DNA of 64,000 nucleotides from Chloroflexota bacterium. Lineage in GTDB: Bacteria > Chloroflexota > Limnocylindria > Limnocylindrales > CSP1-4. The position numbers were made by a program, and so were the translations under genes. Positions within the stretch are counted from its first letter, which is position 1, and every line of letters begins with the position of its first letter. The stretch lies in NCBI GenBank assembly GCA_021783095.1, contig JAJXUG010000001.1, positions 119,570 to 183,569 on the forward strand, read 5' to 3'. The notes under the pieces were generated by a model that saw only the letters and a program-made list of their open reading frames with translations, did not search any database and had not been told where the DNA came from. Shown here piece after piece: positions 1-64,000 of this stretch.

Positions 1-437
1 AGCCCGACCAGTACGTCCTGATCGACCGCATCTCGCACCTCTGGAGCCCTTACCAGCGCGGCCAGGTCATCGTGTTCCGCCCGCCCAAGAGCGCAAGCGA
101 GCAGGGCGACCCGTTCATCAAGCGCGTCATCGGCGTGGGCGGCGACACGGTCGACATCCACGACGGGCAGGTGTTCGTGAACGGCAAGGCCCTCGACGAG
201 CCCTACCTGTACCGCAACGACACCGGCGAGACGGAGCCGACCGAGGCCAATGGCGGACTGTCGCACTGGGTCGTCCCCGACGGCCACCTGTTCGTGATGG
301 GCGACCACCGGCAGGTCTCCGTCGACAGCCGGATGTTCGGCTTCGTCCCCGTCTCGTCGGTCATCGGCCGCGCCATCCTCCGCTATTGGCCGCTGTCGGC
401 CTTCGAGGTCGTGCAGACCCCGACGTACGCTCAGTAG
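1..437 (+). CDS. lepB: Signal peptidase I (LepB), 5'-truncated by the window edge (C-terminal about 145 aa present)
   Basis: Frame 3 is open from nt 3 with no upstream stop. The translation reads PDQYVLIDRISHLWSPYQRGQVIVFRPPK...IKRVIGVGGDTVDIHDGQVFVNG...VPDGHLFVMGDHRQVSVDSRMFGFVP. These are the typical S26 boxes D and E (GDHR...DSR). Confidence 0.8.
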   Translation, partial: PDQYVLIDRISHLWSPYQRGQVIVFRPPKSASEQGDPFIKRVIGVGGDTVDIHDGQVFVNGKALDEPYLYRNDTGETEPTEANGGLSHWVVPDGHLFVMGDHRQVSVDSRMFGFVPVSSVIGRAILRYWPLSAFEVVQTPTYAQ

Positions 438-722
438 ACGGCGCGCGCGCGGCCGCCCTGCGGTCCGCGAGTCACCTCGGAGGCGACGAATTCGGCCCTC
501 CACAGTCGAATCGTCGCCGCGCGGGCGACGACGCGACCCTGAATGGCGTCTGGAGCCGCGGACTCACGTCGGTTCGTCGCCAAGCAGGCCACGGAACGAT
601 CGCCGAGGCGAGATTCCGTCGCCTCAGAGGCGATCCGGGCGCAGCCATGGCCGGCCACCCCCTTGACGCCCCGCCTCCGTGGTGAGATAGTTGCACGTGC
701 AACAATATTCAGGAGCGCCCCC

Positions 723-1724
723 ATGCCGGCCGTCAGCGTTGACGACATCACCATCCTCCCCCGCATCCCCGCCCCGGACCCGATCGCCGCGAAGCACCGG
801 GCGGTCGTCGACCTCACCACGGCCCCGTCGGGCTTCGAGGGCGACGGCTTCCCCGTCCGCCGCGCGTTCGCGGGCGCCCACCTCGAGGACCTCGACCCGT
901 TCATCCACCTCGACCAGATGGGCGAGGTCGAGTACGCGCCCGGCGAGGCGAAGGGCACGCCGTGGCACCCGCACCGCGGCTTCGAGACCGTGACCTACAT
1001 GCTCGACGGCGTGTTCGAGCACGCCGATTCCAACGGCGGCGGCGGCGTGATCACCAACGGCGACACGCAGTGGATGACCGCCGGCGCCGGGATCCTGCAC
1101 ATCGAGCGCCCGCCCGATTGGCTGGTTGCCCAGGGCGGCCTGTTCCACGGCTTCCAGTTGTGGGTCAACCTGCCGCGCGACCAGAAGCTCGCCACGCCGC
1201 GCTACCAGGACATCCGGGCCGGCGAGGTCGCCCTCGCGTCATCGCCCGACGGCGGCGCGCTCGTGCGCGTCATCGCCGGCGAGGTGGCGGGCCACAAGGG
1301 CCCGGGCTCGACCTGCACGCCCATCACCCTCGTCCACGCGACGCTCTCGCCCGGTGCCGAGCTGGTGCTGCCGTGGCGCGCCGACTTCAACGCGCTCGGC
1401 TACGTGCTCGCCGGGCAGGGCACGGCGGGAACCGAACGACGGCCGGCCGGGATGGGCCAGCTCGCGGTCTTCGGCCCCGGCAACACGCTCACCTTCGCGG
1501 CCGACGGGATCCAGGAGTCGCGCGCGCCGACGTTCGACGTCCTCATCCTGGGCGGGCGGCCGATCCGGGAGCCGATCGCATGGATGGGCCCGTTCGTGAT
1601 GAACACGCGCGAGGAGGTCCTCACGGCCTTCCGCGACTACCAGGCCGGGCGCATCGGGACGATCCCCGCGGTCCACGGCGCGCCGACGACGATCCAGACG
1701 TCGAGTCCGTCCGACCGAGCGTAG
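723..1724 (+). CDS. Pirin family protein (bicupin, quercetin 2,3-dioxygenase-like)
   Basis: ATG at 723 is preceded by caggagcg. The protein contains HPHRGFETVTYMLDG...HADSNGGGG...QWMTAGAGILHIE and a C-terminal cupin. The longer ORF from 543 is an N-terminal over-extension. Confidence 0.85.
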   Translation: MPAVSVDDITILPRIPAPDPIAAKHRAVVDLTTAPSGFEGDGFPVRRAFAGAHLEDLDPFIHLDQMGEVEYAPGEAKGTPWHPHRGFETVTYMLDGVFEHADSNGGGGVITNGDTQWMTAGAGILHIERPPDWLVAQGGLFHGFQLWVNLPRDQKLATPRYQDIRAGEVALASSPDGGALVRVIAGEVAGHKGPGSTCTPITLVHATLSPGAELVLPWRADFNALGYVLAGQGTAGTERRPAGMGQLAVFGPGNTLTFAADGIQESRAPTFDVLILGGRPIREPIAWMGPFVMNTREEVLTAFRDYQAGRIGTIPAVHGAPTTIQTSSPSDRA

Positions 1725-1771
1725 GGGCGAGGGGATCAGGGGCGCACGTGCGGCCCGGCGCGCCCGATACG

Positions 1772-3841
1772 ATGGAGGGCATGCCCACCTCGTACCCCGT
1801 GCCGCCCACCTCCGACCAGGCCGACGACTACCACGGCACCCTGATCGCGGACCCGTACCGCCCGCTCGAGGATGCCGACGCGCCGGCAACCCGGGCCTGG
1901 ATCGAGGCCGAGAACGAGCTGACCGAATCGCTGCTGGCGGCGGTCGCCGGCCGCGGGGCGATCAGGTCCCGGCTCGCGCAGCTGTGGGACGTCGCGCGCA
2001 GCGGGGTGCCCTGGCGGCGCGGCGACCGCTGGTTCCAGCTGCGCAACACGGGCCTCCAGAACCAGGACGTGCTGTGGACGTCCGACCGGCCCGGGGCCGA
2101 GGGCCGCGTCCTGCTCGACCCGAACGTGCTCAACGATGCCGGGACGACCACGCTGAGCTCGATCTCGGTCTCGGAGAGCGGACGCCTGGTCGCGATCGCG
2201 ACCTCCGAGGCGGGCTCCGACTGGCAGACCTGGCGGGTCCTCCGGGCCGACGACGGCACCGAGCTCCCCGATCGGATCCCGTGGAGCAAGTTCGCGGGGG
2301 CCGCGTGGACGCACGACGAGGCCGGGTTCGTCTACGGGCGCTTCCCGGAGCCCGCGCCGGGGGACGCCTTCGACGCGCCGAACCTCGGCATGCAGCTCCG
2401 CTACCACCGGCTCGGGTCGGACCCCGCCGATGACCCCATCGTCTACGAGCGGCCCGACCACGACGACTGGGGCTTCGAGCCCGAGGTCTCCGAGGACGGC
2501 GACCTGATGGTGATCACGGTCTGGCGCGGGACCGACCCCGAGACGCGGATCCACGTGGTCGACCTCCGAGGGTACGCGGGCGACGGTCCGCTCGAGGTGC
2601 GCCCGCTCCTCGACGCCGCGGACGCCGAGTACGAGCTCGTGGCGACCGTCGGCCGAACCCTCTACCTGCGGACGAACCTCGACGCCCCCAACCGCCGCCT
2701 CGTCGGGGTCGACGCCGACGATCCCGCCGCGGCGCTGCGCGAGGTCATCGCCGAGGGCCCGGACGCGCTCGAGCGCGTCACGCTCGTGGGCGGTCGGTTC
2801 GCCGCCGTCACCCTCCACGACGCCCACAGTCGCCTCGCCCTGTTCGAGCTCGACGGCACCCCCGTCGGCCCGGTCGAGATCCCGGGCACCGGCACGATCG
2901 ACGCAACGGCCGGCCGGCGCGGGGACGAGACGCTCTACCTCGGCCTGGACCAGTTCACCGCGCCCAAGCGGGTGCTGGCGGTGCGGATCGCCGACGGCCG
3001 CGTCGCGGTCCTCCCCGACGAGGGCCTGCCGTGGGACCCCGACGCGTTCGTCACCGAGGAGGTGTTCCCGGTGTCGGCCGACGGGACGCGCTTCCCGCTG
3101 TTCCTCGTGCGTCGCCGGGACGTCGAGCCCAACGGCGACGTGCCGACGATCCTCTACGGCTACGGCGGGTTCAGCATCGCGGTCGGGCCCCGGTTCAAGC
3201 CCGAGTGGCTCGCCTGGATGGAGCGCGGCGGGCTGCTTGCGGTCGCCTCGCTGCGCGGCGGCTCGGAGTACGGCACGGCCTGGCACGACGCCGGCCGCCT
3301 CGCCAACAAGCAGAACGTGTTCGACGACTTCGCCGCCGCCCTCCGCTGGCTCGCCGGCAGCGGCTGGACCCGGCCCGCTCGGATCGGGATCACGGGGCGC
3401 TCCAACGGCGGGCTGCTCGTGGGCGCGACGCTCACCCAGCACCCCGAGCTGCTGGGCGCGGCGGTCCCCGAGGTGGGCGTGATGGACATGCTCCGCTTCC
3501 ACCGGTTCACGATCGGCTGGGGCTGGACGAGCGACTACGGCAACCCCGACGACCCCGAGCAGTTCGCATGGGTGCTCGGGTACTCGCCGCTGCACCGCAT
3601 TCGGCCCGGCACCGCCTACCCGCCGACGCTGGTGACCACCGCCGACCACGACGACCGCGTGGTGCCCGGCCACTCGTTCAAGTTCGCCGCCGCGCTCCAG
3701 GCGGCCCAGGCGGGCGAGGCCCCGGTCCTGATCCGGGTCGACACCGACGCGGGCCACGGCGCCGGCAAGCCGGTCAGCAAGCTCATCGCGGAGCGCGCCG
3801 ACGTGCTCGCGTTCCTGGAGTCGGCGCTGGGCGAGACGTAG
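1772..3841 (+). CDS. Prolyl oligopeptidase (peptidase S9A family)
   Basis: N-terminus reads DDYHGTLIADPYRPLEDADAPATRAWIEAENELT, the hallmark of the S9A beta-propeller domain. The catalytic serine box is GITGRSNGGLLVGA, followed by C-terminal Asp and His regions. The 959-aa ORF from 962 is a frame over-extension; an alternative start is 1781 (MPTSYP). Confidence 0.85.
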   Translation: MEGMPTSYPVPPTSDQADDYHGTLIADPYRPLEDADAPATRAWIEAENELTESLLAAVAGRGAIRSRLAQLWDVARSGVPWRRGDRWFQLRNTGLQNQDVLWTSDRPGAEGRVLLDPNVLNDAGTTTLSSISVSESGRLVAIATSEAGSDWQTWRVLRADDGTELPDRIPWSKFAGAAWTHDEAGFVYGRFPEPAPGDAFDAPNLGMQLRYHRLGSDPADDPIVYERPDHDDWGFEPEVSEDGDLMVITVWRGTDPETRIHVVDLRGYAGDGPLEVRPLLDAADAEYELVATVGRTLYLRTNLDAPNRRLVGVDADDPAAALREVIAEGPDALERVTLVGGRFAAVTLHDAHSRLALFELDGTPVGPVEIPGTGTIDATAGRRGDETLYLGLDQFTAPKRVLAVRIADGRVAVLPDEGLPWDPDAFVTEEVFPVSADGTRFPLFLVRRRDVEPNGDVPTILYGYGGFSIAVGPRFKPEWLAWMERGGLLAVASLRGGSEYGTAWHDAGRLANKQNVFDDFAAALRWLAGSGWTRPARIGITGRSNGGLLVGATLTQHPELLGAAVPEVGVMDMLRFHRFTIGWGWTSDYGNPDDPEQFAWVLGYSPLHRIRPGTAYPPTLVTTADHDDRVVPGHSFKFAAALQAAQAGEAPVLIRVDTDAGHGAGKPVSKLIAERADVLAFLESALGET

Positions 3842-3973
3842 CGCCGCACGGCGTCGACACCAGCGGACCCAGCTCGCTCTTCGGGCGCTGGGCCCATCGC
3901 CGTCCGTTGGATAGCCGTCGCACGGAGGCGACAGAGCGAAGCGCCCGCGGTCGGCCAAGATCCGGCGAAGGTA

Positions 3974-3989
3974 CGCAATATATATTGCG
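3974..3989. promoter_or_regulatory. 16-bp perfect AT-rich palindrome CGCAATATATATTGCG, candidate ArsR/SmtB-type operator overlapping the -10 region
   Basis: The sequence is exactly self-complementary and sits 31 bp upstream of the ATG at 4020 of the ArsR-family gene. It is an extreme AT islet in a roughly 70% GC genome. Confidence 0.5.
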
Positions 3990-4019
3990 CACTACTCGTT
4001 GCGGATCTACCATGACCGC

Positions 4020-4610
4020 ATGAGCGAACCACGCGTCAAGCAGGTCACCGATCTGGCCGGGCTCCGGGCCCTCGGCCACCCACTCCGGCTCCGGCTCCTC
4101 GGCCTGCTTCGGGCAGGCGGCCCCGCAACGGCAACCGCGCTCGGGGACAAGGTGGGCGCCGCACCCAACGCGGTCAGCTACCACCTTCGACAACTCGCCA
4201 GGGCGGGGTTCATCGAGCCGGCCGAGACCTCCGGCGGCGACCGGCGTGAGCACGCCTGGAAGGCGAGCCACGAGACGACCTCGTGGGAGCCGTCGGGCTT
4301 CAAGGATTCGCCGGCGTCAAGCGCCGCAGCGGAACTCGTCCGTCGCCGGATCTTCGACGCCTACGACCAGGCCCTCGAGGCCTACCTCCTCGGCGAGCAC
4401 GGGGAGCCGGCATCGTGGCGGGCGGCTGCCGGGTTCGGCGACCTCGCATTCCGCGCCAGCCCGGGCGATCTCAAGGCCGTGCTGGCGGAGGTGAACGCTG
4501 TCGTCGCCCGCTCCCAGCAGCGCGCAATCGGGACCCTGGGCGATCCCGACCCCGACGCACGGACCGTCATGGTCATCTGGCACGGCTTCCCGCTGCCGGT
4601 GGACCGATGA
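4020..4610 (+). CDS. ArsR/SmtB-family winged-HTH transcriptional regulator
   Basis: MSEPRVKQVTDLAGLRALGHPLRLRLLGLLRAGGPATATALGDKVGAAPNAVSYHLRQLARAGFIE is a typical ArsR HTH. An alternative upstream ATG at 3999 would leave only 10 bp after the palindrome. The stop overlaps the next gene's ATG (ATGA). Confidence 0.7.
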   Translation: MSEPRVKQVTDLAGLRALGHPLRLRLLGLLRAGGPATATALGDKVGAAPNAVSYHLRQLARAGFIEPAETSGGDRREHAWKASHETTSWEPSGFKDSPASSAAAELVRRRIFDAYDQALEAYLLGEHGEPASWRAAAGFGDLAFRASPGDLKAVLAEVNAVVARSQQRAIGTLGDPDPDARTVMVIWHGFPLPVDR

Positions 4611-5932
4611 GCGGCCAGCCCCGTCCGGCCCTCGCCCGCCGCGTCGCGGGGCGCCTCGTCTCCCCCCTGCTCCACGAGCGGGACTTCCGGCGCTTCTGGC
4701 TCGGCCAGACCATTTCGGTGTTCGGCGACCAGGTCACCCAGCTCGGGGTCCCGCTGGTCGCGGTGCTCGTGCTGGGCGCGGACGCGACCCAGATGGGGAC
4801 CCTGCTCGCGGTGGGGCTGCTGCCGCACCTGCTGTTCTCGCTGCCGGCCGGCGTCTGGCTGGACCGGGTTCGCCATCGCCGCCGCCTGATGATCGCCGCC
4901 GACCTCGCTCGCGCGGCCTTGATCGCCAGCATCCCGGCCGCGTACGTGGCGGGCGTCCTGTCGATGGCCCAGCTCTACGTCGTCGGGTTCCTGACCGGCT
5001 CGATGGCGGTCGTGTTCGACATCTCGTGGAACACGCTGCTGGTGGCGGTGGTCCGGCGGGAGGCCTTCGTCCAGGCCAACGCGCTCTTCTCCGGCGGCCG
5101 CGCGCTCGCCTTCGTGGGCGGCCCCCCGCTGGCCGGTGTCCTGGTCCAGGTGCTCACGGCGCCGATCGCGCTGGTCGCGGACGCCCTGTCGTTCCTCGGG
5201 TCGGCGTTCTACCTCGCGCGCATCCGCGCAGCCGAGCCGCCCATCGAGATCGTGGAGGAGTCCATGCGCTCGCGGCTGTCGACCGGGCTGGTGTTCATCC
5301 TCCGCGACTCGATCATGCGCCCGATCCTGCTCTCGGTCGCGACGATCAACCTGTTCAACTTCTGCTTCCAGGCGCTCTTCATCCTGTACGTCACGGCCGG
5401 CCTCGGGGTGAGCCCGGGCGTGCTCGGCGCGGCCCTCGGCGCGGGTGCGGTCGGCGGCGTCCTCGGCGCGGTGATCGCCACCCGGGTCGGCGGCCGCCTC
5501 GGGCTGGGCGGGGCCTTCACGCTCGGCTGCGTGCTCTTCCCGGCCCCGATCATCCTCGTGCCGCTGGTCTCGGGCCCATCCGAGGCCGTCATCGCCATGC
5601 TGTTCGCGGTCGAGTTCCTGGCCGGGCTCGGCGTGCAGATCCTCGACATCAACGTGGGGGCGGTCATCGCGGCGCGGACCCCCGACGCAATCCGCTCCCG
5701 GTCCGGCGGCGCCTTCCGGTTCATCAACTACGGGATGCGGCCGGTCGGGGCGTTCCTGGGCGGGCTGCTCGGCGGGGTCATCGGAGTCCGCGAGACGCTG
5801 CTCGTCGTGACGATCGCGGCGTCCCTGGGCGTTGTGTGGCTGGTCGGGTCGCCGATCCCCGGCCTGCGCAACCTGCCCGAGGCGGCCCGGCAGGGGCCTG
5901 AGCCGGCTACCGACGCCCCGGGCTATGGCTAG
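4607..5932 (+). CDS. MFS transporter (EntS/enterobactin-exporter-like, 12 TM)
   Basis: Hydrophobic 12-helix pattern with an FRRFWLGQTISVFGDQVTQLGVPL start. It is translationally coupled to the ArsR gene through an ATGA overlap at 4607-4610. Confidence 0.8.
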   Translation: MSGQPRPALARRVAGRLVSPLLHERDFRRFWLGQTISVFGDQVTQLGVPLVAVLVLGADATQMGTLLAVGLLPHLLFSLPAGVWLDRVRHRRRLMIAADLARAALIASIPAAYVAGVLSMAQLYVVGFLTGSMAVVFDISWNTLLVAVVRREAFVQANALFSGGRALAFVGGPPLAGVLVQVLTAPIALVADALSFLGSAFYLARIRAAEPPIEIVEESMRSRLSTGLVFILRDSIMRPILLSVATINLFNFCFQALFILYVTAGLGVSPGVLGAALGAGAVGGVLGAVIATRVGGRLGLGGAFTLGCVLFPAPIILVPLVSGPSEAVIAMLFAVEFLAGLGVQILDINVGAVIAARTPDAIRSRSGGAFRFINYGMRPVGAFLGGLLGGVIGVRETLLVVTIAASLGVVWLVGSPIPGLRNLPEAARQGPEPATDAPGYG

Positions 5933-6175
5933 AGCCGTGCTTCCGGCCTGCTGCGAGTCCACGCCACGTTAGGCGTCCCGTCTCCGCCATCCAGGCAAAG
6001 GACGACTGCGCCGTCGGGTGCCGGCCGTCAGACGAGCGATCTCGAGGCCGAATCGGCTCGAATCCCCGCCAGACAGTCGCCAGCCACGCAGATGACGATT
6101 TCCCCGGTCAGGCGTAGTCGTCCTCTGACTGGCTGGCGGAGGGGCGGGGGCCGGCGGGTTGGCACCCGCGAGCGC

Positions 6176-7834
<1,659 letters not shown>

Positions 7835-8212
7835 CGGGACCTCGGATGGGCGGGCGGGTCGTCGTGCTCACGATAGCGCGGGGCGTGGGTCAGGTTGGCA
7901 ACCTGCCGGAGTTGAGGCCGCCTGCGTCCTCTCCGGCCCAGGCCCGTTGACGCCGCAGCGCTCGGAACGGCCCAAGCGGAACTCGGACGACGGTCGAGGT
8001 CGTCGGAGGCGAGCGTCTCGCGTGCGGGACGCTCGCGTCTGCCGTCAGCCTGGAACTGCTCCCATCGCGCCATTGTGCAGGGCTCCCGCAGAAGCGTAGG
8101 ATGCGCCTGACCCGAACCAGCTCCTCGTACGGGGCTCGTCCGAGACCGCCAGCTTGTTCCGGCGGCCGGATGCATGAGCCCGCGATGCCCTGGGCGGGAT
8201 GGAGGTTCTTGC

Positions 8213-9313
<1,101 letters not shown>

Positions 9314-9387
9314 CCCCGAACTCGCACCCTCGGCAGCGACCGGCCCGGCGCGCGGCGGGCCGGTCGTTCCACGTCCAGGAGGCCCGC

Positions 9388-9999
9388 ATGACCGACCACG
9401 CTCCCGATCCCCTCCCCGCTGACGACCCGCTGGCCGAGCGCGTCGTGGCGTCCGAGGTGGTGCACCGCGGGCGCTACATGGAGTTCCGCGTCGACACGAT
9501 CGAGCGCGCGGACGGCAGCCGCAGCACGCGCGACATCGTGGGCCACCCGGGCGCCGTGGCGATCCTCGCGGTGGACGGGCTGGGCCGGGTGCTGTTCGTG
9601 CGCCAGTGGCGCGTGGCGGCCGGCCAGGGCCTGCTCGAGATCCCGGCCGGAACGCTCGACGTGCACGACGGCGTCACCGAGGACCCCGACGTCGCCGCCC
9701 GTCGCGAACTCGAGGAGGAGACCGGCCACCGAGCCGCCTCGTGGCGCAAGCTGGCATCCTTCTGGACCGCGCCCGGCTTCGCGTCCGAGAAGATGCACCT
9801 CTACCTCGCCGAGGGGCTGGTGCCGGTCGCCGACGACGACGATCGCCTCGCGCCCGACGAGGACGAGGCGCTCGAGCTGCGACACCTGTCCCTGGACGAG
9901 GCAGTCGGACTGGTGGAGACGGGGCGGATCGCCGACGCCAAGACCATCCTGGGCATCCTGTGGCTCGACCGGATGGGCCGGGGCACCGGCGTCGGCTGA
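9388..9999 (+). CDS. NUDIX hydrolase (ADP-ribose pyrophosphatase-like)
   Basis: The Nudix box is spread over GLLEIPAGTLDVHDGVTEDPDVAARRELEEETG. AGGAGG is 6 nt upstream of ATG 9388. Confidence 0.8.
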   Translation: MTDHAPDPLPADDPLAERVVASEVVHRGRYMEFRVDTIERADGSRSTRDIVGHPGAVAILAVDGLGRVLFVRQWRVAAGQGLLEIPAGTLDVHDGVTEDPDVAARRELEEETGHRAASWRKLASFWTAPGFASEKMHLYLAEGLVPVADDDDRLAPDEDEALELRHLSLDEAVGLVETGRIADAKTILGILWLDRMGRGTGVG

Positions 10000-10072
10000 C
10001 GGCGTCGGCTGACGGCGTCGGCCAGGGCGGGCCCAGGCAGGGGCGGACCTGCGGACCCGCCGCCCTCGGCCC

Positions 10073-10489
10073 TCAGGACCTCCCGGGCGCGCCCGGGAGC
10101 CACGCCGACGCACGGCGGAGAGCCCCGCGGTAGAGCGCCGACTCGGGCGCCATCGCACAGGCGAGCCGCAGGTGGGTCACCGCCTCGGGGACGCGATCGA
10201 GCTTGCGCAGGCTCTGTGCCAGGGCGAAGTGCCCGTAGCTCGACGAGGGGTCCACCTCGAGGAGCGCCTCGAACACCTCCCGCGCCCGGTCAGGCTGGCC
10301 GGCGTTGAAGCAGGCTCGTCCGAGGGCCTCGAGGATCGACCCGCGCCCGGGCTCGAGCCGCGCGGCGCGCTCGAGGACGACGGCGGCCTGCGCATTGTGG
10401 CGGCGCAGCATCAGTGACCGGCCCCGCTGGAGCAGCTCGTAGGCCGACTCCTGGGGCTCGTCAGGAGTCGACGTCGCATCGTCCTGCAT
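10073..10489 (-). CDS. Tetratricopeptide (TPR) repeat protein
   Basis: Two to three TPR-like helical repeats (AYELLQRG...LERAARLEP, ALGRACFNAGQPDRAREVFEALLEVDP, HFALAQSLRKLDRVPEAVTHLRLA). Coding-like GC3 bias. Confidence 0.5.
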   Translation of the reverse strand: MQDDATSTPDEPQESAYELLQRGRSLMLRRHNAQAAVVLERAARLEPGRGSILEALGRACFNAGQPDRAREVFEALLEVDPSSSYGHFALAQSLRKLDRVPEAVTHLRLACAMAPESALYRGALRRASAWLPGAPGRS

Positions 10490-10586
10490 GGCGGGATGGT
10501 CGCACGATGGGCTCGGGCGCGCCCGCGCGAGCGCCGGCCGCGGTCGGCCGGTCGGCTGGGATCGCCTCGTCCCGAACCTCGAGACG

Positions 10587-11606
10587 CTAGTCGCGCCAGG
10601 CGGCCAGGTCGAGGGTCTTGAGCCGCGGGCTCACCGTCACGCCGGGGATCCGCCCGCGCTTGGCGATCGGCTGCCCGTCGATCTCCTTGATGTCGCCGGT
10701 GAAGTCGATCGGCGTGGCGCCCGAGATGTAGCTGCCGACGGCGAACGAATCGACCGGGGCGGCCTTCTCCTTGAAGTGCTGGATCCGCTCGGGGGTCAGG
10801 CCGCCGGACACGACGATGCGGACGTGGCCGTGGCCCTCACGGTCGAGCCGCGCCCGGACCTCGGTCACGAGGTCGGCGGTGACACGACCGCGCTCGGACG
10901 GCGTGTCGAGACGGACGCCGTACAGCCGGTCGCCCAGTGCCTTGGCCACGCGGAGCGCCTCCTCCGCCTCGTCCTTGAACGTGTCCACGAGCACGATCCG
11001 AGGCACGTCGGGGGGCATGTCCCGGTCGAATGCCTCGGCGGCGCGCACGGTGTCGCCGAAGATCAGCACGAGCGAGTGGGGCATCGTCCCGGTGGGGTTG
11101 AGCTTCGCGAGACGCGCGCCGGCCGGGGTCGACGCCCCGACGCAGCCGCCGACGATCGCCGCGTAGTCGAGCACGTCGGTGATGTCCGGGTGCACGTGAC
11201 GGGCGCCGAACGAGATCACCGGCTGCGGGGCCGCGGCCTCGACACACCGGCGGGCAGCGGTGGCCCAGCCCGTGGACTGCGAGAGCATGCCCAGCATGGC
11301 GGTCTCGTACAGGGCGAAGGCGCGGTACCGAGCGTGGATGCGGAGGACGACCTCCTTGGGCGTGACGAGGTCGCCGTCCTCCATCGCCTCCACGACGGCG
11401 CCGGGTTCGTCCGCGAGCACGTGGCCGATCAGGTTGGTCGCCTCGCCCATGCCGCACAGGACCGCGTCCTCGCGGCAGAAGACCTCCATCGTCACCACGG
11501 GGTCGACGCCCTCGCGGTCGAGGATGCTGTTGGCGCGCGCGAAGTAGACGTCGGCCGTCGCGCCCGAGAGGATCTCCATGGACGGGCGGGTGCGCTGCAG
11601 ACCCAT
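10587..11606 (-). CDS. pncB: Nicotinate phosphoribosyltransferase (short archaeal/actinobacterial type)
   Basis: NAPRTase family motifs SFGARHV, IVLVDTFKDE and RLDTPSERG. The ORF is over-extended at its N-terminus; plausible starts are MGLQ (11606) or MEIL (11579). Confidence 0.75.
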   Translation of the reverse strand: MGLQRTRPSMEILSGATADVYFARANSILDREGVDPVVTMEVFCREDAVLCGMGEATNLIGHVLADEPGAVVEAMEDGDLVTPKEVVLRIHARYRAFALYETAMLGMLSQSTGWATAARRCVEAAAPQPVISFGARHVHPDITDVLDYAAIVGGCVGASTPAGARLAKLNPTGTMPHSLVLIFGDTVRAAEAFDRDMPPDVPRIVLVDTFKDEAEEALRVAKALGDRLYGVRLDTPSERGRVTADLVTEVRARLDREGHGHVRIVVSGGLTPERIQHFKEKAAPVDSFAVGSYISGATPIDFTGDIKEIDGQPIAKRGRIPGVTVSPRLKTLDLAAWRD

Positions 11607-11643
11607 CAAGCGCTCACCGCCTCCCGGGCGCTGGCCATGACGA

Positions 11644-14259
11644 TCACTGCGCTCCTTCGTCCTGCCGCTCGGCCGGGGACTGGGGCGTGGGCCCGGCCGC
11701 CGCACTGGCCGGGAGTATAGGGTACGGCCCGGGTGGCGCCGGGGGCGCTGACGGCACGGGAGGTGCCCACCAGGGCGGCGGCGCGGGCGGGGCGAGGCTC
11801 GGGTCGATCCAGTCGTCGCCGCCCGGAGCGACGTCACCGCGGCCCGCGGAAATGCCCGGGGCAAGCCAGGTGGCCCCGCCCAGGGGCGCCTCGGCGGGGC
11901 GCCCGGCGACGGGCGCCACCCCTTGGGTCGAGCCGTCGCGCGATGCGCCGACCACCAGCGCCAGGCCCGGGGAGGTGAAAGACGCTCCCGCGGCAGCCGA
12001 CGCTCGCCTCCTCGAGGCCGATCGTCGCCGGACGATCGTGACGGCCAGGATCACCAGTAGCGCGAGGGCGACGATCCCGGCGCCGATCGCGACGAGTCGC
12101 AGCCTGCCTGCGTCGGCGGCCACCAGGAGCGCGGCGTGGGCACTCGCGGCCCCGGACGCGGCCCCGGACGCGTCGCCTGACGTCCACGCGACCCGAGCCG
12201 CGGCGAGTTCGCCTGAGGGGTCCTGCCCGACGAGGCCCAGCGTGACCAGCCAGTCGCGCGGCGCCTGGAGGGCGTCGTCGGCCGCCGCCACCGCGTCCAG
12301 CGACCGGTGCAGCGCCTGCTCGTCCTCGGCGGCCTGCTTGAGCGCCTCGGGGCTCGAGGCCGTCTGGTAGGCGGTCTGGAGTTCGGCCGGGACCGCGAGA
12401 TGCTCGGCTGCAGCCTCGCCCCGGAGCGCATCGCGGAGGGCGAGCACCGCGGTCGCGTCATCGATGGTGCTCGTGGCGCCCGTGAAGTCCCAGGCGTCGA
12501 GGTCCATCCGGACGACGACCGGCGCCGCCCAGTCGCCGCCCTGCGCGACGAGGGCGTGGTAGGCGCTCCTCGCTGCGGCGCGCGGGGCGAGCAGCGCGCG
12601 CTCTGCCGTCGTCAGCACCCACGGGCCGATCATCTCTGCGATCCCGCGCCCGCCGCCAACCTCCTCGGCCAGGTCGACGAAGCGTCGCCAGTCGGCGCGC
12701 AGCGTGCTGCGCTCGGGCGCGCCCCCGGCGGGGTAGGCGGTGGTCCCGGCCTTCGCGGCCGCGAACACGGCCGCCATCTTCGTCTCGCCCAGCTTGGTGA
12801 CGGCCTGCCGCACGACCGTCCAGGACGCGTCGTAGCCCCACTGCTCGCGAGCGTCCTGGGTCCTGGTCTTGATGGGCGCGGGCGTGCCCCACGTGTCCAG
12901 CGGGAAGGCCACCGAGGCGTTGGCGCGAACCTTGGCGGGCCCGTCGACGGCCACGCCGAGGCCCTTCAGCGTCCGGTAGGCGTACTCGTCCGCGAGCCCC
13001 TCGGTGAGCCATCGGTCGGTGAACAGCGATGCGTTGAACCAGGCGTGCGAGGCCTCGTGGACAACCGTGAGCGGGTCGACGGTCTCGCTGATCGTGATCT
13101 GCTGGTTGCTGGGCGAGTAGAAGCCCGCGTACCCCTCGAGCATCGCCCCCGAGACCTCGAGCACCGACAGCTGACCGGTCACCGGCCACGGCAGGCCGAT
13201 CCGCTTCACCAGCGACGGGATGGCCGAGGTGAGCGTGCTCGCGACGTCCTTCTCCCAGGTGGGGTCCTCGGGCCAGGCGCGGACCACCACCTGCTCGCCG
13301 CCGGGGAGCTTGATCGCGCGGCTGGTGAGCGCCGCGTCGTCGCGCGCGTTGATCCAGGCGTACCAGTCGACGGGGTCGTTGACCGTCGCGGCGAGGACCT
13401 GCTGCGCGCCCGCCCCTGCTGTCTGCTCCATGGCGCTGCCCGAGGTGGCCACGGCGAATCGAGCCGGGACGTCGACCTCGACGGTCCCGCGATCGCCGAA
13501 GGCCCACGCGACGAACGTCGTGGACGCGGCGCCCACGCGGACCTGGCTGGTGGAGCGCGGGGCGCCGGCGGGCAGCAGGTACGCGACGTGGAGGTGCGCC
13601 GTCTGGCCGACATAGAGGCGCGATGCGAACTGGACCGTCAGCAGCCGGTAGCCGGTCTTCGCCTGGCTGGTGGTGCGGTCGCGGGCGCCGCCCTCATCGG
13701 CCACGATCTGGCTGGCCTCAGGCTGCACCGCGAGATTGACGCCCGGGTAGTACAACGCGGGGCCGGGGGTCACCGGGAGGCGGTTGACGGCCGTGATGTC
13801 GACGGCGACCCGGACCACCCGCGCGACCGGGTCGACCACGTAGGTCGTGTCCGTCGCCACGTCGAGGTTGTCGGCCGCGGCGAGCATGGGGCCTGGTGCG
13901 ACTCCCCGGGGCGGGGGCGGCGCGTCGAGGACGGGCGTCTGCGGCGTGGTTCGTGGCGGCGGGGCGTCGTGGGCAGGGCCCGTTGGTGTCGGGGTGGCTG
14001 GCGCGGCAATGCCCGCGGCCTGCGCCGCGACCGGGAAGGACGGGCTGGTCGCGGCAGCCGGGAAGGTGATGCTGGCGGCGACCGGGCTCGTCGGGTCGGC
14101 CGCGACCACGCTCGTCTCGGCGGCTGCCCAGGTGCCTGCCGGGGCGGGCCAGGCAAGCGCGGGGCCCTTCGCGCCGCCGGGAACGAGCGTCGCCGTGGCG
14201 ATGGCCGCGGTGCCCAGCACGGCGACCAGCCGGGCCCGCCACCCCCCGATGCTTCTCAC
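11644..14259 (-). CDS. Membrane-anchored M1-like (gluzincin) zinc metallopeptidase homologue, paralogue A
   Basis: N-terminal signal/anchor (RSIGGWRARLVAVLGTAAIATATLVPG) and a Pro-rich linker. A GAMLEGYAGFY motif sits about 25 aa before VHEASHAWFN...WLTEGLADEY, with HEXXH-X14-E spacing rather than the canonical X18. A C-terminal TM helix (LVAIGAGIVALALLVILAVTIV) is followed by an RRR stop-transfer and a Pro-rich cytoplasmic tail. The start is assigned to GTG at 14259 because upstream it would overlap the paralogue. Confidence 0.6.
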   Translation of the reverse strand: MRSIGGWRARLVAVLGTAAIATATLVPGGAKGPALAWPAPAGTWAAAETSVVAADPTSPVAASITFPAAATSPSFPVAAQAAGIAAPATPTPTGPAHDAPPPRTTPQTPVLDAPPPPRGVAPGPMLAAADNLDVATDTTYVVDPVARVVRVAVDITAVNRLPVTPGPALYYPGVNLAVQPEASQIVADEGGARDRTTSQAKTGYRLLTVQFASRLYVGQTAHLHVAYLLPAGAPRSTSQVRVGAASTTFVAWAFGDRGTVEVDVPARFAVATSGSAMEQTAGAGAQQVLAATVNDPVDWYAWINARDDAALTSRAIKLPGGEQVVVRAWPEDPTWEKDVASTLTSAIPSLVKRIGLPWPVTGQLSVLEVSGAMLEGYAGFYSPSNQQITISETVDPLTVVHEASHAWFNASLFTDRWLTEGLADEYAYRTLKGLGVAVDGPAKVRANASVAFPLDTWGTPAPIKTRTQDAREQWGYDASWTVVRQAVTKLGETKMAAVFAAAKAGTTAYPAGGAPERSTLRADWRRFVDLAEEVGGGRGIAEMIGPWVLTTAERALLAPRAAARSAYHALVAQGGDWAAPVVVRMDLDAWDFTGATSTIDDATAVLALRDALRGEAAAEHLAVPAELQTAYQTASSPEALKQAAEDEQALHRSLDAVAAADDALQAPRDWLVTLGLVGQDPSGELAAARVAWTSGDASGAASGAASAHAALLVAADAGRLRLVAIGAGIVALALLVILAVTIVRRRSASRRRASAAAGASFTSPGLALVVGASRDGSTQGVAPVAGRPAEAPLGGATWLAPGISAGRGDVAPGGDDWIDPSLAPPAPPPWWAPPVPSAPPAPPGPYPILPASAAAGPTPQSPAERQDEGAQ

Positions 14260-16370
14260 GGCTCGGGCGCCACGGACCGGGTGCGAGAGGGTCGACGGGA
14301 GCGCAGGGCCCGGCTCGCGAGCGACGCGGCCATGACCCCGAGCGCCACGACCAGCGCGGCCCCCATCAGAGCGCGCCGGCGGCCCTCGCCGCTGGCATCG
14401 CCCCACATCTGCAGGGAGGCCCGGGCAGCGGTCAGCGCCGTGGCGGTGTCGCCAGCCGCGAGGGCGGCCCTCGCGGAGGTCAGGTCGAGCTCCGGGTCCA
14501 GGCCGATCATCCCCACGCTTGTCAGCATGTCATTGCGGCCCTGGGCGCGTCCATCGAGCGCCGCTCCGATCGCCGCGATCGCCGACTCCTCGAGCTGCGC
14601 CTCGGTCACCGCGCCCGCGAGGTCGCCCGCCTCGAACAGCCGCTGCACCGTGGGCGGCAGCGTCAGGCCTGCCGCCGACGCCTGGCCCTCGAGCTTGGTC
14701 CGCTCGGCCAGCGCCGCCCGGGCCTGCGCGATGAGCGAGTCAGCCGTGTCGAACCGCCATGCCCGCAGCGCGTCGCGGATCGACCGCGGCAGGGCCCAGC
14801 CGTCCGCTGCGGCGAGCGCGCCCTGGTAGGCGGTCCTGGCTGCGGCGCGCCGGTCGAGCTGTCCGGCATCGCTGGGCCGCACGACCCACGTGCGCCACAG
14901 CGTGGTGAAGTCACTGCCGGTCTCTGCCTCCAGCAGGTCGAGGAGGCCCCGCCAGTCGGGCGCCCCGTCCACGGTCTCGGGCGTGCTGGACTGTCCGGAC
15001 GGCGGCTGGTACGCGCCGATGTGCGATGCGGCGTCAGCCCAGACCCGGGCGAGGGCGTCGGGGCCCGCCTGCTTGAGGATCTGCGCTGCCAGCGTGTAGG
15101 ACGCGGCATAGCCGAAGGATTCGGCGGCCGCGGTCGGCGCCGGGGTGGCGGGCCAGTCGTTGAGCGGGAAGCCCGCCGCCTGGAGCTTCGTCGTCAGCTC
15201 GGGTGGGGACGACTTGATCTTGAGCGCGGTGAGCGCCCGCTGTGCGTACAGGCTCGCGAAGCCCTCGACCGCCCAGCGGTCCGCCAGGAGGGTGCCGTTG
15301 AACCACGCGTGGGCGGCCTCGTGGACCACGATCGCCGAGCTCGCCCAGTAGGCCACCTGGATCGTCGACGCCATCGGGTCGTACAGCCCGGCGAAGCCGC
15401 CCGTGCTTCGGCTGACGGCCTCCTGGACGACGACCGGACCGTCATGGGGCCAGGCCAGCCCGATGTCCGAGCGCAGGAGCGGCAGTGACCGCGTGAACAG
15501 CGGCCCCACCCGGCCGGCCCAGCTCCGGTCGTCCTTCCAGGCGCGCATCGTGAGCGGGATCGTGCCGTCCGCGACCTTCACGTTGAGCTGGGTTGACAGG
15601 TACGTGGCCGGCTGCTGGGCCGAGACGAAGGCGAAGAACCCGAGCGGGTTGGCGAGGGCGTTGGTGCCGAGGACGACGCCGCCGTCCGACGCGTGCGTCT
15701 GGGTCGCGAAGGAGCCGGTCTCGACGCTGACGTCGTAGCCCTTGGGGAACTGCACGGTCACGCGGCTGCCCGAGGCGCCATCCGAGGCGTAGGCCCAGAC
15801 GGGGAAGGTGACGAGGCTCGCGCCCACGCGGACCAGGCGCTGGACGGCCGTGCCGGTGTCCCGCAGGTCGAAGGAGAACCGGAACGATGTGGTGTGCCCG
15901 CCGAACAGCTGGGCGAAGTCGAGGCGCAGCGTGGTCGCGTCCGCCCCCCGGGACGCGATGCCCACCGAGGCGCCGCTGGGGCCCTTCGTCACCTTGGGGT
16001 TGGCCGCACCGGGCTGCACGTTGAGGAACGCGTGGTCGTAGTAGAAGCGGTTGACCCGCGTGTCGGCCTCGTGATTGGAGATCGAGACGTCGACCACGAC
16101 GCTCACCCTGCCCTGGCTCGGCAGGACCGTGTAGCGGGCGGCGGTCACGATCGTCGGGCCGCTGCTCGCGCCGCGGGCGGTCGGGGCGGCAACGATGCCC
16201 GCGGGGCCGAGCAGGAGGCCGAGCATCCCGAGCACGCCGATGGCGACCACCAGCGACGCCGCCTGCCGAGGGAGGCGGGACAGCGCCGGGTGCCGCGGGG
16301 ACCGTCCGTTGATCGCCTGCGGCAGGTCGTCGCCAACCTGAGCACCGCTCGGCGGCAGCGGGGCCCTCAC
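14256..16370 (-). CDS. Membrane-anchored M1-like (gluzincin) zinc metallopeptidase homologue, paralogue B (lacks a GAMEN-like motif)
   Basis: Same architecture as paralogue A: N-terminal anchor ASLVVAIGVLGMLGLLLGPAGIVAAP, VHEAAHAWFNGTLLADRWAVEGFASLY (HEXXH-X14-E) and a C-terminal TM ALMGAALVVALGVMAASLA. The GAMEN position instead carries GGFAGLYDP. Confidence 0.6.
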   Translation of the reverse strand: MRAPLPPSGAQVGDDLPQAINGRSPRHPALSRLPRQAASLVVAIGVLGMLGLLLGPAGIVAAPTARGASSGPTIVTAARYTVLPSQGRVSVVVDVSISNHEADTRVNRFYYDHAFLNVQPGAANPKVTKGPSGASVGIASRGADATTLRLDFAQLFGGHTTSFRFSFDLRDTGTAVQRLVRVGASLVTFPVWAYASDGASGSRVTVQFPKGYDVSVETGSFATQTHASDGGVVLGTNALANPLGFFAFVSAQQPATYLSTQLNVKVADGTIPLTMRAWKDDRSWAGRVGPLFTRSLPLLRSDIGLAWPHDGPVVVQEAVSRSTGGFAGLYDPMASTIQVAYWASSAIVVHEAAHAWFNGTLLADRWAVEGFASLYAQRALTALKIKSSPPELTTKLQAAGFPLNDWPATPAPTAAAESFGYAASYTLAAQILKQAGPDALARVWADAASHIGAYQPPSGQSSTPETVDGAPDWRGLLDLLEAETGSDFTTLWRTWVVRPSDAGQLDRRAAARTAYQGALAAADGWALPRSIRDALRAWRFDTADSLIAQARAALAERTKLEGQASAAGLTLPPTVQRLFEAGDLAGAVTEAQLEESAIAAIGAALDGRAQGRNDMLTSVGMIGLDPELDLTSARAALAAGDTATALTAARASLQMWGDASGEGRRRALMGAALVVALGVMAASLASRALRSRRPSRTRSVAPEP

Positions 16371-16912
16371 GAGCCGGATCCGCCGAAGTCAGTCAACAGC
16401 TCCGCCAGCTCCGCCGAGTAGCGCGCCATGAGGCGCATGCCGGGCCCGTCGGGGTCGGCCGGGGGCGCGGTGCGCCAGCCGCCCGCCTTGAGCCACTCGA
16501 TCGACTCCGCGTGGAGGCGGTCGGCGACGGCCACCTGCCGGGCGAGGGCCAGCCCGAGGTCGTCGCGTCCGACGGTGGCGGCGGGCATCTCCGCGACCAG
16601 CAGCGGGCGCTCGTCCTCGCCGACGCTGAACTTGACGAACGGCAGCTCGTCGTTCCAGCGCAGCAGCTTGCGGTACGACTTGCGGAAGCTGTCGTTGACC
16701 GGGGGCGCGAAGTGGCACCAGCAGATGAGCGCCAGGCCGGGATCCAGGATCAGCGTGATCCGCAGCGAGGCGCGCCGGCGCCCGTCGAGGACGATGTCCC
16801 ACGAGGTCACGCCCTCGCGGTCGCTGCGCTCGAGCGGGGTGACGCCAAGGTCGGCGAGCCAGGCCTCGACGTCGGCGGGACCGCACGCCTCGGCCCGGGG
16901 AGCGATGGACAT
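16367..16912 (-). CDS. Hypothetical protein, YbjN-like (putative sensory-transduction regulator/T3SS-chaperone-like fold)
   Basis: Start MSIAPRAEACG at 16912; the ORF from 16990 is over-extended. WDIVLDGRRRASLRITLILDP...ALICWCHF fits a YbjN-like pattern. Its stop overlaps the start of paralogue B by 4 nt. Confidence 0.4.
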   Translation of the reverse strand: MSIAPRAEACGPADVEAWLADLGVTPLERSDREGVTSWDIVLDGRRRASLRITLILDPGLALICWCHFAPPVNDSFRKSYRKLLRWNDELPFVKFSVGEDERPLLVAEMPAATVGRDDLGLALARQVAVADRLHAESIEWLKAGGWRTAPPADPDGPGMRLMARYSAELAELLTDFGGSGS

Positions 16913-17035
16913 GGCCCGCAGTCTACCCGAGGGCGCGGAACCGTCGGCCAGGGGACGCGCTTCCGTGGAGCCGTCAGAGGAGCCGCTCACTCGCTGGCGA
17001 CGCGACGAGGAGCCTGCGCCGCCGTCGGCCGAGAG

Positions 17036-18397
17036 CTAGGTGGCCCCGATCACCTGGTCCTCGTCGTCGGGGGCGCGATCGGGCCGCCGCTCCACGGTCC
17101 CCCCGGCGCGGACGATCCGCGTCGAGAAGTCGGACGAGCGGACCTGGCCGCCCACCTTCACGTTCCGGCCGAGGCGCGCGCCGCGCGGGATGATCGACTG
17201 CTTGCCGATCACGGTGATGCCGGTGTTGAGGCGGCTGGGCTCGGCCCTGTTCGGGGTGTCGAAGTCGGGCCCGTCGCCGACGATCGCGCCCTGGCCGACC
17301 GTGACCTCCTTGTCGAGGATCGCCCGGTCCACCACGGCGCCGCTGCGGACGACGGTGTCGAACATCAGGATCGAGTCTCGGACCACGGCGCCCACGTCCA
17401 CCCGGACGCCCGGCGACAGCACGCTGTTGACCACCGTGCCGTTGATGACGCAGCCGTGCGAGATGAGGCTCCGGTGCACCTGCGCCGTCGGGCCCACCTT
17501 GGCCGGCGCGCGCTCCTCGGACCGGGTGTGGATCAGCCACTCGCGGTCGTACAGGTCGAGCTCGGGGTTGTCGTCCAGCAGCGCCATGTTGGCTTCCCAG
17601 AACGTCTGGACCGTCCCCACATCCTGCCAGTAGCCGTCGAAGCGGTAGCCGAACACGCGGGCGCCGGCCTCGAGCATGGCGGGGACGACGTGGCCCCCGA
17701 AGTCGGTCCGCTCCTCGGACAGGAAGCGCCGCAGCGCGCGCTTGGAGAACACGTAGACGCCCATCGACGCGAGGTCGCTCTTGGGCTGCTTGGGCTTCTC
17801 CTGCCACTCGATGACGCGCTCCTGGTCGTCCAGGGCCAGGATGCCCATCCGGCTCGCCTCGGACAGCGGCACGCGCCGAACGGCGATCGTCACGTCCGCG
17901 CGGCGGCGGCGGTGGGCGGCGACGAACGGCGTGTAGTCCATCTTGTAGATGTGGTCGCCGGCCAGGACCAGCACGGTGTCGCCGGCATCGTGCTCGATGA
18001 CGTTGAAGTTCTGGAGCACGGCGTCGGCGGTGCCGCGGTACCACTCGGCCACGCGCCCGCGCTTCACGTACGGCTGGAGCATCTTCACGCCGCCGGTGTT
18101 GCGGTCGAGGTCCCACGGTCGCCCCAGGCCGATGTGGTCGTTGAGCGACCGGGGATTGTACTGGGTCAGCACCATGACGTGCTGGATGCCCGAGTTGACG
18201 CAGTTCGACAGGGTGAAGTCGATGATCCGGTACTTGCCGCCGAATGGCACGGCGGGCTTGGCGCGCACCGAGGACAGGATCGACAGCCGCTCGCCCTCGC
18301 CGCCAGCGAGGATGATCGCCATGACGGGTTTCGCCAACGTCGTTCCTCCGGACCTGCGGGGACCTGCCCCGATCCTAGCACCGCCCGACTTCGCCAT
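17036..18397 (-). CDS. glgC: Glucose-1-phosphate adenylyltransferase
   Basis: AIILAGGEGERL (G-rich NTP-binding loop), KPAVPFGGKYRIIDF and the C-terminal left-handed beta-helix region. Start taken at MAKSGG (18397); an alternative is the ATG about 75 nt downstream giving MAIILAGG. Confidence 0.9.
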   Translation of the reverse strand: MAKSGGARIGAGPRRSGGTTLAKPVMAIILAGGEGERLSILSSVRAKPAVPFGGKYRIIDFTLSNCVNSGIQHVMVLTQYNPRSLNDHIGLGRPWDLDRNTGGVKMLQPYVKRGRVAEWYRGTADAVLQNFNVIEHDAGDTVLVLAGDHIYKMDYTPFVAAHRRRRADVTIAVRRVPLSEASRMGILALDDQERVIEWQEKPKQPKSDLASMGVYVFSKRALRRFLSEERTDFGGHVVPAMLEAGARVFGYRFDGYWQDVGTVQTFWEANMALLDDNPELDLYDREWLIHTRSEERAPAKVGPTAQVHRSLISHGCVINGTVVNSVLSPGVRVDVGAVVRDSILMFDTVVRSGAVVDRAILDKEVTVGQGAIVGDGPDFDTPNRAEPSRLNTGITVIGKQSIIPRGARLGRNVKVGGQVRSSDFSTRIVRAGGTVERRPDRAPDDEDQVIGAT

Positions 18398-18416
18398 GTG
18401 ACCCGCGAAGTCCCTG

Positions 18417-19772
18417 CTAGGTGAACAGCTGCGGGTTAACGAACGTCCCGTTGAACTCCACCATCCAGTGGAGGTGGGCACCGGTCGAGTGGCCGGTGCT
18501 GCCCTCGTAGCCGATGACCTGCCCCCGGCTCACGTGGTCCCCCGCGCGGACCGGGTAGGTGGGCTGCATGTGGGCGTACCAGGTCACGAGCGAGGTGCTG
18601 TGGGCGATGATCACGATCCAGGCCGGGTTGGCGCCGTCGGCGTAGTTCCAGCCCACGTAGACCACGGTGCCGTCGCCGGCCGAGTGGACCGGCGTCCCGT
18701 ACGGCGCCACCAGGTCGATCCCGTTGTGGTAGTGGGCGCAGTTGCCGTAGGGCGGCTCCCAGATGAACCCGGTGCAGCCGAACGGCTGGGTGATGGACCC
18801 GGACATCGGCCATTGGAGGGTGCCGTTGTACTGGCTCGGGATGTTCCCGTGGCTCGCCTGGGCGGCGATGATCGAGTCGATCTTCCTCTGGAGCTGGGCG
18901 CGGGCCGCGCCGGCCTTGGCGAGGGCAGCACGGAGGGCCGCCTTGTTGGCCGAGACGGTCGCGTACTGCGCCTTCTGGGCCGCCAGCGCCGCCTTGGCGG
19001 CCGCCTCGAGCGCCTTGAGGCGCTTGGTGGCGGCGGCCAGGTCGGCGATCTTGCGGTCGAGGGCCTGCTTCTGGACGGCGGCCTGCTGGCCCAAAACCTC
19101 GGTCTGGTCGCGAGTCTCCGAGACCGTCTGGTGGAGCGCGAGCAGCGTCGCCTGGTCGGACGCGACCTGCGCCGCGAGCTGCTGGTCCTGCGACGCGGCG
19201 TCGAGCTGGGTCGACATCGCCGCGAGCATGTCGGTGAACGACGCGCCCGAGAGCAGGGTCTCGAGCAGCGAGGTGCGCTGGTCGTCGTAGGCCACCCGGA
19301 CGCGCTCCGCGAGCTGCGCCTGGTGCTGGCCGAGCTCCACCCGCTTGGCCGCCTCCTGCGCCTCGATCGAGGCCAGCTGTGCGTCGAGGTCCGCGAGGCT
19401 CGACATCAGGTCGTTGTACTGGCCCTGGACGGTGGCGAGGTCCTTCGTCAGGGCGGAGACCTGCTGGCGCGTGGCCGCAAGGTTCTGGGTGATGCCCGCG
19501 AGCTGCGTCGTGGTCTGGCTGATCTGGCCGGCGAGCGAGGCCTGGGACGCGTTGAGCGCCGCGATCTGCGACTTCTCCGCCGCGATCTTGGCCTCGAGCG
19601 CCTTCTTCTGCGCCTGCGCGTCCGAGAGCTGGTCCGCGAAGACGGCCGAGGGCGCGGCGACATGGCCCGCGAAGGCGCCCATCAGCAGCGGCACGATGAG
19701 CAGGGCGGTGATGGTGCGTCGCCCGATGCCACGACGGGCTCGGGGGAAGTGCTGCGCGACGGTGCGGGTCAA
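18417..19772 (-). CDS. Secreted M23 family peptidase with a long N-terminal coiled-coil (EnvC/RipA-like)
   Basis: Signal peptide (ALLIVPLLMGAFAGHVAAPSAVFA), about 280 aa of heptad-rich Ala/Gln coiled coil, then an M23 LytM domain (HNGIDLVAPYGTPVHSAGDGTV...HSTGAHLHWMVEFNG). Confidence 0.85.
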   Translation of the reverse strand: MTRTVAQHFPRARRGIGRRTITALLIVPLLMGAFAGHVAAPSAVFADQLSDAQAQKKALEAKIAAEKSQIAALNASQASLAGQISQTTTQLAGITQNLAATRQQVSALTKDLATVQGQYNDLMSSLADLDAQLASIEAQEAAKRVELGQHQAQLAERVRVAYDDQRTSLLETLLSGASFTDMLAAMSTQLDAASQDQQLAAQVASDQATLLALHQTVSETRDQTEVLGQQAAVQKQALDRKIADLAAATKRLKALEAAAKAALAAQKAQYATVSANKAALRAALAKAGAARAQLQRKIDSIIAAQASHGNIPSQYNGTLQWPMSGSITQPFGCTGFIWEPPYGNCAHYHNGIDLVAPYGTPVHSAGDGTVVYVGWNYADGANPAWIVIIAHSTSLVTWYAHMQPTYPVRAGDHVSRGQVIGYEGSTGHSTGAHLHWMVEFNGTFVNPQLFT

Positions 19773-20014
19773 CGAAGAGGCGTCCTCATCTCGTGCGAGC
19801 TGTCTCCGTCATCGTCGACGCCCCTCGGCGCCGGGGTGCTCGGCTACCACGCTCGCCGGATACGGCGCCGCCTCGGAAGGGCACGCCCGAGACGACAGTG
19901 AACCGGCGCTGCTCGGAGTGTAACAGCGGGATCAACCCGCGGCCGCGGGACGTGTCGCGGCCGCGGGACGATGGTCCCGGCATTGCAGCAGACCCAGGCA
20001 CACCGGACGCGAAG

Positions 20015-20047
20015 CGGCCCCGGGTCCGCGTGGAGCCCGGGGCCGCC
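20015..20047 (-). terminator. GC-rich hairpin (11-bp stem GCGGCCCCGGG / CCCGGGGCCGC, 11-nt loop) 16 nt downstream of the stop of the 20063-20362 gene
   Basis: Perfect inverted repeat read directly from the sequence. There is no U-tract, which is common in high-GC actinobacteria. It marks the probable end of the long minus-strand operon. Confidence 0.35.
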
Positions 20048-20062
20048 GTCGAGGTCAGGGGA

Positions 20063-20362
20063 TCAGCTGCCGGTCCAGCCGGTGCCGGCCATCCAGGCCT
20101 TCCAGACGTCCGGGTGGGCGTCGACCCACTTCTTGGCGGCGTCGTCATCGGACATCTTGTTGGAGATGTCGGTGGCGACCGCGTTCTGGTCGTCGTTGGT
20201 CCACTTGAAGTTCTTGATGAAGGCGACGGCGGGGCTGCCGCTGTTCACGAACGTGGTGGACGCGACCTTGTTGAGGTTGTACGGCGGGTAGTCGCAGGTC
20301 ATCGACTTCGAGTTGCTGTCACAAAGGGGCGTCAGGCTCGTTGTGCAGACTGCGTTTGTCAT
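20063..20362 (-). CDS. 99-aa ORF encoding only an OpuAC-type (glycine betaine-binding SBP) internal helical segment: orphan fragment, possibly a gene remnant
   Basis: ...DYPPYNLNKVASTTFVNSGSPAVAFIKNFKWTNDDQNAVATDISNKMSDDDAAKKWVDAHPDVWKAWMAGTGW matches the OpuAC block ...AAKLLSQFKWTQDEMGEIM...[27 protein letters not shown]. Codon usage is genome-typical, and the ATG overlaps the iclR stop (ATGA). Confidence 0.5.
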   Translation of the reverse strand: MTNAVCTTSLTPLCDSNSKSMTCDYPPYNLNKVASTTFVNSGSPAVAFIKNFKWTNDDQNAVATDISNKMSDDDAAKKWVDAHPDVWKAWMAGTGWTGS

Positions 20363-21168
20363 GCCGTCCCCCTCCGGTCGCGCCAGCCGAGTCGGCGCCC
20401 GATCTCGTCGCCGGCCGCCATCACGGCCGCAGCGACGGCCTCGAACCGGTCCGGGCCCAGCCGATACGTGGGTCCCGAGACGCTCACGGCGGCCACCACG
20501 GCGCCGTCGTGGCCGCGGATGGGTGCGGCGATCGCGTTGAGCCCCACCTCGAGCTCCTCGGTCGTGGAGGCCCAGCCGGACGCCGCCGCGCGGGCCAGCT
20601 CACGCTCGAGGACCGAGCGGTTGGTGATGGTCGCCGGCGTGAAGCGCTCCAGCGGCCGTGCCAGCAGCCGGGCGCGCTCCGCGGGGTCCGCGCTGGCGAG
20701 CAGCACCTTGCCGCTCGAGGTGGCGTGGAGCGGCGTTCGCTGGCCCACCCAGTTCTGCGTGGCGACGGTGGCGCCTCCGAGCACCTGGTCCACGTTGACC
20801 ACAGCGTCGCCCTCAAGCCTGGCCACGTTCACCGTCTCCCCCACCTCGGCGGCGAGGCGCCGCGACACGGACCGGCTCTGTTCCACGAGGTCGAGCCGAC
20901 CCGCGGTGGCGCCAGCGAGCCTGACCAGCCCGAAGCCGAGCCGGTAGCGGCCGCGCTCGCTGACCTGCTCCACGAGGCCGCGAGCCTCGAGGACCGCCAG
21001 CAGCCGGTGCGCGGTGCTCTTGTGGACGCCCAGGGCCGCGGCGAGGTCGGTCACCGCCCCGTCCTCGCGCTCGGCGAGGTACTCGAGCACGTCGATGGCG
21101 CGGTCGACCGACTGGATGACGGCCGGCGACCCGATGACGGCGGCCGCCCCGCTTCGGCCCTCAGCCAT
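20359..21168 (-). CDS. IclR-family transcriptional regulator
   Basis: N-terminal wHTH (SVDRAIDVLEYLAEREDGAVTDLAAALGVHKSTAHRLLAVLEARGLV) and a C-terminal IclR effector domain (GLNAIAAPIRGHDGAVVAAVSVSGP). Confidence 0.85.
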   Translation of the reverse strand: MAEGRSGAAAVIGSPAVIQSVDRAIDVLEYLAEREDGAVTDLAAALGVHKSTAHRLLAVLEARGLVEQVSERGRYRLGFGLVRLAGATAGRLDLVEQSRSVSRRLAAEVGETVNVARLEGDAVVNVDQVLGGATVATQNWVGQRTPLHATSSGKVLLASADPAERARLLARPLERFTPATITNRSVLERELARAAASGWASTTEELEVGLNAIAAPIRGHDGAVVAAVSVSGPTYRLGPDRFEAVAAAVMAAGDEIGRRLGWRDRRGTA

Positions 21169-21550
21169 CGGTGGCTCCCGCTCCCCCGTCGACGCCGGGC
21201 GACATCGCGGCGAACGCCGCCATCAGCGCGGCGCGGGTGCCGCCGAAGGCTTCGGCTGCCTCGTCCGGGCTGGGGTCGGCCCGGCCGGCGAGATCGGGCT
21301 CGGTCCACACCCAGGTCGGGTGGTCGTGCGCCGCCAGCTGGCGGAAGCGCGGCGTCCAGACCTCCGCATCGACCGCGGCCAGGTGGACGACGATCCGGAC
21401 CGGCGTCCACCCGCCATCGTGTCCCGGCGCGGTCGCCGCGTCGCCCAGCCGGTGCACCATGGCGCCCGCCCACTCCGCCGCCTCGCGCAGCGCTGGCAGG
21501 AGGGCGGCGACCTCGGCCCTGGGACCGGGCACCGCGTCGGGCATCGTCAC
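21161..21550 (-). CDS. Small hypothetical protein (about 129 aa), weakly DinB/MDMPI-N-like, translationally wedged between the MttB-family gene and iclR
   Basis: GTG at 21550 overlaps the mttB-family stop (GTGA); an alternative ATG is at 21544. Its 3' end overlaps the iclR start by 8 nt. Coding-like codon bias, no recognisable motif. Confidence 0.4.
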   Translation of the reverse strand: MTMPDAVPGPRAEVAALLPALREAAEWAGAMVHRLGDAATAPGHDGGWTPVRIVVHLAAVDAEVWTPRFRQLAAHDHPTWVWTEPDLAGRADPSPDEAAEAFGGTRAALMAAFAAMSPGVDGGAGATDG

Positions 21551-23088
21551 TCCGCCGCGTCGGGCATCGACGCCTTGCGGCGCGCGACGAAGTCCAGCAG
21601 CGCCTCGTCCACCGCGGGGTCGATGGCCGGCGCCTCGTACTCGGCGAGCATCTTCTTCCAGACCCGGTTGGCCCGCGCCCGGGCGTCAAGCTCGCCGTCC
21701 TCGAGCCACTGCTCGTAGCTGTTGTTGTCGGCGATCTCGGAACGGTAGAACGCGGTCTCGAAGTTCGCCAGGGTGTGCGCCGTGCCCAGGAAGTGCTGCC
21801 CCGGGCCGTTCTCGCGGATGGCGTCGAGCGCCTGCCCGTTCTCGGACAGGTCCACGCCCTTGGCGAACACGCTCATCATCCCGAGCTGGTCCGCGTCCAT
21901 GACGAGCTTCTCGTAGCCGATCGTCAGGCCGCCCTCGAGCCAGCCGGCGGCGTGGAGGACGAAGTTGGTGCCGGCGAGGACCGTGGGCTGGAGCGTGGCC
22001 GCGGACTCGTAGGCCGCCTGCGCGTCCTCGATCTTCGACGCGGTCAGGCTGCCGCCGGAGCGGAACGGGACGCCGAGTCGGCGGGCGAGCGCGGCCATCG
22101 TGTACAGGACGAGCGCGGGCTCCGGGGTGCCGAACGTGGGCGCACCCGACTGCATCGACATCGAGCTCGCGAAGGAGCCGAGGATCACCGGCGCCCCGGG
22201 GCGCACCAGCTGGGCGAGCGTCATGCCTCCCAGCGCCTCGGCCAGCGTCTGCGCCGCCACGCCGGCGGAGGTCACCGGCGCCATCGCGCCGGCCAGGATG
22301 AACGGGGTGACGAGGCAGGCCTGGTTCGCCGCGGCGTAGGTGCGCAGCGAGCCCAGCATCGTGGCGTCCCAGACCAGCGGCGAGTTCGCGTTGATCAGGC
22401 TGGTGACGACCGCGTTCTGGTCGACGAAGTCCGCGCCGAACACGATCTTCGCCATCTCGACGGTGTCGGCGGCGCGCTCGGGCGCCGTGACCGAGCCCAT
22501 GAACGGCTTGTCCGAGTAGCGGATGTGGGCGTAGACCATGTCGAGGTGGCGCTTGTTGACGGCCACGTCGGTGGGCTCGCACACCGTGCCACCCGAGTGG
22601 TGCAGATGCGGCGAGGCGTAGGCGAGCTTGACGAAGTTCTCGAAGTCCTGGAGCGTCGCGTAGCGTCGGCCGCCGTCGAGGTCGCGCACGAACGGCGAGC
22701 CGTAGTTGGGCGCGAAGACCGTGTTCATCCCGCCGATCGTCACGCTGCGCTCAGGGTTCCGAGCGTGCTGCACGTAGGTGCGCGGGGCGCTCGCCTGGAC
22801 GATGGAGCGGCACAGCCCGGCCGGGAACCGGACGCGCTCGCCCTGGACATCTGCGCCGGCGCCGCGCAGCAGGCGCAGCGCCTCCGGGTCGCCGCGGAAC
22901 TCGAGGCCCACCTCCTGGAGGATCACGTCGGCGTTGTGCTCGATGAGCGAGAGGCCCTCCTCGGAGAGCACCTCGAACGGCGCCATGGTCCGGGTGAGGA
23001 ACGGGAGGCGTGCCACGGCGGCATGGGCGCGGGCCGCCTGCCGCCCGGCACGACCGCCGCTGCGGCGGTTGTGGAGATCGTCGGTCAT
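21547..23088 (-). CDS. MttB-superfamily (trimethylamine-methyltransferase-like) quaternary-amine:corrinoid methyltransferase, non-pyrrolysine type (MtgB/MtcB/MtpB-like)
   Basis: 513-aa TIM-barrel MttB family. The frame is continuous with no in-frame amber codon, so it is a non-Pyl member. ATG at 23088 lies 3 nt after a perfect AGGAGG (revcomp of ttcctcctcg at 23091-23100). The 1031-aa ORF is an over-extension. Confidence 0.85.
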   Translation of the reverse strand: MTDDLHNRRSGGRAGRQAARAHAAVARLPFLTRTMAPFEVLSEEGLSLIEHNADVILQEVGLEFRGDPEALRLLRGAGADVQGERVRFPAGLCRSIVQASAPRTYVQHARNPERSVTIGGMNTVFAPNYGSPFVRDLDGGRRYATLQDFENFVKLAYASPHLHHSGGTVCEPTDVAVNKRHLDMVYAHIRYSDKPFMGSVTAPERAADTVEMAKIVFGADFVDQNAVVTSLINANSPLVWDATMLGSLRTYAAANQACLVTPFILAGAMAPVTSAGVAAQTLAEALGGMTLAQLVRPGAPVILGSFASSMSMQSGAPTFGTPEPALVLYTMAALARRLGVPFRSGGSLTASKIEDAQAAYESAATLQPTVLAGTNFVLHAAGWLEGGLTIGYEKLVMDADQLGMMSVFAKGVDLSENGQALDAIRENGPGQHFLGTAHTLANFETAFYRSEIADNNSYEQWLEDGELDARARANRVWKKMLAEYEAPAIDPAVDEALLDFVARRKASMPDAAE

Positions 23089-25124
23089 CGTTCCTCCTCG
23101 TCGGCGGCGACGGGCTGGCGCCGCCGACGTCGTTCCGTTCGCTCGTCCCAGCCCGCGCGGCCCGCCACCGGCCGTGCCGGCAATTCGACGACTCGCGCCA
23201 GGTTCGGGTATTCGGCACTGCGGTGCGGGATCGCCAGCGCGTCGACGAAGTGCTCCTGGAATCGGGGCTCGATCGCGGTCTCGAGCTTGTGGACCTCGCG
23301 CACGACGGTCTCGATCTCGCGGCGGGCGGCGCCCGACAGCAGCGCGATGAGGGCCCCGGCGCCCGCAGCGTTGCCCACCGAGCGGACGCGCGCGAGGTCG
23401 CAGTCGGGCACCAGGCCCAGCACCATGGCATGGGTCGTGTCGATGTGGCTGCCGAAAGCGCCCGCGAGGCGGACCTCGTCCACCGCGTCCACGCCGTAGG
23501 CGTCCATCAGCAGCCGGGCGCCAGCGTAGAGGGCTGCCTTCGCGAGCTGGACGGCCCGCACGTCGCTCTGGGTGACCACGACGCACGGCTCGCCCTCGTG
23601 GAGGACATAGGCGAAGGTGCGCCCGTCGGGGATCACGCGCTGCGTGCGGGCTGCCAGCGCCCCGTCGATGATCCCGTCCGCGGTGATGACGCCCGCGAGG
23701 AACAGCTCGGCGATCACCTCGATGATCCCCGAGCCGCAGATGCCGGTGATCCCGGTGCCGGCCGTGGCCTCGGCGAAGCCGGGCTCGTCGGACCACAGCG
23801 CCGAGCCGATGACGCGGAAGCGCGGCTCGAGGGTGTCGCGGTCGATGCGGACGCGCTCGACGGCGCCGGGCGCGGCGCGCTGGCCGGACGAGATCTGCGC
23901 GCCCTCGAAGGCGGGGCCGGTGGGGCTCGAGGCGGCGAGCAGGCGGTGCCGGTTGCCCAGCACGAGCTCCGCGTTGGTCCCCACGTCCACGATGAGCGTG
24001 ACGGCCTCGGCGAGGTGCGGCTGCTCGGAGAGGATGACGCCGGCCGTGTCGGCGCCGACGTGCCCGGCGATGCAGGGCAGGACGTAGACGCGGGCCCCGG
24101 GGTGGACGCCGAGCTTGAGCTCGGCGGCGGTGGCGTGGACCGCGCGCTCCGTCGCCAGCGTGAACGGCGCCTGGCCGAGCGGCGTCGGGTCGAGGCCCAG
24201 CACGAGGTGGTGCATGATCGGGTTGCCGACCAGCGCGATCTCGAGGATCTCGTCGCGCGCCACGCCGGCCGCGATGGCCAGGCTGCCGATGAGGTCGCGC
24301 AGCGCCGTCCGGACCGCGGCGGTCATCTCGGCCGCGCCCCGCTCGTGGAGCATCGCGTACGAGACGCGGCTCATCAGGTCCTCGCCGAACCTGATCTGCG
24401 GGTTCATCACGCCGGCCGAGGCCAGCACCGACCCGTCGAGCAGGCTGGCCAGGTGGGCGGCAATCGTGGTCGACCCGATGTCCACCGCCACGCCGTACGC
24501 GCGGTCGCGGAAGCCCGGCCACGCGGCGATCAGCGTCCGCCCGTCGTGGACCGCGACCGTCACCTTGCCGCCGCCGCTCTCGACCGCGGCCTGGAGCGCG
24601 CGCGTCGCCGCGAGGTCCGCACCGAGGTCGTGGATCCCCCACTCGCGGGCCAGCGCCTCCTGCACCCGGGCGAGGTCCGAGGCCGGCGAAGCCAGGTCCG
24701 GCAGGGCGGCCTCGACGTAGTGGAGCCGGGTGACCGGGTCGAGGTCGAACGGGCGGACCTCGAGCTCCTTGCGCACCACCTGGCGGTGGACCTGGGAGCT
24801 GGCCGGCACGTCGATGACCGCGTCGCCCAGCAGCTCGGCCGTGCAGGCGAGCCGGCGCCTGGGCGCCAGGCCCTTGCGCGCCGCGTAGTCGGCCTCCACC
24901 GCGTCGGGCGCCGAGATGTGCGCCGGATCCGAGGCGATGCCGTGCTTGGGGAACGCGCCGACGCTCTGCTCCACCTGGCAGCGGCCGCAGATGCCCCGGC
25001 CGCCGCAGACCGAATCGATGTCCACGCCCAGCTTCCGGGCCGCGTCGAGCACGGTCGTGCCCGCGGGGAAGTGCCCCCGGCGGCCCGAGGGCGTGAAGAT
25101 CAGCAGGGGATCGGGCGATCCCAC
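23085..25124 (-). CDS. Corrinoid reductive activase (RACo-type: N-terminal plant-type [2Fe-2S] ferredoxin plus ASKHA ATPase/DUF4445)
   Basis: CGGRGICGRCQV...C ferredoxin cysteine pattern at the N-terminus. Large ASKHA-fold C-terminal domain with VDIGSTTIAAHL and VDVGTNAELVLG phosphate loops. Its stop overlaps the MttB start (ATGA at 23085-23088). Confidence 0.85.
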   Translation of the reverse strand: MGSPDPLLIFTPSGRRGHFPAGTTVLDAARKLGVDIDSVCGGRGICGRCQVEQSVGAFPKHGIASDPAHISAPDAVEADYAARKGLAPRRRLACTAELLGDAVIDVPASSQVHRQVVRKELEVRPFDLDPVTRLHYVEAALPDLASPASDLARVQEALAREWGIHDLGADLAATRALQAAVESGGGKVTVAVHDGRTLIAAWPGFRDRAYGVAVDIGSTTIAAHLASLLDGSVLASAGVMNPQIRFGEDLMSRVSYAMLHERGAAEMTAAVRTALRDLIGSLAIAAGVARDEILEIALVGNPIMHHLVLGLDPTPLGQAPFTLATERAVHATAAELKLGVHPGARVYVLPCIAGHVGADTAGVILSEQPHLAEAVTLIVDVGTNAELVLGNRHRLLAASSPTGPAFEGAQISSGQRAAPGAVERVRIDRDTLEPRFRVIGSALWSDEPGFAEATAGTGITGICGSGIIEVIAELFLAGVITADGIIDGALAARTQRVIPDGRTFAYVLHEGEPCVVVTQSDVRAVQLAKAALYAGARLLMDAYGVDAVDEVRLAGAFGSHIDTTHAMVLGLVPDCDLARVRSVGNAAGAGALIALLSGAARREIETVVREVHKLETAIEPRFQEHFVDALAIPHRSAEYPNLARVVELPARPVAGRAGWDERTERRRRRQPVAADEEER

Positions 25125-25139
25125 GTCGGGGCTCGGGCC

Positions 25140-26057
25140 TCAGCCGGCGGTGACCGCGGCACCCGCCCGGCGCCGGTTGACGCGCCGCTCGCGGCCGTCG
25201 GCCGCCTCGCCGGTGGGATCCCGGTTGGCGCGGATCCAGGCGGCGGCGTCGGCGTCGTTGCCGAGTAGCACGTCGGCGGCCATGATCGATTTGCGCACGT
25301 CGGGCAGCAGCGGGTTGGTGATCGCCGAGGTCAGGCCGTTGCTGATGGCCATGGCCAGGAACGCCGAGTTGACCCCCTCGCGGGCCGGCAGGCCGAAGCT
25401 GACGTTCGAGGCGCCGCAGGTGGTGTTCACCTTGAGCTCGTCGCGCAGCCGGTTGAGCAGGGCGAACACCTGGCGGCCGGCGGTGCGCATGGCGCCGATG
25501 GGCATGACCAGCGGGTCCACGATCACGTCCTCGCGCGGGATGCCGTGGTCGGCGGCGCGCTCGACGATCCGCTTGGCCACCGCGAACCGCACGTCCGGGT
25601 CGGTCGAGATGCCCGTGTCGTCGTTGGAGATGGCGACCACTGCCGCGCCGTACTTGCGGACCAGCGGCAGGACGCGCTCCATGCGCTCCTCCTCGCCGGT
25701 CACCGAGTTGACCAGCGCCTTGCCCTGGTAGACCGAGAGTCCCGCCTCGAGCGCGTCCATGACCGACGAGTCGATCGACAGCGGCAGGTCGGTCAGCGAC
25801 TGGACCAGCTTGACCGTGCGGGCGAGGATCCCGGGCTCGTCCGCGAGCGGGATGCCCGCGTTGACGTCGAGCATGTGGGCGCCGGCCTCGACCTGGGCGA
25901 TGACGTCGCGCTCGACCCGGCTGAAGTCGCCGTTGCGCATCTCCTCGCCCAGGAGCTTGCGCCCGGTGGGGTTGATCCGCTCGCCGATGACCACGAACGG
26001 GAGGTCACCGCTGATGACCACCTCGCGGGTCGCCGAGCTGATGACGGTGCGGGTCAT
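25140..26057 (-). CDS. Pterin-binding (DHPS-like TIM barrel) methyl-corrinoid:tetrahydrofolate methyltransferase (MtgA/MtqA/AcsE-like MT2)
   Basis: FVVIGERINPTG...DVNAG...LSIDS...ALVNSV...ISND pterin-binding domain pattern (PF00809-like), 305 aa. Overlaps the upstream DUF1638 gene by 4 nt. Confidence 0.8.
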   Translation of the reverse strand: MTRTVISSATREVVISGDLPFVVIGERINPTGRKLLGEEMRNGDFSRVERDVIAQVEAGAHMLDVNAGIPLADEPGILARTVKLVQSLTDLPLSIDSSVMDALEAGLSVYQGKALVNSVTGEEERMERVLPLVRKYGAAVVAISNDDTGISTDPDVRFAVAKRIVERAADHGIPREDVIVDPLVMPIGAMRTAGRQVFALLNRLRDELKVNTTCGASNVSFGLPAREGVNSAFLAMAISNGLTSAITNPLLPDVRKSIMAADVLLGNDADAAAWIRANRDPTGEAADGRERRVNRRRAGAAVTAG

Positions 26058-26902
26058 GGGGCCTCCGTGGGGACTGGCGCCGGGGATGCGGTCGGCGTGG
26101 CGGGTGGTGCGGCCGCGAAGCCGCGGCTGGCGGTGAGCGCAGCGAGGCGCGCGCGGGGGAACTCGGCTTCGATCCGCAGGGGCAGCATCGCCTTGGCCGT
26201 GCGGCGGCCCTCCTTGGCCGCCACTCCTGCCTCGGCCTGCTCGCGCCCTTCGCCCGCCTTCCTCGCGGGCCCGCCGGCCAGACGCGCCATCGCGCTGCCG
26301 AGCTCGCCGTAGCCCGTCGGCCGATGCTCGAACGCCAGCCCGAGCCGGACGGCCGCCCGGCGCGCCAACTCGAGGACTTCCGGGTCGTCATGCTGCGATA
26401 GGTAGACCACGCGCTGATAGCCCGCGAAGTACACAGGCAGCAACTCCGGGTGGCGGTCGAGCCCGAGGCCGCGGACCACGAGCGCCTCGAAGCTGCGGGC
26501 CAGGAAGTCGGTCAGGTAGAAGGTCCCGGGCTCCTCGGCCGCCAGCGCGGCGAACTCGGCGAGTCCCGTGAAGGTGGCGTAGCAGTGGGCGCCCGGCAGC
26601 CGATCAGCGCCGTGCCTGGCCAGCACCGTGTCGAGCGCACCGGCCGTGCCGCAGTCGGCGTACGCCACGAACACCCGGTCGTAGCCGTCCGCGAGCTGAG
26701 CGAGCTTCGCGTCGACCGCTGGCGCAATCTGCTCCGGGCGGTTGTGGAGCTGCGCGGGCAGGCAGCGCACGTCGACGGCCCCGGCCAGCCCGTTGCGCTC
26801 GACGAGCTCGAGCAGCTCGCGGGCGAGCGCGCCGCAGCCCACGACGAGCGTCGGGGCGAGGGCTTCGGAGGACGCCGTCGGCCGGAGCCCGCGATCGGTC
26901 AT
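26054..26902 (-). CDS. DUF1638 domain protein (accessory protein recurrently linked to corrinoid methyltransferase systems)
   Basis: Start MTDRGLRP at 26902, overlapping the corrinoid-protein stop (ATGA). C-terminal Ala/Pro-rich tail. The 528-aa ORF from 27640 runs in a different frame over the corrinoid gene and is an artefact. Confidence 0.65.
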   Translation of the reverse strand: MTDRGLRPTASSEALAPTLVVGCGALARELLELVERNGLAGAVDVRCLPAQLHNRPEQIAPAVDAKLAQLADGYDRVFVAYADCGTAGALDTVLARHGADRLPGAHCYATFTGLAEFAALAAEEPGTFYLTDFLARSFEALVVRGLGLDRHPELLPVYFAGYQRVVYLSQHDDPEVLELARRAAVRLGLAFEHRPTGYGELGSAMARLAGGPARKAGEGREQAEAGVAAKEGRRTAKAMLPLRIEAEFPRARLAALTASRGFAAAPPATPTASPAPVPTEAP

Positions 26903-27576
26903 GCGACGAACTTGCGGGCCGTTTCTGCCGCGATCGCGGCGTCGCGGCAGTAGGCGTCGGCACCGACCGCCATCGCGAACTCCTCGTTGAGCGGCGCGCC
27001 GCCCACGAGGACCACGTACTTGTCGCGGATGCCGCGGTCCTTGAGCGCCTGGATCACGACCTTCATGTACGGCATCGTGGTCGTCAGCAGCGCGGACATG
27101 CCGAGGATGTCGGCCTTGTGCTCCTCGAGCGCGGCCAGGAACTTGTCGGCGTCCGTGTTGACGCCGAGGTCGACGACGTCGAAGCCGGCGCCCTCGAGCA
27201 TCATCCCGACCAGGTTCTTGCCGATGTCGTGGATGTCCCCCTTCACGGTGCCGATGACGACCTTGCCGACCGGCTTGGCGCCCGTCTCGGCGAGCAGCGG
27301 GCGGAGCACCGCCATGCCGGCCTTCATCGCGTTGGCGGCGAGCAGCACCTCGGGGACGAACAGGATCCCGTCGCGGAAGTCGACGCCGACGATGCGCATG
27401 CCCTCGACGAGCGCCTCGGCCAGCACCTTGTCCGCGCCCCAGCCTCGCCCGAGGAGGACCTTCGTGCCCTCGACCGTCTCGGGCGCGAGCCCGTCGTAAA
27501 GGTCGTCGTGCATCTGGCTGACCAGTTCCTCGTCGCTCAGCGAGGCGAGGTCGAGTTCCTGCTCGTCGGTTCCCAT
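26899..27576 (-). CDS. Cobalamin-binding corrinoid protein (MtgC/MttC-like; B12-binding cap plus Rossmann domain)
   Basis: DxHxxG motif GDIHDIGKN with downstream SALLTTT and GGA motifs. 225 aa from MGTDEQ (27576); the 323-aa ORF is over-extended. Confidence 0.85.
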   Translation of the reverse strand: MGTDEQELDLASLSDEELVSQMHDDLYDGLAPETVEGTKVLLGRGWGADKVLAEALVEGMRIVGVDFRDGILFVPEVLLAANAMKAGMAVLRPLLAETGAKPVGKVVIGTVKGDIHDIGKNLVGMMLEGAGFDVVDLGVNTDADKFLAALEEHKADILGMSALLTTTMPYMKVVIQALKDRGIRDKYVVLVGGAPLNEEFAMAVGADAYCRDAAIAAETARKFVA

Positions 27577-27946
27577 TGGCTCCTGCCGGTGACGCTGTGT
27601 AGCGGATGGCGCAACGAGTTGCGGATTGCGCAACGGACAATAGACGAGAGCCGCGGCTCTGTCCAGACGGTATCGCGCTGCGGGCGGTCGCTGGGTGCGC
27701 GAGCCGGACGATCCGGGCGTCGGTTCGATCGCGCTGGCGTCGCCGGGATCCTCCGCATCGCGCGCCGCTCCCGATCGGATCCTCCAGATCGCCTCCGGGG
27801 GGCGCTTCGCCCCGTCGGCCAGATTGGCGGGCGCCTGCTCGTGCGTGAGCCGGCCGACGCTGGCGCCCATATCGCCTGCCGGGGGCGATTTGGCGGGATT
27901 CGCTTGGCTAAGCGCCGCCGAGAGGCGAAATGGCGGGGGCGGTGCG

Positions 27947-28010
27947 GCGCGGAGCCCGCACGCGGCGCGGAGCCCGCACGCGGCGCGGAGCCCGCACGCG
28001 GCGCGGAGCC
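27947..28010. repeat. Tandem repeat, 18-bp unit GCGCGGAGCCCGCACGCG x 3.6, inside a 470-bp intergenic region
   Basis: Three perfect head-to-tail copies at 27947-27964, 27965-27982 and 27983-28000, plus a 10-nt partial fourth copy. Read directly from the sequence. Confidence 0.7.
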
Positions 28011-28046
28011 TGGACGCCGAGCTTCGCGCCCAGGTGCGACGGGCCG

Positions 28047-28724
28047 CTAGGCGGCGGGGACGGAGTCGCCGCCTCGGTCGGCCGCCGAGAGGCGCTCCTC
28101 CGTGTACCGGTAGTGGGCGGCGACCGCGTCCGTTGCGCGCTGCGGATCCCGGGCCCCGATGGCGTCGGCGATGTGGCGGTGGACCTCGACGGGCGGAATC
28201 CAGGCGAGCGATGACCGCGTCGCCACCGCGGTCCGCATCAGCAGGACGGTCTGGGACGCCAGCTGCTCGAAGACCGCCAGGAGGCGGCCGTTGCCGGACA
28301 GCCGGCAGTAGCTGCGGTGGAACTCCATGTCGGCGTCCCAGGCTGCGGCGAGGTCGGGGCCCCGGTAGGCGTCCTCGACCACCTCGAGGGCCGCCCTGAG
28401 GTCGGTGAGCTCCTCGTCGGTGGCGTGGGAGATCGCGAGCCGCACCGCGACCTCCTCGATCGCCCGGCGGATGACGTACACCTCGTTGAGATCGGCCTCG
28501 GTCAGGCTGCTGACGAACGTCCCGCGTCGGGGAAGGTCAACTGCGAGACCCGTGCGGGCGAGCTCGGTGAGGGCGTCCCGGATAGGCCCGCGCGAGACGC
28601 CGAATCGGTCCGCGAGCTCGGTCTCGACCAGTCTCGAGCCCGCAGGAAGGCGCCCCTCGAGAATCTCGTCGCGCAGCTGGTCCGCAACTGCCTGCCAGAG
28701 TTGCTTGTGGTCGATCGTGGCCAT
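28047..28724 (-). CDS. GntR-family transcriptional regulator (FadR subfamily with FCD effector domain)
   Basis: wHTH (LVETELADRFGVSRGPIRDALTELARTGL) plus an all-helical C-terminal FCD-like domain. Divergent from the DMGO-like gene. Confidence 0.85.
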   Translation of the reverse strand: MATIDHKQLWQAVADQLRDEILEGRLPAGSRLVETELADRFGVSRGPIRDALTELARTGLAVDLPRRGTFVSSLTEADLNEVYVIRRAIEEVAVRLAISHATDEELTDLRAALEVVEDAYRGPDLAAAWDADMEFHRSYCRLSGNGRLLAVFEQLASQTVLLMRTAVATRSSLAWIPPVEVHRHIADAIGARDPQRATDAVAAHYRYTEERLSAADRGGDSVPAA

Positions 28725-28777
28725 CGGCTCCCAGCTTTCGCAGCGGTCACGAGCCGCGCGTCTCGCTCGCCAGATTG

Positions 28778-28804
28778 ACTGTTGACAGAAAGATTGTCAA
28801 CAGT
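28778..28804. promoter_or_regulatory. Perfect 10-7-10 inverted repeat ACTGTTGACA-gaaagat-TGTCAACAGT in the gntR/dmgO divergent promoter region (candidate GntR operator; contains TTGACA)
   Basis: Exact inverted repeat in an AT-richer stretch between gntR (start 28724) and the DMGO-like gene (start 28996). Flanked by direct repeats GATTGAC/GATTGTC. Confidence 0.5.
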
Positions 28805-28995
28805 TAGCGTCCCAGCATCGCCAGTCGGCGCGACTTGCGTCCCGTCGCCTCGGCGGCGACCCGTGACAAACGGACCTTGGTTTCGATAAGCGGCTCGGAT
28901 CGTCCCCCGGCGCCTTGCCGGAGCCCCGCCGCCTCATCTCGCGCGCGCCCTACGTCGCCGTCGATCGGTGTCCACACCCAAGGAGCAAGCTCCAC

Positions 28996-31524
28996 ATGGC
29001 CACGTTCCCGTCCAGCGCCAAGGTCGTGATCATCGGCGCCGGCATCGTCGGCAACAGCATCGCCTACCACTTGGCGAAGCTGGGCTGGACGGACATCGTC
29101 CAGATCGACAAGGGCCCGCTCCCGAACCCCGGCGGCTCCACCGGCCACGCGTCGAACTTCATCTACCTGGCCGATCACAACAAGGAGATGGCGGAGCTCA
29201 CGCTCGAGTCCGCTCGCCAGTACCGCGAGTGGGACGTCTACACGACGTGCGGCGGCCTCGAGGTCGCCCGGTCGGAGACTCGTCTCGAGGAGCTCCGGCG
29301 CAAGGTGGACTCGGCGAAGAACTGGGGCATCAACGCCTACATGGTGACCCCGGCCGAGATCAAGGAGATGGTCCCGTTCATCAACGAGGAGATCCTCGTC
29401 GGCGGGTTCTTCACGCCCGAGACGGGCGTCTGCGACTCGCTCCAGTTCGGCACCCTCTGCCGCGAGAAGGCCGAGGCGATGGGCGCGCTCCAGAGCTTCG
29501 CCAACACCGAGGTCACCGCGATGGGGGTCGAGGACGGCCGCATCAGGAGCGTGACCACCACCCGCGGCACCATCGAGGCCGAGTACGTCATCATCGCGTG
29601 CGGCGTCTGGGCGCCGCTCCTCGCCGAGATGGCCGGCGCACATATCCCGCTGACCCCGGTCGTCCACCAGATGGCCGACTACGGTCCCGTGCCGCTGTTC
29701 GAGAAGTCGTCCAAGGCGATCGAGTACCCGATCGTCCGCGACATGGACGTGCTCATGTACGAGCGCCAGGACGGCATCGGCTTCGAGGTCGGCTCGTACG
29801 CCCACCGATCGATCCTCCACGACCCGGAGGAGATCCCCTCGATCGAAGAGGCGAAGCTCTCGCCCACCGAGATGCCGTTCACGCAGGAGGACTTCGACCC
29901 CCAGCTCGAGGATGCGCTCGAGCTGTTCCCCGAGATCCTCGGCGACGAGAAGGTGGGCCAGAAGTACGCGATCAACGGCCTCATCTCGCTGACCCCCGAC
30001 GGCATGCCCGTCCTGGGCGAGACGCCCGAGGTCAAGGGCCTCTGGTCCGCCTGCGCCGTGTGGGTCAAGGAGGGCCCGGCAGTCGGCAAGTCGATCGCGG
30101 AGTGGATGACCCACGGCCAGCCCGAGATCGACTGCAACCAGAGCGACATCGCCCGCTTCCATGCGCACCAGAAGACGCGTCAGCACACCAAGGCGCGCGC
30201 CGACGAGGCGTTCCCGAAGACCTACGGCATCGTCCACCCGTCCGAGCAGTACCTCTCGGACCGGCCTGTCCGCAAGACGCCGATGTACGAGTGGCAGAAG
30301 GCGCACGGCGCCGAGTTCTTCGAGGTCGCCGGCTGGGAGCGCGCGCAGTGGTACGGCTCCAACGCGCCGCTGGTCGAGAAGTACGGCATCCAGGCCCGCC
30401 CCAACGAGTGGGACGCTCGCTGGTGGTCGCCCATCATCAACGCCGAGCACCTCGCGATGCGCGAGTCGGCGGGCCTCTTCGACCTCTCGTCGTTCGTGAT
30501 CTTCGACGTCGTCGGCGCGGGTGCGCTGGACACGGTCCAGAAGGTGTGCGTCCGGCAGATGGACGTGGCCGTGGGCCGCGTGGTCTACACGCCGGTCCTC
30601 TCGGTCACGGGCGGCTTCAAGTCCGACCTCACGGTGATGCGCCTCGCCAAGGACCACTTCCGGGTGGTCACCGGCGCCGCCCACGGCATGGCCGACATGA
30701 AGTGGTTCGCCGACAACGCGGCGGACCACACCTCGGTCATCGACCTCACCACGGCGTACACGACCATCGGCCTGTGGGGCCCGAACGCCCGCAAGATCAT
30801 CCAGAAGCTGACCCGCGCGGACATGTCCAACGCGGCCTTCAAGTTCGGCACCTGCAAGACCATCGAGGTCGGCAGCCAGCTTGCCCTCGCCTCGCGCATC
30901 AGCTACGTCGGCGACCTGGGCTGGGAGCTCTACGTCCCGATGGAGCAGGGCCAGCGACTCTGGGACGAGCTCTGGGAGGCCGGGCAGGAGTTCGGCATCA
31001 CCGCCTGCGGGATCGCGGTCTACGTGGGCACGGGCCGCCTCGAGAAGGGCTTCCGCGCCTACGGCACCGAGCTCGACAACGACTACAACCCGGTCGAGGC
31101 GGACATGCTGACGCCCCGGCTCAAGGCCCAGGACTTCATCGGTCGCGCGGCCCTGGAGCAGGCCCTGGGCGAGGAGCGGGCCGCCGTCTGCTGCACGCTC
31201 ACCGTGGACGACCACACGTCGTCGCGGACCGGCGAGAAGCGCTACCCGCTGGGCCGCCAGCCGATCGTGACCCCCGACGGCGCGCCGATCACGGACAGCA
31301 AGGGCCGCCAGTCCTACGCCAACTCGGCGGGCATGGGCCCGTCCCTCGGCAAGTACCTCATCCTGAGCTACCTGCCGCCCGAGCACGCGGTCGAGGGCAC
31401 CAAGCTCGCCGTCCAGTACTTCGGCGACCTCTACCCGGTCACCGTGGCCCGCGTCGGCTCCAAGCCGCTGTTCGACCCCGAGAACGATCGCGTCCGCGGC
31501 ATCGAGCCCGCGGCGGCGGGCTGA
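28996..31524 (+). CDS. Dimethylglycine oxidase/dehydrogenase family protein (FAD-dependent oxidoreductase fused to a GcvT-like tetrahydrofolate-binding domain), paralogue 1
   Basis: N-terminal FAD fingerprint VVIIGAGIVGNSIAYHLAKLG...GGSTGHAS and a C-terminal aminomethyltransferase (GcvT) fold, 842 aa. AAGGAG is 11 nt upstream of ATG 28996. Confidence 0.9.
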   Translation: MATFPSSAKVVIIGAGIVGNSIAYHLAKLGWTDIVQIDKGPLPNPGGSTGHASNFIYLADHNKEMAELTLESARQYREWDVYTTCGGLEVARSETRLEELRRKVDSAKNWGINAYMVTPAEIKEMVPFINEEILVGGFFTPETGVCDSLQFGTLCREKAEAMGALQSFANTEVTAMGVEDGRIRSVTTTRGTIEAEYVIIACGVWAPLLAEMAGAHIPLTPVVHQMADYGPVPLFEKSSKAIEYPIVRDMDVLMYERQDGIGFEVGSYAHRSILHDPEEIPSIEEAKLSPTEMPFTQEDFDPQLEDALELFPEILGDEKVGQKYAINGLISLTPDGMPVLGETPEVKGLWSACAVWVKEGPAVGKSIAEWMTHGQPEIDCNQSDIARFHAHQKTRQHTKARADEAFPKTYGIVHPSEQYLSDRPVRKTPMYEWQKAHGAEFFEVAGWERAQWYGSNAPLVEKYGIQARPNEWDARWWSPIINAEHLAMRESAGLFDLSSFVIFDVVGAGALDTVQKVCVRQMDVAVGRVVYTPVLSVTGGFKSDLTVMRLAKDHFRVVTGAAHGMADMKWFADNAADHTSVIDLTTAYTTIGLWGPNARKIIQKLTRADMSNAAFKFGTCKTIEVGSQLALASRISYVGDLGWELYVPMEQGQRLWDELWEAGQEFGITACGIAVYVGTGRLEKGFRAYGTELDNDYNPVEADMLTPRLKAQDFIGRAALEQALGEERAAVCCTLTVDDHTSSRTGEKRYPLGRQPIVTPDGAPITDSKGRQSYANSAGMGPSLGKYLILSYLPPEHAVEGTKLAVQYFGDLYPVTVARVGSKPLFDPENDRVRGIEPAAAG

Positions 31525-31526
31525 GC

Positions 31527-32291
31527 ATGCGCGTTCTCGTCTGCGTCAAGCGCGTCCCGGCCGTCGCCGGGCGCCTCACCCTCACCGAGGACGAGCGCGC
31601 CCTCGACACCAAGTACGTGGGGTTCCAGGTGGGGCCCCACGAGGAGTGCGCGGTCGAGGAGGCCGTCCGGCTGGTCGAGGCGCACGGCGGTGAGGCCGTC
31701 GTGCTCACCCTGGGTCCGGCCGAGGCCGTCGAGCAGCTGCGCGAGGCCATGGCCATCGGCGCTGCGCGCGCGATCCACCTCGTCACCGACGGCGGCGACT
31801 GGGACGCCGAGTCCACGGCGGGCGCCATCGTCGACGCGATCGGCGAGGATGAGGCCGCGAACGGCCCGTTCGACCTCGTCCTGGTGGGCAACGAGGCCGC
31901 CGACTCCGGCGGCTACCAGGTGGGCGCCCGCATCGGGCGCGCGCTCGGCCGGCCCGTCGTGACCGGGATCAAGGCGCTGTCCGTCGCCGATGGCACCGCC
32001 CGGTGCGAGCAGGAGTCCGGCGGCGGGCGCGACGTCTACGAGGTCCGGACGCCGGCCGTGGTCGCGGTGCTCGAGGGAATCAACCTCCCGCGCTACCCGT
32101 CCGTTCCCGGGCGCATCCGCGCCAAGTCGAAGCCCGTCGCTTCATCCTCGCCCGCCCGCCCGGCGCAGCGCCTCGAGCTGCGGCGCCTGGTCGTGCCGGT
32201 CACGGAGGCCAAGCAGGCGCAGGTGCTGGGCAAGGGCGCCGCGGCGGCGCCGGCCGTGGTCGAGCTCCTGGCCAGCGTGGGGGTGCTCTAG
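31527..32291 (+). CDS. etfB: Electron transfer flavoprotein beta subunit
   Basis: MRVLVCVKRVP...L.DE......N....ALE.A..L family pattern. ATG is 2 nt after the upstream stop. Confidence 0.9.
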   Translation: MRVLVCVKRVPAVAGRLTLTEDERALDTKYVGFQVGPHEECAVEEAVRLVEAHGGEAVVLTLGPAEAVEQLREAMAIGAARAIHLVTDGGDWDAESTAGAIVDAIGEDEAANGPFDLVLVGNEAADSGGYQVGARIGRALGRPVVTGIKALSVADGTARCEQESGGGRDVYEVRTPAVVAVLEGINLPRYPSVPGRIRAKSKPVASSSPARPAQRLELRRLVVPVTEAKQAQVLGKGAAAAPAVVELLASVGVL

Positions 32292-32293
32292 CC

Positions 32294-33256
32294 ATGGCCA
32301 CCGTCCTCGTCCTCATCACCACCGCAGACGGCGCGCCCGACAAGGTGGCGCTCCAGGCCCTCGCCCTGGGCTCCCAGCTCGCGGCGGGCGGGGCCGTCCA
32401 CGCCCTCGTCCTCGGTGACGACGCCGTCGCGGCCGGGCTCGGCGCGTGGGGGGCGACCAACGTCCACCTGGCCAGGCATCCGGCACTCGACGTGCCTGCG
32501 CCCGATGCTGCGGCGCGCATCCTCGACGACCTCGCCGGTTCTCTCGGCGCGCAGTTCGTGGTGGGCCCCGGCACCGAGGAGGGCAACACGATCCTCGCCC
32601 GCAGCGCCGCCCGCGCCGGCCTGCCGTTCGCCGCCAACTGCGTCTCCGTGACAGCCGGCTCGCCGGTCGCCGTCACGCGGAGCCGGTGGGGCGGCAGCCT
32701 CCTCGAGGAGGCGGTGATCAACGCCGACCGGGCCGTCCTCACGGTCGCCGCGCACGTCATCGAGGCCGTCGAGTCCGGCGGCTCCGCGTCCGTGACACCG
32801 TTCACGCCGCAGCTTGACGACGCGGACCTCGCCGTTCGGGTGGTCGGTCGCGTCCCGGCACCGGCCGGCGGCGTGTCGCTCACCGACGCCAAGGTGGTCG
32901 TGGCCGGCGGACGCGGTGCCGGTTCCGCCGAGGGGTTCGCCCCGATCGTGGAGCTCGCCTCGCTGCTCGGGGCGGCCGTCGGCTGCTCCCGCGCGGTGAC
33001 GATCGCCGGCTGGCGCCCGCACACCGAGCAGGTCGGGCAGACCGGCACCAAGATCGCCCCCGACCTGTACATCGCGGCCGGGATCTCAGGCGCCACGCAG
33101 CACCTCGCCGGGACCAAGGGCGCCAAGAGGATCCTCGCGATCAACAAAGACCCCGAGGCGCCGATCATGACGGCGGCCGACTACGCGGTGATCGGGGACC
33201 TGGCCGAGGTCCTGCCCGCGATCAGCGCCGAGATCCGGCGCAGGCGCGGCGCCTGA
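32294..33256 (+). CDS. etfA: Electron transfer flavoprotein alpha subunit
   Basis: C-terminal FAD-binding region VVAGGRGAGS...PDLYIAAGISGATQHLAGTKGAKRILAINKDPEAPI. ATG is 2 nt after the etfB stop. Confidence 0.9.
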   Translation: MATVLVLITTADGAPDKVALQALALGSQLAAGGAVHALVLGDDAVAAGLGAWGATNVHLARHPALDVPAPDAAARILDDLAGSLGAQFVVGPGTEEGNTILARSAARAGLPFAANCVSVTAGSPVAVTRSRWGGSLLEEAVINADRAVLTVAAHVIEAVESGGSASVTPFTPQLDDADLAVRVVGRVPAPAGGVSLTDAKVVVAGGRGAGSAEGFAPIVELASLLGAAVGCSRAVTIAGWRPHTEQVGQTGTKIAPDLYIAAGISGATQHLAGTKGAKRILAINKDPEAPIMTAADYAVIGDLAEVLPAISAEIRRRRGA

Positions 33257-33451
33257 GCGTGTCTGCCGCCATGCCGTCCACCCGGCAACAGCGCCAGCGG
33301 GAGCGTCCCGCCGGGACGGCGCCGAGCCCGACGGTCATGGCAGTCCACACCCCTCACGCCACGAGGAGGGGCACGGCCAAGTAAGGAGGTTCGCCGCCCG
33401 CTCGGTCATCGACGACCTGCGACAAGAGTCGACATTGGAGGAGATGCGATC

Positions 33452-34798
33452 GTGATCCGTTCTGGGACGAAGTACCGGATCGCCAGTCTGGCCGCTGCGA
33501 CGGTGCTCTTGGTGAGCGCCTGCGGCGGGTCCAGTGGCTCGAGCCCCGCCGCCACCACCGCGGCGAGCACCGCGCCGAGCTCCGGCGCCAGCCAGGCGGC
33601 CGGGAGTAGCTCGGGCACAGCCGCCACCCAGACCATCAACATCGGAATCGACGGGCCGTTCACCGGCCCCTCAGCGCTCACGGGCACTGAGATGAAGAAT
33701 GCCGCCCAGATGGCCTTCGACGCCATCAACTGGCAGGTCGGCAACTACAAGATCAACCCGATCTACGTGGACGATCAGGCCGATCCGGCCAAGGGCACCG
33801 CCGCGCTCGAGCAGGCGATCGTGGGCCAGAAGCTGGTCGCCGGAATCCTGGACTGGAACAGCTCGGTCGCCGCGGCCGACATGGAGCTCACGGCCAAGTA
33901 CAAGGTCCCCTGGTTCTTCGGGATGGGGGCCGCCGGCGTCGTGAACCAGAAGTTCCTCTCGGACAAGGCCAAGTACGGCTACTGGACCTCCAAGGGCTGG
34001 CCGGACCCGGTCAAGCTGACGGCCGCGTACGTCGGCGCCATCAACGACGCCATCGCGGCGGGCACGTACACCCCCGCGTCCAAGACCGTGGCCATCTACG
34101 GCGAGGACACCGACTGGGGCCGCTCCTTTGGCAAGGGCCTCAAGGACGGCTTCACCGCCAGCGGCTGGACCATCGCGAGCGAGGACTACTTCGCCACCAC
34201 GCAGACCGACTTCTCGGCGCTGATGTCGCGCTACAAGAGCGCCAACGTGCCGGTGATCGCGGGCACGAGCACGGCCGCGGCCTCCATCACCGCCTTCATC
34301 AAGGCTGAGGATGATGCGGGCATCAAGGCCCTGACGGTCGCCGACGGCCTCGGCTGGTTCGGTGACTGGTACAAGATGACCGGCTCGTCCTCGGACTACG
34401 TCCTCGACTCCGTGCCGGGCTTCGCCACCGACAAGGCAAAGAAGTTCCAAGCCGACTACAAGGCCAAGTACGGCTCCGACCCGAGTGCCGCGGCCGCCGG
34501 CCTCTCGTACGACTGGACCAACTTCTTCATCAAGGTCCTGAACTCGACCATCACCGACCAGGGCTCCATCACCAGTGACACGCTGATGAAGGAGGCCCAG
34601 GACAAGCTTTGGACCGGCCAGCTGACCTACACCGACGGGATCATCATGTCGAGCTACGACTTCAACGCAGACTCGATCCCGGACCCCGTCGTGGGCAAGG
34701 GCCACTACATCTTCCCGGTCACCCAGTACCACACCGGCCAGCAGACCGTGATCTGGCCGGCTGACCAGGCCTCGGGCAAGCTCGAGACCAAGCCCTGA
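33452..34798 (+). CDS. ABC transporter substrate-binding lipoprotein, LivJ/Peripla_BP_6 (HAAT) family
   Basis: GTG start with GGAGGAG 8 nt upstream. Lipobox LLVSAC and a Ser/Ala/Thr-rich linker. Type-I periplasmic binding fold pattern (IGIDGPFTG...). Confidence 0.85.
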   Translation: MIRSGTKYRIASLAAATVLLVSACGGSSGSSPAATTAASTAPSSGASQAAGSSSGTAATQTINIGIDGPFTGPSALTGTEMKNAAQMAFDAINWQVGNYKINPIYVDDQADPAKGTAALEQAIVGQKLVAGILDWNSSVAAADMELTAKYKVPWFFGMGAAGVVNQKFLSDKAKYGYWTSKGWPDPVKLTAAYVGAINDAIAAGTYTPASKTVAIYGEDTDWGRSFGKGLKDGFTASGWTIASEDYFATTQTDFSALMSRYKSANVPVIAGTSTAAASITAFIKAEDDAGIKALTVADGLGWFGDWYKMTGSSSDYVLDSVPGFATDKAKKFQADYKAKYGSDPSAAAAGLSYDWTNFFIKVLNSTITDQGSITSDTLMKEAQDKLWTGQLTYTDGIIMSSYDFNADSIPDPVVGKGHYIFPVTQYHTGQQTVIWPADQASGKLETKP

Positions 34799-34864
34799 CG
34801 CCATCCGAGCAACAAGTGGGGGCCGGCATCGCGCCGGCCCCCACTGCACCTAGAGCGAGGCCCC

Positions 34865-35593
34865 ATGGCGCTCCTTGAGCTCGACGGCGTCACCAAGCGG
34901 TTCGGTGGCCTGACAGCCGTCAACAACGTCACGTTCAGCGTCGAAGAGGGCGAGATCTTCGGGCTGATCGGCCCGAACGGCGCCGGCAAGTCCACGCTGC
35001 TCAACTGCCTGGCCGGCGCGCTTCGCCCGAACGCGGGAACCGTCCGCTTCAACGGCAAGAACACGACTGGCCTTCCGGCCGACAAGATGTGCCGCCTGGG
35101 CATCGGCCGCACGTTCCAGATCCCGCGGCCCTTCCCGCGTTTGTCCGTCCTCGAGAACGTCATCGTGGCGGCGTCGTTCGGCGATCCCAGCGCCGAGCAC
35201 GGCATGGCCGCCGACCGGGCGCTCAAGATGCTCCAGTACGTGGACTTCCCGCGCCCCGTGAGCACCGTCGCCGGGCACCTCAACGCGGTCCAGCTCAAGC
35301 GGCTCGACCTCGCCCGTGCCCTGGCCAGCCGCCCCAAGCTGCTGTTCCTCGACGAATTCGCATCGGGCCTCACGCCATCAGAGCTGACGACCATCGCCGC
35401 CCTGCTGCGCAAGATCCGCGATGACGGGGTGACGATCGTGATGGTCGAGCACGTCATGCGCCTGATCCTCGACCTGTGCGAGAACCTCGCGGTCCTCCAG
35501 TACGGCGAGCTCATCGCGCACGGCAACGCCGCGACGGTGGCCCAGGACGAGAAGGTCCGCGAGGCCTATCTCGGCGCCCAATTCATCCTCTGA
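34865..35593 (+). CDS. ABC transporter ATP-binding protein (LivG-like)
   Basis: Walker A GPNGAGKST, Q-loop, signature region and Walker B LLFLDEFASGL. Confidence 0.9.
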   Translation: MALLELDGVTKRFGGLTAVNNVTFSVEEGEIFGLIGPNGAGKSTLLNCLAGALRPNAGTVRFNGKNTTGLPADKMCRLGIGRTFQIPRPFPRLSVLENVIVAASFGDPSAEHGMAADRALKMLQYVDFPRPVSTVAGHLNAVQLKRLDLARALASRPKLLFLDEFASGLTPSELTTIAALLRKIRDDGVTIVMVEHVMRLILDLCENLAVLQYGELIAHGNAATVAQDEKVREAYLGAQFIL

Positions 35594-35621
35594 GCGGCCA
35601 GGGAGGCTCCAGGGAGACATC

Positions 35622-36326
35622 GTGCTCAAACTGACCGCTGTCGAAGCCGGCTACGACCTCCTGCAGGTCCTGTGGGGCGTGGACCTCCACGTCGAGGAGG
35701 GCGAGTTCGTCGCCATCCTGGGACCCAACGGTGCCGGCAAGACCACCACCCTGCGCTCGATCGCGGGCTTCGTGCCGCCGATCCACGGCTCGGTCACGTT
35801 CCGGGGCAAGGAGCTGCGCGGCACCCTCCCGCATCAGGTCAGCCGGATCGGCATCGGCTACGTGTCCGAGAGCCTGAACCTGTTCCCCTCGATGTCGGTC
35901 TACGAGAACCTGCTCGTGGGCGCCTACACGGTCAAGGACAAGAGCGCTGTCGCCGCCACGATGGACACGGTCTTCGAGCTCTTCCCGCGACTGCTCGAGC
36001 GCAAGGACCAGCTGGCGGGCACCCTCTCGGGCGGCGAGCGCAAGATGCTCGCGATCGGCCGCGGCCTGATGCCCAGGCCTTCGCTGCTGCTCGTGGACGA
36101 GCCGAGCCTGGGCCTGGCCCCGATCCCCACGCTCGCGACGTTCGAGGCGCTCAAGACGCTGCGCGAGCGGGGCATGACGATCCTGCTGGTGGAGCAGAAC
36201 GTGAACACGACGCTCCGGATCGTGGACCGCGCATACGTCCTCGAGCAGGGCCGCGTCGTCCTCGAGGGGACCGGCGATGAGCTGCTCGGCAACACCCATG
36301 TCCAGGAAGCGTACCTGGGGATCTGA
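35622..36326 (+). CDS. ABC transporter ATP-binding protein (LivF-like)
   Basis: Walker A GPNGAGKTT, signature LSGGERKMLAIGRGL and Walker B LLLVDEPSLGL. Confidence 0.9.
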   Translation: MLKLTAVEAGYDLLQVLWGVDLHVEEGEFVAILGPNGAGKTTTLRSIAGFVPPIHGSVTFRGKELRGTLPHQVSRIGIGYVSESLNLFPSMSVYENLLVGAYTVKDKSAVAATMDTVFELFPRLLERKDQLAGTLSGGERKMLAIGRGLMPRPSLLLVDEPSLGLAPIPTLATFEALKTLRERGMTILLVEQNVNTTLRIVDRAYVLEQGRVVLEGTGDELLGNTHVQEAYLGI

Positions 36327-36335
36327 GGCAGACCG

Positions 36336-37391
36336 ATGACGACGACCCCCGCCGCTGCCCCGACCAACCTGCGTCGGGTCCCGCTGGCCAAGCGCTTCCT
36401 GACCTTCACCTGGCTCACCGTCGGCCTCGCCATCGCGATCCTGGTGTTCTACACCTTCGTCCAGCCGTCGATCGTGGTCGACACGCTCGTCACGGGCGGC
36501 ATGTGGGCGCTGCTGGCCGCGGGCCTCGCGCTCGTGTTCGGCGTCATGAACATCCCCAACTTCGCCCACGGCGAGTTCTTCATGATCGGCTCGCTGACCG
36601 CGTTCTTCGTCTTCTCGCCCCTCCAGGACGCGATGTTCAACGACCCTGCCGGGACCGGCCTGCTCAAGATCGTCGCCCCCTTCCCGGGCATGATCGCCGC
36701 CCTGATCGTGGGGTTCGCTGTCGGCGCCGTGCTCGAGGTGATCCTGTTCCGGCCCCTGCGCAAGCGGAGCCGGGACCAGTGGGTGATGAACACCTTCCTG
36801 CTGACAGCGGGCGTCTCGGTGGTGCTGATCAACGGCGATCGCCTGATCTTCGGCAACGACTTCCGGGGCGCCACGCGCTACTGGGACGTCCGCCCGATCA
36901 GCATCCTCGGCACCTCGGTCTCGGTCGACCGGATCGCGGTGTTCGTGATCGCGATGGTCACGATCCTGCTGTTCTCGGCGTTCCTGCTGCGCACCCGGAC
37001 CGGGCGGGCGATGCGGGCTGTGGCCCAAGACGAGGCGGGCGCCCAGATGGCGGGCATCAGCCTCAACCGGATCTTCGTGCTGACGATGGGCCTCTCGTGC
37101 GCCCTGGCGGCGCTCGCGGGCGCCTCGCTGCTCTGGCTCTACCCCTCCTACCCAGACGTCGGCCTGCAGCCGCTGTACCTCGCCTGGTACGTGGTCATCC
37201 TCGCCGGTTTGGGGAATGTCCAAGGCGCCATCGTCGGGGCGTTCATCGTGTCCCTGATCCAGACGCTGACCGTGACCTACGTCGGCCTCGACTGGATCGA
37301 CGTCGTGCCCACCCTGTTCATCATCCTGATCCTGCTGTTCAAGCCGTCGGGCCTGTTCGGCAGCGAAGTGAAAGGCGTCTGGGAGCAGTAG
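36336..37391 (+). CDS. Branched-chain amino acid-type ABC permease (LivH-like)
   Basis: 8-10 TM helices with the HAAT permease pattern (FAHGEFFMIGS...). Confidence 0.85.
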   Translation: MTTTPAAAPTNLRRVPLAKRFLTFTWLTVGLAIAILVFYTFVQPSIVVDTLVTGGMWALLAAGLALVFGVMNIPNFAHGEFFMIGSLTAFFVFSPLQDAMFNDPAGTGLLKIVAPFPGMIAALIVGFAVGAVLEVILFRPLRKRSRDQWVMNTFLLTAGVSVVLINGDRLIFGNDFRGATRYWDVRPISILGTSVSVDRIAVFVIAMVTILLFSAFLLRTRTGRAMRAVAQDEAGAQMAGISLNRIFVLTMGLSCALAALAGASLLWLYPSYPDVGLQPLYLAWYVVILAGLGNVQGAIVGAFIVSLIQTLTVTYVGLDWIDVVPTLFIILILLFKPSGLFGSEVKGVWEQ

Positions 37392-38422
37392 TGGCCACCG
37401 TGATCGAAGAGACCACCCCCTCCCGCGTCGAGGCGAAGTCGGCCGCCCGGCGCCGGATGACCTTCGCCGCCGTCCTGATCGCGATCGCGGTCGCACTGCC
37501 GCTGATCCCGCCGTTCAACGGCCAGGACTACCAGCGGCTGCTGGTGACGGGCGCGCTCATGGCGGCGTACGCGGTGGCGTTCGACTTCACCGCCGGCTAC
37601 ATCGACATCGTCAACTTCGGCTTCGCGGCGTTCGTGGGGATCGGCGCCTACACGTCGGGGCTGCTCGCCGTGGACCTGGGCATCTCGCCCTGGATCGGCA
37701 TGGTGTGCGGCGCGCTCGTCTCGGGCTTCGTCGGCCTGCTCACCGGCATGCTGACCCTGCGCCTCCGGGGCATCTACGCGGCGGTCATGGCGTGGTTCGT
37801 GGGCCTGGCGCTCATGGGCGTGGTCCGGAACCTGCCGGACATCACCCGTGGCTCGCTTGGCCTGAGCGTTCCGCTGCTCCTCAACACCTCGGACAACCTG
37901 CCCTACTACTACCTGGTCCTCGGGATCCTTCTCCTCACCCTGGTCGTGCTGATGGCGGTCATCCGCTCCCGAATCGGCCTCGCCTTCCGGGCCATCGGCC
38001 AGAACCTGGCGGCGGCCAAGGCGTCCGGGATCAACCCCACCCGCTTCCTGGTCATCAACTTCACCCTGTCGTGCGCGTTCGCCGGCCTGCTCGGCGGGTT
38101 CTACGCGCACTACTACGGGATCCTCACGCCCGACCTCCTCGCGACCAGCCACACGGTTGAGGTCCTCGCCGTCGCCTACATCGGCGGGCGCGGCACGCTG
38201 TGGGGTCCAGCCGTGATCGCCTTCCCCCTGATGGTGGTCACGGGCCTGCTGCAGGCCCAGCTCGCCAGCCTCCCCGGCCTGGAGCTGGTCCTCTACGGCC
38301 TGCTCCTGATCCTGGTCATGGTCTTCCGGCCCACCGGCTTTGCCGGCCTGGTGACATCAGCCGCCAATCGAATCTGGAGGCCGCGGACAGACGCGGCTGA
38401 GACGGCGGCCCCGACGGCCTGA
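37391..38422 (+). CDS. Branched-chain amino acid-type ABC permease (LivM-like)
   Basis: GTG at 37391 overlaps the upstream TAG by 1 nt; an alternative ATG is at 37456. Polytopic membrane protein (DIVNFGFAAFVGIGAY...). Confidence 0.8.
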   Translation: MATVIEETTPSRVEAKSAARRRMTFAAVLIAIAVALPLIPPFNGQDYQRLLVTGALMAAYAVAFDFTAGYIDIVNFGFAAFVGIGAYTSGLLAVDLGISPWIGMVCGALVSGFVGLLTGMLTLRLRGIYAAVMAWFVGLALMGVVRNLPDITRGSLGLSVPLLLNTSDNLPYYYLVLGILLLTLVVLMAVIRSRIGLAFRAIGQNLAAAKASGINPTRFLVINFTLSCAFAGLLGGFYAHYYGILTPDLLATSHTVEVLAVAYIGGRGTLWGPAVIAFPLMVVTGLLQAQLASLPGLELVLYGLLLILVMVFRPTGFAGLVTSAANRIWRPRTDAAETAAPTA

Positions 38423-38473
38423 CCACCGGGCCGAGCCGGCCAGCAGGCCGGTGTGAACGGAGGGCACCGCGCC

Positions 38474-39712
38474 ATGCGCATCGCAGTCGTCGGGTCAGGG
38501 CTCGTCGGCCTGGCCACGGCGTATGAGCTCTCGCGCCGGGGCGCCGAGGTTGTGGTCGTCAGCGACCGCGATCCCGGCGCCGGGGCGTCGTCCAACAACG
38601 CAGGCTGGGTGGTGCCGGCCGAGAGCGGGCCGGTCCCGGGACCCGGCGTGGTGCTCCAGACCCTGCGCTGGATGGCCAAGCCCGACAGCCCGGTCTACGT
38701 GCGGCCGTCCCTCAGCCCCTCGTCCATCCGGTTCCTCACGGGGATGCTCCGCGCGTGCAACGCCGCGGCGTACGACCGGTCGTTCACCGCGACGGCAGCC
38801 CTGGCTCGCGGGACGATGGACGCGCTCGACGCCTGGGCCGCGGACGGCATGACGTTCGAGATGCACGCCCGTGGCGAGCTCCGCGCGTACATCGACCAGG
38901 CGGAGTACCGGCGCGCGGCCGCCGACCTGCCGCGGTACGAGCGCGCGGGCCTCGCCCCGGAGGCGCTCACCGGCGACGAGGCGCGGGCGGCGGTGCCGGT
39001 CCTCTCCGACGCGGTGACGGGCGCGATCCGCTTCCCGGGCGAACGCCACGTCCGACCCCAGGGGGTGGTGAACGCGCTGGCCGGCCGCGTGGCGGCACTG
39101 GGGGCGATCCAGGTTCGCGGACGCGTCACCGGCGCCTGGGCGCTGCCCTCGGGCGGGGTCGAGCTGCGCGGCGGGTTTGAGCCCGTGCGGGCGGACGTGC
39201 TGGTGATCGCTGCCGGCGCCTGGTCGGCACAGGTCGCGCGCCTGCTCGGCATCCGCCTGCCCGTCAGGCCGGGCAAGGGCTACAGCGTCGACTACACACC
39301 GGCCCAGCTCGACATGGGCCCGGTCGTGATGCTCTCCGAGGCGCACGTCGCGGTGACCCCGCTCGACGGCGGGACGCGAGTCGCCGGCACGATGGAGTTC
39401 GGGCGGCTCGACGAGACGGTCAGCCCGGTCCGCCTCCGGGCGGTTCAGCAGGCGCCGGGGCGCTACTTCCGCACGTGGGATCCGGACGCGCCGCACTCGG
39501 CCCCGTCCGCGGGCCTCCGCCCGATGATGCCCGACGGCATCGCCTGCATTGGCCGGCTCCGACCCTACCGGAACGTCTTCGTCGCCACCGGGCACGCGAT
39601 GCTGGGGCTCACCCTCGCCCCGCGCACCGCCGCCCTCCTCGCCTCGGCGATCCTCGACGACGCGGACCCCGACGAGCTGCGCCCCTTCAGCCCGGCGCGC
39701 TTCGGCGCCTGA
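38474..39712 (+). CDS. FAD-dependent oxidoreductase of the DAO family (D-amino acid dehydrogenase/glycine-sarcosine oxidase-like)
   Basis: MRIAVVGSGLVGLATAYELSRRGAEVVVV Rossmann dinucleotide fingerprint. 412 aa. GGAGGG is 10 nt upstream. Confidence 0.8.
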   Translation: MRIAVVGSGLVGLATAYELSRRGAEVVVVSDRDPGAGASSNNAGWVVPAESGPVPGPGVVLQTLRWMAKPDSPVYVRPSLSPSSIRFLTGMLRACNAAAYDRSFTATAALARGTMDALDAWAADGMTFEMHARGELRAYIDQAEYRRAAADLPRYERAGLAPEALTGDEARAAVPVLSDAVTGAIRFPGERHVRPQGVVNALAGRVAALGAIQVRGRVTGAWALPSGGVELRGGFEPVRADVLVIAAGAWSAQVARLLGIRLPVRPGKGYSVDYTPAQLDMGPVVMLSEAHVAVTPLDGGTRVAGTMEFGRLDETVSPVRLRAVQQAPGRYFRTWDPDAPHSAPSAGLRPMMPDGIACIGRLRPYRNVFVATGHAMLGLTLAPRTAALLASAILDDADPDELRPFSPARFGA

Positions 39713-39818
39713 CGGCTACAGTGCGGGGTCTGCCCGTCCGGAGGGCTTCGGCGCCCGACGCCCCGGGCCGACTGCCCTGTGCGGTGGGCGCCGAGCGAGC
39801 ATCGGCCCCGCGATCGGG

Positions 39819-40526
39819 CTAGGGGTTCCCCTCGATGGAGACGCGCTCGGGCGGTGCCGCGTCCTGGCCCCGGTCATCGACCGACCACTCGACCCGCGCC
39901 ACGACGCCCACGATCCCTGGCACTGACCGGACCACCCGCTCGACGATCGCCGCCGTGGACCGGCGGATCACCCTGCCGGTGACCGTGGCCACCCCGTCCG
40001 CGACCTCGACCTGGAACGACGACGGGTCGATCCAGAGCGCCTTCCAGAGGGCATCGCGGCGGACGTCCTGTGCCAAGTCGTCGTCGGACCTCGCCAGCGT
40101 CCGCACGACGTCGGCGCGGGCGACGATCCCGACCAGCCGCCCGCCGTCGACAACGGGGAGGCGGTTGACCTTCCGCTCGATCATCACGGCGGCCGCCTCA
40201 TGGATCGAAGCGTCGGCGCCGATCGTGATGGCCGGCGCGCTCATCGCCTGGCCGGCGGTCCTTGCCTCCGCCTTCGCGCGCAGGCTGCGCGTGTCGCGTG
40301 ACTCGCCGAAGATCCGAGCCAGTGGGCGTCGCTGCAGCGAGCCGAGACCGTGGCCCTTCACCAGGAGGTCGCCCTCGGTGACCACCCCGAGGATGGCGCC
40401 ATCCTCCCCGACTACGGGCAGACCGCTGATGCGGTGCTCGACCAGCAGCCGAGCGACCTCCTTGATCGGCATCTCCGGTGCAACCGAGATCACCGACCCG
40501 GTCATGACGTCGCGGACCGTTCTCAT
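39819..40526 (-). CDS. CBS-pair domain protein with a C-terminal BON-like domain
   Basis: Two CBS motifs (VMTGSVISVAPEMPIKEVARLLVEHRISGLPVV and AITIGADASIHEAAAVMIERKVNRLPVV). AAGGAG precedes ATG at 40526; the longer ORF is an over-extension. Confidence 0.75.
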   Translation of the reverse strand: MRTVRDVMTGSVISVAPEMPIKEVARLLVEHRISGLPVVGEDGAILGVVTEGDLLVKGHGLGSLQRRPLARIFGESRDTRSLRAKAEARTAGQAMSAPAITIGADASIHEAAAVMIERKVNRLPVVDGGRLVGIVARADVVRTLARSDDDLAQDVRRDALWKALWIDPSSFQVEVADGVATVTGRVIRRSTAAIVERVVRSVPGIVGVVARVEWSVDDRGQDAAPPERVSIEGNP

Positions 40527-40816
40527 GGCGATCGTGACTCCTTTGCCGGCGCCGCTCGTGTCGGCCGGCTGCCGGATGGCGCCGCGGCCGGACGGCGGGG
40601 ACTGCGCGGCGCGCAGTCGCGTGCGTGCCTCGTGGGCGCTGCCTTGTCCGAGCTGAACCCTGTAGGAGTGAGGATCCGGGGTCGCACCGACGCCTCGCCA
40701 CGGCGGAAGGTCACCGACCCGCGTGACACAATCCACGCCCACCACGGGCTTGGCGCACACGATCCGGCGCCGATCGGCCCGGTCGCGGATCGCCGGCCGC
40801 CAGCACGCGAAGCCGG

Positions 40817-43333
40817 TCAACCGCGCATGCGCAGGTTGTCGGGGTCGAAGACCGGGGTGGCACCCACCGCCGCCACCGAGACCGGATACAGCTCGCCGAT
40901 GTACTCGACGGCCAGCGGCCGCCCCACGACGGCATCATCGACCGGGAGGTATGCCATGAGCAGGTGCCTGCCCACCGATGGCCCCGATGCGGTGGTGGTC
41001 ACGAATGAGCGGCGGCCGCGCCGGTCGACCAGGACCGAGCCGTCGGGTCGGCAGATCGGCTCGCGGCCGAGCATGAACCGCCGTTCCCCGGACGCCGAGG
41101 TGTGGTCCTCCACTGCAAGCGTGCACAGCAGGCTCGCCGGCCCCTCGGCACGTTGCGCGAGGTAAGCCGCCCTGCCGATGAAGTCGGCCGCCTTGACGCG
41201 TGGCCGGGCGAGACCGGCCTCGACGAGGTTCCGGTCCAGCTCGAGATCGCTGCCCATGAGGCGGTAGCCCTTCTCCACCCGCAGGGTCCCGCCGTAGGCG
41301 GCGAGGCCGACTGGCGCGATCCCGTGGGCCCTCCCCGCCGCCATGAGGATGTCCCACAGCCGGGCGCCCTGCTCCGTCGGGACGTGCAGCTCCCAGCCCA
41401 GTTCGCCGACATAGCTGATCCGCGCGGCCAGCACCCGCACCGACTCAACGTCGATCGGCAGGCAGCTGCCGTACGGCAGAGCGGCATCGGACACGTCGTC
41501 GGCCGTCACAGAGGCGACCACGTCGCGGGCGCGCGGTCCCCAGATGGCGATCATCGTGAAGGCTGACGTGAGGTCTGCGAAGGTGACGCCCCCGCCCCCC
41601 GGGAGGTGGTCCGTCAGCCACTTCGCGTCGGCGCGGCCAGCGAAGCCGGCGTCCACGATCCTGAAGTGGTCGTGGCCGAGCCGCATGATCGTCACGTCGG
41701 CCTTGATCCCGCCGGCATCGTTGAGCAGCTGCGTGTAGACGAGGCGCCCCACGGGAACGTCGACCTGGCCGACCACCATGTGCTGCAGCCAGTCGAGCCC
41801 GCCGGGACCAGACACGTCGAACTCGGCGAACGCGGGGTTCTCGATGAGGCCAACGCGCTCGCGGAGCGCGAGGTGCTCAGCGTTGACGATCGGCGACCAC
41901 CACCGCCGGTCCCACTCGTGCGATCGGTCCATCACCCGGTCGCCGAACTCCTCGAGCAGCGGGGCGTTGCTGCGGTACCAGTTGGGCCGCTCCCAGCCTG
42001 AGATCTCCACGAACTCGCCGCCGAGGGCGACGTGCCGGTCGTGGGCGGCGCCGAGCCGCACGTTGCGGTCCGTCGCCCACTGCTCGAAGGGGTGCACGAT
42101 GCCGTAGAACTTGGGGAACAGCTCACCCACCCGGTGCTCGACGTGGTAGCGCGTCTTCTGCGTGTCGGAGAAGCGGGCGATGTTGACCGACGCCGGGTCC
42201 ATCTCGGGCTTGCCGTCGGTCATCCACTCCGCGAGCATCCGGACGATGGACGGAGCCTCCTTGATCCAGACGGCCGCGCACGCCCAGAGCCCCTTGACCT
42301 CCGGCGTCTCGCCGAGCAGGGACATCCCGTCCGGCGTGAACGACATGAGGCCGTTGATGGCGTGCTTGATGCCCACCCTCTCGTCGCCCACGATCGTGGG
42401 GTAGAGCTCGAGCACCGTCTCCACGTACGGGTCGAAGTGCTCCGAGGTGAAGGGCAGCTCGGTCGGGGACATCAGCGCTTGGTCGTTGGACGGGATGTCC
42501 TCCGGCTGCACCACGAGCGCCTCGTGCGCGTACGACCCGATCTCGAGGTCCGCGCCGCTCTGGCGCGCGTACATCTTGGCGTCCATGTCGCGGACCACCG
42601 GGTAGGCCAGCGGGTTGTCCAGCGCCGCGAACTCGGGCACCGGCCCGATGTCCACCATCTGGTGGACGGCCGGCACGAGCGGGATGGTGGCGCCCGCCAT
42701 TGCGGCGACCTTGCGGCTCCAGACGCCGCCGCACACGACGACCACGTCCGCGTGGACCGTGCCTCGGGTTGTCCGGACCGCGGTGATCCGGCCATCCGTG
42801 ACGTCGAGGCCCGTGACCTCCGTGTTGGCGAAGCTCCGCAGCGCCCCGAGCTCCATGGCCTTCTCGCGATACAGCGTGCCGGCGTGGAGCGGGTCAACGA
42901 CGCCGACATCGGGCGTGTGGAAGCCCCCGAGGATCCTGGACTCGTCCATGTACGGGACGAGCGCCTTGACCCGAGCCGGGTCCAGCACCTCAGCGTCGAC
43001 GCCCCAGCTGTGGGCCAGCGCAAGTCGCCGGTAGAGCTCGTGCATGCGCTCGCGCGTCCGGGCGATCTCGATGCCGCCGGTGCGCGTGAACGTGCCGAGG
43101 TCCTCGAACTCGCAAATGCTCTCGATGGACCAGATCGAGGTCTGGCGCGAGTGGTCCACCGCGAACGTGAAGGACGAGGCGTGGCCGGTGGACCCGCCCG
43201 GGTTCGGGAGCGGACCCTTGTCCACCTGGACGATGTCCCGCCAGCCGAGCCGGGCGAGGTGCCACGCCAAGCCGTTGCCGACGATGCCGGCCCCAATGAC
43301 CACCACCCGTGCCCGAACCGGAAGCTCGCTCAT
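40817..43333 (-). CDS. Dimethylglycine/sarcosine dehydrogenase family protein (FAD plus GcvT-like domain), paralogue 2
   Basis: MSELPVRARVVVIGAGIVGNGLAWHLARLGW...GGSTGHASSF, 838 aa. Start at 43333 with GGAG upstream; the 946-aa ORF is over-extended. Confidence 0.85.
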   Translation of the reverse strand: MSELPVRARVVVIGAGIVGNGLAWHLARLGWRDIVQVDKGPLPNPGGSTGHASSFTFAVDHSRQTSIWSIESICEFEDLGTFTRTGGIEIARTRERMHELYRRLALAHSWGVDAEVLDPARVKALVPYMDESRILGGFHTPDVGVVDPLHAGTLYREKAMELGALRSFANTEVTGLDVTDGRITAVRTTRGTVHADVVVVCGGVWSRKVAAMAGATIPLVPAVHQMVDIGPVPEFAALDNPLAYPVVRDMDAKMYARQSGADLEIGSYAHEALVVQPEDIPSNDQALMSPTELPFTSEHFDPYVETVLELYPTIVGDERVGIKHAINGLMSFTPDGMSLLGETPEVKGLWACAAVWIKEAPSIVRMLAEWMTDGKPEMDPASVNIARFSDTQKTRYHVEHRVGELFPKFYGIVHPFEQWATDRNVRLGAAHDRHVALGGEFVEISGWERPNWYRSNAPLLEEFGDRVMDRSHEWDRRWWSPIVNAEHLALRERVGLIENPAFAEFDVSGPGGLDWLQHMVVGQVDVPVGRLVYTQLLNDAGGIKADVTIMRLGHDHFRIVDAGFAGRADAKWLTDHLPGGGGVTFADLTSAFTMIAIWGPRARDVVASVTADDVSDAALPYGSCLPIDVESVRVLAARISYVGELGWELHVPTEQGARLWDILMAAGRAHGIAPVGLAAYGGTLRVEKGYRLMGSDLELDRNLVEAGLARPRVKAADFIGRAAYLAQRAEGPASLLCTLAVEDHTSASGERRFMLGREPICRPDGSVLVDRRGRRSFVTTTASGPSVGRHLLMAYLPVDDAVVGRPLAVEYIGELYPVSVAAVGATPVFDPDNLRMRG

Positions 43334-43412
43334 CGTGACTCCGTGGCAATTCTGGCGCAAGATCGGCTGCTTCCGCCGAGCGCCTCGCGGGGATTCTGCG
43401 CCGTCGGCCGTG

Positions 43413-45827
43413 TCAAGCCCGCACACGCTCGTTCGCCGCGTCCCAGACCGGCGCCGCCAGGACCGTCGCCCGGCGGCGGTCCCCGAGCAGCGCGATCTCG
43501 AGCGCCGTGCCGGGCGCCTCGTGCCCGCTCGCGACGTACGCGAACGCGAGGCTCCGGCCCGTCGCATGGCCATACCCGCCCGAGGTCGTGACCCCGATCG
43601 GGTCCCCGCCCGCGAACACGGGCTCGCCACCGGCCACGTCGAAGTCGAGCGCGTCAACCTCGAGGTAGACGAGGTGCGTGGTCGCGCCGGCGGCCAGCGC
43701 CGCCTCGAGCGCCGCGCGACCCGTGAAGGCGTGGTCGAGCTTCACGAAGCGCATCGTGTCCGCCTCGACCGGGGTGGCCTCGTTGGTGAGCTCGACGCCC
43801 CAGCCCTTGTAGGCCTTCTCCAGCCTGAGGCTGTTCATGGCGTACAGGCCGAAGTCCGCGATCCCCACCGGCTGGCCCGCGGCCCAGATGGCGTCGTAGA
43901 GCGCCGGGGCGCTGGCCATCGGGACGTGGAGCTCCCAGCCCAGCTCGCCCACGTAGTTCACCCGCAGCGCCTTGACGGGGACGCCGGCGACCTCGATCTC
44001 GCGGCCGGTCAGCCACGGGAATGCCGCGGTGGCGAGGTCGGCGGCCGTGAGCGGCGCGAGCAGATCCCGCGAGCGTGGGCCGGCCACGATGAGCGTGGTG
44101 AAGTCCTCGGTCCGGTCGGTGATCTCGACATCCTCGCCGGCCAGGATGGCCGAGCGCAGCAGGTCGAGGTCGCGCTGGTGCGCCGTGGCGCCCGAGAGCA
44201 GGAAGAACCGGTCCGGGGCGAGGCGGGTGATCGTGGTTTCGGTGGCGAAGCGGCCGTTGGCCGAGAGCGCATGGGCCAGCACGATCCCGCCCAGCTTGGG
44301 CATCCGGTTGGCGTAGACGCGGTTGAGGAGCGCCTCCGCGTCGGCCCCGCGGACGCCGTACGTGGCGAACGACGGCAGCTCCATCACGCCCACGCGCTCG
44401 CGGACCGCGGCGCACTCGACGGCCACGACGTCGAAGACGTTGTTCCGGCGGAAGGTGCCGTCCTCGTCGCGTCCGTCGAGGCTGAACCACTTCGGCCGCT
44501 CCCAGCCGAAGCCCTCGGTGAACACGCAGCCCTTGGCGGCCAGGCGCTCGAACAGCGGACTCCTCTTCGCGGGCCGGCCCTCCGGGCGCTCCTCGCCGGG
44601 TGGGATCAGCCGGTACATGTCCCAGTACTCGCGGTGGGCCTTCGCCTGGACGTAGGCCTTGTCGGCGTATCTGCCGTATCGGCGCGGGTCCATGCCCAGC
44701 ATGTTCACCTCGGCGTCGCCGTGGACCATCTGCTGGGCGAGGAAGCGCCCGCAGCCCGGCCCCTGCGCGATGCCGATGCCGGTCCCGGTGGCGAGCCAGA
44801 AGTTGCGCACGCCGGGCGCCGGCCCGACGAGCGGGTTGCTGTCGGGCGTGTGGCTGATGGCGCCGTTGACCACGCGCTTGATGCCCGCCTCGGCGAGGAT
44901 CGGCATCCGCTCCATGACGCGCTCGAGGTTGGGCAGGATGCGGTCCAGCTGCGGCTCGAACAGCTCGTGGTCGGACTCCCACGGCGGGGTCTGGCCGCCC
45001 CAGCCCTCCTCGGTGTCGTGGTCCTCGTAGATCCCGATGAGCGCCGACTTCTGCTCCTCGCGGTAGTACGAGGAGGCCCACGGGTCGCGCATGACGGGGA
45101 TCTCGCCGGGGCGGTCGAGGAACTCCCTGACGGGGCCGGTGACCACGTACTGGTGCTTGATGTTGGCGAACTGCGTCGAGACGTCCAGCCAGGCCGACAC
45201 CTTGTCGGCGTAGCAGCCCGCGGCATTGACCACGTGCTCTGCCGTGATGTCGCCCAGCTCTGTGCGGACGCGGAACTCGCCGGACGCCAGGCGCTCGATG
45301 CCGAGCGCCCGATTATGACGCGTGATCGTGGCGCCGAGCCCGCGCGACAGCTTCGACATCGCGTTGCAGGCGGAACTCGGGTCCACGTACCCGTCGTCGA
45401 GCGTCCACGCCCCGGCGAGCACGCCCTCGGTGGTGACGAACGGGTTGATCCGGCGAATCTCGTCCGGCCCGACGACCTGCATGCGGAATCCCATGAGGGC
45501 GGCGACGCCCTCGACCCGCTTGAAGTGATCGAGCTCCATCTGGTTCATGGCGAACCGGATGCCGCCGCTCGCGTGCCAGCCGGTGGCCTCGCCGGTCATC
45601 CCCTCGAGCTTGGCGTACAGGTCGTTCGAGTAGGCGTGGACCTTGGCGAGGGTGTAGTTGGCGATGAACGAGGGGCACTGACCCGCCGCGTGCCAAGTCG
45701 AGCCCGACGTGAGCTCGCCCTTCTCGATCAGCACGGTGTCGGTCCAGCCCTCGAGCGCGAGCCCGTACTGGAGACTGATCCCCATGACGCCACCGCCGAC
45801 GATGACGACGCGCGCCCGGTCCTGCAC
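43413..45827 (-). CDS. Dimethylglycine/sarcosine dehydrogenase family protein (FAD plus GcvT-like domain), paralogue 3
   Basis: MQDRARVVIVGGGVMGISLQYGLALEGW...SGSTWHAAG, 804 aa. A very strong SD GGAGGAGGAGG lies immediately upstream of ATG 45827. Confidence 0.85.
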   Translation of the reverse strand: MQDRARVVIVGGGVMGISLQYGLALEGWTDTVLIEKGELTSGSTWHAAGQCPSFIANYTLAKVHAYSNDLYAKLEGMTGEATGWHASGGIRFAMNQMELDHFKRVEGVAALMGFRMQVVGPDEIRRINPFVTTEGVLAGAWTLDDGYVDPSSACNAMSKLSRGLGATITRHNRALGIERLASGEFRVRTELGDITAEHVVNAAGCYADKVSAWLDVSTQFANIKHQYVVTGPVREFLDRPGEIPVMRDPWASSYYREEQKSALIGIYEDHDTEEGWGGQTPPWESDHELFEPQLDRILPNLERVMERMPILAEAGIKRVVNGAISHTPDSNPLVGPAPGVRNFWLATGTGIGIAQGPGCGRFLAQQMVHGDAEVNMLGMDPRRYGRYADKAYVQAKAHREYWDMYRLIPPGEERPEGRPAKRSPLFERLAAKGCVFTEGFGWERPKWFSLDGRDEDGTFRRNNVFDVVAVECAAVRERVGVMELPSFATYGVRGADAEALLNRVYANRMPKLGGIVLAHALSANGRFATETTITRLAPDRFFLLSGATAHQRDLDLLRSAILAGEDVEITDRTEDFTTLIVAGPRSRDLLAPLTAADLATAAFPWLTGREIEVAGVPVKALRVNYVGELGWELHVPMASAPALYDAIWAAGQPVGIADFGLYAMNSLRLEKAYKGWGVELTNEATPVEADTMRFVKLDHAFTGRAALEAALAAGATTHLVYLEVDALDFDVAGGEPVFAGGDPIGVTTSGGYGHATGRSLAFAYVASGHEAPGTALEIALLGDRRRATVLAAPVWDAANERVRA

Positions 45828-45875
45828 GGTGCCTCCTCCTCCCGCGCGCGGGCGGGTTCCTCGTCGCCCCTGTGC

Positions 45876-48365
45876 TCAGGCGCGAATGCGGGCGTTGGTG
45901 GGGTCGTACGGCGCCCGGAGCGATGCCCTGGCGCCGAAGCGCTCCGTCCCGATCTCGAGCTCATAACGGCCGGCCGCGATCCAGTCCGCGGTCACCGGAC
46001 CGTCCTTGCGCCTGACGTAGCCCAGACCGATCGACCGCCCCAGTGTGTGCCCGAACATCGCCGACGTGATCCAGCCGACGAGCTCCCCATCGCGCCAGAT
46101 GGGCTCGTTGTGGTACATGAGCGGCTCCGGGTCGTCGAGGACGAAGACTGTCAGCCGCCGGGTCGCACCTGCCTCGCGCTGGAGCAGGAGGGCCTCACGG
46201 CCGATGAAGCCCCCGGGCTTGTCCCACGCGGCGGTGAAGGCGAGGCCAGCCTCGACGAGGGTGTCCTCGTCGCTCATGTCGTGACCCCAGTGGCGGTACG
46301 CCTTCTCGATGCGCAGGCTGTTGAGCGCGTGGTAGCCAGCGTGCCTGAGCCCAAATGGCGCGCCCGCCTCGACGACGGCGTCGTACACGTGGGTCGCGAA
46401 CTCGCTCGGGACGTACAGCTCCCACCCCAGCTCACCCACATAGGTGGTGCGGGCGGCGCGGGCGAACGCGTAGCCGAGGTCGATCTCGCGGGCGGCACCG
46501 AAGGGGAACGCGGCGTTCGACAGGTCGGCATCGGTCATTGACGCCAGGAGCTCGCGCGAACGCGGCCCCATGACGCCGATGACGGTCTCGCCGGACGTGA
46601 CGTCGGTGACGACCACCCGCGCGTCGGGGTGGATGCTGCGGCGCAGCCAGTCCTGGTCGCGGACGGTCTGCGTGCCCGTCGTCACGACCAGGAACCGGTC
46701 CTCGGCGAGCCTGGTCACGGTCACGTCGGCCTCGACCCCGCCCCGCTCGTTGCACCACTGGGAGTACACGATCCGCCCGGGCTCGACGTCGACGTCGGCG
46801 GTGCAGACGCGGTTGAGCTCGCGCGCGGCGTCGCGGCCGGCCACCAGCACCTTGCCGAAGCTGGTCTGGTCGAACAGCGCCACGCTCTCGCGCGTCGCGC
46901 GGTGCTCCTCGGCCGAGTGCGGGAACCAGTTCTGGCGCCCGTAGCTGTACTCGTAGCGGGGCTCGACGCCGTCGGGCGCATACCAATTGGCGCGCTCCCA
47001 GCCGGCCACCTCGCCGAAGCAGGCGCCCCGGGCTGCGAGCCGGTCGTGGAGCGTCGAGCGGCGGATGCCGCGGGCGGTCTCGACCTGACGGAACGGCCAG
47101 TGCATCTCGTAGAGCAGCCCGAGGGTCTCGGTCGTACGCTCGTACAGGTAGCGGCGGTTGCGCTGGAACGGCATGAACCGCCGGATGTCAACCTCCCACA
47201 GGTCCATCGGCGGGCGGCCGTCCACCACCCAGTCGGCCACGGCCCTCCCCGCGCCGCCGCCCGACGCGAAGCCGACCGAGTTGAACCCGGCCGCGACGAA
47301 GTAGCCCGGGAGCTGCGGCGCCTCGCCGAGGATGTAGCGGTCGTCGGGCGTGAAGCTCTCGGGCCCGTTGAAGAACAGCTGGATGCCGACCTGGCCGAAC
47401 ACGGGCAGCCGCTTGGCGGCCTTGACGATGTACGGCTCGAGGTGGTCCCAGTCCTGGGGCAGGGTCAGGAACTCGGCGTCCTCGGGGATGCCCTCGGTCG
47501 CCCACGGCTTCGCGCCCGGCTCGAAGAAGCCGATCATGAGCTTGCCGGCCTCGTTGCGCGCGTACGCCTGCTCGTCGGGCATCCGCAGGGCGGGAAGGTC
47601 CGGGGTGAGCTGCTCGATGGGCTCGGTGATCAGGTAGAAGTGCTCCGCGGCGTGGAGCGGGACGACGACGTCGTCCTGACCGGCCAGCTGCCGCGCCCAC
47701 ATGCCCGTGCAGTTGACGACGACCTCGCAGTCGATCGTCCCGCGGTCCGTCTCCACCCCCGCCACGCGCCCGTCGCGCTGGATGATCCGCGTCGCCTTGG
47801 TGTTCTCGAAGACGAGTGCGCCGGCCATCTTCGCCGCCTTGGCGAGCGCCATCGTGGTGTCGGTCGGGTTCGCCACGCCATCGCCGGGGATGAACGCGGC
47901 GCCGATGATCCCCTCGGTGTTGAGCAGCGGCCACATCTCGCCTAGGCGCTCGGGGCCGATGAACTCCATGTCCACGTTCTGGAGCCGGGCCATCGACGCG
48001 TTCCGCCGGATCTCGTCCCAGCGCCCTGGCGTGTGCGCCACGAGCACCGATCCCGTCTGGATAAACCCCGTGCTGTCCCCCGTCTGGCGCTCGAGCTCAC
48101 GGAACAGGTCCTTCGCGTAACTCGCGAGGACCGTCATGTTGTAGGTCGCCCGGAGCTGTCCGACGAGGCCGGCTGCGTGCCAGGTCGTTCCGCTCGTCAG
48201 GCGCTTGCGCTCGAGCAGCACGACGTCCTTCCATCCCCGCTGCGTGAGGTGGAAGAGCACGCTCGTCCCGACGATGCCGCCACCGATGACGACGACACGG
48301 GCCTGCTTGGGGAACGCGGGCGCGCCGGCGCCCCCGGCAATGGCGGTGGGCGACCCGTCCGACAT
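45876..48365 (-). CDS. Dimethylglycine/sarcosine dehydrogenase family protein (FAD plus GcvT-like domain), paralogue 4
   Basis: ARVVVIGGGIVGTSVLFHLTQRGW...SGTTWHAAG, 829 aa from MSDGSP (48365) with GAGGAG 9 nt upstream. Confidence 0.85.
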   Translation of the reverse strand: MSDGSPTAIAGGAGAPAFPKQARVVVIGGGIVGTSVLFHLTQRGWKDVVLLERKRLTSGTTWHAAGLVGQLRATYNMTVLASYAKDLFRELERQTGDSTGFIQTGSVLVAHTPGRWDEIRRNASMARLQNVDMEFIGPERLGEMWPLLNTEGIIGAAFIPGDGVANPTDTTMALAKAAKMAGALVFENTKATRIIQRDGRVAGVETDRGTIDCEVVVNCTGMWARQLAGQDDVVVPLHAAEHFYLITEPIEQLTPDLPALRMPDEQAYARNEAGKLMIGFFEPGAKPWATEGIPEDAEFLTLPQDWDHLEPYIVKAAKRLPVFGQVGIQLFFNGPESFTPDDRYILGEAPQLPGYFVAAGFNSVGFASGGGAGRAVADWVVDGRPPMDLWEVDIRRFMPFQRNRRYLYERTTETLGLLYEMHWPFRQVETARGIRRSTLHDRLAARGACFGEVAGWERANWYAPDGVEPRYEYSYGRQNWFPHSAEEHRATRESVALFDQTSFGKVLVAGRDAARELNRVCTADVDVEPGRIVYSQWCNERGGVEADVTVTRLAEDRFLVVTTGTQTVRDQDWLRRSIHPDARVVVTDVTSGETVIGVMGPRSRELLASMTDADLSNAAFPFGAAREIDLGYAFARAARTTYVGELGWELYVPSEFATHVYDAVVEAGAPFGLRHAGYHALNSLRIEKAYRHWGHDMSDEDTLVEAGLAFTAAWDKPGGFIGREALLLQREAGATRRLTVFVLDDPEPLMYHNEPIWRDGELVGWITSAMFGHTLGRSIGLGYVRRKDGPVTADWIAAGRYELEIGTERFGARASLRAPYDPTNARIRA

Positions 48366-48594
48366 CCTGGTCGACTCCTCTGCGTGCGCGTGGGCGTTCG
48401 CCTGTGGGCGGCGGTCCTCGGTGGACCTGGTCAGTGGCGACGCTGGCGGGCGTCCTCGTTGTGGCGCCGCGCGCGAGACCGGGATCATAACATCGCAATA
48501 TTACGAATTCACAGCCGTTGCGCGCGGGGGGCGGCAGGATCGGGACACCAGCTCCCCGCGCTCGTCATGCACCCGAGCTCAAAGCCGTGCGGCG

Positions 48595-49200
48595 CTAGGA
48601 CACGGGCCGGAGGGTGGCCCGCGCGGTCTCCAGCATCAGCCTCCGCAGCTGCTCCGCGTCGACCCCCGGTGCCTGCAGCGCGAGGCCAACCGATGCGCCG
48701 TCCCCGAGCATGATGAACAGGTCCACGATGTCGTCGACCCGCGACACGGGGTCGAACACGCCTGCTTCGATCCCCTCCTCGATCACTTCCCGGAACGGCG
48801 GGCGCCACGCGTCATAGAAGCGGTCCATCTTGGCGCGGAGGTCGTCATCGCGGGCCATGGCGCAGAACTCGATCCAGATGCGGGAACGCGACAGGGCGGG
48901 CTCCGGGAGCGAGGCGTAGAGGAGCGTCACCAGCCTCGACCAGGCGTCGCCATCCCTGGGGAGGGCCTCGGTCCATGAGCGCAGGCGCCGCTCGGCCGAC
49001 CAGTCGAAGAGCTCGGCGATCAACCGGTCGCGCGAGTCGAAGTAGTGCTGGACGGTGCCGATCGAAACGCCTGCGGCCTCGGCCACATCGCGGAGGCGGC
49101 TGCGCTCGACGCCGTGGCTGACGAGCAGTGCTTCGGCGGCGGACAGGATGCGCTCGCGCTGCGCCTCCCGCTGCGCCTCGTTCCGGGGCCGACCGGCCAC
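48595..49200 (-). CDS. TetR-family regulator, BetI-like
   Basis: HTH VSIGTVQHYFDSRDRLIAELF and IWIEFCAMARDDD resemble E. coli BetI (TGIISHYFRDKNGLLEATM; AWLAFWASSMHQP). An AT-rich islet (atttgtaatacgagattatggcataa, 49216-49245) lies just upstream. Confidence 0.8.
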   Translation of the reverse strand: MAGRPRNEAQREAQRERILSAAEALLVSHGVERSRLRDVAEAAGVSIGTVQHYFDSRDRLIAELFDWSAERRLRSWTEALPRDGDAWSRLVTLLYASLPEPALSRSRIWIEFCAMARDDDLRAKMDRFYDAWRPPFREVIEEGIEAGVFDPVSRVDDIVDLFIMLGDGASVGLALQAPGVDAEQLRRLMLETARATLRPVS

Positions 49201-49285
49201 GCGCCACCCTCCCAGCAGATTTGTAATACGAGATTATGGCATAACGGGCGCACAGCATGCCCGAAGGAGGGCGCGGAGCGACGCT

Positions 49286-49540
49286 TCAGCCCCGGCGCCC
49301 GCGGATGGACGGGTGGTGCGGGAGCAGGTTGTGGGCGCCACACTGGGGACAGCCCACCCAGGACAGCCGGGAACCCCACAGCAGCTCCACCAGCCCGCGG
49401 CGGAAGCGCGCCCCGCAGGAGCCGCAGGTGACCTCCCAGCGGCTGATCAGCCCCAGGTTCCCGGGGAGCCAGCCGACCTGGACGGGGTCGATCCCCTCAA
49501 CCTCGACGGGGACGAGGCGGCGGTCCTGACCGGCTGGCAT
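49286..49540 (-). CDS. Small (84 aa) zinc-ribbon protein, hypothetical
   Basis: Two Cys pairs (CGSCG and CPQCG) about 22 aa apart. Strong SD GGAGGAGG in front of ATG 49540. The ORF from 49909 is over-extended. Confidence 0.5.
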   Translation of the reverse strand: MPAGQDRRLVPVEVEGIDPVQVGWLPGNLGLISRWEVTCGSCGARFRRGLVELLWGSRLSWVGCPQCGAHNLLPHHPSIRGRRG

Positions 49541-49554
49541 GAGGAGCCTCCTCC

Positions 49555-50475
49555 TCAGCTCCCCGACGGTGCGGCTGATCCGGACGCCGGGGCGGGCGAT
49601 GCGGAGCCGGAGGCTGCCGCGACGGCGGCCGCGATGTCGGCGAATGTCGCGTTCACGAAGGTGCCGTTCACGAGCACTGAGGGTGTCCCGTGGCCGGCGA
49701 CGGAGGCCGGCAGGCTCTGCTGCTCGGCCGCGATCTCGGCGTTGTGCGTCCCGTTCTGGAGGCAGGACGTGTAGCTCGTCATGTCCAGGCCCGCCGCCTG
49801 GCCGATCTTGAGCAGCCGGTCCATGGTGAACACGGACGCCGCCTCGCTCGTCTGGTTGGCGTACAGGTAGTCGTGCATGACCCAGAACTTGTTCTGGTCG
49901 GCGGCGCACCAGGCGGCGTTCGCGGCGTCACGTGACGCGTGCGACCCGTCGCCGTCGATGACCGTGAAGTCGTGCCAGACGAGCTTCGCCTTGCCGGTCG
50001 CGATGAGCTGGGTTTCGACCTGCCTGGCGGTGCCGCCCTCGGTGAACGAGTAGCAGGCCGAGCAGCGGAAGTCGGCGTACAGGTCGATCGTGACCGGGGC
50101 GTTGGGGTCGCCGAGCGTGCGGCCGCTGGAGGGGATCGAGGCCGGAGTCGAGTTGGCGGCCCCGGGCGCGATCACGGCGGCGCTGTCGACGACGGCCGGG
50201 CTGGAGCCCAGCTGCTGGATCGCGACGTAGGCCACGATCAGCACGCCCACGATGACGGCACCGATGGTGATCATCGCCGTGCGGCTCATTCTCGACGACG
50301 ACCTCGATGCGCTCACGCGGTTCGGCTGCCAGGGCTCGCCCGACTTCCGGCCCGCGGGGCGCTGGCCGGCGGGGCGCTGGCCGGCGGGCCGGTTCGACGG
50401 TGCCGACGACGCAGAGGGCGCCGGGGTCGCGGGACGGTTCGCGGCGCGATTGCTGCCGCGTGACTGCTTGGCCAT
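49555..50475 (-). CDS. DsbA-family thiol:disulfide oxidoreductase, membrane-anchored
   Basis: N-terminal TM (MITIGAVIVGVLIVAYVAI), thioredoxin active site CSACY and a Ser/Ala/Pro-rich tail. GAGGAG precedes ATG 50475. Confidence 0.75.
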   Translation of the reverse strand: MAKQSRGSNRAANRPATPAPSASSAPSNRPAGQRPAGQRPAGRKSGEPWQPNRVSASRSSSRMSRTAMITIGAVIVGVLIVAYVAIQQLGSSPAVVDSAAVIAPGAANSTPASIPSSGRTLGDPNAPVTIDLYADFRCSACYSFTEGGTARQVETQLIATGKAKLVWHDFTVIDGDGSHASRDAANAAWCAADQNKFWVMHDYLYANQTSEAASVFTMDRLLKIGQAAGLDMTSYTSCLQNGTHNAEIAAEQQSLPASVAGHGTPSVLVNGTFVNATFADIAAAVAAASGSASPAPASGSAAPSGS

Positions 50476-50483
50476 GGTCTCCT

Positions 50484-51932
50484 CTAGCCCAGGTTGATGA
50501 CGACGGTCTTGAGCTCGGTCAGCCGCTCCATCGAGAAGCGGCCGCCGACGCGACCCACGCCGCTGTCGGCGCCGGCGCCGCCGCCGAACGGGAGGTGCGA
50601 CTCCCAGTAGTTCGTGCCCTCGTTGATATTGACCCATCCGGTCCGAACCGACTCCGCGAACCGGAGGCCGCGCGCGAGGTCGCGCGTGAAGATACCTGCC
50701 AGCAGCCCGAACGGCGAGTCGTTGACGATTCTGAGCGCGTCGGCTTCGGATTCGATGACAGTGATCGGCGCCACGGGCCCGAACGTCTCGTCGCGGGCGA
50801 TCTCCATCGCGTCGGTGACGCCGTCGAGCACGGTGGGCTCGTAGAACAGCCGCGTCGCGAAGTCGGGCGCGCGCCGCCCGCCGGCAACCACGCGGGCCCC
50901 CTGGCCGATGGCGTCCTGGACGTGGCGGTCGGTCTTCGCTGCCTGCGCCTCGTTGTTGACCGGGCCCATCGTGGTGGCCTCGTCGCACGGGTCGCCGAGG
51001 CGGATGCGGGCGGCCACGGCGGCGGTCAGCTTCTCGACGTAGGCGTCGTGCACCGACGCCTGCACCAGGATCCGCTCCCCGGCCGTGCAGCTCTGCCCGG
51101 CGTTGAGGAAGCAGGCCGTCAGCGTCGCCTCGACGGCCTTGTCGAGGTCGGCGTCGTCGAGCACCACCAGCGGCCCGTTGCCGCCCAGCTCCAGGAGCAC
51201 GTCCTTGCCGACGGCCCGGGTGCCAACCTTCTTGCCCGCCTCGACCGAGCCCACGAAGCCCACCGCGCCCACGTCGCGATGGCCAGCGATCTCGTCGCCC
51301 ACCACGGAGCCCGGCCCGGTGACCAGGTTGAACACGCCTGCCGGCAGTCCCGCGTCGGCGAAGCAGCGCGCCATCTCGACCGAGCAGGCGGACGTGTTCG
51401 ACGCGGGGTTCCACACGACCGCGTTCCCGGCCGCGAGCGCCGGGGCGATGATCTCGCCGGCCATCGTGTAGGGCCAGTTCCAGGGCGTGATCACCGACAC
51501 GACGCCGCGCGGCACGCGGTAGACGAGGACGCGCTTCGCCGCGTCAACCGACGGCAGGATCAGCCCCTCGATCCGGGTCGCGTCCGCCGCGGCCATCTTG
51601 AAGTAGGCCAGCAGCTCCTCAACCTCGCCCCGGGCCTCGGTGATTGGCTTGCCCTGGTCGCGGCGGAGGGCCTGCGCCATCACCTCTCGGCGCTCCACGA
51701 CGAGCGCGCCAACCCGCTCAAGCGCGGCCGCCCGCTCGAAGGCGGACAGCCTGGCCCAGGCGGCCTGGGCGGCCTTCGCGGCGGCGATCGCGCGGCGCGC
51801 GTCCTCGCGCGAGCCCTTCGGGATCGAGGCGAAGGCCTCGCCCGTCGCGGGGTTGACGGCGTCGAACGTCTCGCCGGTCTCGGCGGCGCACCACGCGCCG
51901 TCGATGAACATGGCCAACTGCTCGGCCTCCAT
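50484..51932 (-). CDS. NAD(P)-dependent aldehyde dehydrogenase (betaine-aldehyde dehydrogenase by context)
   Basis: ALDH family: ELGGNGP, catalytic Cys in FLNAGQSCTAGERIL, and the glutamate/NAD-binding regions. GGAGGAGG precedes ATG 51932. Confidence 0.9.
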   Translation of the reverse strand: MEAEQLAMFIDGAWCAAETGETFDAVNPATGEAFASIPKGSREDARRAIAAAKAAQAAWARLSAFERAAALERVGALVVERREVMAQALRRDQGKPITEARGEVEELLAYFKMAAADATRIEGLILPSVDAAKRVLVYRVPRGVVSVITPWNWPYTMAGEIIAPALAAGNAVVWNPASNTSACSVEMARCFADAGLPAGVFNLVTGPGSVVGDEIAGHRDVGAVGFVGSVEAGKKVGTRAVGKDVLLELGGNGPLVVLDDADLDKAVEATLTACFLNAGQSCTAGERILVQASVHDAYVEKLTAAVAARIRLGDPCDEATTMGPVNNEAQAAKTDRHVQDAIGQGARVVAGGRRAPDFATRLFYEPTVLDGVTDAMEIARDETFGPVAPITVIESEADALRIVNDSPFGLLAGIFTRDLARGLRFAESVRTGWVNINEGTNYWESHLPFGGGAGADSGVGRVGGRFSMERLTELKTVVINLG

Positions 51933-51961
51933 TGCGCCCTCCTCCGATTCGCCGTGCCGTC

Positions 51962-53626
51962 TCAGGCAGGCGTGTGCCGGTAGAACTCGGTGCGCTCCGG
52001 AGCCAGCGGGGTGTTGCCCAGGATGAGGTCGGCCGCCTTCTCGGCGAGCATCATCACCGGTGCATAGATGTTGCCGTTGGTCACGTACGGCATCGCGGAC
52101 GCGTCGACGACCTTGAGGCCCTCGACGCCGTGGACGCCCATCGTGACCGGGTCCAGCACGCTCATGTCGTCGGTGCCCATGCGGGCGGTGCACGACGGGT
52201 GCAGTGCCGTCTCGCCGTCCCTGCCGACCCAGTCGAGGATCTCCGCGTCCGTCGACACCTTCGGCCCGGGCGAGGTCTCGCCCTTGTTGAACGGCTCGAA
52301 TGCCTTCTGATTGAGGATGTCGCGCGCCACGTGGATCGCCTCGACCCACTCCCGGCGGTCCTGATCGGTGGAGAGGTAGTTGAACCGCATCGCCGGGTGG
52401 ACGGTGGGGTCGGTGCTCTTGATCTTGATCGTGCCGCGGGCGTCCGAGTACATCGGCCCGACGTGGACCTGGTACCCGTGGCCGCCCTCGGGCTTGCTGC
52501 CGTCGTAGCGGATCGCCAGCGGCAGGAAGTGGAACATCAGGTTCGGGTAGGCCACCTCCTCGTTGGACCGGACGAAGCCGCCGGCCTCGAAGTGGTTGGT
52601 GGCCCCGGGCCCCGTGCGCAGGAACAGCCACTGGAAGCCGATCCACGGGCGGCGCCACGTCTGGAGCGCGGGTTGCATCGACACCGGCAGCTTCGAGCCG
52701 TACTGGACGTAGACCTCGAGGTGGTCCTGGAGGTGCTCGCCCACGCCCTTTACGTCAGCGACGGGGCTGATGCCGAGGGCCTTGAGCTCGTCGGCGTTGC
52801 CCACGCCCGAGAGCTGGAGGAGCTGCGGCGAGTTGATCGACCCGCCGGCCAGGACCACCGTGCCGGCGCGCGCCACGTGGCGCTCGTCGCCGCCCTTGCC
52901 GGTCGTGTACTCGACGCCCACCGCCCGCTTGCCCTCGAACAGGACCTTCGTGACGAAGGCGCGGGTCTTGACGGCGAGGTTCTTCCGGTCCATCACCGGA
53001 TGCAGGTACGCGCGGGATGCGGACAGCCGGCGGGCGTTCTTGATGTTCCGGTCGAACGGCGCGAAGCCCTCCTGACGGAACCCGTTGACGTCCTCGGTCA
53101 GCGGGTAGCCCGCCTGCTGGACGGCCTCGAAGAAGGCGCCGAAGAGCGGGCTGCTGGCTGGGCCGCGCTCGAGGTGGAGCGGGCCGGAGTGGCCGCGCCA
53201 GGGGTCCTTGAGGTCCGCCGCGGTGCACGACTCCATGCGGCGGAAGTACGGCAGGCAGTGGGCGTAGTCCCAGGTGTCCATGCCCTGGTCGCCCGCCCAG
53301 CGCTCGTAGTCCATCGGGTTGCCCCGCTGGAAGATCATCCCGTTGATCGACGAGCTGCCGCCGAGGATCTTGCCGCGGGCGTGGTAGATCCGCCGGTTGT
53401 GCATGAACGGCTCGGGCTCCGACTCGTACTTCCAGTCGTAGTACTTCGAGCCGATCGGGAACGTCAGCGCGGCCGGCATGTGGACGAAGACGTCGAACAG
53501 GTAGTCCGGACGCCCCGCCTCGAGCACCAGTACCTTCGTGCCCGGCTCCGCGCTCAGCCGATTGGCGAGCACCGAGCCCGCGGAGCCGCCCCCGACGATG
53601 ACGAAGTCGTACTGCGTGCTTGCCAT
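51962..53626 (-). CDS. betA: Choline dehydrogenase (GMC oxidoreductase)
   Basis: [23 protein letters not shown] fingerprint and the GMC signatures GGSSSINGM and C-terminal HPSCTARMG. 554 aa from MASTQYDF (53626). Confidence 0.9.
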
Positions 53627-53804
53627 TGACGGATCGTACCGAATCGCAGGGCGGCAAACGGCTGGCACGCGCGCGATGGGACGCGCGCGGGCGCGCGAGG
53701 GACGGCGATGCCACCAGGTCGTCGCGCGGGGCCGACTCGGGCCCCCGGAACCGGGCCACCCGCGCACGGGCCGGAGGGGCCTCGCGGCCGGGGGTGCCCC
53801 CCAC

Positions 53805-53983
53805 GATGCTTCAACGTTGGCGGAAGCATCGCGCCGGGTGCTCGCTGACCGCCACACGTGCGGGTGCCAGTCCGACCCCGCGGGCGAGGGCGCGGACCAC
53901 CCGGCATCGTCGCGACGGCGGCTGCACGAGCGCCGCGCTCATGGGGCATGGCAGCCCGATGCTTCCACGAAGTCGGAAGGATC
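53805..53983 (-). promoter_or_regulatory. Two related hairpin/inverted-repeat motifs (GATGCTTC-N10-GAAGCATC at 53805-53830; GATGCTTCC-N8-GGAAGGATC at 53958-53983) in the 447-bp region upstream of betA
   Basis: Read directly from the sequence. The first is a perfect 8-bp inverted repeat, the second has one mismatch, and both are followed by similar GGGTGCC-containing flanks. The function is unknown. Confidence 0.3.
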
Positions 53984-54073
53984 TCGACCCCCAAGCTGTG
54001 GCGGCGGTGCCACCCGGGTGCCGACCACGAGTGGCCTCGGTCGCGGCGGAAGGCACGACCGGGGAAAAGCGTC

Positions 54074-54721
54074 TCAGCCCGGCCCGAGCAGCCCCCAGAA
54101 CGCCCCGATGATGAGGAACGGCCCGTACGGGATGAAGCTGTGCAGCGTGATCCGGCGCGCGAGCAGCAGCGCCACGATCACGACGCCCGCCAGCAGGCAG
54201 CCGTCGATCACCCCCACGATCAGGCGCCACCCGCCGGCCATGAGCCCGACGGAGACGAGCAGCTTGAGGTCGCCCTGGCCGATCGCCCCCGCCCCGAACG
54301 GGATCGCGATCACGGCCAGCGCCAACGGCACGGCCAGCGCGATCCCAGCGGTCACGAGCAGCGCACCCGGTGGCACCATCGGGTTGAGGCCGGCCAACAC
54401 GAGCACGAGCGCAATGGGGATCGCGGGCAGCGTGATCTCGTTGGGCAGCAGCCGCTGGTCCAGGTCCGTCGCCAGCAGCAGCGTGAGCGCGACGACGTAG
54501 GCGCCGAAGATCGCGATCTGCAGGGGCTCTGCGAAGCGCACGGGCACCGCCGCCAGGCCCGCCGAGCCAACCACGACCGTCACCGCCGTGCGCCAGCCGG
54601 GAGCGCGCCCGCCCGGCAGCTCCGCTTCGTCGTGCTCCGGCCAGCGCACAGCGATCCGATCGGCGACAAGGCCCCAGGCCCCGCCGACGACCGCGAACAG
54701 GATCGCGAGCGGAGTCAGCAC
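54074..54721 (-). CDS. Prepilin peptidase (A24 family, TadV/CpaA-like short form)
   Basis: 215-aa polytopic membrane protein with the conserved aspartates in A24-like context (TDLDQRLLP...GQGDLKLL). Confidence 0.7.
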   Translation of the reverse strand: MLTPLAILFAVVGGAWGLVADRIAVRWPEHDEAELPGGRAPGWRTAVTVVVGSAGLAAVPVRFAEPLQIAIFGAYVVALTLLLATDLDQRLLPNEITLPAIPIALVLVLAGLNPMVPPGALLVTAGIALAVPLALAVIAIPFGAGAIGQGDLKLLVSVGLMAGGWRLIVGVIDGCLLAGVVIVALLLARRITLHSFIPYGPFLIIGAFWGLLGPG

Positions 54722-54812
54722 CGCGCGAGTCTACGTGCGCCGACCGCCCGCGGGCGAGCCGCTTGCGCGACCGGGCCGGCCGGCGCGAGGCTCAAAGAGG
54801 AGGCGGGGCCGC

Positions 54813-56318
54813 TCAGCTCTTGCCGGCCAGCGCCAGCTCCACCAGCGTCGCGTGGGCCGCACCGGAGGCGCCCCGCGGCGCGAAGGGGTAGCGCTTGGTG
54901 TAGTAGGCGGTCCCGGCGATGTCGAGGTGGGCCCATGGCACGGTGTGGAACCGGTCGAGGAACATGCCGCTCCGCACGAGCGAGCCCTCAGCCTCCCCGG
55001 AGTTCACGAGGTCGCCGTAGACCGACTCCATCTCTGGCGCGTAGTCGGGCACGAGCGGGAGGCGCCAGAAGCGCTCGCCGGCGCGCGCGGCCGCCGCGGC
55101 GACGTGGTCCCACCACGGGTCGTGCGAGGCGAAGGCGCCGCTCACCATGGTGCCCAGCGCCCGGGCCACGGCTCCGGTGAGTGTGGCGACGTCCACGAGA
55201 TGCGTCGCGCCGAGCTGCTCGGCGTAGGTCATCGCGTCGCCCAGGATGAGGCGGCCCTCGGCGTCGGTGTTGATGATGTCCACCCACTTGCCGTTGAGCG
55301 CCTTGACCACGTCGCCGGGCCGGGACGAGTGGGGCCCGGGCATGTTCTCGACGGCCGGCGCGACCGTCAGCATCGGCAGGCCTGGCGCGAGGCGCGAGAC
55401 GGTGGCGATGGCCGCGATCACGGTGCACGCACCGGTCTTGTCCATCTTCATCTCTTCCATGCGCGCGGCCGGCTTGATGCTGATGCCGCCCGAGTCGAAG
55501 CAGACCCCCTTGCCGATCAGCGCGAGCCGACGGCCGAGGCTGTCCTGGGCGCCCTCCTCGCCCGAGCGCATCACGATCATCCGCGGCGGGTTGTCGCTGC
55601 CCTTGCCGACGGCGAGGAACATGCCCATGCCCATCTCGGCGGCGCGGTGCTCGTCGATGACGTCAATCGAGAGCCCATGGGTCTCGGCGATCGCGGCCGC
55701 CTCCTCGGCGAGGACGACCGGCGTGACGTCGTTCGCGGAGCGGTTGGCGAGACGGCGGGCGAGGTTGGCGCCCTCGCCGATGATCTGTCCGCGCTCCGCC
55801 GCGGCGACCAGCGGCGCCACGGCGCTGCCCGGTGCCGCGACCAGGATCAGTTCGTCGAGCGCCGGCGGTGCCTCATCGGTGTCCGGGCGGTAGATGGCCT
55901 TCGGCTCGAACCCGCCCTCGACGACTCCGCGCGCCGCCTGCTCCGCGGCCGTCGCCTCGTCGTCCCCCAGCCCCTTGGCGAGGGGCGCCAGCCAGATGGC
56001 CACGGAGCCGACGGACCGACCAGCCAGGCGACGCATCGCGCTCGCCGCGACCCTGCGGGCGGTCTCGCGGTCGAGGGTCTCAGCCTTGCCCGCCCACACC
56101 ATGAGGATCCGTCGAACGGGCAGCTCACCCGGGGCGCCGAGGACGGCGGCGTACGCCGTCCGCACCTCGCCGAGCGCATGGAGCGCGCGGAGCTCGCCGC
56201 CCGACCGGCGGTCGATCTCGCCGAGTTCGTCGGCGAAGACTGGCTCCCCTGCGACCGGGACCACGAGGAGGTCAGCGGGAACCTCCCACGGACGGGCGGA
56301 AACGACACGGATCTGCAC
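54813..56318 (-). CDS. pepA: Leucyl aminopeptidase (M17)
   Basis: NTDAEGRLILGD...LVDVATLTGA M17 active-site region. Start assigned to GTG (MQIRVV) at 56318 with GGAGG 8 nt upstream; the ORF from 56435 is over-extended. Confidence 0.85.
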   Translation of the reverse strand: MQIRVVSARPWEVPADLLVVPVAGEPVFADELGEIDRRSGGELRALHALGEVRTAYAAVLGAPGELPVRRILMVWAGKAETLDRETARRVAASAMRRLAGRSVGSVAIWLAPLAKGLGDDEATAAEQAARGVVEGGFEPKAIYRPDTDEAPPALDELILVAAPGSAVAPLVAAAERGQIIGEGANLARRLANRSANDVTPVVLAEEAAAIAETHGLSIDVIDEHRAAEMGMGMFLAVGKGSDNPPRMIVMRSGEEGAQDSLGRRLALIGKGVCFDSGGISIKPAARMEEMKMDKTGACTVIAAIATVSRLAPGLPMLTVAPAVENMPGPHSSRPGDVVKALNGKWVDIINTDAEGRLILGDAMTYAEQLGATHLVDVATLTGAVARALGTMVSGAFASHDPWWDHVAAAAARAGERFWRLPLVPDYAPEMESVYGDLVNSGEAEGSLVRSGMFLDRFHTVPWAHLDIAGTAYYTKRYPFAPRGASGAAHATLVELALAGKS

Positions 56319-56468
56319 GGACAGGACCTCCGGTCCCGAGTTCGACGGCACGCGGAAACGGTGCCGGCTTGAAGGCTGGATGCGCTGCCGAGTGTACCGC
56401 CGCCCGGTGGCGCTTCCGGGCCCGGTCCGCACCACGCCGCGACGCCGCGACGCCGCCGGCCAGAATCC

Positions 56469-57476
56469 TTACGGCGCAGCCGACGCCGGGGGAGCGGCGG
56501 ACGGCGGGCTGGCACCGCCCGGCGACGTGGCCGGCGAAGCCGATGGCTGCGCCTCGATCGCCGCCGCGAGGGCGCCGCGCGCCACCTCGATGTCGATCAC
56601 GGACTGGTTCAGCCCGCCGCGCGCGATGTCGCCCATGATCACGACCAGGGCCTTGTTGTCAGTCGGCAGCGCCGCCTTCGCCGCCTCCTCCGCGGCGAAC
56701 GCGTTGCGGAGGTCCTTGGTGACTTTGCCCTTGGCCGCGAGCATCGCCGTGTACAGGTTGCGGAGCGCCGTGTCGTACGCGGCGTGGCGGTCGATCCAGG
56801 CCGTGAGCGTGGTGACGTCGGCGTTCTCCGCGAGGCTGTCACGGAGGTTGGCCGCCTGGGCGAGCGTCGCCACGGGCGCGTCGAGCAGCGCGATCGCCTG
56901 CTGGTAGCGGGCGGCCTCGCCCTGCTTCGCGGCGGCCGCGGCCTGCTGGTCGTGCTTGGCGAGCAGCGCGGGCAGCACCGACGCCGCCATGGCCCGGGCG
57001 GAGAGGACGTTCCAGTCGTCCTCGAGGTTCGAGGTCAGCGCGATCGTCGCCGCCAGCTGCTGGTACCGGGCGATGGTGGCGGCCGAGACGTGGAGCCCGC
57101 CGTCGGCCCCCGTGTACGGCACCGCGGCCAGTGCCGCCTTGAGGTCGCCGCTCGCTGTGGCGACCGTGGCCAGCTGAGTCGTCCCCGTCGCGAGCGTCGC
57201 GGTGAGCGCGTCGGTGTTGCCGGCAACGAAGCTGACCAGCGCCTGCTTCGACGAGGTGCCCAACGCGTCGACGGCATCCGAGAGCGCCTGGAGCCTGGCG
57301 GCCGCTGCATCCAGGGCGGACGCAGCCTGCTGGTCGCCGGCCCAGGTGAGCTCCGGGCGGGAGCCCGTGGCGGGCGCATGGTTGAGCGCGCTGGCCATGC
57401 CGGCCCCGCCGAGCGCGACGACGATCGCGATCGCGAACCAGGCCAGCGCGACGACCAGACGGCGGAGCCTTCTCAC
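56469..57476 (-). CDS. Hypothetical Ala-rich secreted/membrane-anchored protein
   Basis: N-terminal TM (LVVALAWFAIAIVVALGGAGMASA) then a low-complexity Ala/Leu-rich helical region. Coding-like codon bias, no motif. Confidence 0.45.
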   Translation of the reverse strand: MRRLRRLVVALAWFAIAIVVALGGAGMASALNHAPATGSRPELTWAGDQQAASALDAAAARLQALSDAVDALGTSSKQALVSFVAGNTDALTATLATGTTQLATVATASGDLKAALAAVPYTGADGGLHVSAATIARYQQLAATIALTSNLEDDWNVLSARAMAASVLPALLAKHDQQAAAAAKQGEAARYQQAIALLDAPVATLAQAANLRDSLAENADVTTLTAWIDRHAAYDTALRNLYTAMLAAKGKVTKDLRNAFAAEEAAKAALPTDNKALVVIMGDIARGGLNQSVIDIEVARGALAAAIEAQPSASPATSPGGASPPSAAPPASAAP

Positions 57477-57551
57477 GCCGGGCAGCGTAGCCGGTCGGTG
57501 GCCGCGGCGCGCTCCGGGGCCGCCCCGAACCGCAGCGTCAGGGCGTGCCGG

Positions 57552-58493
57552 TCAGCCCGGCTCCTGGTCCTTGAGCCGGCGCCGCAGGTGCGTGAGCCCG
57601 CCCTCCATCGGCCGAGGGTCGAAGCCGAAGCCGGCGTGGACGCTGTCAAGGGGGCCGATGTTGTCGTGGCGGAGCTGGCGGAGCTGGTCCGTGGCCACCG
57701 GGAACGGCGCCCTGACCGCCTCGGCGGCGCCCGCGACGGCCCGGATCACGGCCACCGGCATCGGCATGAGCAGGCGCCGGGCGCCCATCCCGCGGAGCAC
57801 CTCCTCGACGATCTCGCGGTAGGTCCAGTAGCGCGGCCCGCCGAGCAGCAGCTCCCGGCCCGCGTACGCGTCGTCGCCCAGCGCGATCACGCACGCCCGG
57901 GCGAGGTCCTCGATCGCGAGGGGCTGGAAGCGCGCCTTCCCGCTGCCGGTGATGGGCACGATCCCGGGCGACATCCGGACGAGGCCCGCGAGCAGGTTGA
58001 AGAACCCGTCGCGCGGCCCGAACAGCAGCGACGGCGCGAGGATCGTCGTGCGCAGCCCGCTCTCGCGCACGATCGCCATCGCCTTGGCCTTGGAGCTCCC
58101 GTAGTGGAGGTCCGGCTCGTCGGTCACGCCCAGCGCACCCAGGTGCACCAGCCGCTCAGCCCCGGCCGCCCGCATGGCGGCGACCACGTTGCGGGTGCCC
58201 TCGGTGTTGACCAGGCGCAGGGTCTCCCCGCCGTCCCAGTCGCGCGCGATCGCGGCCAGGTGCACGGTCGCGTCCACCCCGACGAGCGCTGCGGGCAGCG
58301 TGTCGGGCTTGGTGACGTCGCCCCGGCGCACCTCCACCCGTTCGCGCTGAGAGGCGGGCAGGCGGCGGACCACCAGCGCGCCGGCCTCGTCGTCGCGAAC
58401 CAGCGCGACCACGCTGTGGCCGGCGTCGAGCAGGGCCGGGACGACGTGGCTGCCGACGAAGCCGTTGGCGCCGGTGACGAGGATGGTCTTCAT
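57552..58493 (-). CDS. NAD(P)-dependent epimerase/dehydratase (extended SDR, NmrA/complex-I NDUFA9-like)
   Basis: MKTILVTGANGFVGSHVVPALLDAGHSV Rossmann motif. 313 aa from ATG 58493. Confidence 0.8.
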   Translation of the reverse strand: MKTILVTGANGFVGSHVVPALLDAGHSVVALVRDDEAGALVVRRLPASQRERVEVRRGDVTKPDTLPAALVGVDATVHLAAIARDWDGGETLRLVNTEGTRNVVAAMRAAGAERLVHLGALGVTDEPDLHYGSSKAKAMAIVRESGLRTTILAPSLLFGPRDGFFNLLAGLVRMSPGIVPITGSGKARFQPLAIEDLARACVIALGDDAYAGRELLLGGPRYWTYREIVEEVLRGMGARRLLMPMPVAVIRAVAGAAEAVRAPFPVATDQLRQLRHDNIGPLDSVHAGFGFDPRPMEGGLTHLRRRLKDQEPG

Positions 58494-58578
58494 GGCGCAC
58501 AGCATAAACTGGCTACTCGAAGCGCGCAAGATATCGGAACGCCGCGTGAGCGCCACGCGCGCGGCCTACCATCCCCTC

Positions 58579-59640
58579 ATGAGCGAACTGGACCCCCGGA
58601 CCCTGCGCGCCCTCGCCGGCGCCATGCCCAAGGCGGAGCTCCACCTGCACCTCGACGGCTCGCTGCGCCCCGAGACCGCGCTCGAGATCGCGCGGACGCG
58701 GGGCGTGGAGGCGCCGCGCACCTACGCCGGGATGCGCGGCGTGCTCGTCGGCCCGGAGCAGTCGGAGGACCAGGCGGCACTGCTGCTCGCCTTCGACCTC
58801 CCGATCGCGCTGATACAGGACGCCGCGGCGCTCGAGCGGATCGCCGCCGACCTGGTCGAGGACAAGGCCGCCGATCGCGTCCGGTACGCCGAGATCCGCT
58901 GGGCGCCGCTCCTCCACACGGATCGAGGGCTGACGGGCCCCCAGGTGGTCGAGGCCGTGGCGCGGGGTGCTGCGCGGGCGGCGGCGGGTCGCGACATCGA
59001 GGTCCGCCTGATCGCCACCCTCATGCGCAGCCATGCGCCGGAGCGGAACCTCGCGTTCGTCGCGGACATGGAGGCGCACGGCATCCCCGAGGGCCTGGTC
59101 GCCGTCGACCTCGCCGGGCAGGAGGCGCGGTTCCCCGACCCGGGGCTCCACCGGGCGGCCATCGAGCTCGCCCGCTCGATCGGGCTCCACGTGACGGTTC
59201 ATGCCGGCGAGTGGGGCGGCGCCGCGCAGGTGCGGCGGGCGCTCGCGCTCGAGCCGGAGCGGATCGCGCACGGCCCGCTCTCCATCGACGACCCGACGCT
59301 CGTCGCCGAGCTCATCTCGCGCGGCACCTGGCTCGACCTCTGCCCCACGTCCAACGTGCAGGCCAGCATCGTCCCCACGCTCGACGCGCACCCCCTCCGC
59401 CGGCTCCTCCACGCGGGCGTGCGCGTGACGCTCAGCACCGACGACCTCACGGTCTCCGACGTCACCCTGACCGAGGAGTACGTGCGCGCCGTGGAGCGGA
59501 TCGGGCTGACCGTGCCCGAGCTGTGGGCGATCGACCTCGCGGCGCTGGACGCCGCCTTCTGCGACGCGGCGACGCGGCAGCGGCTCAGGATCGAGTTCCG
59601 CGCGTGGGCGGCGAGCGTGCCGGAGCTGACGGGCGGCTGA
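58579..59640 (+). CDS. add: Adenosine deaminase
   Basis: LPKAELHLHLDGSLRPET metal-binding motif, internal HAGE and the C-terminal SxDD (LSTDD) motif. Start at MSELDP (58579). Confidence 0.85.
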   Translation: MSELDPRTLRALAGAMPKAELHLHLDGSLRPETALEIARTRGVEAPRTYAGMRGVLVGPEQSEDQAALLLAFDLPIALIQDAAALERIAADLVEDKAADRVRYAEIRWAPLLHTDRGLTGPQVVEAVARGAARAAAGRDIEVRLIATLMRSHAPERNLAFVADMEAHGIPEGLVAVDLAGQEARFPDPGLHRAAIELARSIGLHVTVHAGEWGGAAQVRRALALEPERIAHGPLSIDDPTLVAELISRGTWLDLCPTSNVQASIVPTLDAHPLRRLLHAGVRVTLSTDDLTVSDVTLTEEYVRAVERIGLTVPELWAIDLAALDAAFCDAATRQRLRIEFRAWAASVPELTGG

Positions 59641-59720
59641 CGGGCGGCTGACGGGCTGGCGCCTCGCTCCAGCCGGGGGGCGAGCCGGGGCGGGCGCGCC
59701 TGCGCCCGGAAGAGCGGTCG

Positions 59721-60563
59721 TCAGGCCTCGGCCAGCCCGCGGAGCGCCGCCTCGAGCCCGGCGGCGTCGGCGGCCACGCGGGTCGGCCGCTGGTCGGCGG
59801 GGACCTGATCGGCCATCGCGCGGGTCGTGACGCCGGTCAGCATGAGGATCGTGCGCGCGCCCACGGCCCGCCCCGCAGCGACGTCGGTCAGCGCGTCGCC
59901 GATCATCACCGCCTTGCGCACGTCCGCGCCGACGAGGCGGGCACCGGCCTCGAGCAGATACGGCCCCGGCTTGCCGATCACCACCTGCGGCTCTGCTCGG
60001 GCGGCGGTCGCCACCGCCGCCACCACCGACCCCGCGCCGGGCCGCAACCCCTGCGCGGTCGGGTAGACCGGGTCCCGATTCGTGGCCACGAAGGCGGCGC
60101 CCGCGCGGATGCAGTCGGCCGCGGCGGCGACGCGCAGGTACGACATCTGCGGGTCGAGCCCCACCACCACCGCATCGGGGTGGCCCGCGGCCGCCCAGCC
60201 GTCGATCCCCTCCTCGTGCATCCGGGTGGCGGCATGGCCGACCGTGACGACGTCGAAGCCTGCCTCGCGCAGCTCGCGCTCGAGCCCGGACGCGCCCACG
60301 GCGAGCACGCGTCGCACGCTCGGCAGCTGGTCGTGGATCCACACGGCCGCAGCACTTGCGGACGTCACCACGCGGTCGGGGCCGACGGGGGCGCCATGGC
60401 TCGCGAGCCGGGGCAGGTACTTGGCGCTGTACGTCATCGCGTTGTTCGTGACGTACACGATCTCGTCGCCGGCCGCCGCCCGGGCAGCGAGCACCGACGG
60501 CACGCCGGGCACCGTCTCGGTGCTGCGGTAGACGACGCCATCGAGATCAACGAGCAGGAGCAC
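59721..60563 (-). CDS. HAD-superfamily hydrolase, subfamily IIA (NagD-like)
   Basis: N-terminal LVDLDGVVY (motif I), VTNN (motif II) and C-terminal MIGDALTDVAAG (motif IV). Confidence 0.8.
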   Translation of the reverse strand: MLLLVDLDGVVYRSTETVPGVPSVLAARAAAGDEIVYVTNNAMTYSAKYLPRLASHGAPVGPDRVVTSASAAAVWIHDQLPSVRRVLAVGASGLERELREAGFDVVTVGHAATRMHEEGIDGWAAAGHPDAVVVGLDPQMSYLRVAAAADCIRAGAAFVATNRDPVYPTAQGLRPGAGSVVAAVATAARAEPQVVIGKPGPYLLEAGARLVGADVRKAVMIGDALTDVAAGRAVGARTILMLTGVTTRAMADQVPADQRPTRVAADAAGLEAALRGLAEA

Positions 60564-60585
60564 GGACCGATGCTACCGTCTGCCC

Positions 60586-61197
60586 ATGCCCGCAGCCCCT
60601 CGATCCCCGCTCGACGACACCGACCGCCTGATCGTCGACGGCACCAACATGCTCCGCCGGATCGGCCCGACGGCGCCCGCGTCGACGATCGTCGGCCGCA
60701 TCCGCGCCGCGGTCCCGCTGACGATCACGATCGAGCTCGTGTTCGACGGGGTCGGCCACGGGGTGAACGGCCGCCTCGCCCAGGCGATGCGGGTGCGCTA
60801 CTCGGGCCGCCGGACAGCCGACGAGGCGATCCTCGACTTGGTGGGCGACGCCGCCACCGGCGGCCCGGGGCCCCTGGTGGCGGCGCGGACGCTGGTCGTC
60901 ACCGACGACCGCGCCCTCCGGATCGCGCTGACCGCGAGGGGCGCGCGCACGGCGGGCGTGGTCTGGCTGCTGGGGCGGATGCAGGTGCCGGCGCTGGCCA
61001 TCCCCACGGGCCGCCGCTCGACGTCGATCGGGTCGGGCCGCCCGCCGCTGCTCCTCGGGACCACCGGGGTCGGCCCGGGGTCGGGCAAGGACGAGGCCGA
61101 CGCCCGGCCGGGCTGGAAGCCCGGTCGCGGCGCCACGGCCAAGACCGGGACGCCGAAGCGCGTGGCGCGACATCGGCGGCATCCGCGCCAACCCTGA
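60586..61197 (+). CDS. NYN-domain (YacP/Rae1-like) putative ribonuclease
   Basis: LIVDGTNMLRR...ELVFDG...ADEAILDLV...LVVTDDRALR parallels B. subtilis YacP (LLVDGYNMI...VVFDA...ADERIE...VATSD). Arg/Pro-rich C-terminal tail. Confidence 0.6.
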   Translation: MPAAPRSPLDDTDRLIVDGTNMLRRIGPTAPASTIVGRIRAAVPLTITIELVFDGVGHGVNGRLAQAMRVRYSGRRTADEAILDLVGDAATGGPGPLVAARTLVVTDDRALRIALTARGARTAGVVWLLGRMQVPALAIPTGRRSTSIGSGRPPLLLGTTGVGPGSGKDEADARPGWKPGRGATAKTGTPKRVARHRRHPRQP

Positions 61198-61240
61198 CCG
61201 CGCAAGCCCGCGTTCCCGAGCGCGCTGTTAGGATGCGCCC

Positions 61241-61714
61241 GTGATCCTCGATCAGCTCAACCAGTTCTGGACGGGCGTGCTGCAGTTCCTCGCCCAGATC
61301 GTCACGCCCGACTGGGGCAAGCTCATCGTCGTGATCCCGGTGCTCCTCGCGCTGGCGGTGGTCGGCCCGATCCTCACGATCCTGGTGCTCGCGTGGCTCC
61401 GGTACGGTGTCGTCCGCCCGCGCCGGCACGTGCGCTTCGCCGACACCCGGCGTTCGGCCGAACTCGACGCGGACGGCCAGCCGGTCTACCCGCCGGGCGA
61501 GCCGTACTCCCCCGTCGAGCGGATGGTCTACGAGCCGGGGGCGACGCGTTCCCTCTCGGGCGAGACGCTGGTCGTCGCCTGCCCCAAGTGCGGCCTCGTC
61601 CGCAGCGCCGAGCGTGAGACGTGCGGCAACTGCGGCCTGTCGTTCCACCTCAAGCCTGTCGTGCGCTCGAGCGGCGCCGCCAATCGACCCTCCGGCGGGG
61701 CAGCGGCCGCCTGA
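61241..61714 (+). CDS. Hypothetical membrane protein with a C-terminal zinc ribbon
   Basis: One TM (LIVVIPVLLALAVVGPILTILVLAWL) and CPKCG...CGNCG two-pair Cys ribbon. Confidence 0.5.
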   Translation: MILDQLNQFWTGVLQFLAQIVTPDWGKLIVVIPVLLALAVVGPILTILVLAWLRYGVVRPRRHVRFADTRRSAELDADGQPVYPPGEPYSPVERMVYEPGATRSLSGETLVVACPKCGLVRSAERETCGNCGLSFHLKPVVRSSGAANRPSGGAAAA

Positions 61715-61804
61715 CTCCCGCCGTCGGGCCCCTCGCTCGGGCTGAGCGTCCAACCCGCCGTCCCCGCCCCCAGGCGAGGCGGCCCAAGCGTCCCGGGTCA
61801 TGCC

Positions 61805-62752
61805 ATGGCACAAGCGTCCTCGTTGCTGTTCATCCTCGGCACCATCGTCACGGCGGTCGCGCTCGGCCTGCACGTCGGGCACGCCGTCCTGCTCGCCAAC
61901 GGGCGGCGGATCGCCACGGCCTTCGCGCCGTCGCCGTCGCGCCAGCCCACGCTCGCGGCGGCCGGCGTGACCGGTTCATTCGTGATGTCGCGGGCCTCGC
62001 GCGAATCGGGTGGTCCCTCGCTCGCGGCCTCGGCCACGGGTTTGTCGCGCGCCGCGACGCTGACGGCGCTCGTCGCCTTCGCGCTGCTGCTGGCGTCGCT
62101 CCTGGCGCGCGCGATCGTGGTCGGGCGCGGGCCGTACGGCAACCTGTACGAGTTCAGCGAGGCGTTCGGGACCACCATCCTGGGCGGCTACCTGTTCCTC
62201 GCGCAGCGCTACTCCATCCGTCAGATCGGGTTCATCCCGGTGGGCGTGGCGCTGGCTGTGCTCCTGTACGCGTCGTCGCTGCCGGGGGACGTGTCGCCCC
62301 TCGTGCCGGCGCTCCAGAACGCGCCGCTGCTCACCATCCATGTCGGGATGGCGGTGCTCTCGTACGGGATCTTCGCGACCGCGTTCGCGGCGGGTGTCGG
62401 CTACCTGGTCCAGGGCACCGGCGACCGCTTCGCCTGGCTGCCCTCGCACCGGACGCTCGACGAGGTGGCATACCGGTCGGTGATCATCGCCTTCCCGATC
62501 TTCGCGACGATGATCGTGCTGGGCTCCTGGTGGGCGTCGATCGCGTGGTCCGCCTACTGGAGCTGGGACCCCAAGGAGACCTCGGCGCTCGTGACGTGGC
62601 TCACGTACGCGATCTACCTGCACGCGCGCAACCAGCGTCGCTGGGCGGGACGACCGGCCGCGCTGCTGCTGGTGGTGGGCTTCGGGATGGTGCTCGTCAC
62701 CTACTCCGGGTCGCTCTGGTTCACCGGGCTGCACTCGTACAGCGGGCTGTAG
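61805..62752 (+). CDS. ccsA: Cytochrome c-type biogenesis protein CcsA/ResC family (heme handling, WWD domain)
   Basis: WWD motif WSAYWSWDPKETSALVTWL followed by a conserved His (YLHARNQ). 8 predicted TM helices. Confidence 0.75.
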   Translation: MAQASSLLFILGTIVTAVALGLHVGHAVLLANGRRIATAFAPSPSRQPTLAAAGVTGSFVMSRASRESGGPSLAASATGLSRAATLTALVAFALLLASLLARAIVVGRGPYGNLYEFSEAFGTTILGGYLFLAQRYSIRQIGFIPVGVALAVLLYASSLPGDVSPLVPALQNAPLLTIHVGMAVLSYGIFATAFAAGVGYLVQGTGDRFAWLPSHRTLDEVAYRSVIIAFPIFATMIVLGSWWASIAWSAYWSWDPKETSALVTWLTYAIYLHARNQRRWAGRPAALLLVVGFGMVLVTYSGSLWFTGLHSYSGL

Positions 62753-63054
62753 CCCCGTCCCTCCCCACCGACAAGCCGCTGCGGTTCCCAGCCGCCGCGT
62801 CCCGCGCTTTCGAGCCCCAGATACTCGGCAAGCGGGTGTTGGGCGACTCGCATGTCTCATGCACCCGATCGCCGGGTATCTGGGGCTCGTCGCGAGTCAG
62901 GCACTCGCCCCGTGCGTGTGTGGCGATCCGGTCCCGTCCAACACTCGCCGTGCGAGTGTCTGGGGCGGGGCCGCGGGGCAGGGGCGGGGGTCGCGGGGCC
63001 GTGCCGCGTGTCCCGCCAAAGCGCGCGATAAGCCGCTCACGCCACACTCCAGCG

Positions 63055-63783
63055 ATGACCGACAAGGAGATCGGACGGGCGATCCGCGCGGTTCGGCTCA
63101 GGAAGCGTCTGCGCCAGATCGACGTCGCTCGCGCGGCCGAGATCTCCCAGCAGACGGTGTCGCGCATCGAACGCGGGGCGCTCGGAGAGGTGAGCCTGCC
63201 GATCATCCGGCGCGTCGCCGACGCGATCGACGCTCGGCTCGTCCTGGGCCTGAACTGGCAGGCAGCCGACCTCGACCGCCTCCTCGGCGCACGACACTCC
63301 GGCATGCACGAAGCGCTCGCCGGCATCTTCTCCGGCCTGCCCGAGTGGGTGGCGCTTTCCGAAGTCAGCTTCGCGATCTACGGGGAGCGCGGCGTCATCG
63401 ACATCCTGGCCTGGCACGCCCCAACGCGGAGCCTGCTGGTGATCGAGCTCAAGACGGAGCTCGCGGACATCCAAGCGACGCTCGGGACGTTCGACCGCAA
63501 GGTGAGGCTCGCGCGAGCCATTGCGAAGGAGCGTGGCTGGGACGCCAAGACCGTGAGCGCCTGGCTCGTGGTCGCGGACGGATCAACCAATCGGAGGCGC
63601 GTCGCGGCACACAGCGCCACGCTTCGGGCGGCGCTCCCCGACGACGGGCCCGCCGTCCGGGCGTGGCTTCGGCAGCCTGTTGCGCAGGTGCGCGCACTCA
63701 GCTTCCTCTCGGCCTCCGGCGCACGGCATTCGTTCGCCCAGACGGTACGGGTCGCCACCTGCAGGTCGAACGCCGCCGCCTGA
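63055..63783 (+). CDS. XRE-family HTH protein fused to a C-terminal PD-(D/E)xK-like putative nuclease-fold domain
   Basis: N-terminal HTH (LRQIDVARAAEISQQTVSRIERG). C-terminal half has a D...E-x-K arrangement (GVIDILAWH...LLVIELKTE). ATG at 63055; the long 61621 ORF upstream is a frame artefact. Confidence 0.6.
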   Translation: MTDKEIGRAIRAVRLRKRLRQIDVARAAEISQQTVSRIERGALGEVSLPIIRRVADAIDARLVLGLNWQAADLDRLLGARHSGMHEALAGIFSGLPEWVALSEVSFAIYGERGVIDILAWHAPTRSLLVIELKTELADIQATLGTFDRKVRLARAIAKERGWDAKTVSAWLVVADGSTNRRRVAAHSATLRAALPDDGPAVRAWLRQPVAQVRALSFLSASGARHSFAQTVRVATCRSNAAA

Positions 63784-64000
63784 GCCGTCGGCGCGACAGT
63801 TCGTACGCCCGTTCGATCCGCTATCGTGGACGACCGCGTGGACAAGCCCGCCGAACCTGTGGAAACGCGCGGTGCACAACGTGGACGATCCAGGGCCGAC
63901 TGTGGACGAACGGGGGTCGGGCGTGGACGGCCGCGGGATGGCATTACAGCCCGATTTCCCCACATCTTGCGATCGGGGCAACCATCGGACCACAACATCT

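What the first reader, a model, noticed from the sequence alone, without database searches (positions are those of the whole stretch)
20063..20362. Orphan 99-aa gene encoding only an OpuAC-type betaine-binding-protein segment, translationally coupled to iclR at the tail of the corrinoid methyltransferase operon
The ORF has genome-typical codon usage, and its ATG overlaps the iclR stop (ATGA). It reproduces the OpuAC helical block (…FIKNFKWTNDDQNAV…DDDAAKKWVDAHPDVWKAWMAGTGW versus B. subtilis …LSQFKWTQDEMGEIM…[23 protein letters not shown]). It lacks both flanking lobes, a signal peptide and any transporter partners.

It is either the remnant of a glycine betaine uptake SBP that once sat here, which would be a fossil supporting betaine as the operon substrate, or a retained mini-domain with a new role such as a sensor or chaperone. 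The Cys-rich N-terminus (C6, C14, C23) is unusual for OpuAC. A GC-rich hairpin (20015-20047) follows it.
Basis: partly seen in the sequence, partly recalled or inferred. Interest (0 to 1): 0.6.

Follow-up and report, generated by a model that had tools for sequence, protein, structure and literature searches.

The report
Leftover tail of a deleted betaine-transporter gene
The 99-codon reading frame is what remains after a 4.2-kb deletion removed a betaine-type ABC importer that sister genomes still carry here, so it is an ordinary, recent gene remnant rather than a new mini-protein.

Summary
There is a 99-aa ORF at 20063-20362(-) whose ATG overlaps the iclR stop (ATGA). It matches Pfam OpuAC above the gathering score, but only the last ~60 profile positions. 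A GC-rich hairpin follows it.

Three increasingly distant sister genomes (flanking M23 peptidase 96%, 86% and 81% identical) settle what it is. At the same place they carry MttB, DinB-like, IclR, a ProV-type ATPase, a fused ProW-type permease, a full-length lipoprotein OpuAC, then the M23 peptidase.

The window has lost 4,183 bp between two copies of CGACAGC. One copy lies in the iclR-opuAA spacer and the other inside opuAC.
- Codons 1-13 of the ORF are former spacer (GC3 0.64 over codons 1-14).
- Codons 14-99 are the last 86 codons of opuAC (GC3 0.99 over codons 15-99) and are 100% identical in protein to the nearest relative.
- C14 and C23 are the subfamily's conserved Cys pair, not an oddity.
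- The hairpin is the inherited opuAC 3' hairpin.

No stand-alone homologue exists. All four short relatives checked on long contigs are frameshift-split full-length genes.

Verdict: a young deletion remnant. Interest is low.

The parts
20063..20362 (-). Chimeric 99-codon ORF created by the deletion: 13 ex-spacer codons, then 86 opuAC codons, then the stop
20324..20362 (-). Codons 1-13 (MTNAVCTTSLTPL), formerly the iclR-opuAA intergenic spacer. In L086 the same ATG opens a 17-codon ORF ending at a TAA that is deleted here.
   Evidence: Collinear with L086 5179-5217 (4 differences in the 35 nt after the iclR stop). GC3 0.64 over codons 1-14.
20330..20352 (-). Conserved spacer motif CAGTCTGCACAACGAGCCTGACG. 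It lies upstream of opuAA in L086, L088 and L090 and now forms codons 4-11. Its role is unknown; it may be an operator or promoter element.
   Evidence: Alignment of the spacers. The sigma-70 consensus scan found nothing.
20315..20321 (-). Deletion junction, TGACAGC. In L086, CGACAGC occurs at both endpoints (5220-5226 in the spacer and 9403-9409 in opuAC), 4,183 bp apart.
20066..20323 (-). Last 86 codons of opuAC (C14-S99), 100% identical in protein to residues 287-372 of the 372-aa L086 OpuAC. There are 5 synonymous and 0 non-synonymous differences.
20014..20046 (-). GC-rich hairpin with no T-run, inherited from the opuAC 3' end. It is now the first strong hairpin after iclR.
   Evidence: Fold. 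The first 60 nt after the stop are 98% identical to L086. The hairpin is conserved in L086, L088 and L090. Not called as a canonical terminator.
20359..21168 (-). iclR-family regulator, 269 aa and intact, forming the left flank of the deletion. Its C-terminal tail is native, because the L086 tail is identical.
21161..21550 (-). DinB-like gene with an in-frame loss of about 44 codons relative to L086 and L088. This is a second lesion in the same locus.
21547..23088 (-). MttB-superfamily methyltransferase of the corrinoid operon. It is intact, with dN/dS 0.09 against L086.
18417..19772 (-). M23 peptidase gene, forming the right flank. It was the anchor used to find the intact relatives.

Best explanation
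The ORF is a pseudogene remnant. The ancestor of this Limnocylindrales-like genome carried a ProU/OpuA-type quaternary-amine ABC importer directly downstream of the corrinoid methyltransferase operon and its iclR regulator. The importer consisted of a ProV-like ATPase, a fused double ProW-like permease and a lipoprotein OpuAC-family binding protein.

A single 4,183-bp deletion between two 7-bp CGACAGC repeats removed four things: the distal part of the iclR-opuAA spacer, all of opuAA, all of opuAB, and the first 286 codons of opuAC. One repeat lay in the spacer and the other inside opuAC.

By chance the join is in frame with an ATG that already overlapped the iclR stop codon. The result is an open frame of 13 ex-spacer codons plus the last 86 opuAC codons.

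Shown: the synteny, the breakpoints, the chimeric origin and the absence of stand-alone relatives.

Inferred:
- The deletion arose by microhomology-mediated illegitimate recombination or replication slippage.
- Any product would be a cytoplasmic polypeptide with no signal peptide, no complete lobe and none of the N-terminal ligand-cage tryptophans, and so would not function in transport.
- The DNA persists only because the deletion is young.
- The inherited hairpin may now end the iclR transcript.
For: 1. Loci L086/L087, L088/L089 and L090 (M23 peptidase 96%, 86% and 81% identical) all read RACo, MttB, (DinB_2), IclR, ABC_tran 365 aa, BPD_transp_1 ~650 aa, OpuAC 300-372 aa, M23, glgC.
2. blastn gives two collinear blocks: window 21217..20315 = L086 4324..5226, and window 20323..18300 = L086 9401..11473. 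They abut at CGACAGC / TGACAGC.
3. Window residues 14-99 are identical to L086 OpuAC residues 287-372.
4. GC3 is 0.64 in codons 1-14 and 0.99 in codons 15-99.
5. No N-terminal SBP remnant lies anywhere in the window.
6. The deleted genes hit TIGR01186 and TIGR03416 above their cut-offs.
7. The deletion is present in five independent assemblies of the species at 99.5-99.9% identity.
8. The exact protein has no relative between 100% and ~70% identity.
9. Short homologues P0017, P0022, P0043 and P0010 are frameshift-split full-length genes.
10. The hairpin is inherited.
11. Zero non-synonymous changes is compatible with neutrality if the divergence since the deletion is <= 0.0145 per site, while within-species divergence is <= 0.5%.
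Against: - The remnant shows no decay. It has no stop codon or frameshift, and 0 non-synonymous against 5 synonymous differences from L086, of which 2-3 fall on the window's branch. Taken alone, this would also fit purifying selection.
- A good Shine-Dalgarno-like GGAGG lies 8 nt upstream of the ATG, so translation is possible.
- Expression was not tested.
Confidence: 0.95

Rival explanations
1. Retained mini-domain. The C-terminal OpuAC segment is expressed from the ATGA overlap with iclR and has acquired a new cytoplasmic role, such as a sensor, a chaperone or a partner of IclR or the methyltransferase system.
For: - The frame is open.
- A GGAGG lies 8 nt before the ATG, which overlaps the iclR stop.
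- There is no non-synonymous change against L086.
- All family-conserved residues of the segment are kept.
Against: - The ATG and the SD-like sequence predate the deletion. In L086 they precede only a 17-codon spacer ORF. L088 has GTGA at that position, and L090's iclR ends elsewhere.
- The N-terminal 13 residues are ex-spacer sequence with atypical codons.
- The ORF is confined to one near-clonal species cluster.
- No stand-alone family exists.
- The segment is about a quarter of a two-lobe fold. It lies beyond ProX profile position 247, whereas the cage tryptophans of E. coli ProX lie before about precursor residue 210 (plus my own knowledge of ProX).
- The lack of non-synonymous change is expected for a young neutral remnant.
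Confidence: 0.03
2. The window shows the ancestral state, and the relatives gained the transporter by insertion.
For: L007, a more distant relative (MttB 85%, IclR 73%), has no transporter after iclR.
Against: - The window holds an in-register 3' end of opuAC, identical in protein to L086, with its native hairpin. An insertion into the relatives could not leave that here.
- Three successively more distant genomes that share the M23-glgC flank all have the transporter.
- L007 lacks the whole M23-glgC flank as well, so its arrangement is simply a different one.
Confidence: 0.01
3. Assembly artefact. The deletion is a mis-join of short reads at the CGACAGC repeat.
For: The endpoints share a short repeat.
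Against: - A 7-bp repeat is far shorter than the assembly k-mers.
- The same junction is present in the window and in four independent assemblies from different samples: ERZ27236853, ERZ27236847, ERZ27236866 and GCA_021779175.1.
Confidence: 0.01

Closest known systems
OpuAC / ProX-family substrate-binding proteins of ProU/OpuA-type betaine, proline and choline ABC importers (Pfam PF04069). The closest solved relative of the intact orthologue is PDB 4xz6.
   Same: - Residues 14-99 are homologous to the C-terminal ~86 residues of these proteins, including the subfamily's Cys pair and the FxWTNDDQN and AAKKWVDAHPD motifs.
- The intact orthologue in L086 is a 372-aa lipoprotein-type SBP encoded after ProV-like and ProW-like genes.
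   Different: - Only about a quarter of the protein is left.
- It has no signal peptide or lipobox, no N-terminal lobe and no transporter partners in the window.
- The first 13 residues are not SBP sequence at all.
Bacterial gene remnants left by short-repeat (microhomology) deletions
   Same: - There is a single clean deletion between 7-bp direct repeats.
- Both flanks are collinear with relatives.
- An accidental in-frame ORF spans the junction.
   Different: Nothing unusual. It is notable only for being very young, with no decay yet, and for removing the importer while the catabolic operon next to it stays under purifying selection (dN/dS 0.09-0.16).
MtgBCD-type cobalamin-dependent glycine betaine demethylation clusters (Desulfitobacterium MtgB; aerobic marine bacteria, PMC12478193)
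   Same: The surrounding operon encodes an MttB-superfamily methyltransferase, a corrinoid protein, a pterin-binding methyltransferase and a RACo-type reactivase. A DAO-FAO_M-GCV_T (dimethylglycine-oxidase-like) gene lies nearby. The paper reports the same kind of co-location.
   Different: - The substrate of this MttB homologue has not been tested.
- It scores well below the cut-off of the trimethylamine (pyrrolysine) equivalog model (269 against 525 bits).
- The linked importer is of the ABC type, whereas the R. pomeroyi study reports a BCCT-type OpuD.

Membership tests
OpuAC/ProX-family substrate-binding protein (PF04069) | Significant match to the family profile | tested here: met
   32.0 bits against a gathering score of 21.2, but only profile positions 198-256 of 257. 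NCBIfam choline SBP 211-274/291 and ProX 247-324/331, both far below their whole-protein cut-offs.
OpuAC/ProX-family substrate-binding protein (PF04069) | Complete two-lobe binding domain of about 260-300 residues | tested here: not met
   Only the last 86 residues of a 372-aa orthologue are present. No other SBP-like sequence lies in any frame of the window.
OpuAC/ProX-family substrate-binding protein (PF04069) | Export signal (signal peptide or lipobox) | tested here: not met
   The L086 orthologue starts with ...AAVLSILVSAC.... The window's ORF starts MTNAVCTTSLTPL, which is encoded by ex-spacer DNA.
OpuAC/ProX-family substrate-binding protein (PF04069) | Aromatic ligand cage | tested here: inconclusive
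   The retained part begins at ProX profile position 247. From my own knowledge, the cage tryptophans of E. coli ProX (W65, W140 and W188 of the mature protein) lie N-terminal of that. No structure-based mapping was done for this subfamily.
OpuAC/ProX-family substrate-binding protein (PF04069) | Encoded with ABC permease and ATPase partners | tested here: not met
   There are none in the window. They are present in the orthologous loci L086, L088 and L090.
Deletion remnant (pseudogene fragment) | Full-length orthologue at the syntenic position in close relatives | tested here: met
   L086/L087, L088/L089 and L090.
Deletion remnant (pseudogene fragment) | Definable breakpoints with both flanks collinear | tested here: met
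   4,183 bp missing between CGACAGC repeats.
Deletion remnant (pseudogene fragment) | Relaxed selection or decay in the remnant | tested here: inconclusive
   0 non-synonymous and 5 synonymous differences against L086, of which 2-3 are on the window's branch. There are too few changes. The result is compatible with a neutral remnant younger than ~0.0145 substitutions per site.
Functional stand-alone small protein | Conserved as a short ORF across species | tested here: not met
   The exact ORF occurs only in one species cluster, and the next relative is at 68-71% identity. Four short homologues on long contigs are frameshift-split full-length genes.
Functional stand-alone small protein | Evidence of translation and a stable product | not testable with these tools
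   Needs metatranscriptomics, proteomics or ribosome profiling.
Intrinsic (Rho-independent) terminator | GC-rich hairpin followed by a T-run | tested here: not met
   The hairpin is present, but the tail is TTCGCGTCC and the scan calls nothing. Hairpins without T-runs are common in high-GC genomes (my own knowledge), so function is neither shown nor excluded.

The most novel reading that the evidence does not exclude
The accidental fusion is translated, using the pre-existing GGAGG and the ATG that overlaps the iclR stop. The resulting cytoplasmic 99-aa polypeptide, an SBP C-terminal segment with a new 13-residue head, has been co-opted. It could, for example, bind the quaternary-amine substrate weakly or interact with IclR. 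That would be a caught-in-the-act case of a new gene born from a deletion scar.
Probability: 0.03. Interest if true: 0.5.

Novelty: already known. Interest (0 to 1): 0.12.

Why it matters
As a feature it is ordinary: a fresh gene remnant, best annotated as a pseudogene fragment rather than an orphan gene.

It has three modest points of value:
- It confirms that in this Limnocylindrales lineage a ProU/OpuA-type quaternary-amine importer belongs to the MttB/corrinoid demethylation locus. This supports a betaine-like substrate for the operon. OpuAC-type SBP genes, many of them full-length, also lie within 10 kb of the orthologous MttB in 13 of the 80 loci fetched from the species-representative genomes, mostly actinobacterial MAGs.
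- It documents two sister populations, about 92% identical in DNA at this locus, one with the importer and one without. The catabolic genes remain under purifying selection in both. This is a natural knock-out that could be used to ask how the substrate enters the cell.
- It is a caution for database searches. Short 'OpuAC' proteins are mostly contig-end or frameshift fragments.

Tried and rejected
- **Short hits in the word-indexed search.** All 66 hits were 56-172 aa, which at first suggested a family of mini-OpuAC proteins. I rejected this. The alignment showed that the longer ones run into ordinary SBP sequence. The exhaustive search recovered full-length SBPs. P0017, P0022, P0043 and P0010 each have the missing N-terminal part just upstream in another frame.
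- **P0017 as an orthologue.** It shares the one-residue gap in 'DIS-NKM', but its genomic context is unrelated and it is frameshifted.
- **First synteny attempt through MttB.** The genome-contig scan gave L007 as the closest locus. It has no SBP after iclR and a different downstream neighbourhood, so the result was negative or misleading. Switching the anchor to the downstream M23 peptidase gene found the informative relatives.
- **dN/dS as a test of function.** It was computed, but with only 5 differences it has no power to separate 'young neutral' from 'selected'.
- **Spacer motif as the opuA promoter.** I considered that CTGACG, an 18-nt gap and TAATCT form a promoter whose -10 box was deleted. 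The consensus scan found no sigma-70-like site, so this remains a guess.
- **Canonical terminator call for the hairpin.** Not supported, because there is no T-run.
- **Structure prediction of the isolated fragment.** Not run. With an alignment drawn from full-length SBPs it would reproduce the local helices and could not discriminate between the hypotheses.

Full report
**What is at the coordinates**

The minus strand of 20063..20362 carries a 99-codon ORF. Its ATG overlaps the TGA of the upstream iclR-family gene (20359..21168) as ATGA.

The product matches Pfam OpuAC (PF04069) at 32.0 bits against a gathering score of 21.2. Only residues 25-81 match, on profile positions 198-256 of 257. NCBIfam places it at positions 211-274/291 of the choline SBP model and 247-324/331 of ProX.

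An exhaustive phmmer search of 1.84 billion representatives gave 253 hits at E <= 1e-3. Full-length binding proteins of 308-332 aa (P0068, P0071, P0086, P0099) align with ORF residues 9-92 only through their last ~85 residues.

tblastn of those full-length proteins against the whole window found nothing but 20084-20338. There is no N-terminal remnant in any frame and no paralogue.

**Corrections to the description**

An alignment of homologues shows that C14 and C23 fall in the conserved motif GCDxD..KVACDYPPY of this SBP subfamily. They are therefore not an unusual feature.

GC3 is 0.99 for codons 15-99, which is typical of this genome (neighbouring genes 0.91-0.98). For codons 1-14 it is only 0.64.

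The hairpin is real: stem 20046-20036 / 20024-20014, -42 kcal/mol for the 76-nt stretch, z = -3.3. It has no T-run and is not called by the terminator scan.

**Context**

The exact protein occurs only in four further contigs, which are 99.5-99.9% identical to the window (L001-L004, including GCA_021779175.1). All show the same gene order:
- a divergent DAO-FAO_M-GCV_T gene
- GntR
- a corrinoid protein
- DUF1638
- a pterin-binding methyltransferase
- RACo
- MttB
- a DinB-like ORF
- IclR
- the 99-aa ORF
- an M23 peptidase
- glgC

A scan of species-representative genomes with MttB places the organism among Limnocylindrales-like Chloroflexota.

The closest locus found that way, L007 (MttB 85%, IclR 73%), has no SBP after iclR and an unrelated downstream neighbourhood. 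This showed that the ORF lies at a synteny boundary, but it did not explain the ORF.

**The decisive comparison**

Searching with the downstream M23 peptidase gave a graded series of orthologues. Their contigs are L086/L087 (96% aa; GCA_021786915.1), L088/L089 (86%; GCA_027327805.1) and L090 (81%; JGI 3300046490).

All of them read: pterin MT, RACo, MttB, (DinB_2), IclR, ABC_tran (365 aa), BPD_transp_1 (~650 aa), OpuAC (300-372 aa), M23 peptidase, glgC.

NCBIfam names the three extra genes:
- a betaine/proline/choline-family ABC ATPase (TIGR01186, 357 bits against a cut-off of 326.6)
- a duplicated choline/ProW-type permease (TIGR03416, 391.6 bits against 363, two stretches)
- an OpuAC-family SBP

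**Anatomy of the deletion**

blastn of the window against L086 gives two collinear blocks:
- window 21217..20315 = L086 4324..5226, which is iclR plus the first 44 nt of the iclR-opuAA spacer
- window 20323..18300 = L086 9401..11473, which is the 3' end of opuAC, the intergenic region and M23

At nucleotide resolution, L086 has CGACAGC at both endpoints (5220-5226 and 9403-9409), 4,183 bp apart. The window has a single TGACAGC at 20321-20315.

In L086, the ATG that overlaps the iclR stop opens only a 17-codon frame (MTRAVCTTSLTHLADSA*). Its TAA lies in the deleted part. The deletion joined that frame, by chance in register, to codon 287 of opuAC.

So codons 1-13 of the window's ORF are former spacer DNA, which explains their codon usage. 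Codons 14-99 are the last 86 codons of opuAC, and they are 100% identical in protein to L086 OpuAC 287-372.

The full-length L086 protein begins with a lipoprotein-type signal (...LSILVSAC...) and an Ala/Pro/Ser-rich linker. The remnant lacks both.

The first 60 nt after the stop, including the hairpin, are 98% identical to L086. The hairpin is conserved in L088 and L090 as well, so it is the inherited 3' hairpin of opuAC.

**Is it still under selection?**

Between the window and L086 the remnant has 5 synonymous and 0 non-synonymous differences. Polarising with L088 and L090 puts 2-3 of them on the window's branch.

Neighbouring intact genes have dS 0.11-0.24 and dN/dS 0.09-0.17.

Zero changes at 207 non-synonymous sites is compatible, at P >= 0.05, with strict neutrality, provided that no more than 0.0145 substitutions per site have accumulated since the deletion. 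The five assemblies carrying the deletion differ by at most 0.5%. A young neutral remnant therefore explains the data without invoking function. The test has little power and is reported as inconclusive.

**No stand-alone family**

The word-indexed search returned only short proteins, but these are fragments:
- P0017 (L005) is a full-length SBP gene split by a frameshift.
- P0022 (L091), P0043 (L092) and P0010 (L093) are too.
- In L092 and L093 the split gene directly follows opuAA and opuAB homologues.

The ATGA overlap is not conserved either. L088 has GTGA, and L090's iclR ends elsewhere.

**Mechanism and consequences**

Shown:
- The ORF is the scar of a 4.18-kb deletion that removed the importer.
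- The corrinoid operon and iclR remain intact and constrained.

Inferred:
- The deletion arose by illegitimate recombination or slippage between the 7-bp repeats.
- Transcription of the remnant, if any, is read-through from iclR and ends at the inherited hairpin.
- Any product would be a non-exported quarter of a two-lobe protein, lacking the N-terminal region where the ligand-cage tryptophans of ProX-type proteins lie. That last point rests on my own knowledge of E. coli ProX combined with the profile coordinates.

**The 'betaine' inference**

The linked importer belongs to the betaine/proline/choline family. OpuAC-type SBP genes, many of them full-length, lie within 10 kb of the orthologous MttB in 13 of the 80 loci fetched from the species-representative genomes, mostly actinobacterial MAGs.

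MtgBCD-type, cobalamin-dependent glycine betaine demethylation in aerobes, often co-located with the downstream demethylation genes, is described in PMC12478193.

The substrate of this particular MttB homologue remains untested. The closest solved relative of the intact SBP is 4xz6. I recall that entry as the TMAO-binding TmoX of Ruegeria pomeroyi, but that is memory, not something checked here. Other methylated amines cannot be excluded.

**Verdict**

This is an ordinary, recent pseudogene fragment.

Noticed in passing
window 21161-21550 (-), gap at about 21203-21217: The DinB-like gene between mttB and iclR has an in-frame loss of about 44 codons relative to L086 (173 aa) and L088 (174 aa). 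The lost part includes a ...LRHDAEHLASL... segment. This is a second deletion in the same locus of the same lineage. L090 and L007 lack the gene altogether.
   Followed up: partly
window 20330-20352 (-); L086 5189-5211; also in L088 and L090 upstream of opuAA: A 23-nt motif, CAGyCTGCACAACssGyCTsACG, is conserved in the spacer upstream of opuAA in all three intact relatives. In L090 it lies roughly 290 nt after iclR. It survives in the window as codons 4-11 of the ORF. It may be an operator or promoter element of the lost transporter genes, but the sigma-70 consensus scan found nothing.
   Followed up: partly
window 17984-18414 compared with L004: Of the 33 differences (32 mismatches and one 1-nt indel) between the window and L004 (GCA_021779175.1), 27 cluster in about 430 bp spanning the M23-glgC intergenic region and the 5' end of glgC. 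This looks like a short recombination tract in an otherwise 99.9% identical background.
   Followed up: no
window 18417-25124 compared with L086: Synonymous divergence from L086 is about twice as high to the left of the deletion junction (RACo, mttB and iclR, dS 0.20-0.24) as to the right (opuAC remnant and M23, dS 0.10-0.11; glgC 0.16). The two flanks may have different recombination histories.
   Followed up: no
L005, L091, L092, L093 (contigs from ERZ25039562, ERZ25039499 and JGI 3300033168): Many short 'OpuAC' proteins in the public protein collection are pieces of full-length SBP genes split by frameshifts. In L092 nearly every gene in the locus is fragmented, which suggests indel errors in long-read assemblies. 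This inflates the apparent number of mini-SBP ORFs.
   Followed up: yes
L005 and L091: In two unrelated contigs the (frameshifted) SBP gene of this subfamily follows a conservon-like cluster (sensor kinase, Robl_LC7, DUF742, ATP_bind_1) rather than ABC transporter genes.
   Followed up: no
window 8204-8914 (+): An ABC ATPase 35% identical to the L086 ProV-like protein. This is a generic level of similarity, and it is not a replacement for the lost OpuA system on present evidence. The rest of the window was not screened for BCCT-type betaine carriers.
   Followed up: no

Follow-up and report, generated by a model that had tools for sequence, protein, structure and literature searches.

Cobalamin-dependent demethylation of quaternary amines

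The conversion of glycine betaine to dimethylglycine is carried out in aerobes by the Rieske monooxygenase GbcAB or by BHMT, neither of which is related in family or chemistry to the corrinoid-dependent systems. In the aerobe Ruegeria pomeroyi, knock-outs of mtgC and mtgD, the only two genes of the system that were knocked out, abolish growth on glycine betaine; MtgB, RamA and the DUF1638 protein are induced, and it was proteomics that pointed to the MtgB candidates (Mausz et al., PNAS 2025, PMC12478193). In other aerobes, the operons are co-located with dimethylglycine/sarcosine genes, and a Sinorhizobium meliloti cluster has been assigned to the aerobic MtgBCDE system (PMC12478193). The genome survey in that work does not include Chloroflexota, and its supplement contains no Actino- or Chloroflexi entries.

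Several systems with related components have been characterised. MtgABC of the strict anaerobe Desulfitobacterium hafniense, published descriptions of which include no DUF1638 protein, transfers a methyl group from betaine to a corrinoid protein and then to tetrahydrofolate (THF) (Picking et al., JBC 2026). MtpB, MtcB, MtyB and MthB of the anaerobic acetogen Eubacterium limosum, which act on other substrates, are also non-pyrrolysine MttB-family methyltransferases (MT1) and work with the corrinoid protein MtqC and the THF methyltransferase MtqA. Methanosarcina MttB/MttC/RamA (7xcl, 7xcn) is pyrrolysine-dependent and moves methyl groups from trimethylamine to coenzyme M. In Phaeobacter inhibens, the cobalamin-dependent methionine synthase (MetH) is split: separate corrinoid and pterin-binding proteins work with a homocysteine-binding subunit, a DUF1638 protein and a RamA-like activase of the ferredoxin/DUF4445 type, a system defined via methionine auxotrophy (Price et al., PLoS Genet 2018, PMC5764234). 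DUF1638 and RamA co-occur phylogenetically (PMC5764234).

Organisation of the operon and its host

The stretch of DNA analysed, referred to as the window, is 64 kb long and belongs to a soil Candidatus Limnocylindrales MAG (Chloroflexota; class Limnocylindria). The closest homologues of its MttB (97%), its corrinoid protein and a distant prolyl oligopeptidase come from Candidatus Limnocylindrales, and the actinobacterial host named in the original prediction was wrong. The five co-directional genes proposed there were borne out: all the ORFs translate cleanly on the minus strand at precisely the coordinates given there, and independent gene calling in six further assemblies of this population yielded the same genes (Table 1). 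Junctions with 4-nt overlaps had been described throughout; three of the four are indeed ATGA overlaps (mtgC/DUF1638, DUF1638/mtgD and ramA/mtgB), but mtgD and ramA are separated by a 15-nt gap. Pfam profile searches confirmed each of the domain calls (MTTB, B12-binding, Pterin_bind, RACo/Fer2 and DUF1638), and the module is complete, comprising MT1, corrinoid protein, pterin-type MT2, RACo/RamA activase and DUF1638 protein.

Table 1. Features of the operon and its surroundings (window coordinates).
Feature	Position	Strand	Evidence
OpuAC betaine-binding protein, C-terminal remnant, 99 aa	20063..20362	-	OpuAC profile positions 198-256 only
IclR-family regulator, overlaps 129-aa ORF	20359..21168	-	HTH_IclR + IclR_C
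129-aa ORF, overlaps mtgB stop	21161..21550	-	coding-like GC3
mtgB, non-pyrrolysine MttB-superfamily methyltransferase (MT1), 513 aa	21547..23088	-	PF06253
ramA/RACo-type ATP-dependent reductive activase of corrinoid proteins, 679 aa, GTG start	23085..25124	-	
mtgD, pterin-binding methylcobalamin:THF methyltransferase (MT2), 305 aa	25140..26057	-	Pfam Pterin_bind + NCBIfam
DUF1638 protein, 282 aa	26054..26902	-	Pfam DUF1638
mtgC, corrinoid (cobalamin-binding) protein, 225 aa	26899..27576	-	Pfam + motifs
Promoter-like site TGGACA-17-TATTGT, then two adjacent 18-nt operator-like repeats	27599..27665	-	consensus matches
GntR/FCD-family regulator	28047..28724	-	GntR + FCD
Perfect palindrome ACTGTTGACA-n7-TGTCAACAGT, candidate operator	28778..28804	.	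gntR/DMGDH intergenic region
Dimethylglycine/sarcosine-dehydrogenase-like flavoprotein (DAO-FAO_M-GCV_T)	28915..31524	+	
ETF beta subunit	31527-32291	+	ETF and ETF_alpha domains (ETF pair 31527..33256)
ETF alpha subunit	32294-33256	+	ETF and ETF_alpha domains (ETF pair 31527..33256)
LivK-type ABC transporter: Peripla_BP_6 binding protein, two ATPases, two permeases	33452..38422	+	
FAD-dependent (DAO-family) amine/amino-acid dehydrogenase	38453..39712	+	D-amino-acid-dehydrogenase-like, sub-cutoff
Three more DAO-FAO_M-GCV_T paralogues	40817-43360, 43413-45827, 45876-48365 (40817..48365)	-	
BetI-like TetR regulator	48595..49200	-	TetR_N + TetR_C_6; BetI equivalog sub-cutoff
Aldehyde dehydrogenase, betaine-aldehyde dehydrogenase by context only	50484..51932	-	Aldedh
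betA, choline dehydrogenase	51962..53668	-	TIGR01810 814 bits (cutoff 732)

All five products have counterparts in the S. meliloti pSymB cluster (identity of 76% for MtgC, 50% for DUF1638, 62% for MtgD, 58% for RamA and 67% for MtgB), where the mtgD counterpart is annotated as 'methyltetrahydrofolate cobalamin methyltransferase'. The Ruegeria/Sinorhizobium MtgBCD(E) system shares with the window the same five families, including a pterin-binding, MetH-like MT2 and the accessory proteins RamA and DUF1638, and the window module lies beside dimethylglycine/sarcosine catabolic genes, as described for other aerobes (PMC12478193). Its domains and motifs, sequence comparison and neighbouring genes show mtgC-DUF1638-mtgD-ramA-mtgB to be an orthologue of this aerobic cobalamin-dependent system, and a function as glycine betaine:THF methyltransferase is probable (with a probability of roughly 0.78). 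The layout differs: in the window the five genes make up a single operon with translational coupling, and in R. pomeroyi they are scattered. The S. meliloti cluster also contains MTHFR, bmt (MtgE) and a glycine betaine/proline ABC transporter; in the window there is no mtgE or metF2 near the module, and the regulators belong to the GntR and IclR families.

Corrinoid protein, MT2 and activase

The mtgC product consists of B12-binding_2 and B12-binding domains and contains the motifs DIHDIG (DxHxxG, residues 114-119), SAL (SxL, at 161) and GG (at 192). Among NCBIfam models it matches MtgC_2, a glycine-betaine corrinoid protein, best, with 204.6 bits, under the 370-bit cutoff; the nearest PDB entry is 1y80, and the homologous Methanosarcina corrinoid protein matches with 126 bits. 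In the DUF1638 protein, the domain occupies residues 47-202 and is followed by a variable Ala/Pro-rich tail. RamA has a Fer2, RACo_linker, Raco_middle and RACo_C_ter architecture and matches RACo (PDB 3zyy) with 291 bits; residues C40, C46, C49 and C94 at its N-terminus are the four cysteines of a plant-type [2Fe-2S] site. A RamA-type activase is likewise part of the Methanosarcina system.

MtgD passes the cutoff of NCBIfam NF005719 (353 bits against 259 bits), and its nearest PDB entries are the methyltransferase MeTr (2yck) and the MetH folate domain. The window MT2 is of the Pterin_bind/MeTr-like type, and, in contrast to the D. hafniense system, no MtgA-named chain was found among the PDB matches at E<=1e-10. 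The resemblance to MetH raises the question of whether the module is chiefly a split methionine synthase like that of P. inhibens, passing methyl groups from methyl-THF to homocysteine with a separate MtgE and with MttB as an auxiliary methyl donor. [quoted passage not shown] This reading is nevertheless improbable: unlike in P. inhibens, an MttB methyl-donor subunit is part of the operon, translationally coupled to ramA; the neighbours are catabolic (DMGDH, ETF, BetA); the 64-kb window has no S-methyl_trans (MtgE) or homocysteine-binding gene; and S-methyl_trans is not among the 25 commonest neighbour families of 13 related loci. The module may have a secondary role in methionine synthesis, because mtgE is usually sited apart even where the dual role exists (Mausz et al., PMC12478193).

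MtgB and its substrate

MtgB matches the full length of the MTTB model PF06253 with 766 bits. It is 66% identical to PDB 4yyc and 45% identical (425 bits) to D. hafniense MtgB (2qne/9yce), also a non-pyrrolysine MttB-superfamily MT1. Pyrrolysine-dependent MttB (7xcl) has the same superfamily fold but gives only 106 bits, and TIGR02369 gives 269 bits against a cutoff of 525 bits. The non-pyrrolysine reading was upheld: the 513 codons include no in-frame stop and no TAG, and the pyrrolysine position of M. barkeri MttB aligns with Leu, as in D. hafniense MtgB. Second MttB paralogues in related loci are only 25-26% identical to MtgB, far below D. hafniense MtgB.

The betaine-binding residues of MtgB were defined experimentally as Y97, R312, H348 and F356 (PMC13080624), and the authors of the JBC 2026 study regard this four-residue motif as the likely minimum for betaine use. 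The first three correspond to Y129, R343 and H379, invariant in 81/81 homologues; the position of F356 is occupied by G387, so three of the four residues are kept. A further difference from the D. hafniense enzyme is an invariant tryptophan, W383, four residues past the histidine within a GWLEGG motif.

The same machinery might thus act on another quaternary amine (proline betaine, carnitine, gamma-butyrobetaine, choline/phosphocholine or another betaine), with glycine betaine demethylated elsewhere in the genome, e.g. by GbcAB or BHMT. Besides the F356 replacement, such a reading could appeal to the four DAO-GCV_T paralogues in the window, which suggest several N-methyl substrates, and to the OpuAC-type transporters, which also carry proline betaine. 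According to published descriptions, MtcB, MtpB, MthB and MtyB also keep R312 and, less consistently, H348, which therefore do not discriminate between substrates; MtcB and MtyB, with 53% mutual identity, prefer different quaternary amines. The E. limosum enzymes, however, lack the aromatic pair: the aromatic Y97, not conserved among non-betaine enzymes, is invariant here, as is the tryptophan. The island also makes glycine betaine, with BetA above its equivalog cutoff, and consumes dimethylglycine-type products; betaine to dimethylglycine is the sole step missing from it, and growth on glycine betaine has been linked to the orthologous systems of S. meliloti and R. pomeroyi. Another amine is consequently unlikely, though it is the strongest of the alternatives, and glycine betaine is the likely substrate of MtgB. 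An intact OpuA-type betaine ABC transporter next to the module in a sister MAG favours this reading; its loss from the window strain counts against it. The original caution that substrates of this family cannot be read from sequence alone was fair, given the one betaine-binding residue that is not kept.

The choline/betaine island

Domain and NCBIfam searches confirmed that a choline/betaine oxidation island surrounds the module, with four DAO-GCV_T enzymes, ETF and an above-cutoff choline dehydrogenase (also 850 bits against NF002550, cutoff 605). Given this choline-to-glycine catabolic island, the first demethylation of glycine betaine, as originally proposed, is the most plausible role. Other gene callers start the flavoprotein next to the GntR gene at 28996; its NCBIfam family matches are all sub-cutoff, and homologues with 50-59% identity adjoin the cassette in Actinomycetota and Acidobacteriota. 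The aldehyde dehydrogenase scores under the cutoffs of the BADH models. The LivK-type transporter was not found beside the cassette in other species. The 64-kb window contains no GbcAB Rieske monooxygenase or BHMT. It also has no MTHFR, FolD or formate-THF ligase for methyl-THF oxidation, which counts against the proposed pathway.

MAG surveys file mttB/mtgB of Candidatus Limnocylindria under 'anaerobic methylotrophy', and the oxygen sensitivity of Co(I) chemistry and the anaerobic origin of the first characterised systems would suit a module active only under anoxia in a facultative organism. This is highly improbable in view of the gene-for-gene orthology to a system functional in aerobically grown R. 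pomeroyi, the ETF-linked and GMC-type oxidoreductases alongside and the cytochrome c assembly gene in the window; Wood-Ljungdahl and CoM methyltransferase genes were not found nearby, and oxic palsa soil has been reported to contain transcripts of non-Pyl mttB. The module, and with it the host, would therefore seem to function under oxic conditions. The original statement that all characterised systems are those of strict anaerobes is outdated, because the R. pomeroyi system, which needs MtgC and MtgD, is established (PMC12478193) and the window module is orthologous to the S. meliloti cluster.

Flanking genes and regulatory sites

Downstream of the module, overlapping junctions run on through the 129-aa ORF, the IclR gene and the OpuAC remnant. 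The 129-aa ORF has only a weak DinB_2 match and no match in an NCBIfam search, and was not found beside the cassette in 80 other species; its membership of the system is doubtful. At most loci of Chloroflexota and Actinomycetota an IclR gene adjoins the cassette, as a rule on the upstream side and in divergent orientation. At the spot equivalent to the OpuAC remnant, locus L002 of a sister MAG encodes an ATPase, a permease and a 372-aa OpuAC, all intact. The remnant is the product of a 4184-bp deletion with its junction at about window position 20323 and CGACAGC microhomology, by which the window strain lost the adjacent OpuA transporter.

The promoter-like site and operator-like repeats lie immediately upstream of mtgC and are putative promoter and operator elements. 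The GntR/FCD gene is upstream of the module, in the same direction, and divergent from the DMGDH operon; the palindrome between them occurs once in the window (chance expectation, 0.04 matches). Control of the module by the GntR and IclR regulators may be envisaged.

Distribution of the cassette and proposed pathway

The five-gene cassette occurs in dozens of species-level genomes of four phyla: Actinomycetota, Chloroflexota, Pseudomonadota and Acidobacteriota. Cultured members of the alphaproteobacterial genus Inquilinus, which are aerobes, carry close orthologues of the entire cassette. The organisation was thought to be undescribed for the actinobacterial lineage; it is not rare, and is present at 30 of the 36 actinobacterial loci examined. 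The commonest neighbours at 13 loci from three phyla are DAO, ETF, GCV_T, GMC oxidoreductase, formate-THF ligase, OpuAC and MTHFR.

According to the proposed mechanism, choline would be oxidised to glycine betaine by choline dehydrogenase and aldehyde dehydrogenase, feeding the pathway. MtgB would bind glycine betaine in its TIM-barrel pocket, methylate the Co(I) corrinoid on MtgC and release dimethylglycine, and MtgD would pass the methyl group from CH3-Co(III)-MtgC to THF, restoring Co(I); methyl groups would thus flow towards THF, by the same logic as in D. hafniense. Oxidation of Co(I) to inactive Co(II), presumably frequent in an oxic cell, would be countered by the [2Fe-2S]/ASKHA protein RamA, which would reduce Co(II) using ATP. 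DUF1638 would be a genetically linked accessory protein with an undefined role. The neighbouring ETF-linked DAO-GCV_T flavoproteins would convert dimethylglycine to sarcosine and glycine. Aerobic cobalamin-dependent demethylation of glycine betaine, the process in which the operon would take part, was already described in 2025 (PMC12478193).

Composition of the five-gene module

The module contains every protein family of the aerobic MtgBCD, RamA and DUF1638 system of the type published in 2025 (Mausz et al., PNAS 2025, PMC12478193), and, judging from the sequences, the window operon is orthologous to this known system. All five minus-strand ORFs were translated without internal stops at exactly the positions originally predicted, and a Pfam search agrees with the domains assigned to each of them (table). 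Gene calls made independently on six further assemblies of this population recover the same genes.

The corrinoid protein MtgC is a stand-alone protein comprising cap and Rossmann B12 domains, with a His-on motif DIHDIG (DxHxxG) followed by SxL and GG; its best NCBIfam matches are glycine-betaine corrinoid protein MtgC models, all below cutoff. The methyltransferase MtgD is of the MetH-module-like pterin-binding type, as in the 2025 system, and scores above the cutoff of NCBIfam NF005719, a methyl-THF:corrinoid methyltransferase domain model. The activase RamA has an N-terminal ferredoxin domain with the four Cys of a plant-type [2Fe-2S] site, as well as linker, middle and ASKHA ATPase domains, and matches the RACo structure (PDB 3zyy) with 291 bits. 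Both the AcsV and the RamA subfamily models of NCBIfam score below cutoff, so the protein is a member of the family and not an equivalog of AcsV or methanogen RamA. The DUF1638 protein, for which Price et al. (PMC5764234) proposed no function, carries a conserved Cys/His set, with Cys3/His2/Asp2 invariant.

The mttB-type gene mtgB has no in-frame stop and, as originally stated, no in-frame TAG. A reading of MtgB as a Pyl-dependent trimethylamine methyltransferase was rejected on the lack of an in-frame TAG and on a TIGR02369 score of 269 bits against a 525-bit cutoff; Leu348 of MtgB aligns with the pyrrolysine position of Pyl-MttB. The 4-nt overlaps described for the gene junctions are found as ATGA at three of the four, the exception being mtgD/ramA, which has a 15-nt gap. 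Overlapping junctions run on past mtgB through a 129-aa ORF, an IclR regulator and a 99-aa OpuAC fragment. The 129-aa ORF was considered as a sixth component; it has a weak DinB_2 match and no significant family match, is absent beside the cassette in other species and is kept only in near-identical strains, and was therefore rejected as a conserved component.

Coordinates of the features of the window discussed in the text
Feature	Position	Strand	Description
malK-III RNA	8113-8215	plus	Rfam, 75.5 bits
MalK-like ABC ATPase gene	8174-9313		start overlapped by malK-III RNA
Large ORF	11644-13887 (possibly to 14406)	minus	about 750-870 aa
Large ORF	14256-16370	minus	704 aa
OpuAC tail ORF	20063-20362		99 aa; overlaps iclR stop
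129-aa ORF	21161-21550	minus	overlaps mtgB stop
mtgB	21547-23088	minus	MTTB PF06253, 766 bits, model covered full-length
ramA	23085-25124	minus	Fer2, RACo_linker, Raco_middle, RACo_C_ter (Pfam)
mtgD	25140-26057	minus	Pterin_bind (Pfam)
DUF1638 gene	26054-26902	minus	DUF1638 (Pfam)
mtgC	26899-27576	minus	B12-binding_2, B12-binding (Pfam)
Promoter-like element	27599-27665	minus	TGGACA-17-TATTGT followed by two adjacent 18-nt repeats, ahead of mtgC
18-nt tandem repeat	27944-28033		between gntR and mtgC
GntR/FCD regulator gene	28047-28724		upstream of module, co-directional; divergent from DMGDH operon
Palindrome	28778-28804		gntR/DMGDH intergenic region
DAO-FAO_M-GCV_T flavoprotein	28915-31524
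DAO-FAO_M-GCV_T flavoprotein	40817-43360
DAO-FAO_M-GCV_T flavoprotein	43413-45827
DAO-FAO_M-GCV_T flavoprotein	45876-48365

Host lineage

The original assignment of the host to the actinobacteria is ruled out by the names of homologues and by a genome-collection scan. Among MttB homologues, the nearest (97% identity and below) bear the names Candidatus Limnocylindrales or Chloroflexi CSP1-4, clusters at ≥90% of both MtgC and a prolyl oligopeptidase 20 kb away include Candidatus Limnocylindrales entries, and the best loci of the scan belong to Limnocylindrales/Chloroflexota MAGs; Limnocylindrales is an order within Chloroflexota. The earlier assignment was presumably due to the high G+C content (about 72%).

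Relation to characterised systems

The closeness of MtgB to known proteins was judged by identity to PDB entries and to the Sinorhizobium meliloti cluster. The nearest solved structure is 4yyc, deposited as a 'putative trimethylamine methyltransferase' (66% identity), followed by Desulfitobacterium hafniense MtgB (2qne; betaine-bound 9yce) at 45% identity and 425 bits, whereas Pyl-MttB yields only 106 bits. Genes for 67%-identical MtgB were found by tblastn in plasmid records of Sinorhizobium. Within 12 kb, the S. meliloti locus encodes an ASKHA-domain protein, a methyl-THF cobalamin methyltransferase, MTHFR, DUF1638, a cobalamin-binding protein, an MttB-family protein, Bmt and a glycine betaine/proline ABC transporter. 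The window proteins are 58% (RamA), 62% (MtgD), 50% (DUF1638), 76% (MtgC) and 67% (MtgB) identical to those of this cluster, which has been assigned to the aerobic MtgBCDE system (PMC12478193).

In Ruegeria pomeroyi, betaine, choline and carnitine induce MtgB candidates, MtgC, MtgD, RamA and DUF1638, and mtgC and mtgD knock-outs neither grow on nor consume glycine betaine (PMC12478193). The premise that systems of this type come from strict anaerobes only is thus superseded by the aerobic R. pomeroyi and S. meliloti system. The functional idea of the original prediction matches this published system, and its annotation was essentially right.

Substrate-binding residues of MtgB

Picking et al. 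(JBC 2026, PMC13080624) combined mutagenesis with a betaine-bound structure to define how D. hafniense MtgB binds betaine. Y97 and F356 provide cation–π contacts and R312 and H348 hold the carboxylate; according to Picking et al., these four residues are likely to be the minimum motif. MtcB, MtpB, MthB and MtyB share R312 and, in part, H348 but lack the aromatic pair (PMC13080624). Residues were mapped with a constant +2 offset between the paper's numbering and the chain index, and all four residue types agree.

In the alignment, R343 and H379 of the window MtgB correspond to the carboxylate-binding R312 and H348. Y129 corresponds to Y97, but G387 occupies the F356 position, leaving the cation–π pair incomplete (HAAGWLEGGL versus HTAGILQYFM). 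Y129, R343, H379, W383, G386 and G387 are invariant in 81/81 homologues from four phyla, S. meliloti included, as is the motif HAAGWLEGG (residues 379–387), with its Trp four residues past the His, in all 81 4yyc-like MtgB homologues. The invariant W383/G386/G387 set is thus a signature of the 4yyc-like aerobic MtgB clade; W383 may provide the second aromatic face in place of F356.

MtcB and MtyB are 53% identical and differ in their preferred substrates, so 45% identity to D. hafniense MtgB is no proof of specificity. Glycine betaine is the substrate we infer, mainly from gene context and from orthology to the Ruegeria/Sinorhizobium system; another quaternary amine in its place appears improbable.

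Choline/betaine island

The choline/betaine oxidation island originally described around the module was borne out by profile searches, which identified BetA, DAO-FAO_M-GCV_T flavoproteins and ETF. An operon divergent from the module and its GntR/FCD regulator encodes a dimethylglycine/sarcosine-dehydrogenase-like DAO-FAO_M-GCV_T flavoprotein (DMGDH), ETF beta and alpha, a LivK-type ABC transporter and a DAO-family dehydrogenase. Farther along lie three DAO-FAO_M-GCV_T paralogues, a BetI-like TetR regulator, an aldehyde dehydrogenase and a choline dehydrogenase that clears the NCBIfam BetA equivalog cutoff. None of the four flavoprotein paralogues reaches an NCBIfam equivalog cutoff, and their number suggests several distinct N-methyl substrates besides dimethylglycine and sarcosine. 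With betA and DMGDH-type genes, the island turns choline into glycine betaine and uses up dimethylglycine-type products; betaine to dimethylglycine is the sole step with no other candidate enzyme in the island. Adjacency of mtg genes to dimethylglycine/sarcosine genes is known from many aerobes (PMC12478193).

Among the gene-like ORFs scanned in the 64-kb window, the homocysteine-binding subunit MtgE (S-methyl_trans), MTHFR, FolD and formate-THF ligase were not found. The lack of mtgE nearby bears on the alternative that the module is primarily a split methionine synthase, which we consider quite improbable, more so than the use of a different amine substrate; mtgE could be encoded elsewhere and is often not co-located with other mtg genes (PMC12478193).

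The sister MAG GCA_027325005.1 has an intact OpuA-type transporter (ATPase, permease and a 372-aa OpuAC) between iclR and the next gene. Its position next to the module is an additional pointer to glycine betaine as the putative substrate. A 4184-bp deletion in the window (cf. 12765–16949 of the sister locus, L002), shared by three other assemblies, took the ATPase, the permease and most of OpuAC, and the remnant is the 99-aa OpuAC tail ORF. The deletion junction, at about 20323, has a 7-bp microhomology, CGACAGC.

Two large minus-strand ORFs of the window have coding-like GC3 and are gene-called in other assemblies of the locus (871 and 704 aa); neither has a Pfam match.

Candidate regulatory elements

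Between the −10 element of the promoter-like sequence match and the mtgC start codon are two adjacent 18-nt operator-like repeats, CGTTGCGCAATCCGCAAC and CGTTGCGCCATCCGCTAC, each half-palindromic. The divergent gntR/DMGDH intergenic region contains a perfect 10-nt palindrome, ACTGTTGACA-n7-TGTCAACAGT, a candidate GntR-family operator; it has no second copy in the window, where 0.04 matches are expected by chance. In an operator-motif search, the pattern GTTGCG-n6-CGCAAC, whose spacing is wrong for the motif, gave chance-level matches only and defined no regulon. The copy number of the 18-nt tandem repeat GCTCCGCGCCGCGTGCGG varies: three full copies are present in the window and in the homologous locus L003, and a single copy in each of five further assemblies of this locus.

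An Rfam gathering-score scan of the whole window, run to look for a cobalamin riboswitch or another RNA ahead of the operon, gave no such match. The malK-III RNA is the only Rfam match over gathering score in the window.

Distribution of the cassette

The genome-collection scan returned at least 593 species-level loci that encode relatives, the best 80 of which (67–82% identity) were analysed: 36 from Actinomycetota, including Acidimicrobiia, Ilumatobacteraceae, Gaiellales and Nitriliruptoraceae, 27 from Pseudomonadota, 14 from Chloroflexota and three labelled Acidobacteriota. Gene order in these 80 was read by tblastn of the window proteins. The order mtgC-DUF1638-mtgD-ramA-mtgB is found in nearly all of the Chloroflexota and Actinomycetota loci among them whose flanks are long enough, and a permuted order, mtgB-mtgC-DUF1638-mtgD-ramA, in Inquilinus and Halioglobus. 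The arrangement, originally noted as not described for the lineage, is common rather than unusual. DMGDH-ETF and/or BetA genes lie within 10 kb of the cassette at 20 of the 36 actinobacterial loci among the best 80. In a Pfam census of 83 neighbour ORFs, drawn from 13 loci in three phyla, the leading families are DAO, ETF, GCV_T, GMC oxidoreductase, ABC transporters, formate-THF ligase, IclR, OpuAC and MTHFR, which fits a putative role from betaine through methyl-THF to C1 oxidation.

Two of the related loci, L017 (Chloroflexota) and L061 (Gaiellales), carry a second, very divergent MttB-family paralogue no more than 10 kb from the cassette, with 25–26% identity to MtgB of the window, a hint that two or more methyl donors may share a single MtgC/MtgD/RamA set.

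The genome table of Mausz et al. has no actinobacterial or Chloroflexi entries, and Actinomycetota account for 5% of marine mtgC reads (PMC12478193). MAG surveys record Limnocylindria mttB/mtgB genes and expression of non-Pyl mttB in oxic peat, filed under 'anaerobic methylotrophy'; use of the module under anoxia only appears very improbable, the least likely of the alternatives. Among the papers searched, none details the cassette in Limnocylindria or Actinomycetota.

Proposed mechanism and significance

From family biochemistry, MtgB would transfer a betaine methyl group to Co(I)-MtgC, and MtgD would pass it from MtgC to THF. RamA, through its [2Fe-2S] and ASKHA domains, would reactivate Co(II) in an ATP-driven manner, with DUF1638 as a putative accessory protein. 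Methyl-THF would be oxidised by enzymes encoded outside the window, and dimethylglycine would enter the adjoining ETF-linked flavoproteins.

A broader proposal, unlikely as one joint claim (about 0.3), concerns Terrabacteria (Limnocylindria, Acidimicrobiia, Gaiellales). In these, the compact operon would encode a glycine betaine demethylase devoted to catabolism, with no coupling to methionine synthesis, and would be the main aerobic, cobalamin-dependent betaine/choline route of soils and fresh waters. In its MtgB clade, the invariant Trp (GWLEGG) would stand in for F356 in the cation–π contact, and DUF1638 would be a metal-dependent RamA partner keeping the corrinoid reduced in oxic cells.

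The aerobic system has been known since 2025, and as a stand-alone discovery the module is incremental. Modestly new are its reach into Limnocylindria and many Terrabacteria, the clade-specific Trp-for-Phe signature, the conserved Cys/His set of DUF1638 and the strain-level loss of the neighbouring betaine transporter. The results correct a common habit in MAG annotation, by which such mttB genes are taken as trimethylamine or 'anaerobic methylotrophy' markers. The aerobic B12-dependent route of betaine demethylation, recently established in marine Proteobacteria, is widened to MAGs of Limnocylindria, many of which stem from soil-MAG collections, and, through the cassette survey, to many Actinomycetota and Acidobacteriota MAGs. 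Choline/betaine turnover in soil and freshwater may thus hinge on cobalamin supply.

Follow-up and report, generated by a model that had tools for sequence, protein, structure and literature searches.

A conserved predicted promoter-operator module adjoins a lineage-specific, repeat-prone spacer upstream of a B12-dependent demethylation operon in Limnocylindria (Chloroflexota)

The closest described counterparts of the operon considered here are the MtgB/MtgC/MtgA clusters of Desulfitobacterium hafniense and of aerobic marine bacteria (PMC12478193), which encode the same set of MttB-superfamily, corrinoid, pterin-binding methyltransferase, RamA/RACo and DUF1638 proteins, whereas the substrate of our operon is predicted from its genes. 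That publication describes the pathway; the words 'promoter', 'GntR' and 'IclR' are absent from it, and 'regulator' and 'riboswitch' occur once each, in its reference list. Beyond this pathway description, the literature we searched gave no account of the regulation of operons of this type.

Known operators of IclR-family regulators include that of E. coli IclR at aceBAK and PcaU/PobR-type sites built from several repeated half-sites, and the intergenic minisatellites of high-G+C bacteria include the mycobacterial MIRU-VNTR loci, with units of 40-100 bp. Like IclR operators that overlap promoters, the locus described here has a pair of neighbouring boxes, each pseudo-palindromic and about 17 bp long, some two helical turns apart and right after the predicted -10 hexamer; an IclR gene lies within the operon, and related boxes adjoin divergent IclR genes in sister lineages. 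It differs in that its own IclR gene is not divergent but closes the operon, about 6.4 kb downstream. The likeness to MIRU-VNTR loci consists of perfect head-to-tail copies in the spacer of co-directional genes that differ by whole units between strains of one species, whereas here the unit is 18 bp, the locus is single within 64 kb and relatives carry unrelated units at the same place.

We analysed a window of 64 kb (the whole stretch of DNA under study), in which the operon runs in the order corrinoid protein, DUF1638, pterin-binding methyltransferase, RACo/RamA, MttB-family protein, 127-aa protein and IclR. The pterin-binding methyltransferase is the methyl-corrinoid:THF methyltransferase and RACo/RamA the activase, and genes for dimethylglycine dehydrogenase, ETF and a betaine-type ABC transporter lie nearby; the operon is of the cobalamin-dependent glycine-betaine-type demethylation type, with its substrate predicted from these genes. 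Its first gene, encoding a corrinoid (B12-binding) protein of 225 aa, lies at 26899-27576 on the minus strand (read from 27576 to 26899; identified by Pfam and neighbouring genes), and its last regulator gene, for the IclR-family protein, lies at 20359-21168, also on the minus strand (placed by the gene table of locus L001 mapped to the window, a gene call and comparative evidence). Upstream of the operon and co-directional with it is gntR, encoding a GntR/FCD-family regulator (28047-28724, minus strand, read from 28724 to 28047; Pfam PF00392 and PF07729). The 470-nt spacer at 27577-28046, between these two minus-strand genes, is bounded by the gntR stop on one side and the corrinoid-protein ATG on the other, and a terminator scan found no canonical terminator between gntR and the operon. 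An earlier note on this DNA had called spacers of such length rare, which holds only roughly, this one being fourth of about 46 gaps in the window by a crude GC3-based gene call that misses some genes and start codons.

The spacer quite probably consists of two unrelated parts, an ordinary promoter-operator of about 100 bp beside an unconstrained, slippage-prone stretch of about 370 bp. When the spacer was compared with those of relatives by blastn, only spacer positions ~369-470 matched, at 77-89% identity. These matches and alignments A2 and A3 delimit a promoter-operator-RBS module at 27577-27676 (minus strand), the sole part common to relatives, which is kept in eight orthologous loci with GntR identities of 75-97%. 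A promoter scan placed a -35 hexamer, TGGACA, at 27660-27665 and a -10 hexamer, TATTGT (TAnnnT), at 27637-27642, both on the minus strand. All eight orthologous spacers carry T[G/C/A]GACA at the same position and, exactly 17 nt past it, a TAnnnT -10 (TATTGT, TATCGT, TATGGT or TACACT); the sequence between the two drifts across the eight loci, with hexamers and spacing fixed (alignment A3). TGGACA-N17-TATTGT has 9 of 12 consensus matches and is the sole sigma-70-like site in 27400-28300, where shuffled sequence would give 0.0, and by its hexamers, a spacing within 16-18 nt and its conservation in orthologues it is a predicted promoter of the sigma-70/SigA type. Directly 5' of the -35 is a conserved GCGnAAnC block (27669-27676, minus strand; alignment A3, columns 25-32), possibly an extended -35/UP-like element or an activator half-site, and the ribosome-binding site GGCAGGAG at 27580-27587 (minus strand) is invariant in all eight spacers. 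Transcription is predicted to start near 27630, giving a 5' UTR of about 55 nt. The view of all 470 bp as a composite regulatory leader or structured 5' UTR, put forward in the earlier note, is not supported: the predicted promoter leaves so short a UTR, and the distal part is absent from the closest relatives.

We detected two putative operator boxes within the module. Box 1 (GTTGCGCAATCCGCAAC, with arms GTTGCG and CGCAAC and a 5-nt centre; 27618-27634, minus strand) is supported by conservation in alignment A3, begins 2 nt past the -10 and spans the predicted transcription start. Box 2 (GTTGCGCCATCCGCTAC; 27599-27615, minus strand) is a direct repeat of it in the same alignment, and both 17-bp boxes share the pattern GTTGCRNNNTCCGNNAC, 19 bp apart; we know of no named operator that this pattern matches. 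Among GntR-linked loci, all those extending as far as the corrinoid gene have both boxes, at -57 to -61 and at -39 to -42 relative to the ATG, independent of spacer length. The pair corresponds to a palindrome cluster by the start codon that had been noticed previously and is present, but reads GCGCAAC-GA-GTTGCG-GAT-TGCGCAAC at 27609-27634, with a spacer of GA rather than GAG and a start one base from that first given; the 8-bp perfect palindrome TTGCGCAA within it is confirmed at 27626-27633. Conservation places the cluster above chance, and its operator-like character and location inside the conserved promoter agree with its proposed role as an operator. In box 1, five of the six arm pairs are invariant, and a covariation test across orthologous loci found no compensatory changes in the box arms, where variation breaks pairing or sits in the box centres, which suggests that the boxes act in DNA, as an operator, and not as a helix in RNA. 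An RNA hairpin at the boxes was dropped as a candidate on this count of zero compensatory pairs.

IclR and GntR had both been suggested as binders, and either is a natural predicted candidate for the cluster. We assign boxes 1 and 2 to the operon's IclR, most probably their repressor, because similar box pairs lie upstream of the same gene in lineages with a divergent IclR and without GntR. These came to light in an outgroup of 80 corrinoid-protein loci from many phyla (71-84% identity, from a protein search of genome contigs), none of which has the GntR gene or similarity in the spacer and whose use lies in revealing IclR-type boxes. In loci of Chloroflexota and Actinomycetota that lack GntR, the corrinoid gene is preceded by pairs of GTTsCryNATnCGsnAC in the same layout, several of them at 0 mismatches and with an 18-nt period, and in L005, L008, L009, L015 and L037 an IclR gene whose product is 37-43% identical to the window's IclR divergently adjoins the corrinoid gene. 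A box was present in 6 of 10 loci with IclR in reach versus 10 of 76 without (Fisher p = 0.002, uncorrected for phylogeny); among the 10 box-bearing loci without IclR, six are GntR-linked and end before the IclR position, and four belong to Acidimicrobiia with no IclR within 6 kb. The congener L101 keeps IclR at the end of the operon.

This assignment is correlative, and the boxes could be bound by GntR, in place of IclR or alongside it. Binding of 27599-27634 by the adjacent GntR/FCD protein and not by IclR, such that GntR would control both its divergent neighbours and the corrinoid operon, strikes us as possible but rather unlikely. Adjacent regulators commonly control neighbouring operons, gntR is immediately upstream, and exact GTTGCR...CCGNNAC boxes were confined to loci with this GntR. 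However, same-layout box pairs occur in lineages with IclR and without GntR, and the boxes are unlike the GntR/FadR-type operator consensus, T.GT-N(x)-AC.A. That consensus is loosely fitted by a second, different palindrome, TGTTGACA-N7-TGTCAACA, which lies outside the spacer at 28780-28802, between gntR and the divergent dimethylglycine-dehydrogenase/ETF genes. This palindrome has one match versus 0.04 expected, and all GntR-linked loci whose sequence takes in the divergent region have it in identical form. These include L095 and L100, where the corrinoid operon is replaced and the boxes and IclR are gone, yet the palindrome stays with gntR. We regard it as the likelier putative GntR operator.

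With IclR as the favoured binder, we propose that a housekeeping-sigma promoter, TGGACA-17 nt-TATTGT, is followed at once by two GTTGCRNNNTCCGNNAC boxes, which span the early 5' UTR and the site where transcription is predicted to start. If a repressor sat on these boxes as a dimer of dimers, RNA polymerase would be blocked until an inducer, which may be glycine betaine or a related metabolite, released it; the most probable repressor is the IclR-family product of the gene that ends the operon. GntR/FCD would more probably act at TGTTGACA-N7-TGTCAACA, between its own gene and the dimethylglycine-dehydrogenase/ETF genes.

The distal part of the spacer, at 27677-28046, is lineage-specific, unconserved and prone to repeats; we recognised no gene, mobile element or RNA family in it. 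This part is upstream of the predicted promoter, with its repeats, motifs and hairpins at a distance of 130-370 nt. The spacer between gntR and the corrinoid gene measures 470 nt in the window and 434 nt in conspecifics, 547, 388 and 213 nt in relatives with GntR 97, 92 and 93-95% identical; among more distant relatives the values are 187, 427 and 825 nt, or 2248 nt where three genes are included. Where the GntR of a relative is 92-97% identical, its spacer aligns only over the proximal ~100 nt and has no similarity to the distal part. Blastn and tblastx comparisons of the spacer with the whole window and with the inserts carried by L089, L092 and L094 returned nothing beyond the promoter module. 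The three genes at this site in L089 and the 228-aa ORF called there in L092 indicate that genes come and go at this position. Each relative examined has its own unrelated short GC-rich tandem repeat at or just past the gntR 3' end, and the C-terminal tail of GntR past ...RLSAAD already differs among relatives (alignment A4). A search of metagenome contigs with GntR gave one locus, which has only 74 nt downstream and was of no use for spacer comparison. We also observed six regularly spaced CACCAAC-N3-GTTGGTG palindromes in L098, and an exact 14-nt match between 27914-27927 and the gntR 3' end (28081-28094) that was not significant. From these comparisons, the distal ~370 bp appears to be unconstrained spacer in rapid turnover by insertion, deletion and replication slippage.

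The most conspicuous distal element, an 18-bp tandem repeat already described from the letters alone, is real. Tandem Repeats Finder (TRF) reports it as an 18-bp minisatellite (GCGGCGCGGAGCCCGCAC) at 27944-28010, with 3.7 copies, a period of 18, 100% matches and a score of 134, the highest in the 64-kb window. Four conspecific contigs (three from metagenome assemblies and one from an NCBI MAG), otherwise 98.5-99.5% identical to the window, have 1.7 copies, exactly 36 bp or two units less, with copy numbers read from assemblies and not from mapped reads. The array is above chance and behaves as a VNTR, a young minisatellite that is polymorphic within the species, and its variation in copy number without other change is as expected for neutral slippage. 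Dispersed copies of the 18-mer in the 64-kb window are at chance level (2 at 3 mismatches vs ~2 expected) and the box pattern has no further sites there, so that neither a dispersed family nor a local regulon is indicated within the window. The whole spacer likewise gave only chance-level matches against the window, and, within the window, a dispersed repeat of the REP/BIME or MITE type was rejected on these chance-level copies. The repeat block is absent in close relatives whose operon is otherwise the same, an outcome that counts against the regulatory leader proposed in the earlier note; that transcription of the operon starts close to the corrinoid gene and leaves the repeats untranscribed is as predicted from the promoter.

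Two other distal features had also caught the eye. Of three proposed GCGAwwTGGCGGG motifs, GCGATTTGGCGGG (27885-27897) and GCGAAATGGCGGG (27925-27937) are exact matches on the plus strand, but the third, CAGATTGGCGGG (27820-27831, plus strand, by direct reading), is looser. The motif is above chance (three loose copies vs at least two in 0 of 300 dinucleotide shuffles), and its copies derive from older local duplications that have since decayed (families D4 and D6), the GCGATTTGGCGGG copy lying in one that pairs 27867-27890 with 27784-27807. The hairpins GGGGCG-CTT-CGCCCC (27799-27813) and ATCGCC-N7-GGCGAT (27871-27889) are exactly as proposed, but their number does not exceed chance: the spacer has four perfect hairpins of at least 6 bp vs 3.4 +/- 2.3 in shuffles, 142 of 300 shuffles reach four, and so do 23% of the other 470-nt windows in the stretch. 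These GC hairpins are a chance product of 75% G+C sequence.

Co-directional genes without a canonical terminator between them mean that transcripts may extend into the distal spacer, whether as the 3' UTR of gntR or by read-through. It could then function as RNA: as a gntR 3' UTR/terminator, as an sRNA confined to this lineage, or as a long structured leader reached by read-through from gntR. The hairpin-forming 18-nt units (GUGCGG-GCU-CCGCGC) would then modulate stability or termination. By direct reading each unit alone could form a 6-bp hairpin, in the predicted fold the units form a stack of nested GC helices, and a GC-rich tandem repeat stands at the gntR 3' end of every relative examined. 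In addition, MFE and centroid folds predict a 9-bp hairpin, CCUGGGCGC-N8-GCGUCCAGG, 12 nt past the gntR stop (28009-28034, minus strand); it has no U-tail and no canonical terminator was found there, and a role as terminator or 3'-end structure for gntR is possible on this model. We nevertheless regard an RNA function of the distal spacer as improbable, given that neither sequence nor structure is conserved among relatives with 92-97% identical GntR, that copy number varies within the species without other change, and that the folding signal is slight and Rfam gives no match. Fold z-scores were -1.56 sense and -1.79 antisense, with 9 of 100 and 5 of 100 shuffles, respectively, folding at least as well, which does not bear out the description of the region as structured.

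The position of a long, GC-rich spacer ahead of an operon for a corrinoid protein also brings to mind a riboswitch, and a scan for the cobalamin riboswitch had been proposed. Genomic context is the only likeness to cobalamin riboswitches (RF00174); the spacer has no covariance-model match to them at the gathering threshold or even at E<=10, and no conservation. At the Rfam 15 gathering threshold the whole window yielded only malK-III at 8113-8215, and at E<=10 the interval 27400-28200 yielded four sub-threshold chance matches of 14-18 bits, with no riboswitch among them. For described Rfam families this explanation is refuted, and we give practically no credence to control of the B12-dependent operon by a cobalamin or other known riboswitch.

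Part of the spacer might instead be coding, either as an N-terminal extension of the corrinoid protein (an ORF at 26899-27870, 323 aa) or as what is left of a decayed gene that once separated gntR from the operon. In the corrinoid frame, which has an ATG at 27870, the spacer is open throughout, a weak GC3 and codon-usage signal runs in that frame over ~27711-27950, and L089 and L092 have their three genes and 228-aa ORF at the same position. Long open frames are, however, expected at 72-75% G+C, and the signal is weak: the log-likelihood ratio of the corrinoid frame is at most +6.9 per 120 nt vs +15 to +21 in real genes, and GC3 is 0.85-0.88 vs ~1.0 in genes. The would-be extension would also contain the conserved promoter, operator and RBS, where GC3 collapses, and the 225-aa ATG is the start in every gene call and every homologue. 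Tblastx against the L089 and L092 inserts showed no similarity outside the shared promoter region, a six-frame Pfam scan of the spacer gave no match, and HMMER found no homologues of the in-frame 125 aa at E<=0.001 among 1.84 billion representative proteins. Both coding variants were downgraded on the lack of a Pfam match and of protein homologues, and we consider them very improbable.

Likewise improbable is the idea that the distal repeats (the 18-bp VNTR, CCCGCCAAWTCGC copies and the L098 palindromes) form a maintained, strain-specific cis element, as a protein-binding array or a gntR 3'-UTR/terminator module, or, more modestly, that the GTTsCryNATnCGsnAC pair marks an undescribed IclR regulon. 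In a gntR 3'-UTR/terminator module, repeat copy number could tune regulator dosage and hence operon induction; the IclR regulon, if real, would govern B12-dependent methylamine/betaine demethylation operons across Chloroflexota and Actinomycetota.

On the preferred reading of two unrelated parts, annotation gains by a division of the spacer into real control sequence (about 100 bp) and noise that strikes the eye (about 370 bp), and by removing a false lead to a B12 riboswitch or structured leader. Two further gains, neither of which would surprise a specialist, concern the biology of these organisms. Among close relatives this spacer gathers independent minisatellites, insertions and even operon replacement, and it could serve as a strain marker in metagenomes. 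The other gain, a modest one, is a testable operator and promoter model for the cobalamin-dependent glycine-betaine-type demethylation operons of uncultured Limnocylindria (Chloroflexota).

The 470-nt spacer at 27577-28046 separates genes for a GntR/FCD regulator (28724 to 28047, minus strand) and a B12-binding corrinoid protein (27576 to 26899, minus strand) in a window of 72% G+C. The operon continues after the corrinoid gene with DUF1638, a pterin-binding methyltransferase, a RACo/RamA-type activase, an MttB-family methyltransferase, a 127-aa protein, and an IclR regulator, and upstream, oriented divergently to gntR, are a dimethylglycine-dehydrogenase-like gene (dmgdh), ETF genes, and ABC transporter genes; this is a gene set for cobalamin-dependent glycine betaine demethylation. 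The DUF1638 gene of this species (26054-26902) encodes 282 aa, with no separately called PF13769 gene, and in the related loci L086, L092, L096, and L098 a shorter DUF1638 gene (224-247 aa) is followed by a 116-aa PF13769 ('Virulence_fact') gene and then the pterin-binding methyltransferase. The earlier note was right that the spacer is long, but it is not unique, ranking as the fourth-longest gap in the window by a crude GC3-based gene call. Other long gaps in that call (447-988 nt; 57477-58464, 3842-4606, 60564-61240, and 53627-54073) include some that probably contain missed genes.

Alignment of the proximal regions of eight orthologous loci revealed a conserved minus-strand module consisting of a -35 hexamer T[G/C/A]GACA (27665-27660), exactly 17 variable nt, a -10 hexamer TAnnnT (TATTGT in the window; 27642-27637), two variable nt, and two 17-bp boxes GTTGCRNNNTCCGNNAC with a 19-bp period (27634-27618 and 27615-27599), followed by a variable stretch, an invariant ribosome-binding site (RBS) GGCAGGAG, and the ATG. 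Directly upstream of the -35 hexamer, all eight promoters carry a GCGnAAnC block (27669-27676), which may extend the promoter or provide a further contact for protein. An independent promoter scan returned this as the sole sigma-70-like site in 27400-28300 (0.0 expected), with a predicted transcription start near 27630, within box 1, where a bound protein would occlude the promoter. The earlier note had proposed a composite regulatory leader or structured 5' UTR spanning the whole spacer; the predicted start, so close to the corrinoid gene, would speak against this. The palindrome cluster that it described beside the start codon is present at 27609-27634 and reads GCGCAAC-GA-GTTGCG-GAT-TGCGCAAC, correcting a one-base slip in transcription. 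When the box arms were scored as RNA helices, we found no compensatory changes, and every departure breaks a pair, though most pairs are invariant and so uninformative either way; this lack of compensation favors a site bound by protein on the DNA over a folded RNA. The suggestion of IclR or GntR operators is supported for a conserved operator-like box pair in the proximal ~100 bp and not for the unconserved distal part. The box sequence could not be matched to a described operator.

Of 80 corrinoid-gene loci in other lineages, none carries this GntR, and box pairs of the same layout precede the corrinoid gene in Chloroflexota and Actinomycetota among them, such as GTTCCATCATACGGCAC-C-GTTCCACGATGTGGCAC in L005. 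The pattern GTT.C...AT.CG..AC was matched with no mismatches in L005, L007, L008, L009, L013, and L037, and in L005, L008, L009, L015, and L037 a divergent IclR gene, 37-43% identical to that of the window, adjoins the corrinoid gene. The box was present in 6 of 10 loci with IclR versus 10 of 76 without it (p = 0.002, kinship ignored), and six of those ten box-bearing loci end too early to show an IclR gene. IclR has kept its place at the end of the operon in the congener L101. Between gntR and dmgdh lies a perfect palindrome, TGTTGACA-N7-TGTCAACA (28780-28802). All GntR-linked loci that extend across this divergent region conserve it, with N7 or N8 at the centre, and it stays with gntR in the relatives L095 and L100, where the operon and boxes are missing. 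This palindrome is a probable GntR autoregulatory or dmgdh operator; the TTGACA within it might also serve as a -35 hexamer. Because the boxes co-occur with IclR and the palindrome persists with gntR without the operon, we favor, with modest confidence, IclR as the protein that binds boxes 1 and 2 and GntR as the one that binds the palindrome; the reverse assignment, or dual control, is possible.

Four Acidimicrobiia loci (L007, L010, L013, and L016) also have box pairs of the type GTTCCAC..ATrCGG.AC, ~50-120 nt before the corrinoid gene, with no IclR homologue detected within +/-6 kb; the gene for the regulator that binds them may lie elsewhere, or some other protein may take that role. Among proteobacterial loci, the sole box-1-like case was L069 (SAR116, Alphaproteobacteria), with TTGCGGATGCCGCAA (CTTGCGGCATCCGCAAC on the other strand) at -76 from the corrinoid ATG, which may be coincidence.

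The remainder of the spacer behaves very differently across relatives. Four conspecific contigs (from three assemblies and one NCBI MAG), found by exact-protein look-up, have a 434-nt spacer that is 98.5-99.5% identical to that of the window apart from the 18-bp repeat, of which they lack exactly two units, so the array behaves as a VNTR. Further relatives, gathered via GntR homologues, all share a common architecture of dmgdh divergent from gntR and then the corrinoid operon, with spacers of widely differing length: 547 nt in L098 (97% GntR identity), 213 nt in L085 (93-95%), 388 nt in L096 and L101 (92%), 187 nt in L086 and 427 nt in L094 (both about 76%), and 825 nt in L092 and 2248 nt in L089 (both about 75%). 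Three genes lie inside the L089 spacer (6664-8911), after gntR and ahead of the conserved corrinoid promoter, encoding a 161-aa unknown protein, a glyoxalase-family protein, and a 57-aa ORF. L095 and L100 encode a GntR protein identical to that of L096 and have the initial 196 nt of spacer in common with it, beyond which L096 and L101 continue into the corrinoid operon and L095 and L100 into unrelated DNA (a GT87 glycosyltransferase gene, an unknown ORF, and a DDE transposase), with the whole operon missing; the spacer is therefore a rearrangement breakpoint.

By blastn, similarity between the relatives and the window is confined to the ~100 nt nearest the corrinoid gene (77-89% identity), and the distal parts are mutually unrelated except for L085/L096 (76% over 208 nt) and L095/L096. 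L098 and L096 have their own tandem repeats at the 3' end of gntR or shortly beyond it (2771-2810, 16-mer x2.6, and 3866-3915, 23-mer x2.1), as does L085 inside the GntR coding tail (1376-1408, 12-mer x2.8), all unrelated to one another and to that of the window. The GntR C-terminal tail is variable after ...RLSAAD, and the repeats at the gntR 3' end represent recurrent, independent slippage at one site. Since only the proximal ~100 nt is shared and each relative has its own repeat, the repeat block is absent in close relatives, contrary to a whole-spacer leader. The equivalent L098 spacer (2821-3120) also contains six 17-bp palindromes CACCAAC-N3-GTTGGTG at regular 50-62-nt intervals (0.13 expected), with none elsewhere in the 5.7-kb locus and none meaningful in the window; these may represent a cluster of the REP/BIME kind or an array of binding sites.

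The features reported for the distal 370 bp proved to be of mixed standing. The 18-bp repeat (27944-28010) is real, with 3.7 copies, 100% matches, and the highest TRF score in the window (134), and is an ordinary intergenic minisatellite. Two of the three GCGAwwTGGCGGG motifs are exact and the third, at 27820-27831, is a looser variant; the repeated GCGAww motif is above chance (at least two copies in 0 of 300 shuffles), and its copies lie within the decayed local duplications D4 and D6. Both named GC hairpins are present, but hairpin number is at chance level (four perfect hairpins of at least 6 bp versus 3.4 +/- 2.3 in dinucleotide shuffles), and ~23% of 470-nt windows elsewhere reach the same count. 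RNA folding z-scores of -1.56 and -1.79, a distal part unshared with relatives, and the lack of any Rfam family leave the composite structured leader unsupported. Rfam 15 gave no match in the spacer at the gathering threshold, and only four chance-level matches at E<=10, none of them a cobalamin or other riboswitch. At the gathering threshold, the single match in the window was a malK-III RNA (RF03009; 8113-8215, plus strand; 75.5 bits versus a gathering score of 50, E = 2.6e-15), which overlaps the 5' end of a plus-strand gene that the crude call, unreliable for starts, begins at 8174.

The distal part has no similarity elsewhere in the 64-kb window and no Pfam signal in any frame. The corrinoid frame has no stop codon across the spacer and contains an ATG at 27870, with a weak coding-like bias at ~27711-27950 (GC3 0.85-0.88; LLR at most +6.9 per 120 nt versus +15 to +21 in genes); its translation had no homologues among 1.84 billion representative proteins, and the conserved promoter and RBS fall within the would-be N-terminal extension. 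The most economical interpretation is that this DNA is unconstrained and has been shaped by slippage and indels; it may contain unrecognizable debris of earlier insertions, since genes come and go at this site in L089 and L092.

The proximal module resembles a classical repressor-controlled promoter with a putative IclR-type operator pair, a new instance rather than a new kind of element. The chief gain would be a defined model of promoter and operator for B12-dependent demethylation operons of the betaine type from uncultured Chloroflexota; the spacer additionally provides a clear case of hypervariability.

Follow-up and report, generated by a model that had tools for sequence, protein, structure and literature searches.

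How might the expression of a FadR-type regulator gene and of the divergent DMGDH-like operon beside it be governed from the 271 bp that separate them? This question is raised by the intergenic gap at 28725-28995 of the window (the whole 64-kb stretch of Chloroflexota DNA analysed here), which extends between the ATG of gntR (28724, minus strand) and the ATG of a DMGDH-like gene (28996, plus strand). The gap contains an inverted repeat that a preliminary description had proposed as the site through which the GntR protein controls both itself and the divergent operon. The genes concerned are the following:

21168-20359, minus strand: IclR-type regulator, end of the MttB operon
21547-27870, minus strand: corrinoid/MttB genes downstream of gntR (gene starts approximate; presumed co-transcription with gntR)
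28047-28724, minus strand: gntR, 225-aa GntR protein of the FadR subfamily, wHTH plus FCD domain (PF00392 + PF07729)
28996-31524, plus strand: DMGDH/DMGO-like flavoenzyme (DAO + FAO_M + GCV_T + GCV_T_C), first gene of the divergent operon
31521-39712, plus strand: etfB, etfA, Liv/Urt-type ABC transporter and DadA-like FAD oxidoreductase (putative extent of the operon)
49200-48595, minus strand: BetI-type TetR

The closest solved relative of the DMGDH-like gene is the dimethylglycine oxidase from Arthrobacter, and the ABC transporter encoded behind etfBA comprises a binding protein, two ATPases and two permeases. On the other side, gntR is followed by genes for a B12-binding corrinoid protein, a DUF1638 protein, a methyl-THF:corrinoid methyltransferase, a RACo/AcsV-like activase and a non-Pyl MttB-family methyltransferase. 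The latter has 4yyc as its closest PDB entry (E 1e-222), the glycine betaine methyltransferases 2qne and 9yce being matched at about 1e-126. Further right there are three more DMGDH-like paralogues behind the BetI-type TetR, as well as a GMC oxidoreductase. On account of these family assignments the gene island looks like a pathway from a quaternary amine (probably glycine betaine) to dimethylglycine and sarcosine, and then towards glycine. The gntR transcript very probably carries the corrinoid/MttB methyltransferase operon as well, and the regulon is probably wider than was first described. Related to this, mttB genes are often found adjoining GntR genes (PMC9303578).

The inverted repeat of the intergenic region

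The repeat and the boxes that are discussed in the following sections are located as follows:

28778-28804, unstranded: inverted repeat ACTGTTGACA-GAAAGAT-TGTCAACAGT (from sequence and shuffles)
28793-28804, unstranded: box O1, ATTGTCAACAGT (reverse complement ACTGTTGACAAT), invariant in 13/13 related loci
28778-28789, unstranded: box O2, ACTGTTGACAGA, inverted second copy, degenerate in other lineages
28967-28978, unstranded: candidate auxiliary box O3, GGTGTCCACACC (core TGTCCACA), weak evidence

Read on the plus strand, the repeat consists of a left arm at 28778-28787, a spacer of 7 nt and a right arm at 28795-28804, and it sits 54-80 bp upstream of the gntR ATG. The two arms of 10 nt are 100% complementary, so the perfect 10-7-10 repeat reported previously is confirmed by the sequence reading, and also by a shuffle test: when up to 3 mismatches are allowed the dyad occurs once in the 64-kb window and in none of 100 dinucleotide-preserving shuffles. 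When arms of 10 nt or more and spacers of up to 20 nt are required, the window contains 17 perfect inverted repeats, and the dyad is the only one of them with an arm GC content of 40% or less (40%), the other 16 being 80-100% GC. An AT-rich repeat of this size was produced by 0 of 100 shuffles. The surroundings of the dyad (28750-28839) show a GC content of 0.55 versus about 0.72 for the whole window, in agreement with the locally AT-richer stretch that had been noticed before.

The hexamer TTGACA is found on both strands, at 28782-28787 on the plus strand and as the reverse complement of 28795-28800 on the minus strand. Besides, the direct repeats GATTGAC (28773-28779) and GATTGTC (28792-28798) are present; both overlap the dyad, however, and do not flank it in the way that had been stated. 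Only the second one is conserved: in the relatives GATTGTC is kept, and it borders box O1 on the left, whereas GATTGAC is not conserved and coincides with the candidate -10 element of the gntR promoter.

A search for further dyads, suggested in the preliminary description, was run across the 64-kb window and yielded no further copy. Neither were copies of the box found elsewhere in the window, where ANTGTNNACANT occurs a single time and the 12-mer, at up to 3 mismatches, is no more frequent than expected by chance.

Conservation of the repeat in related loci

At E <= 1e-20, 396 relatives of the GntR protein were found, the top 120 of which share 68% identity or more with it; a metagenome scan with the same protein returned one locus only. 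The set used for comparison comprises 15 loci that represent 13 distinct sequences from about nine lineages of Chloroflexota/Binatia, with GntR identities of 66-95%. In every locus spanning the region gntR is divergent from the DMGDH-like/etfBA unit, and each locus contains exactly one dyad, always within the gap between gntR and the DMGDH-like gene.

When the sequences are anchored and read in the gntR sense, the 14-mer TAACTGTTGACAAT is invariant, with 13/13 at each position, and two more positions are invariant on the DMGDH side (A at -4 and G at -2). The TGTCAA of the second arm is likewise invariant in all 13 sequences. The information content of the core is 1.75-1.80 bits per column versus 0.47-0.57 in the flanks, whose sequence cannot be aligned. 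On the other hand, the full core of O2, TGTTGACA, is present only in the window lineage, L002, L003 and L012, and elsewhere the gntR-proximal arm is reduced to its TTGACA, as CGTTGACA or CCTTGACA, which is the case in many lineages. As O1 is invariant and the gntR-proximal arm is often nothing but TTGACA, conservation is asymmetric between the two boxes.

The corrinoid/MttB gene order after gntR is also found in L006, L007, L010, L011 and L012; in L008, L013 and L014 further DMGDH-like paralogues stand in the place where the corrinoid/MttB/IclR string would be, and the dyad accompanies the gntR/DMGDH-like pair in these three loci too. L008 and L013 show in addition a duplicated control region, located between two other DMGDH-like paralogues. 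This duplicate keeps AACTGTCGACAAT with the perfect palindrome TGTCGACA, which fits the FadR-subfamily consensus exactly, and it has lost both the second arm and the TA of the -10 element assigned to the DMGDH-like operon. That the palindrome of the box is retained where the second arm and the TA are lost argues for the box, and not the -35 hexamer, as the conserved unit.

The GntR protein and the operators catalogued for its subfamily

The recognition helix of the window GntR is VSRGPIRDA (residues 43-51), and the wing Gly together with E34, R45 and R49 are present, these three residues having the same numbering as in Atu1419. The wHTH domain is 44% identical, ungapped, to that of PhnR_REU2, and the top NCBIfam match of the protein is phnR_burk (TIGR03338) with 124.2 bits, below the equivalog cutoff of 271.5. 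Assignment as a PhnR equivalog was rejected given this score and the neighbouring genes, which are the DMGDH-like/ETF/ABC and corrinoid/MttB genes and include no phosphonate set. As the score lies under the cutoff, the motif can be transferred by similarity of the DNA-binding domain only, and it appears from the sequences that DNA-binding specificity alone is shared with PhnR.

The operator consensus of the FadR subfamily is NyGTM-N0-1-KACNy (PMC4494728). The S1 File of the same study lists 12-bp predicted sites of the form ATTGTYRACAAT for the PhnR and PrpR orthologous groups, the PhnR groups being those of Burkholderia, Cupriavidus, Polaromonas and Verminephrobacter; the predicted sites include ACTGTTGACAAT (six entries), ATTGTCAACAGT, ATTGTTGACAAT and ATTGTCGACAAT (PMC4494728). 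PhnR/PrpR-type predicted sites are often located in divergons with the regulator gene (PMC4494728), and in the FadR subfamily it is common for a divergon to contain double sites. The PhnR/PrpR-type recognition helix, [VIT]SRGP[VIL]RE, is matched by VSRGPIRD of the window protein.

Box O1 is a 12-bp FadR-type pseudo-palindrome, A.TGT..ACA.T, a pattern that occurs once in the window against 0.08 occurrences expected. Its core TGTCAACA (GT-CA-AC) belongs to the N0 class and is one central base off the M/K rule of the FadR consensus. The sequence features expected of a FadR-type operator are found together at this site: the core itself, the divergon with a GntR+FCD gene, conservation relative to the flanks and compatible wHTH residues.

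Candidate divergent promoters

The promoter elements that can be proposed for the gap, named P_dmg for the DMGDH-like operon and P_gntR for gntR, are the following:

28782-28787, plus strand: candidate -35 TTGACA of P_dmg, invariant in all loci
28805-28810, plus strand: candidate -10 TAGCGT of P_dmg, 17 nt past its -35
28795-28800, minus strand: candidate -35 TTGACA of P_gntR, inside O1 (from conservation)
28772-28777, minus strand: candidate -10 CAATCT of P_gntR, 17 nt past its -35

Both candidate -35 hexamers match TTGACA at 6/6 positions, one on each strand, and are invariant in all loci. In the relatives P_dmg reads TTGACA-17/18-TA[GA]C[ACG]T in 13/13 loci, with the T, A, C and T of the -10 invariant, and the -10 of P_gntR reads GATCCT, CATTCT, TATTCT or AATCCT at 16-18 nt. 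The general form nA[AT][TC]CT is present at this distance on the gntR side in 12/13 loci, L012 being the one with no recognisable gntR -10. In L006, L010 and L011 the called ATG of gntR lies about 8 nt past the candidate -10 hexamer, which suggests from the sequence that the gntR mRNA may be leaderless there.

A strict consensus scan for promoters and terminators over 28400-29300 called no promoter, as the candidate -10 hexamers agree with the consensus at no more than 2-3 of 6 positions, so that the promoters are assigned from cross-lineage conservation only. The TA..C.T conserved on the right of O1 is not mirrored on the left of this box, and a -10 element would explain this better than a contact made by a symmetric dimer. 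The arrangement inferred from conservation is that of two candidate interdigitated divergent promoters of the sigma-70 type, with the boxes covering the candidate -35 and the spacer of both; the earlier remark that the dyad overlaps a -35 element would accordingly hold on both strands. TTGACA is also intrinsic to the transcription-factor motif in Proteobacteria, and hence the hexamers need not be -35 elements.

An explanation of the repeat by promoters only has to be considered at this point, namely that two overlapping promoters with consensus -35 hexamers create the symmetry by themselves and that there is no transcription-factor site. It would account for the conservation of both TTGACA hexamers and both -10-like hexamers at 16-18 nt, and also for the lack of conservation of O2 outside its TTGACA. 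It is nevertheless quite unlikely, as invariant bases extend beyond the hexamers (AT at 28793-28794, CA and GT at 28801-28804, in 13/13 loci) and the invariant 12-mer is identical to catalogued sites of the FadR subfamily. Moreover, the duplicate of L008 and L013 keeps the 12-mer with TCGACA, that is to say with a worse -35 and a better palindrome.

One dimer site or two boxes

The dyad had been described as the site of one bound dimer. Its proposed role as an operator stands, but the 27 bp are better read, as far as the sequences indicate, as two inverted 12-bp FadR-type boxes, O1 and O2, of which one is invariant. Each arm is a predicted complete dimer site of a known type, because it matches the catalogued 12-bp boxes and because the Atu1419 dimer occupies a 10-bp site. 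The 10-7-10 symmetry arises because two copies of a box with an asymmetric centre (TC|AA) are mutually inverted. O1 is predicted to be the primary binding site of GntR and O2 a weaker or auxiliary one; since O2 is degenerate in most lineages, binding to two sites may be lineage-specific. The centres of both boxes are 15-16 bp apart, which places them roughly on opposite faces of the helix.

That the whole 10-7-10 dyad is a single operator, each arm being a half-site of one dimer, seems very unlikely. The symmetry is certainly perfect in the window lineage, but the spacer between the arms is not fixed: it measures 7 nt in the window, L001, L003, L005, L012 and L014, 8 nt in L002, L006-L008, L010, L011 and L013, and 9 nt in the duplicated copy of the control region. 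The outer positions of the arms are conserved on one side only. Besides, each arm is by itself a full GT-N2-AC pseudo-palindrome, and its size corresponds to that of the sites of FCD dimers, which measure 10 bp (Atu1419) or 12 bp (the catalogued ones).

The candidate box O3 is located just upstream of the RBS of the DMGDH-like gene (AAGGAG, 28980-28985). It is present only in the window lineage, its counterpart in L005 being TGTCTACA.

Other regulators and RNA elements

The dyad could also belong to another local regulator, for instance to the IclR-type protein or to the BetI-type TetR. The window, L006, L007, L011 and L012 all keep an IclR-type gene as the last one of the cluster, and the BetI-like TetR is encoded nearby. 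This assignment is highly improbable: the dyad is kept in L008, L013 and L014, where no IclR/MttB gene adjoins gntR within the DNA fetched, and the motif agrees with the GntR/FadR consensus as well as with the recognition helix of the window GntR. The IclR-type protein is a less likely binder, given that the dyad stays with gntR in the loci without an adjoining IclR gene.

A role at the RNA level, as a hairpin, terminator or riboswitch stem, can be practically discarded, since the 10-bp stem that could form in RNA has no T-run and no terminator call in the scan of 28400-29300, is not matched in a permissive Rfam scan of 28000-29800 that left the intergenic region empty, is located between divergent genes and ahead of the two transcription starts predicted for them, and has arms conserved by sequence instead of by compensatory change. 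A sub-threshold sRNA-Xcc1 match inside gntR was taken as chance. An RNA element in the 5' leader of the DMGDH-like gene was also considered using RNAalifold with five loci, and it was rejected because the covariation term was positive, which is unfavourable, and a large number of pairs were broken.

Proposed control of the divergent operons

The dyad is most probably a set of GntR repressor boxes placed on overlapping divergent promoters, which would make the gap a compact two-way control region. The proposal that it is the operator of the adjacent FCD-type GntR for its own gene and for the DMGDH-like operon is supported by the footprint conserved in all loci recovered, by the 12-mer, which is also catalogued for FadR-subfamily regulators sharing this recognition helix, and by its position over candidate -35 and spacer elements of the two promoters. 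In the mechanism proposed here, the GntR protein (28724-28047) would bind O1 as a dimer and, in the window lineage, would probably bind the inverted O2 too. P_dmg would read rightwards into the DMGDH-like/etfBA/ABC transporter genes, and P_gntR leftwards, through gntR and then the corrinoid/MttB methyltransferase genes. O1 would serve at the same time as the -35 of P_gntR and as the P_dmg spacer just upstream of its -10; O2 would serve as the -35 of P_dmg and as the spacer of P_gntR. Because the boxes are interleaved with both promoters, the bound repressor would shut RNA polymerase out of both of them. The expected outcome is negative autoregulation of gntR and its co-transcribed genes together with repression of the DMGDH-like/etfBA/ABC unit, and the repressor would be released once an effector occupies its FCD domain.

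The effector may well be an N-methylated glycine (dimethylglycine or sarcosine, for example), and possibly betaine or a folate derivative. Dimethylglycine and sarcosine are favoured over betaine because the DMGDH-like gene, and not mttB, is common to all loci with the dyad, whereas a folate derivative is kept among the candidates because of the Atu1419 precedent.

A more elaborate version of this control is conceivable although unlikely. According to it the gap would be a symmetric bidirectional switch, in which a polymerase at one promoter excludes the other and the repressor balances the operon for betaine demethylation by MttB against the DMGDH/ETF operon; an Atu1419-like tetramer could then loop across about 180 bp to a weak box at 28969-28976, and could sense a folate C1 derivative and not the amine substrate.

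Novelty and relevance

Simple repression by GntR from O1 and O2, as preferred above, is conceptually a small gain. The box sequence, catalogued in other lineages, is already known, as are the divergon layout and the autoregulation, all of which are textbook matters for a FadR-type GntR. What is new is the host lineage, the regulated genes (DMGDH/MttB clusters) and the tidy interdigitation with two candidate promoters. In full-text searches of the literature no GntR/FCD regulator with a described operator was found for DMGDH or MttB-type clusters, and nothing directly relevant was found on a GntR regulator of dimethylglycine or sarcosine or on mapped promoters from Chloroflexota.

The locus provides a candidate regulator-operator pair for widespread uncultured soil Chloroflexota, the orthologous GntR having several hundred close metagenome relatives. 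The genes that this pair would govern look like a complete pathway by which a quaternary amine (probably glycine betaine) is converted to dimethylglycine and then led towards glycine; it combines DMGDH-like dehydrogenases linked to ETF with a methyltransferase system of the MttB family that depends on a corrinoid. With the operator motif the regulon could be followed through complete MAGs, and the repressor/operator pair is a candidate biosensor part for methylated glycines.

Comparison with known systems

Parallels in layout are Tn10 tetR/tetA and bioA/bioBFCD from E. coli, in which a repressor on one or more palindromic operators shuts overlapping divergent promoters, including autoregulation. 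They differ from the window in the repressor families (TetR and BirA), in operator sizes and in spacings. With regard to metabolism, the genes of betaine, dimethylglycine and sarcosine catabolism are controlled by GbdR and SouR (Pseudomonas), BetI and GbsR, which respond to those metabolites; these proteins belong to the AraC, TetR and MarR families, unlike the window GntR.

The operators of the PhnR/PrpR type from Beta- and Gammaproteobacteria (Suvorova et al. 2015, PMC4494728) share with the window the same 12-bp box, ATTGTYRACAAT, the N0 class and the SRGP[VIL]RE helix. However, the phylum differs, and the genes under PhnR/PrpR control are those of phosphonate or methylcitrate metabolism, whereas in the window they are the DMGDH-like/ETF/ABC and corrinoid/MttB genes; the proteobacterial sites are themselves mostly computational predictions.

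The repressor PmiR/PrpR from Pseudomonas aeruginosa protects two adjacent sites at the prpB promoter, both of them required for binding (PMC9728974). Like the window GntR it is a member of the FadR subfamily, but its sites are about 26 bp apart, its effector is 2-methylisocitrate and the pathway is another one (PMC9728974).

Finally, Atu1419 from Agrobacterium fabrum (FCD/VanR-type GntR, PDB 6z74) is a distant homologue of the window GntR (E 2e-11). Its dimer was crystallised on the 10-bp site ATGTATACAT (TGT-N2-ACA), in which the G of the TGT triplet is read by Arg45; one site of Atu1419 is situated between -35 and -10 in a divergent promoter pair, and the protein controls a tetrahydrofolate-dependent demethylation pathway (PMC7797058). 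Atu1419 is a tetramer that loops sites 190 bp apart, with 5,10-methylene-THF as the proposed effector (PMC7797058), whereas the centres of the two boxes of the window are 15 bp apart.

Duplication of the control region

The control region, that is, the candidate GntR boxes (predicted 12-bp FadR-type operators) together with the two overlapping divergent candidate promoters between gntR and the DMGDH-like gene, is found a second time in two of the related loci compared with the window:

L008, 11345-11385, and L013, 11345-11385: paralogous version of the entire region, partly decayed, reading AACTGTCGACAAT...GGTGTCGCGG...CAATCG

In both loci this copy is placed between two other divergent DMGDH-like genes. 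Because the similarity runs on into the flanking GC-rich sequence, the comparison suggests that the promoter-operator module and the gene were duplicated as one.

Leaders of the divergent transcripts

A -10-like GATCCT precedes the called gntR start codon by about 8 nt in L006, L010 and L011 (around 7985-8003). This spacing implies that the predicted gntR mRNAs of these lineages would be leaderless, whereas in the window lineage gntR is preceded by a leader of about 40 nt that includes a GGGAG Shine-Dalgarno sequence. Two elements are located on the other side, within the 5' leader predicted for the DMGDH-like gene:

28863-28876 (+): conserved block GTGAC[AC]AA[CT]GG[AC]CC
28967-28978: GGTGTCCACACC, with the core TGTCCACA (one mismatch to the box core), directly upstream of the DMGDH-like ribosome-binding site

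The conserved block, about 50-60 nt past the predicted transcription start of the DMGDH-like gene, is also present in L001, L005, L003 and L012 and is limited to lineages with a long DMGDH-like leader; for this leader, no convincing structure with covarying pairs emerged from RNAalifold. L001 and L005 retain the core of the second element, as TGTCCACA or TGTCTACA, and the other lineages lack it. GGTGTCCACACC may act as a weak additional box, at a distance of about 180 bp from the main ones, or may be a chance occurrence; by our own estimate, the chance expectation of TGTNNACA in the leader is roughly 1%.

Other sequence features

34815-34845: perfect inverted repeat, GC-rich, with nested arms of at least 10 nt, between the stop of the substrate-binding-protein gene (34798) and the gene for the first ABC ATPase (34865)
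28249-28307 (-): Rfam match to sRNA-Xcc1, within the gntR coding sequence
L012, 4451-7726 (-): DMGDH-like gene called as a 1091-aa product with an additional ETF (EtfB-like) domain

The inverted repeat may form an intercistronic hairpin stabilising or attenuating the binding-protein transcript. Comparable GC-rich repeats are found at 19936-19967 and 20014-20046 of the window. The sRNA-Xcc1 match (30.3 bits, E 0.009) is below the gathering score of 53 and is most likely due to chance, and the L012 product reflects either a genuine fusion of DMGDH with EtfB or an assembly fault (missed stop or frameshift).

Gene content of the island

40817-49200 (-) and 51962-53857 (-): three further, consecutive DMGDH-like paralogues (DAO/FAO_M/GCV_T), behind a BetI-type TetR regulator, and a GMC (choline-dehydrogenase-like) oxidoreductase close to them
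21547-27870 (-): gene string headed by gntR, encoding a corrinoid protein, DUF1638, a methyl-THF:corrinoid methyltransferase, a RACo/AcsV-like activase and a non-Pyl MttB-family methyltransferase

The window is a large island of methylated-amine catabolism and contains at least three regulators (GntR, IclR-type and TetR). The region upstream of the three paralogues yielded no further GntR box. As for the gntR-headed string, its composition points to a putative corrinoid-dependent quaternary-amine demethylation system adjoining ETF-linked DMGDH-like enzymes in Chloroflexota; the closest PDB entry to its MttB-family methyltransferase is 4yyc (E 1e-222), and MtgB (2qne) matches it with E 1e-126.
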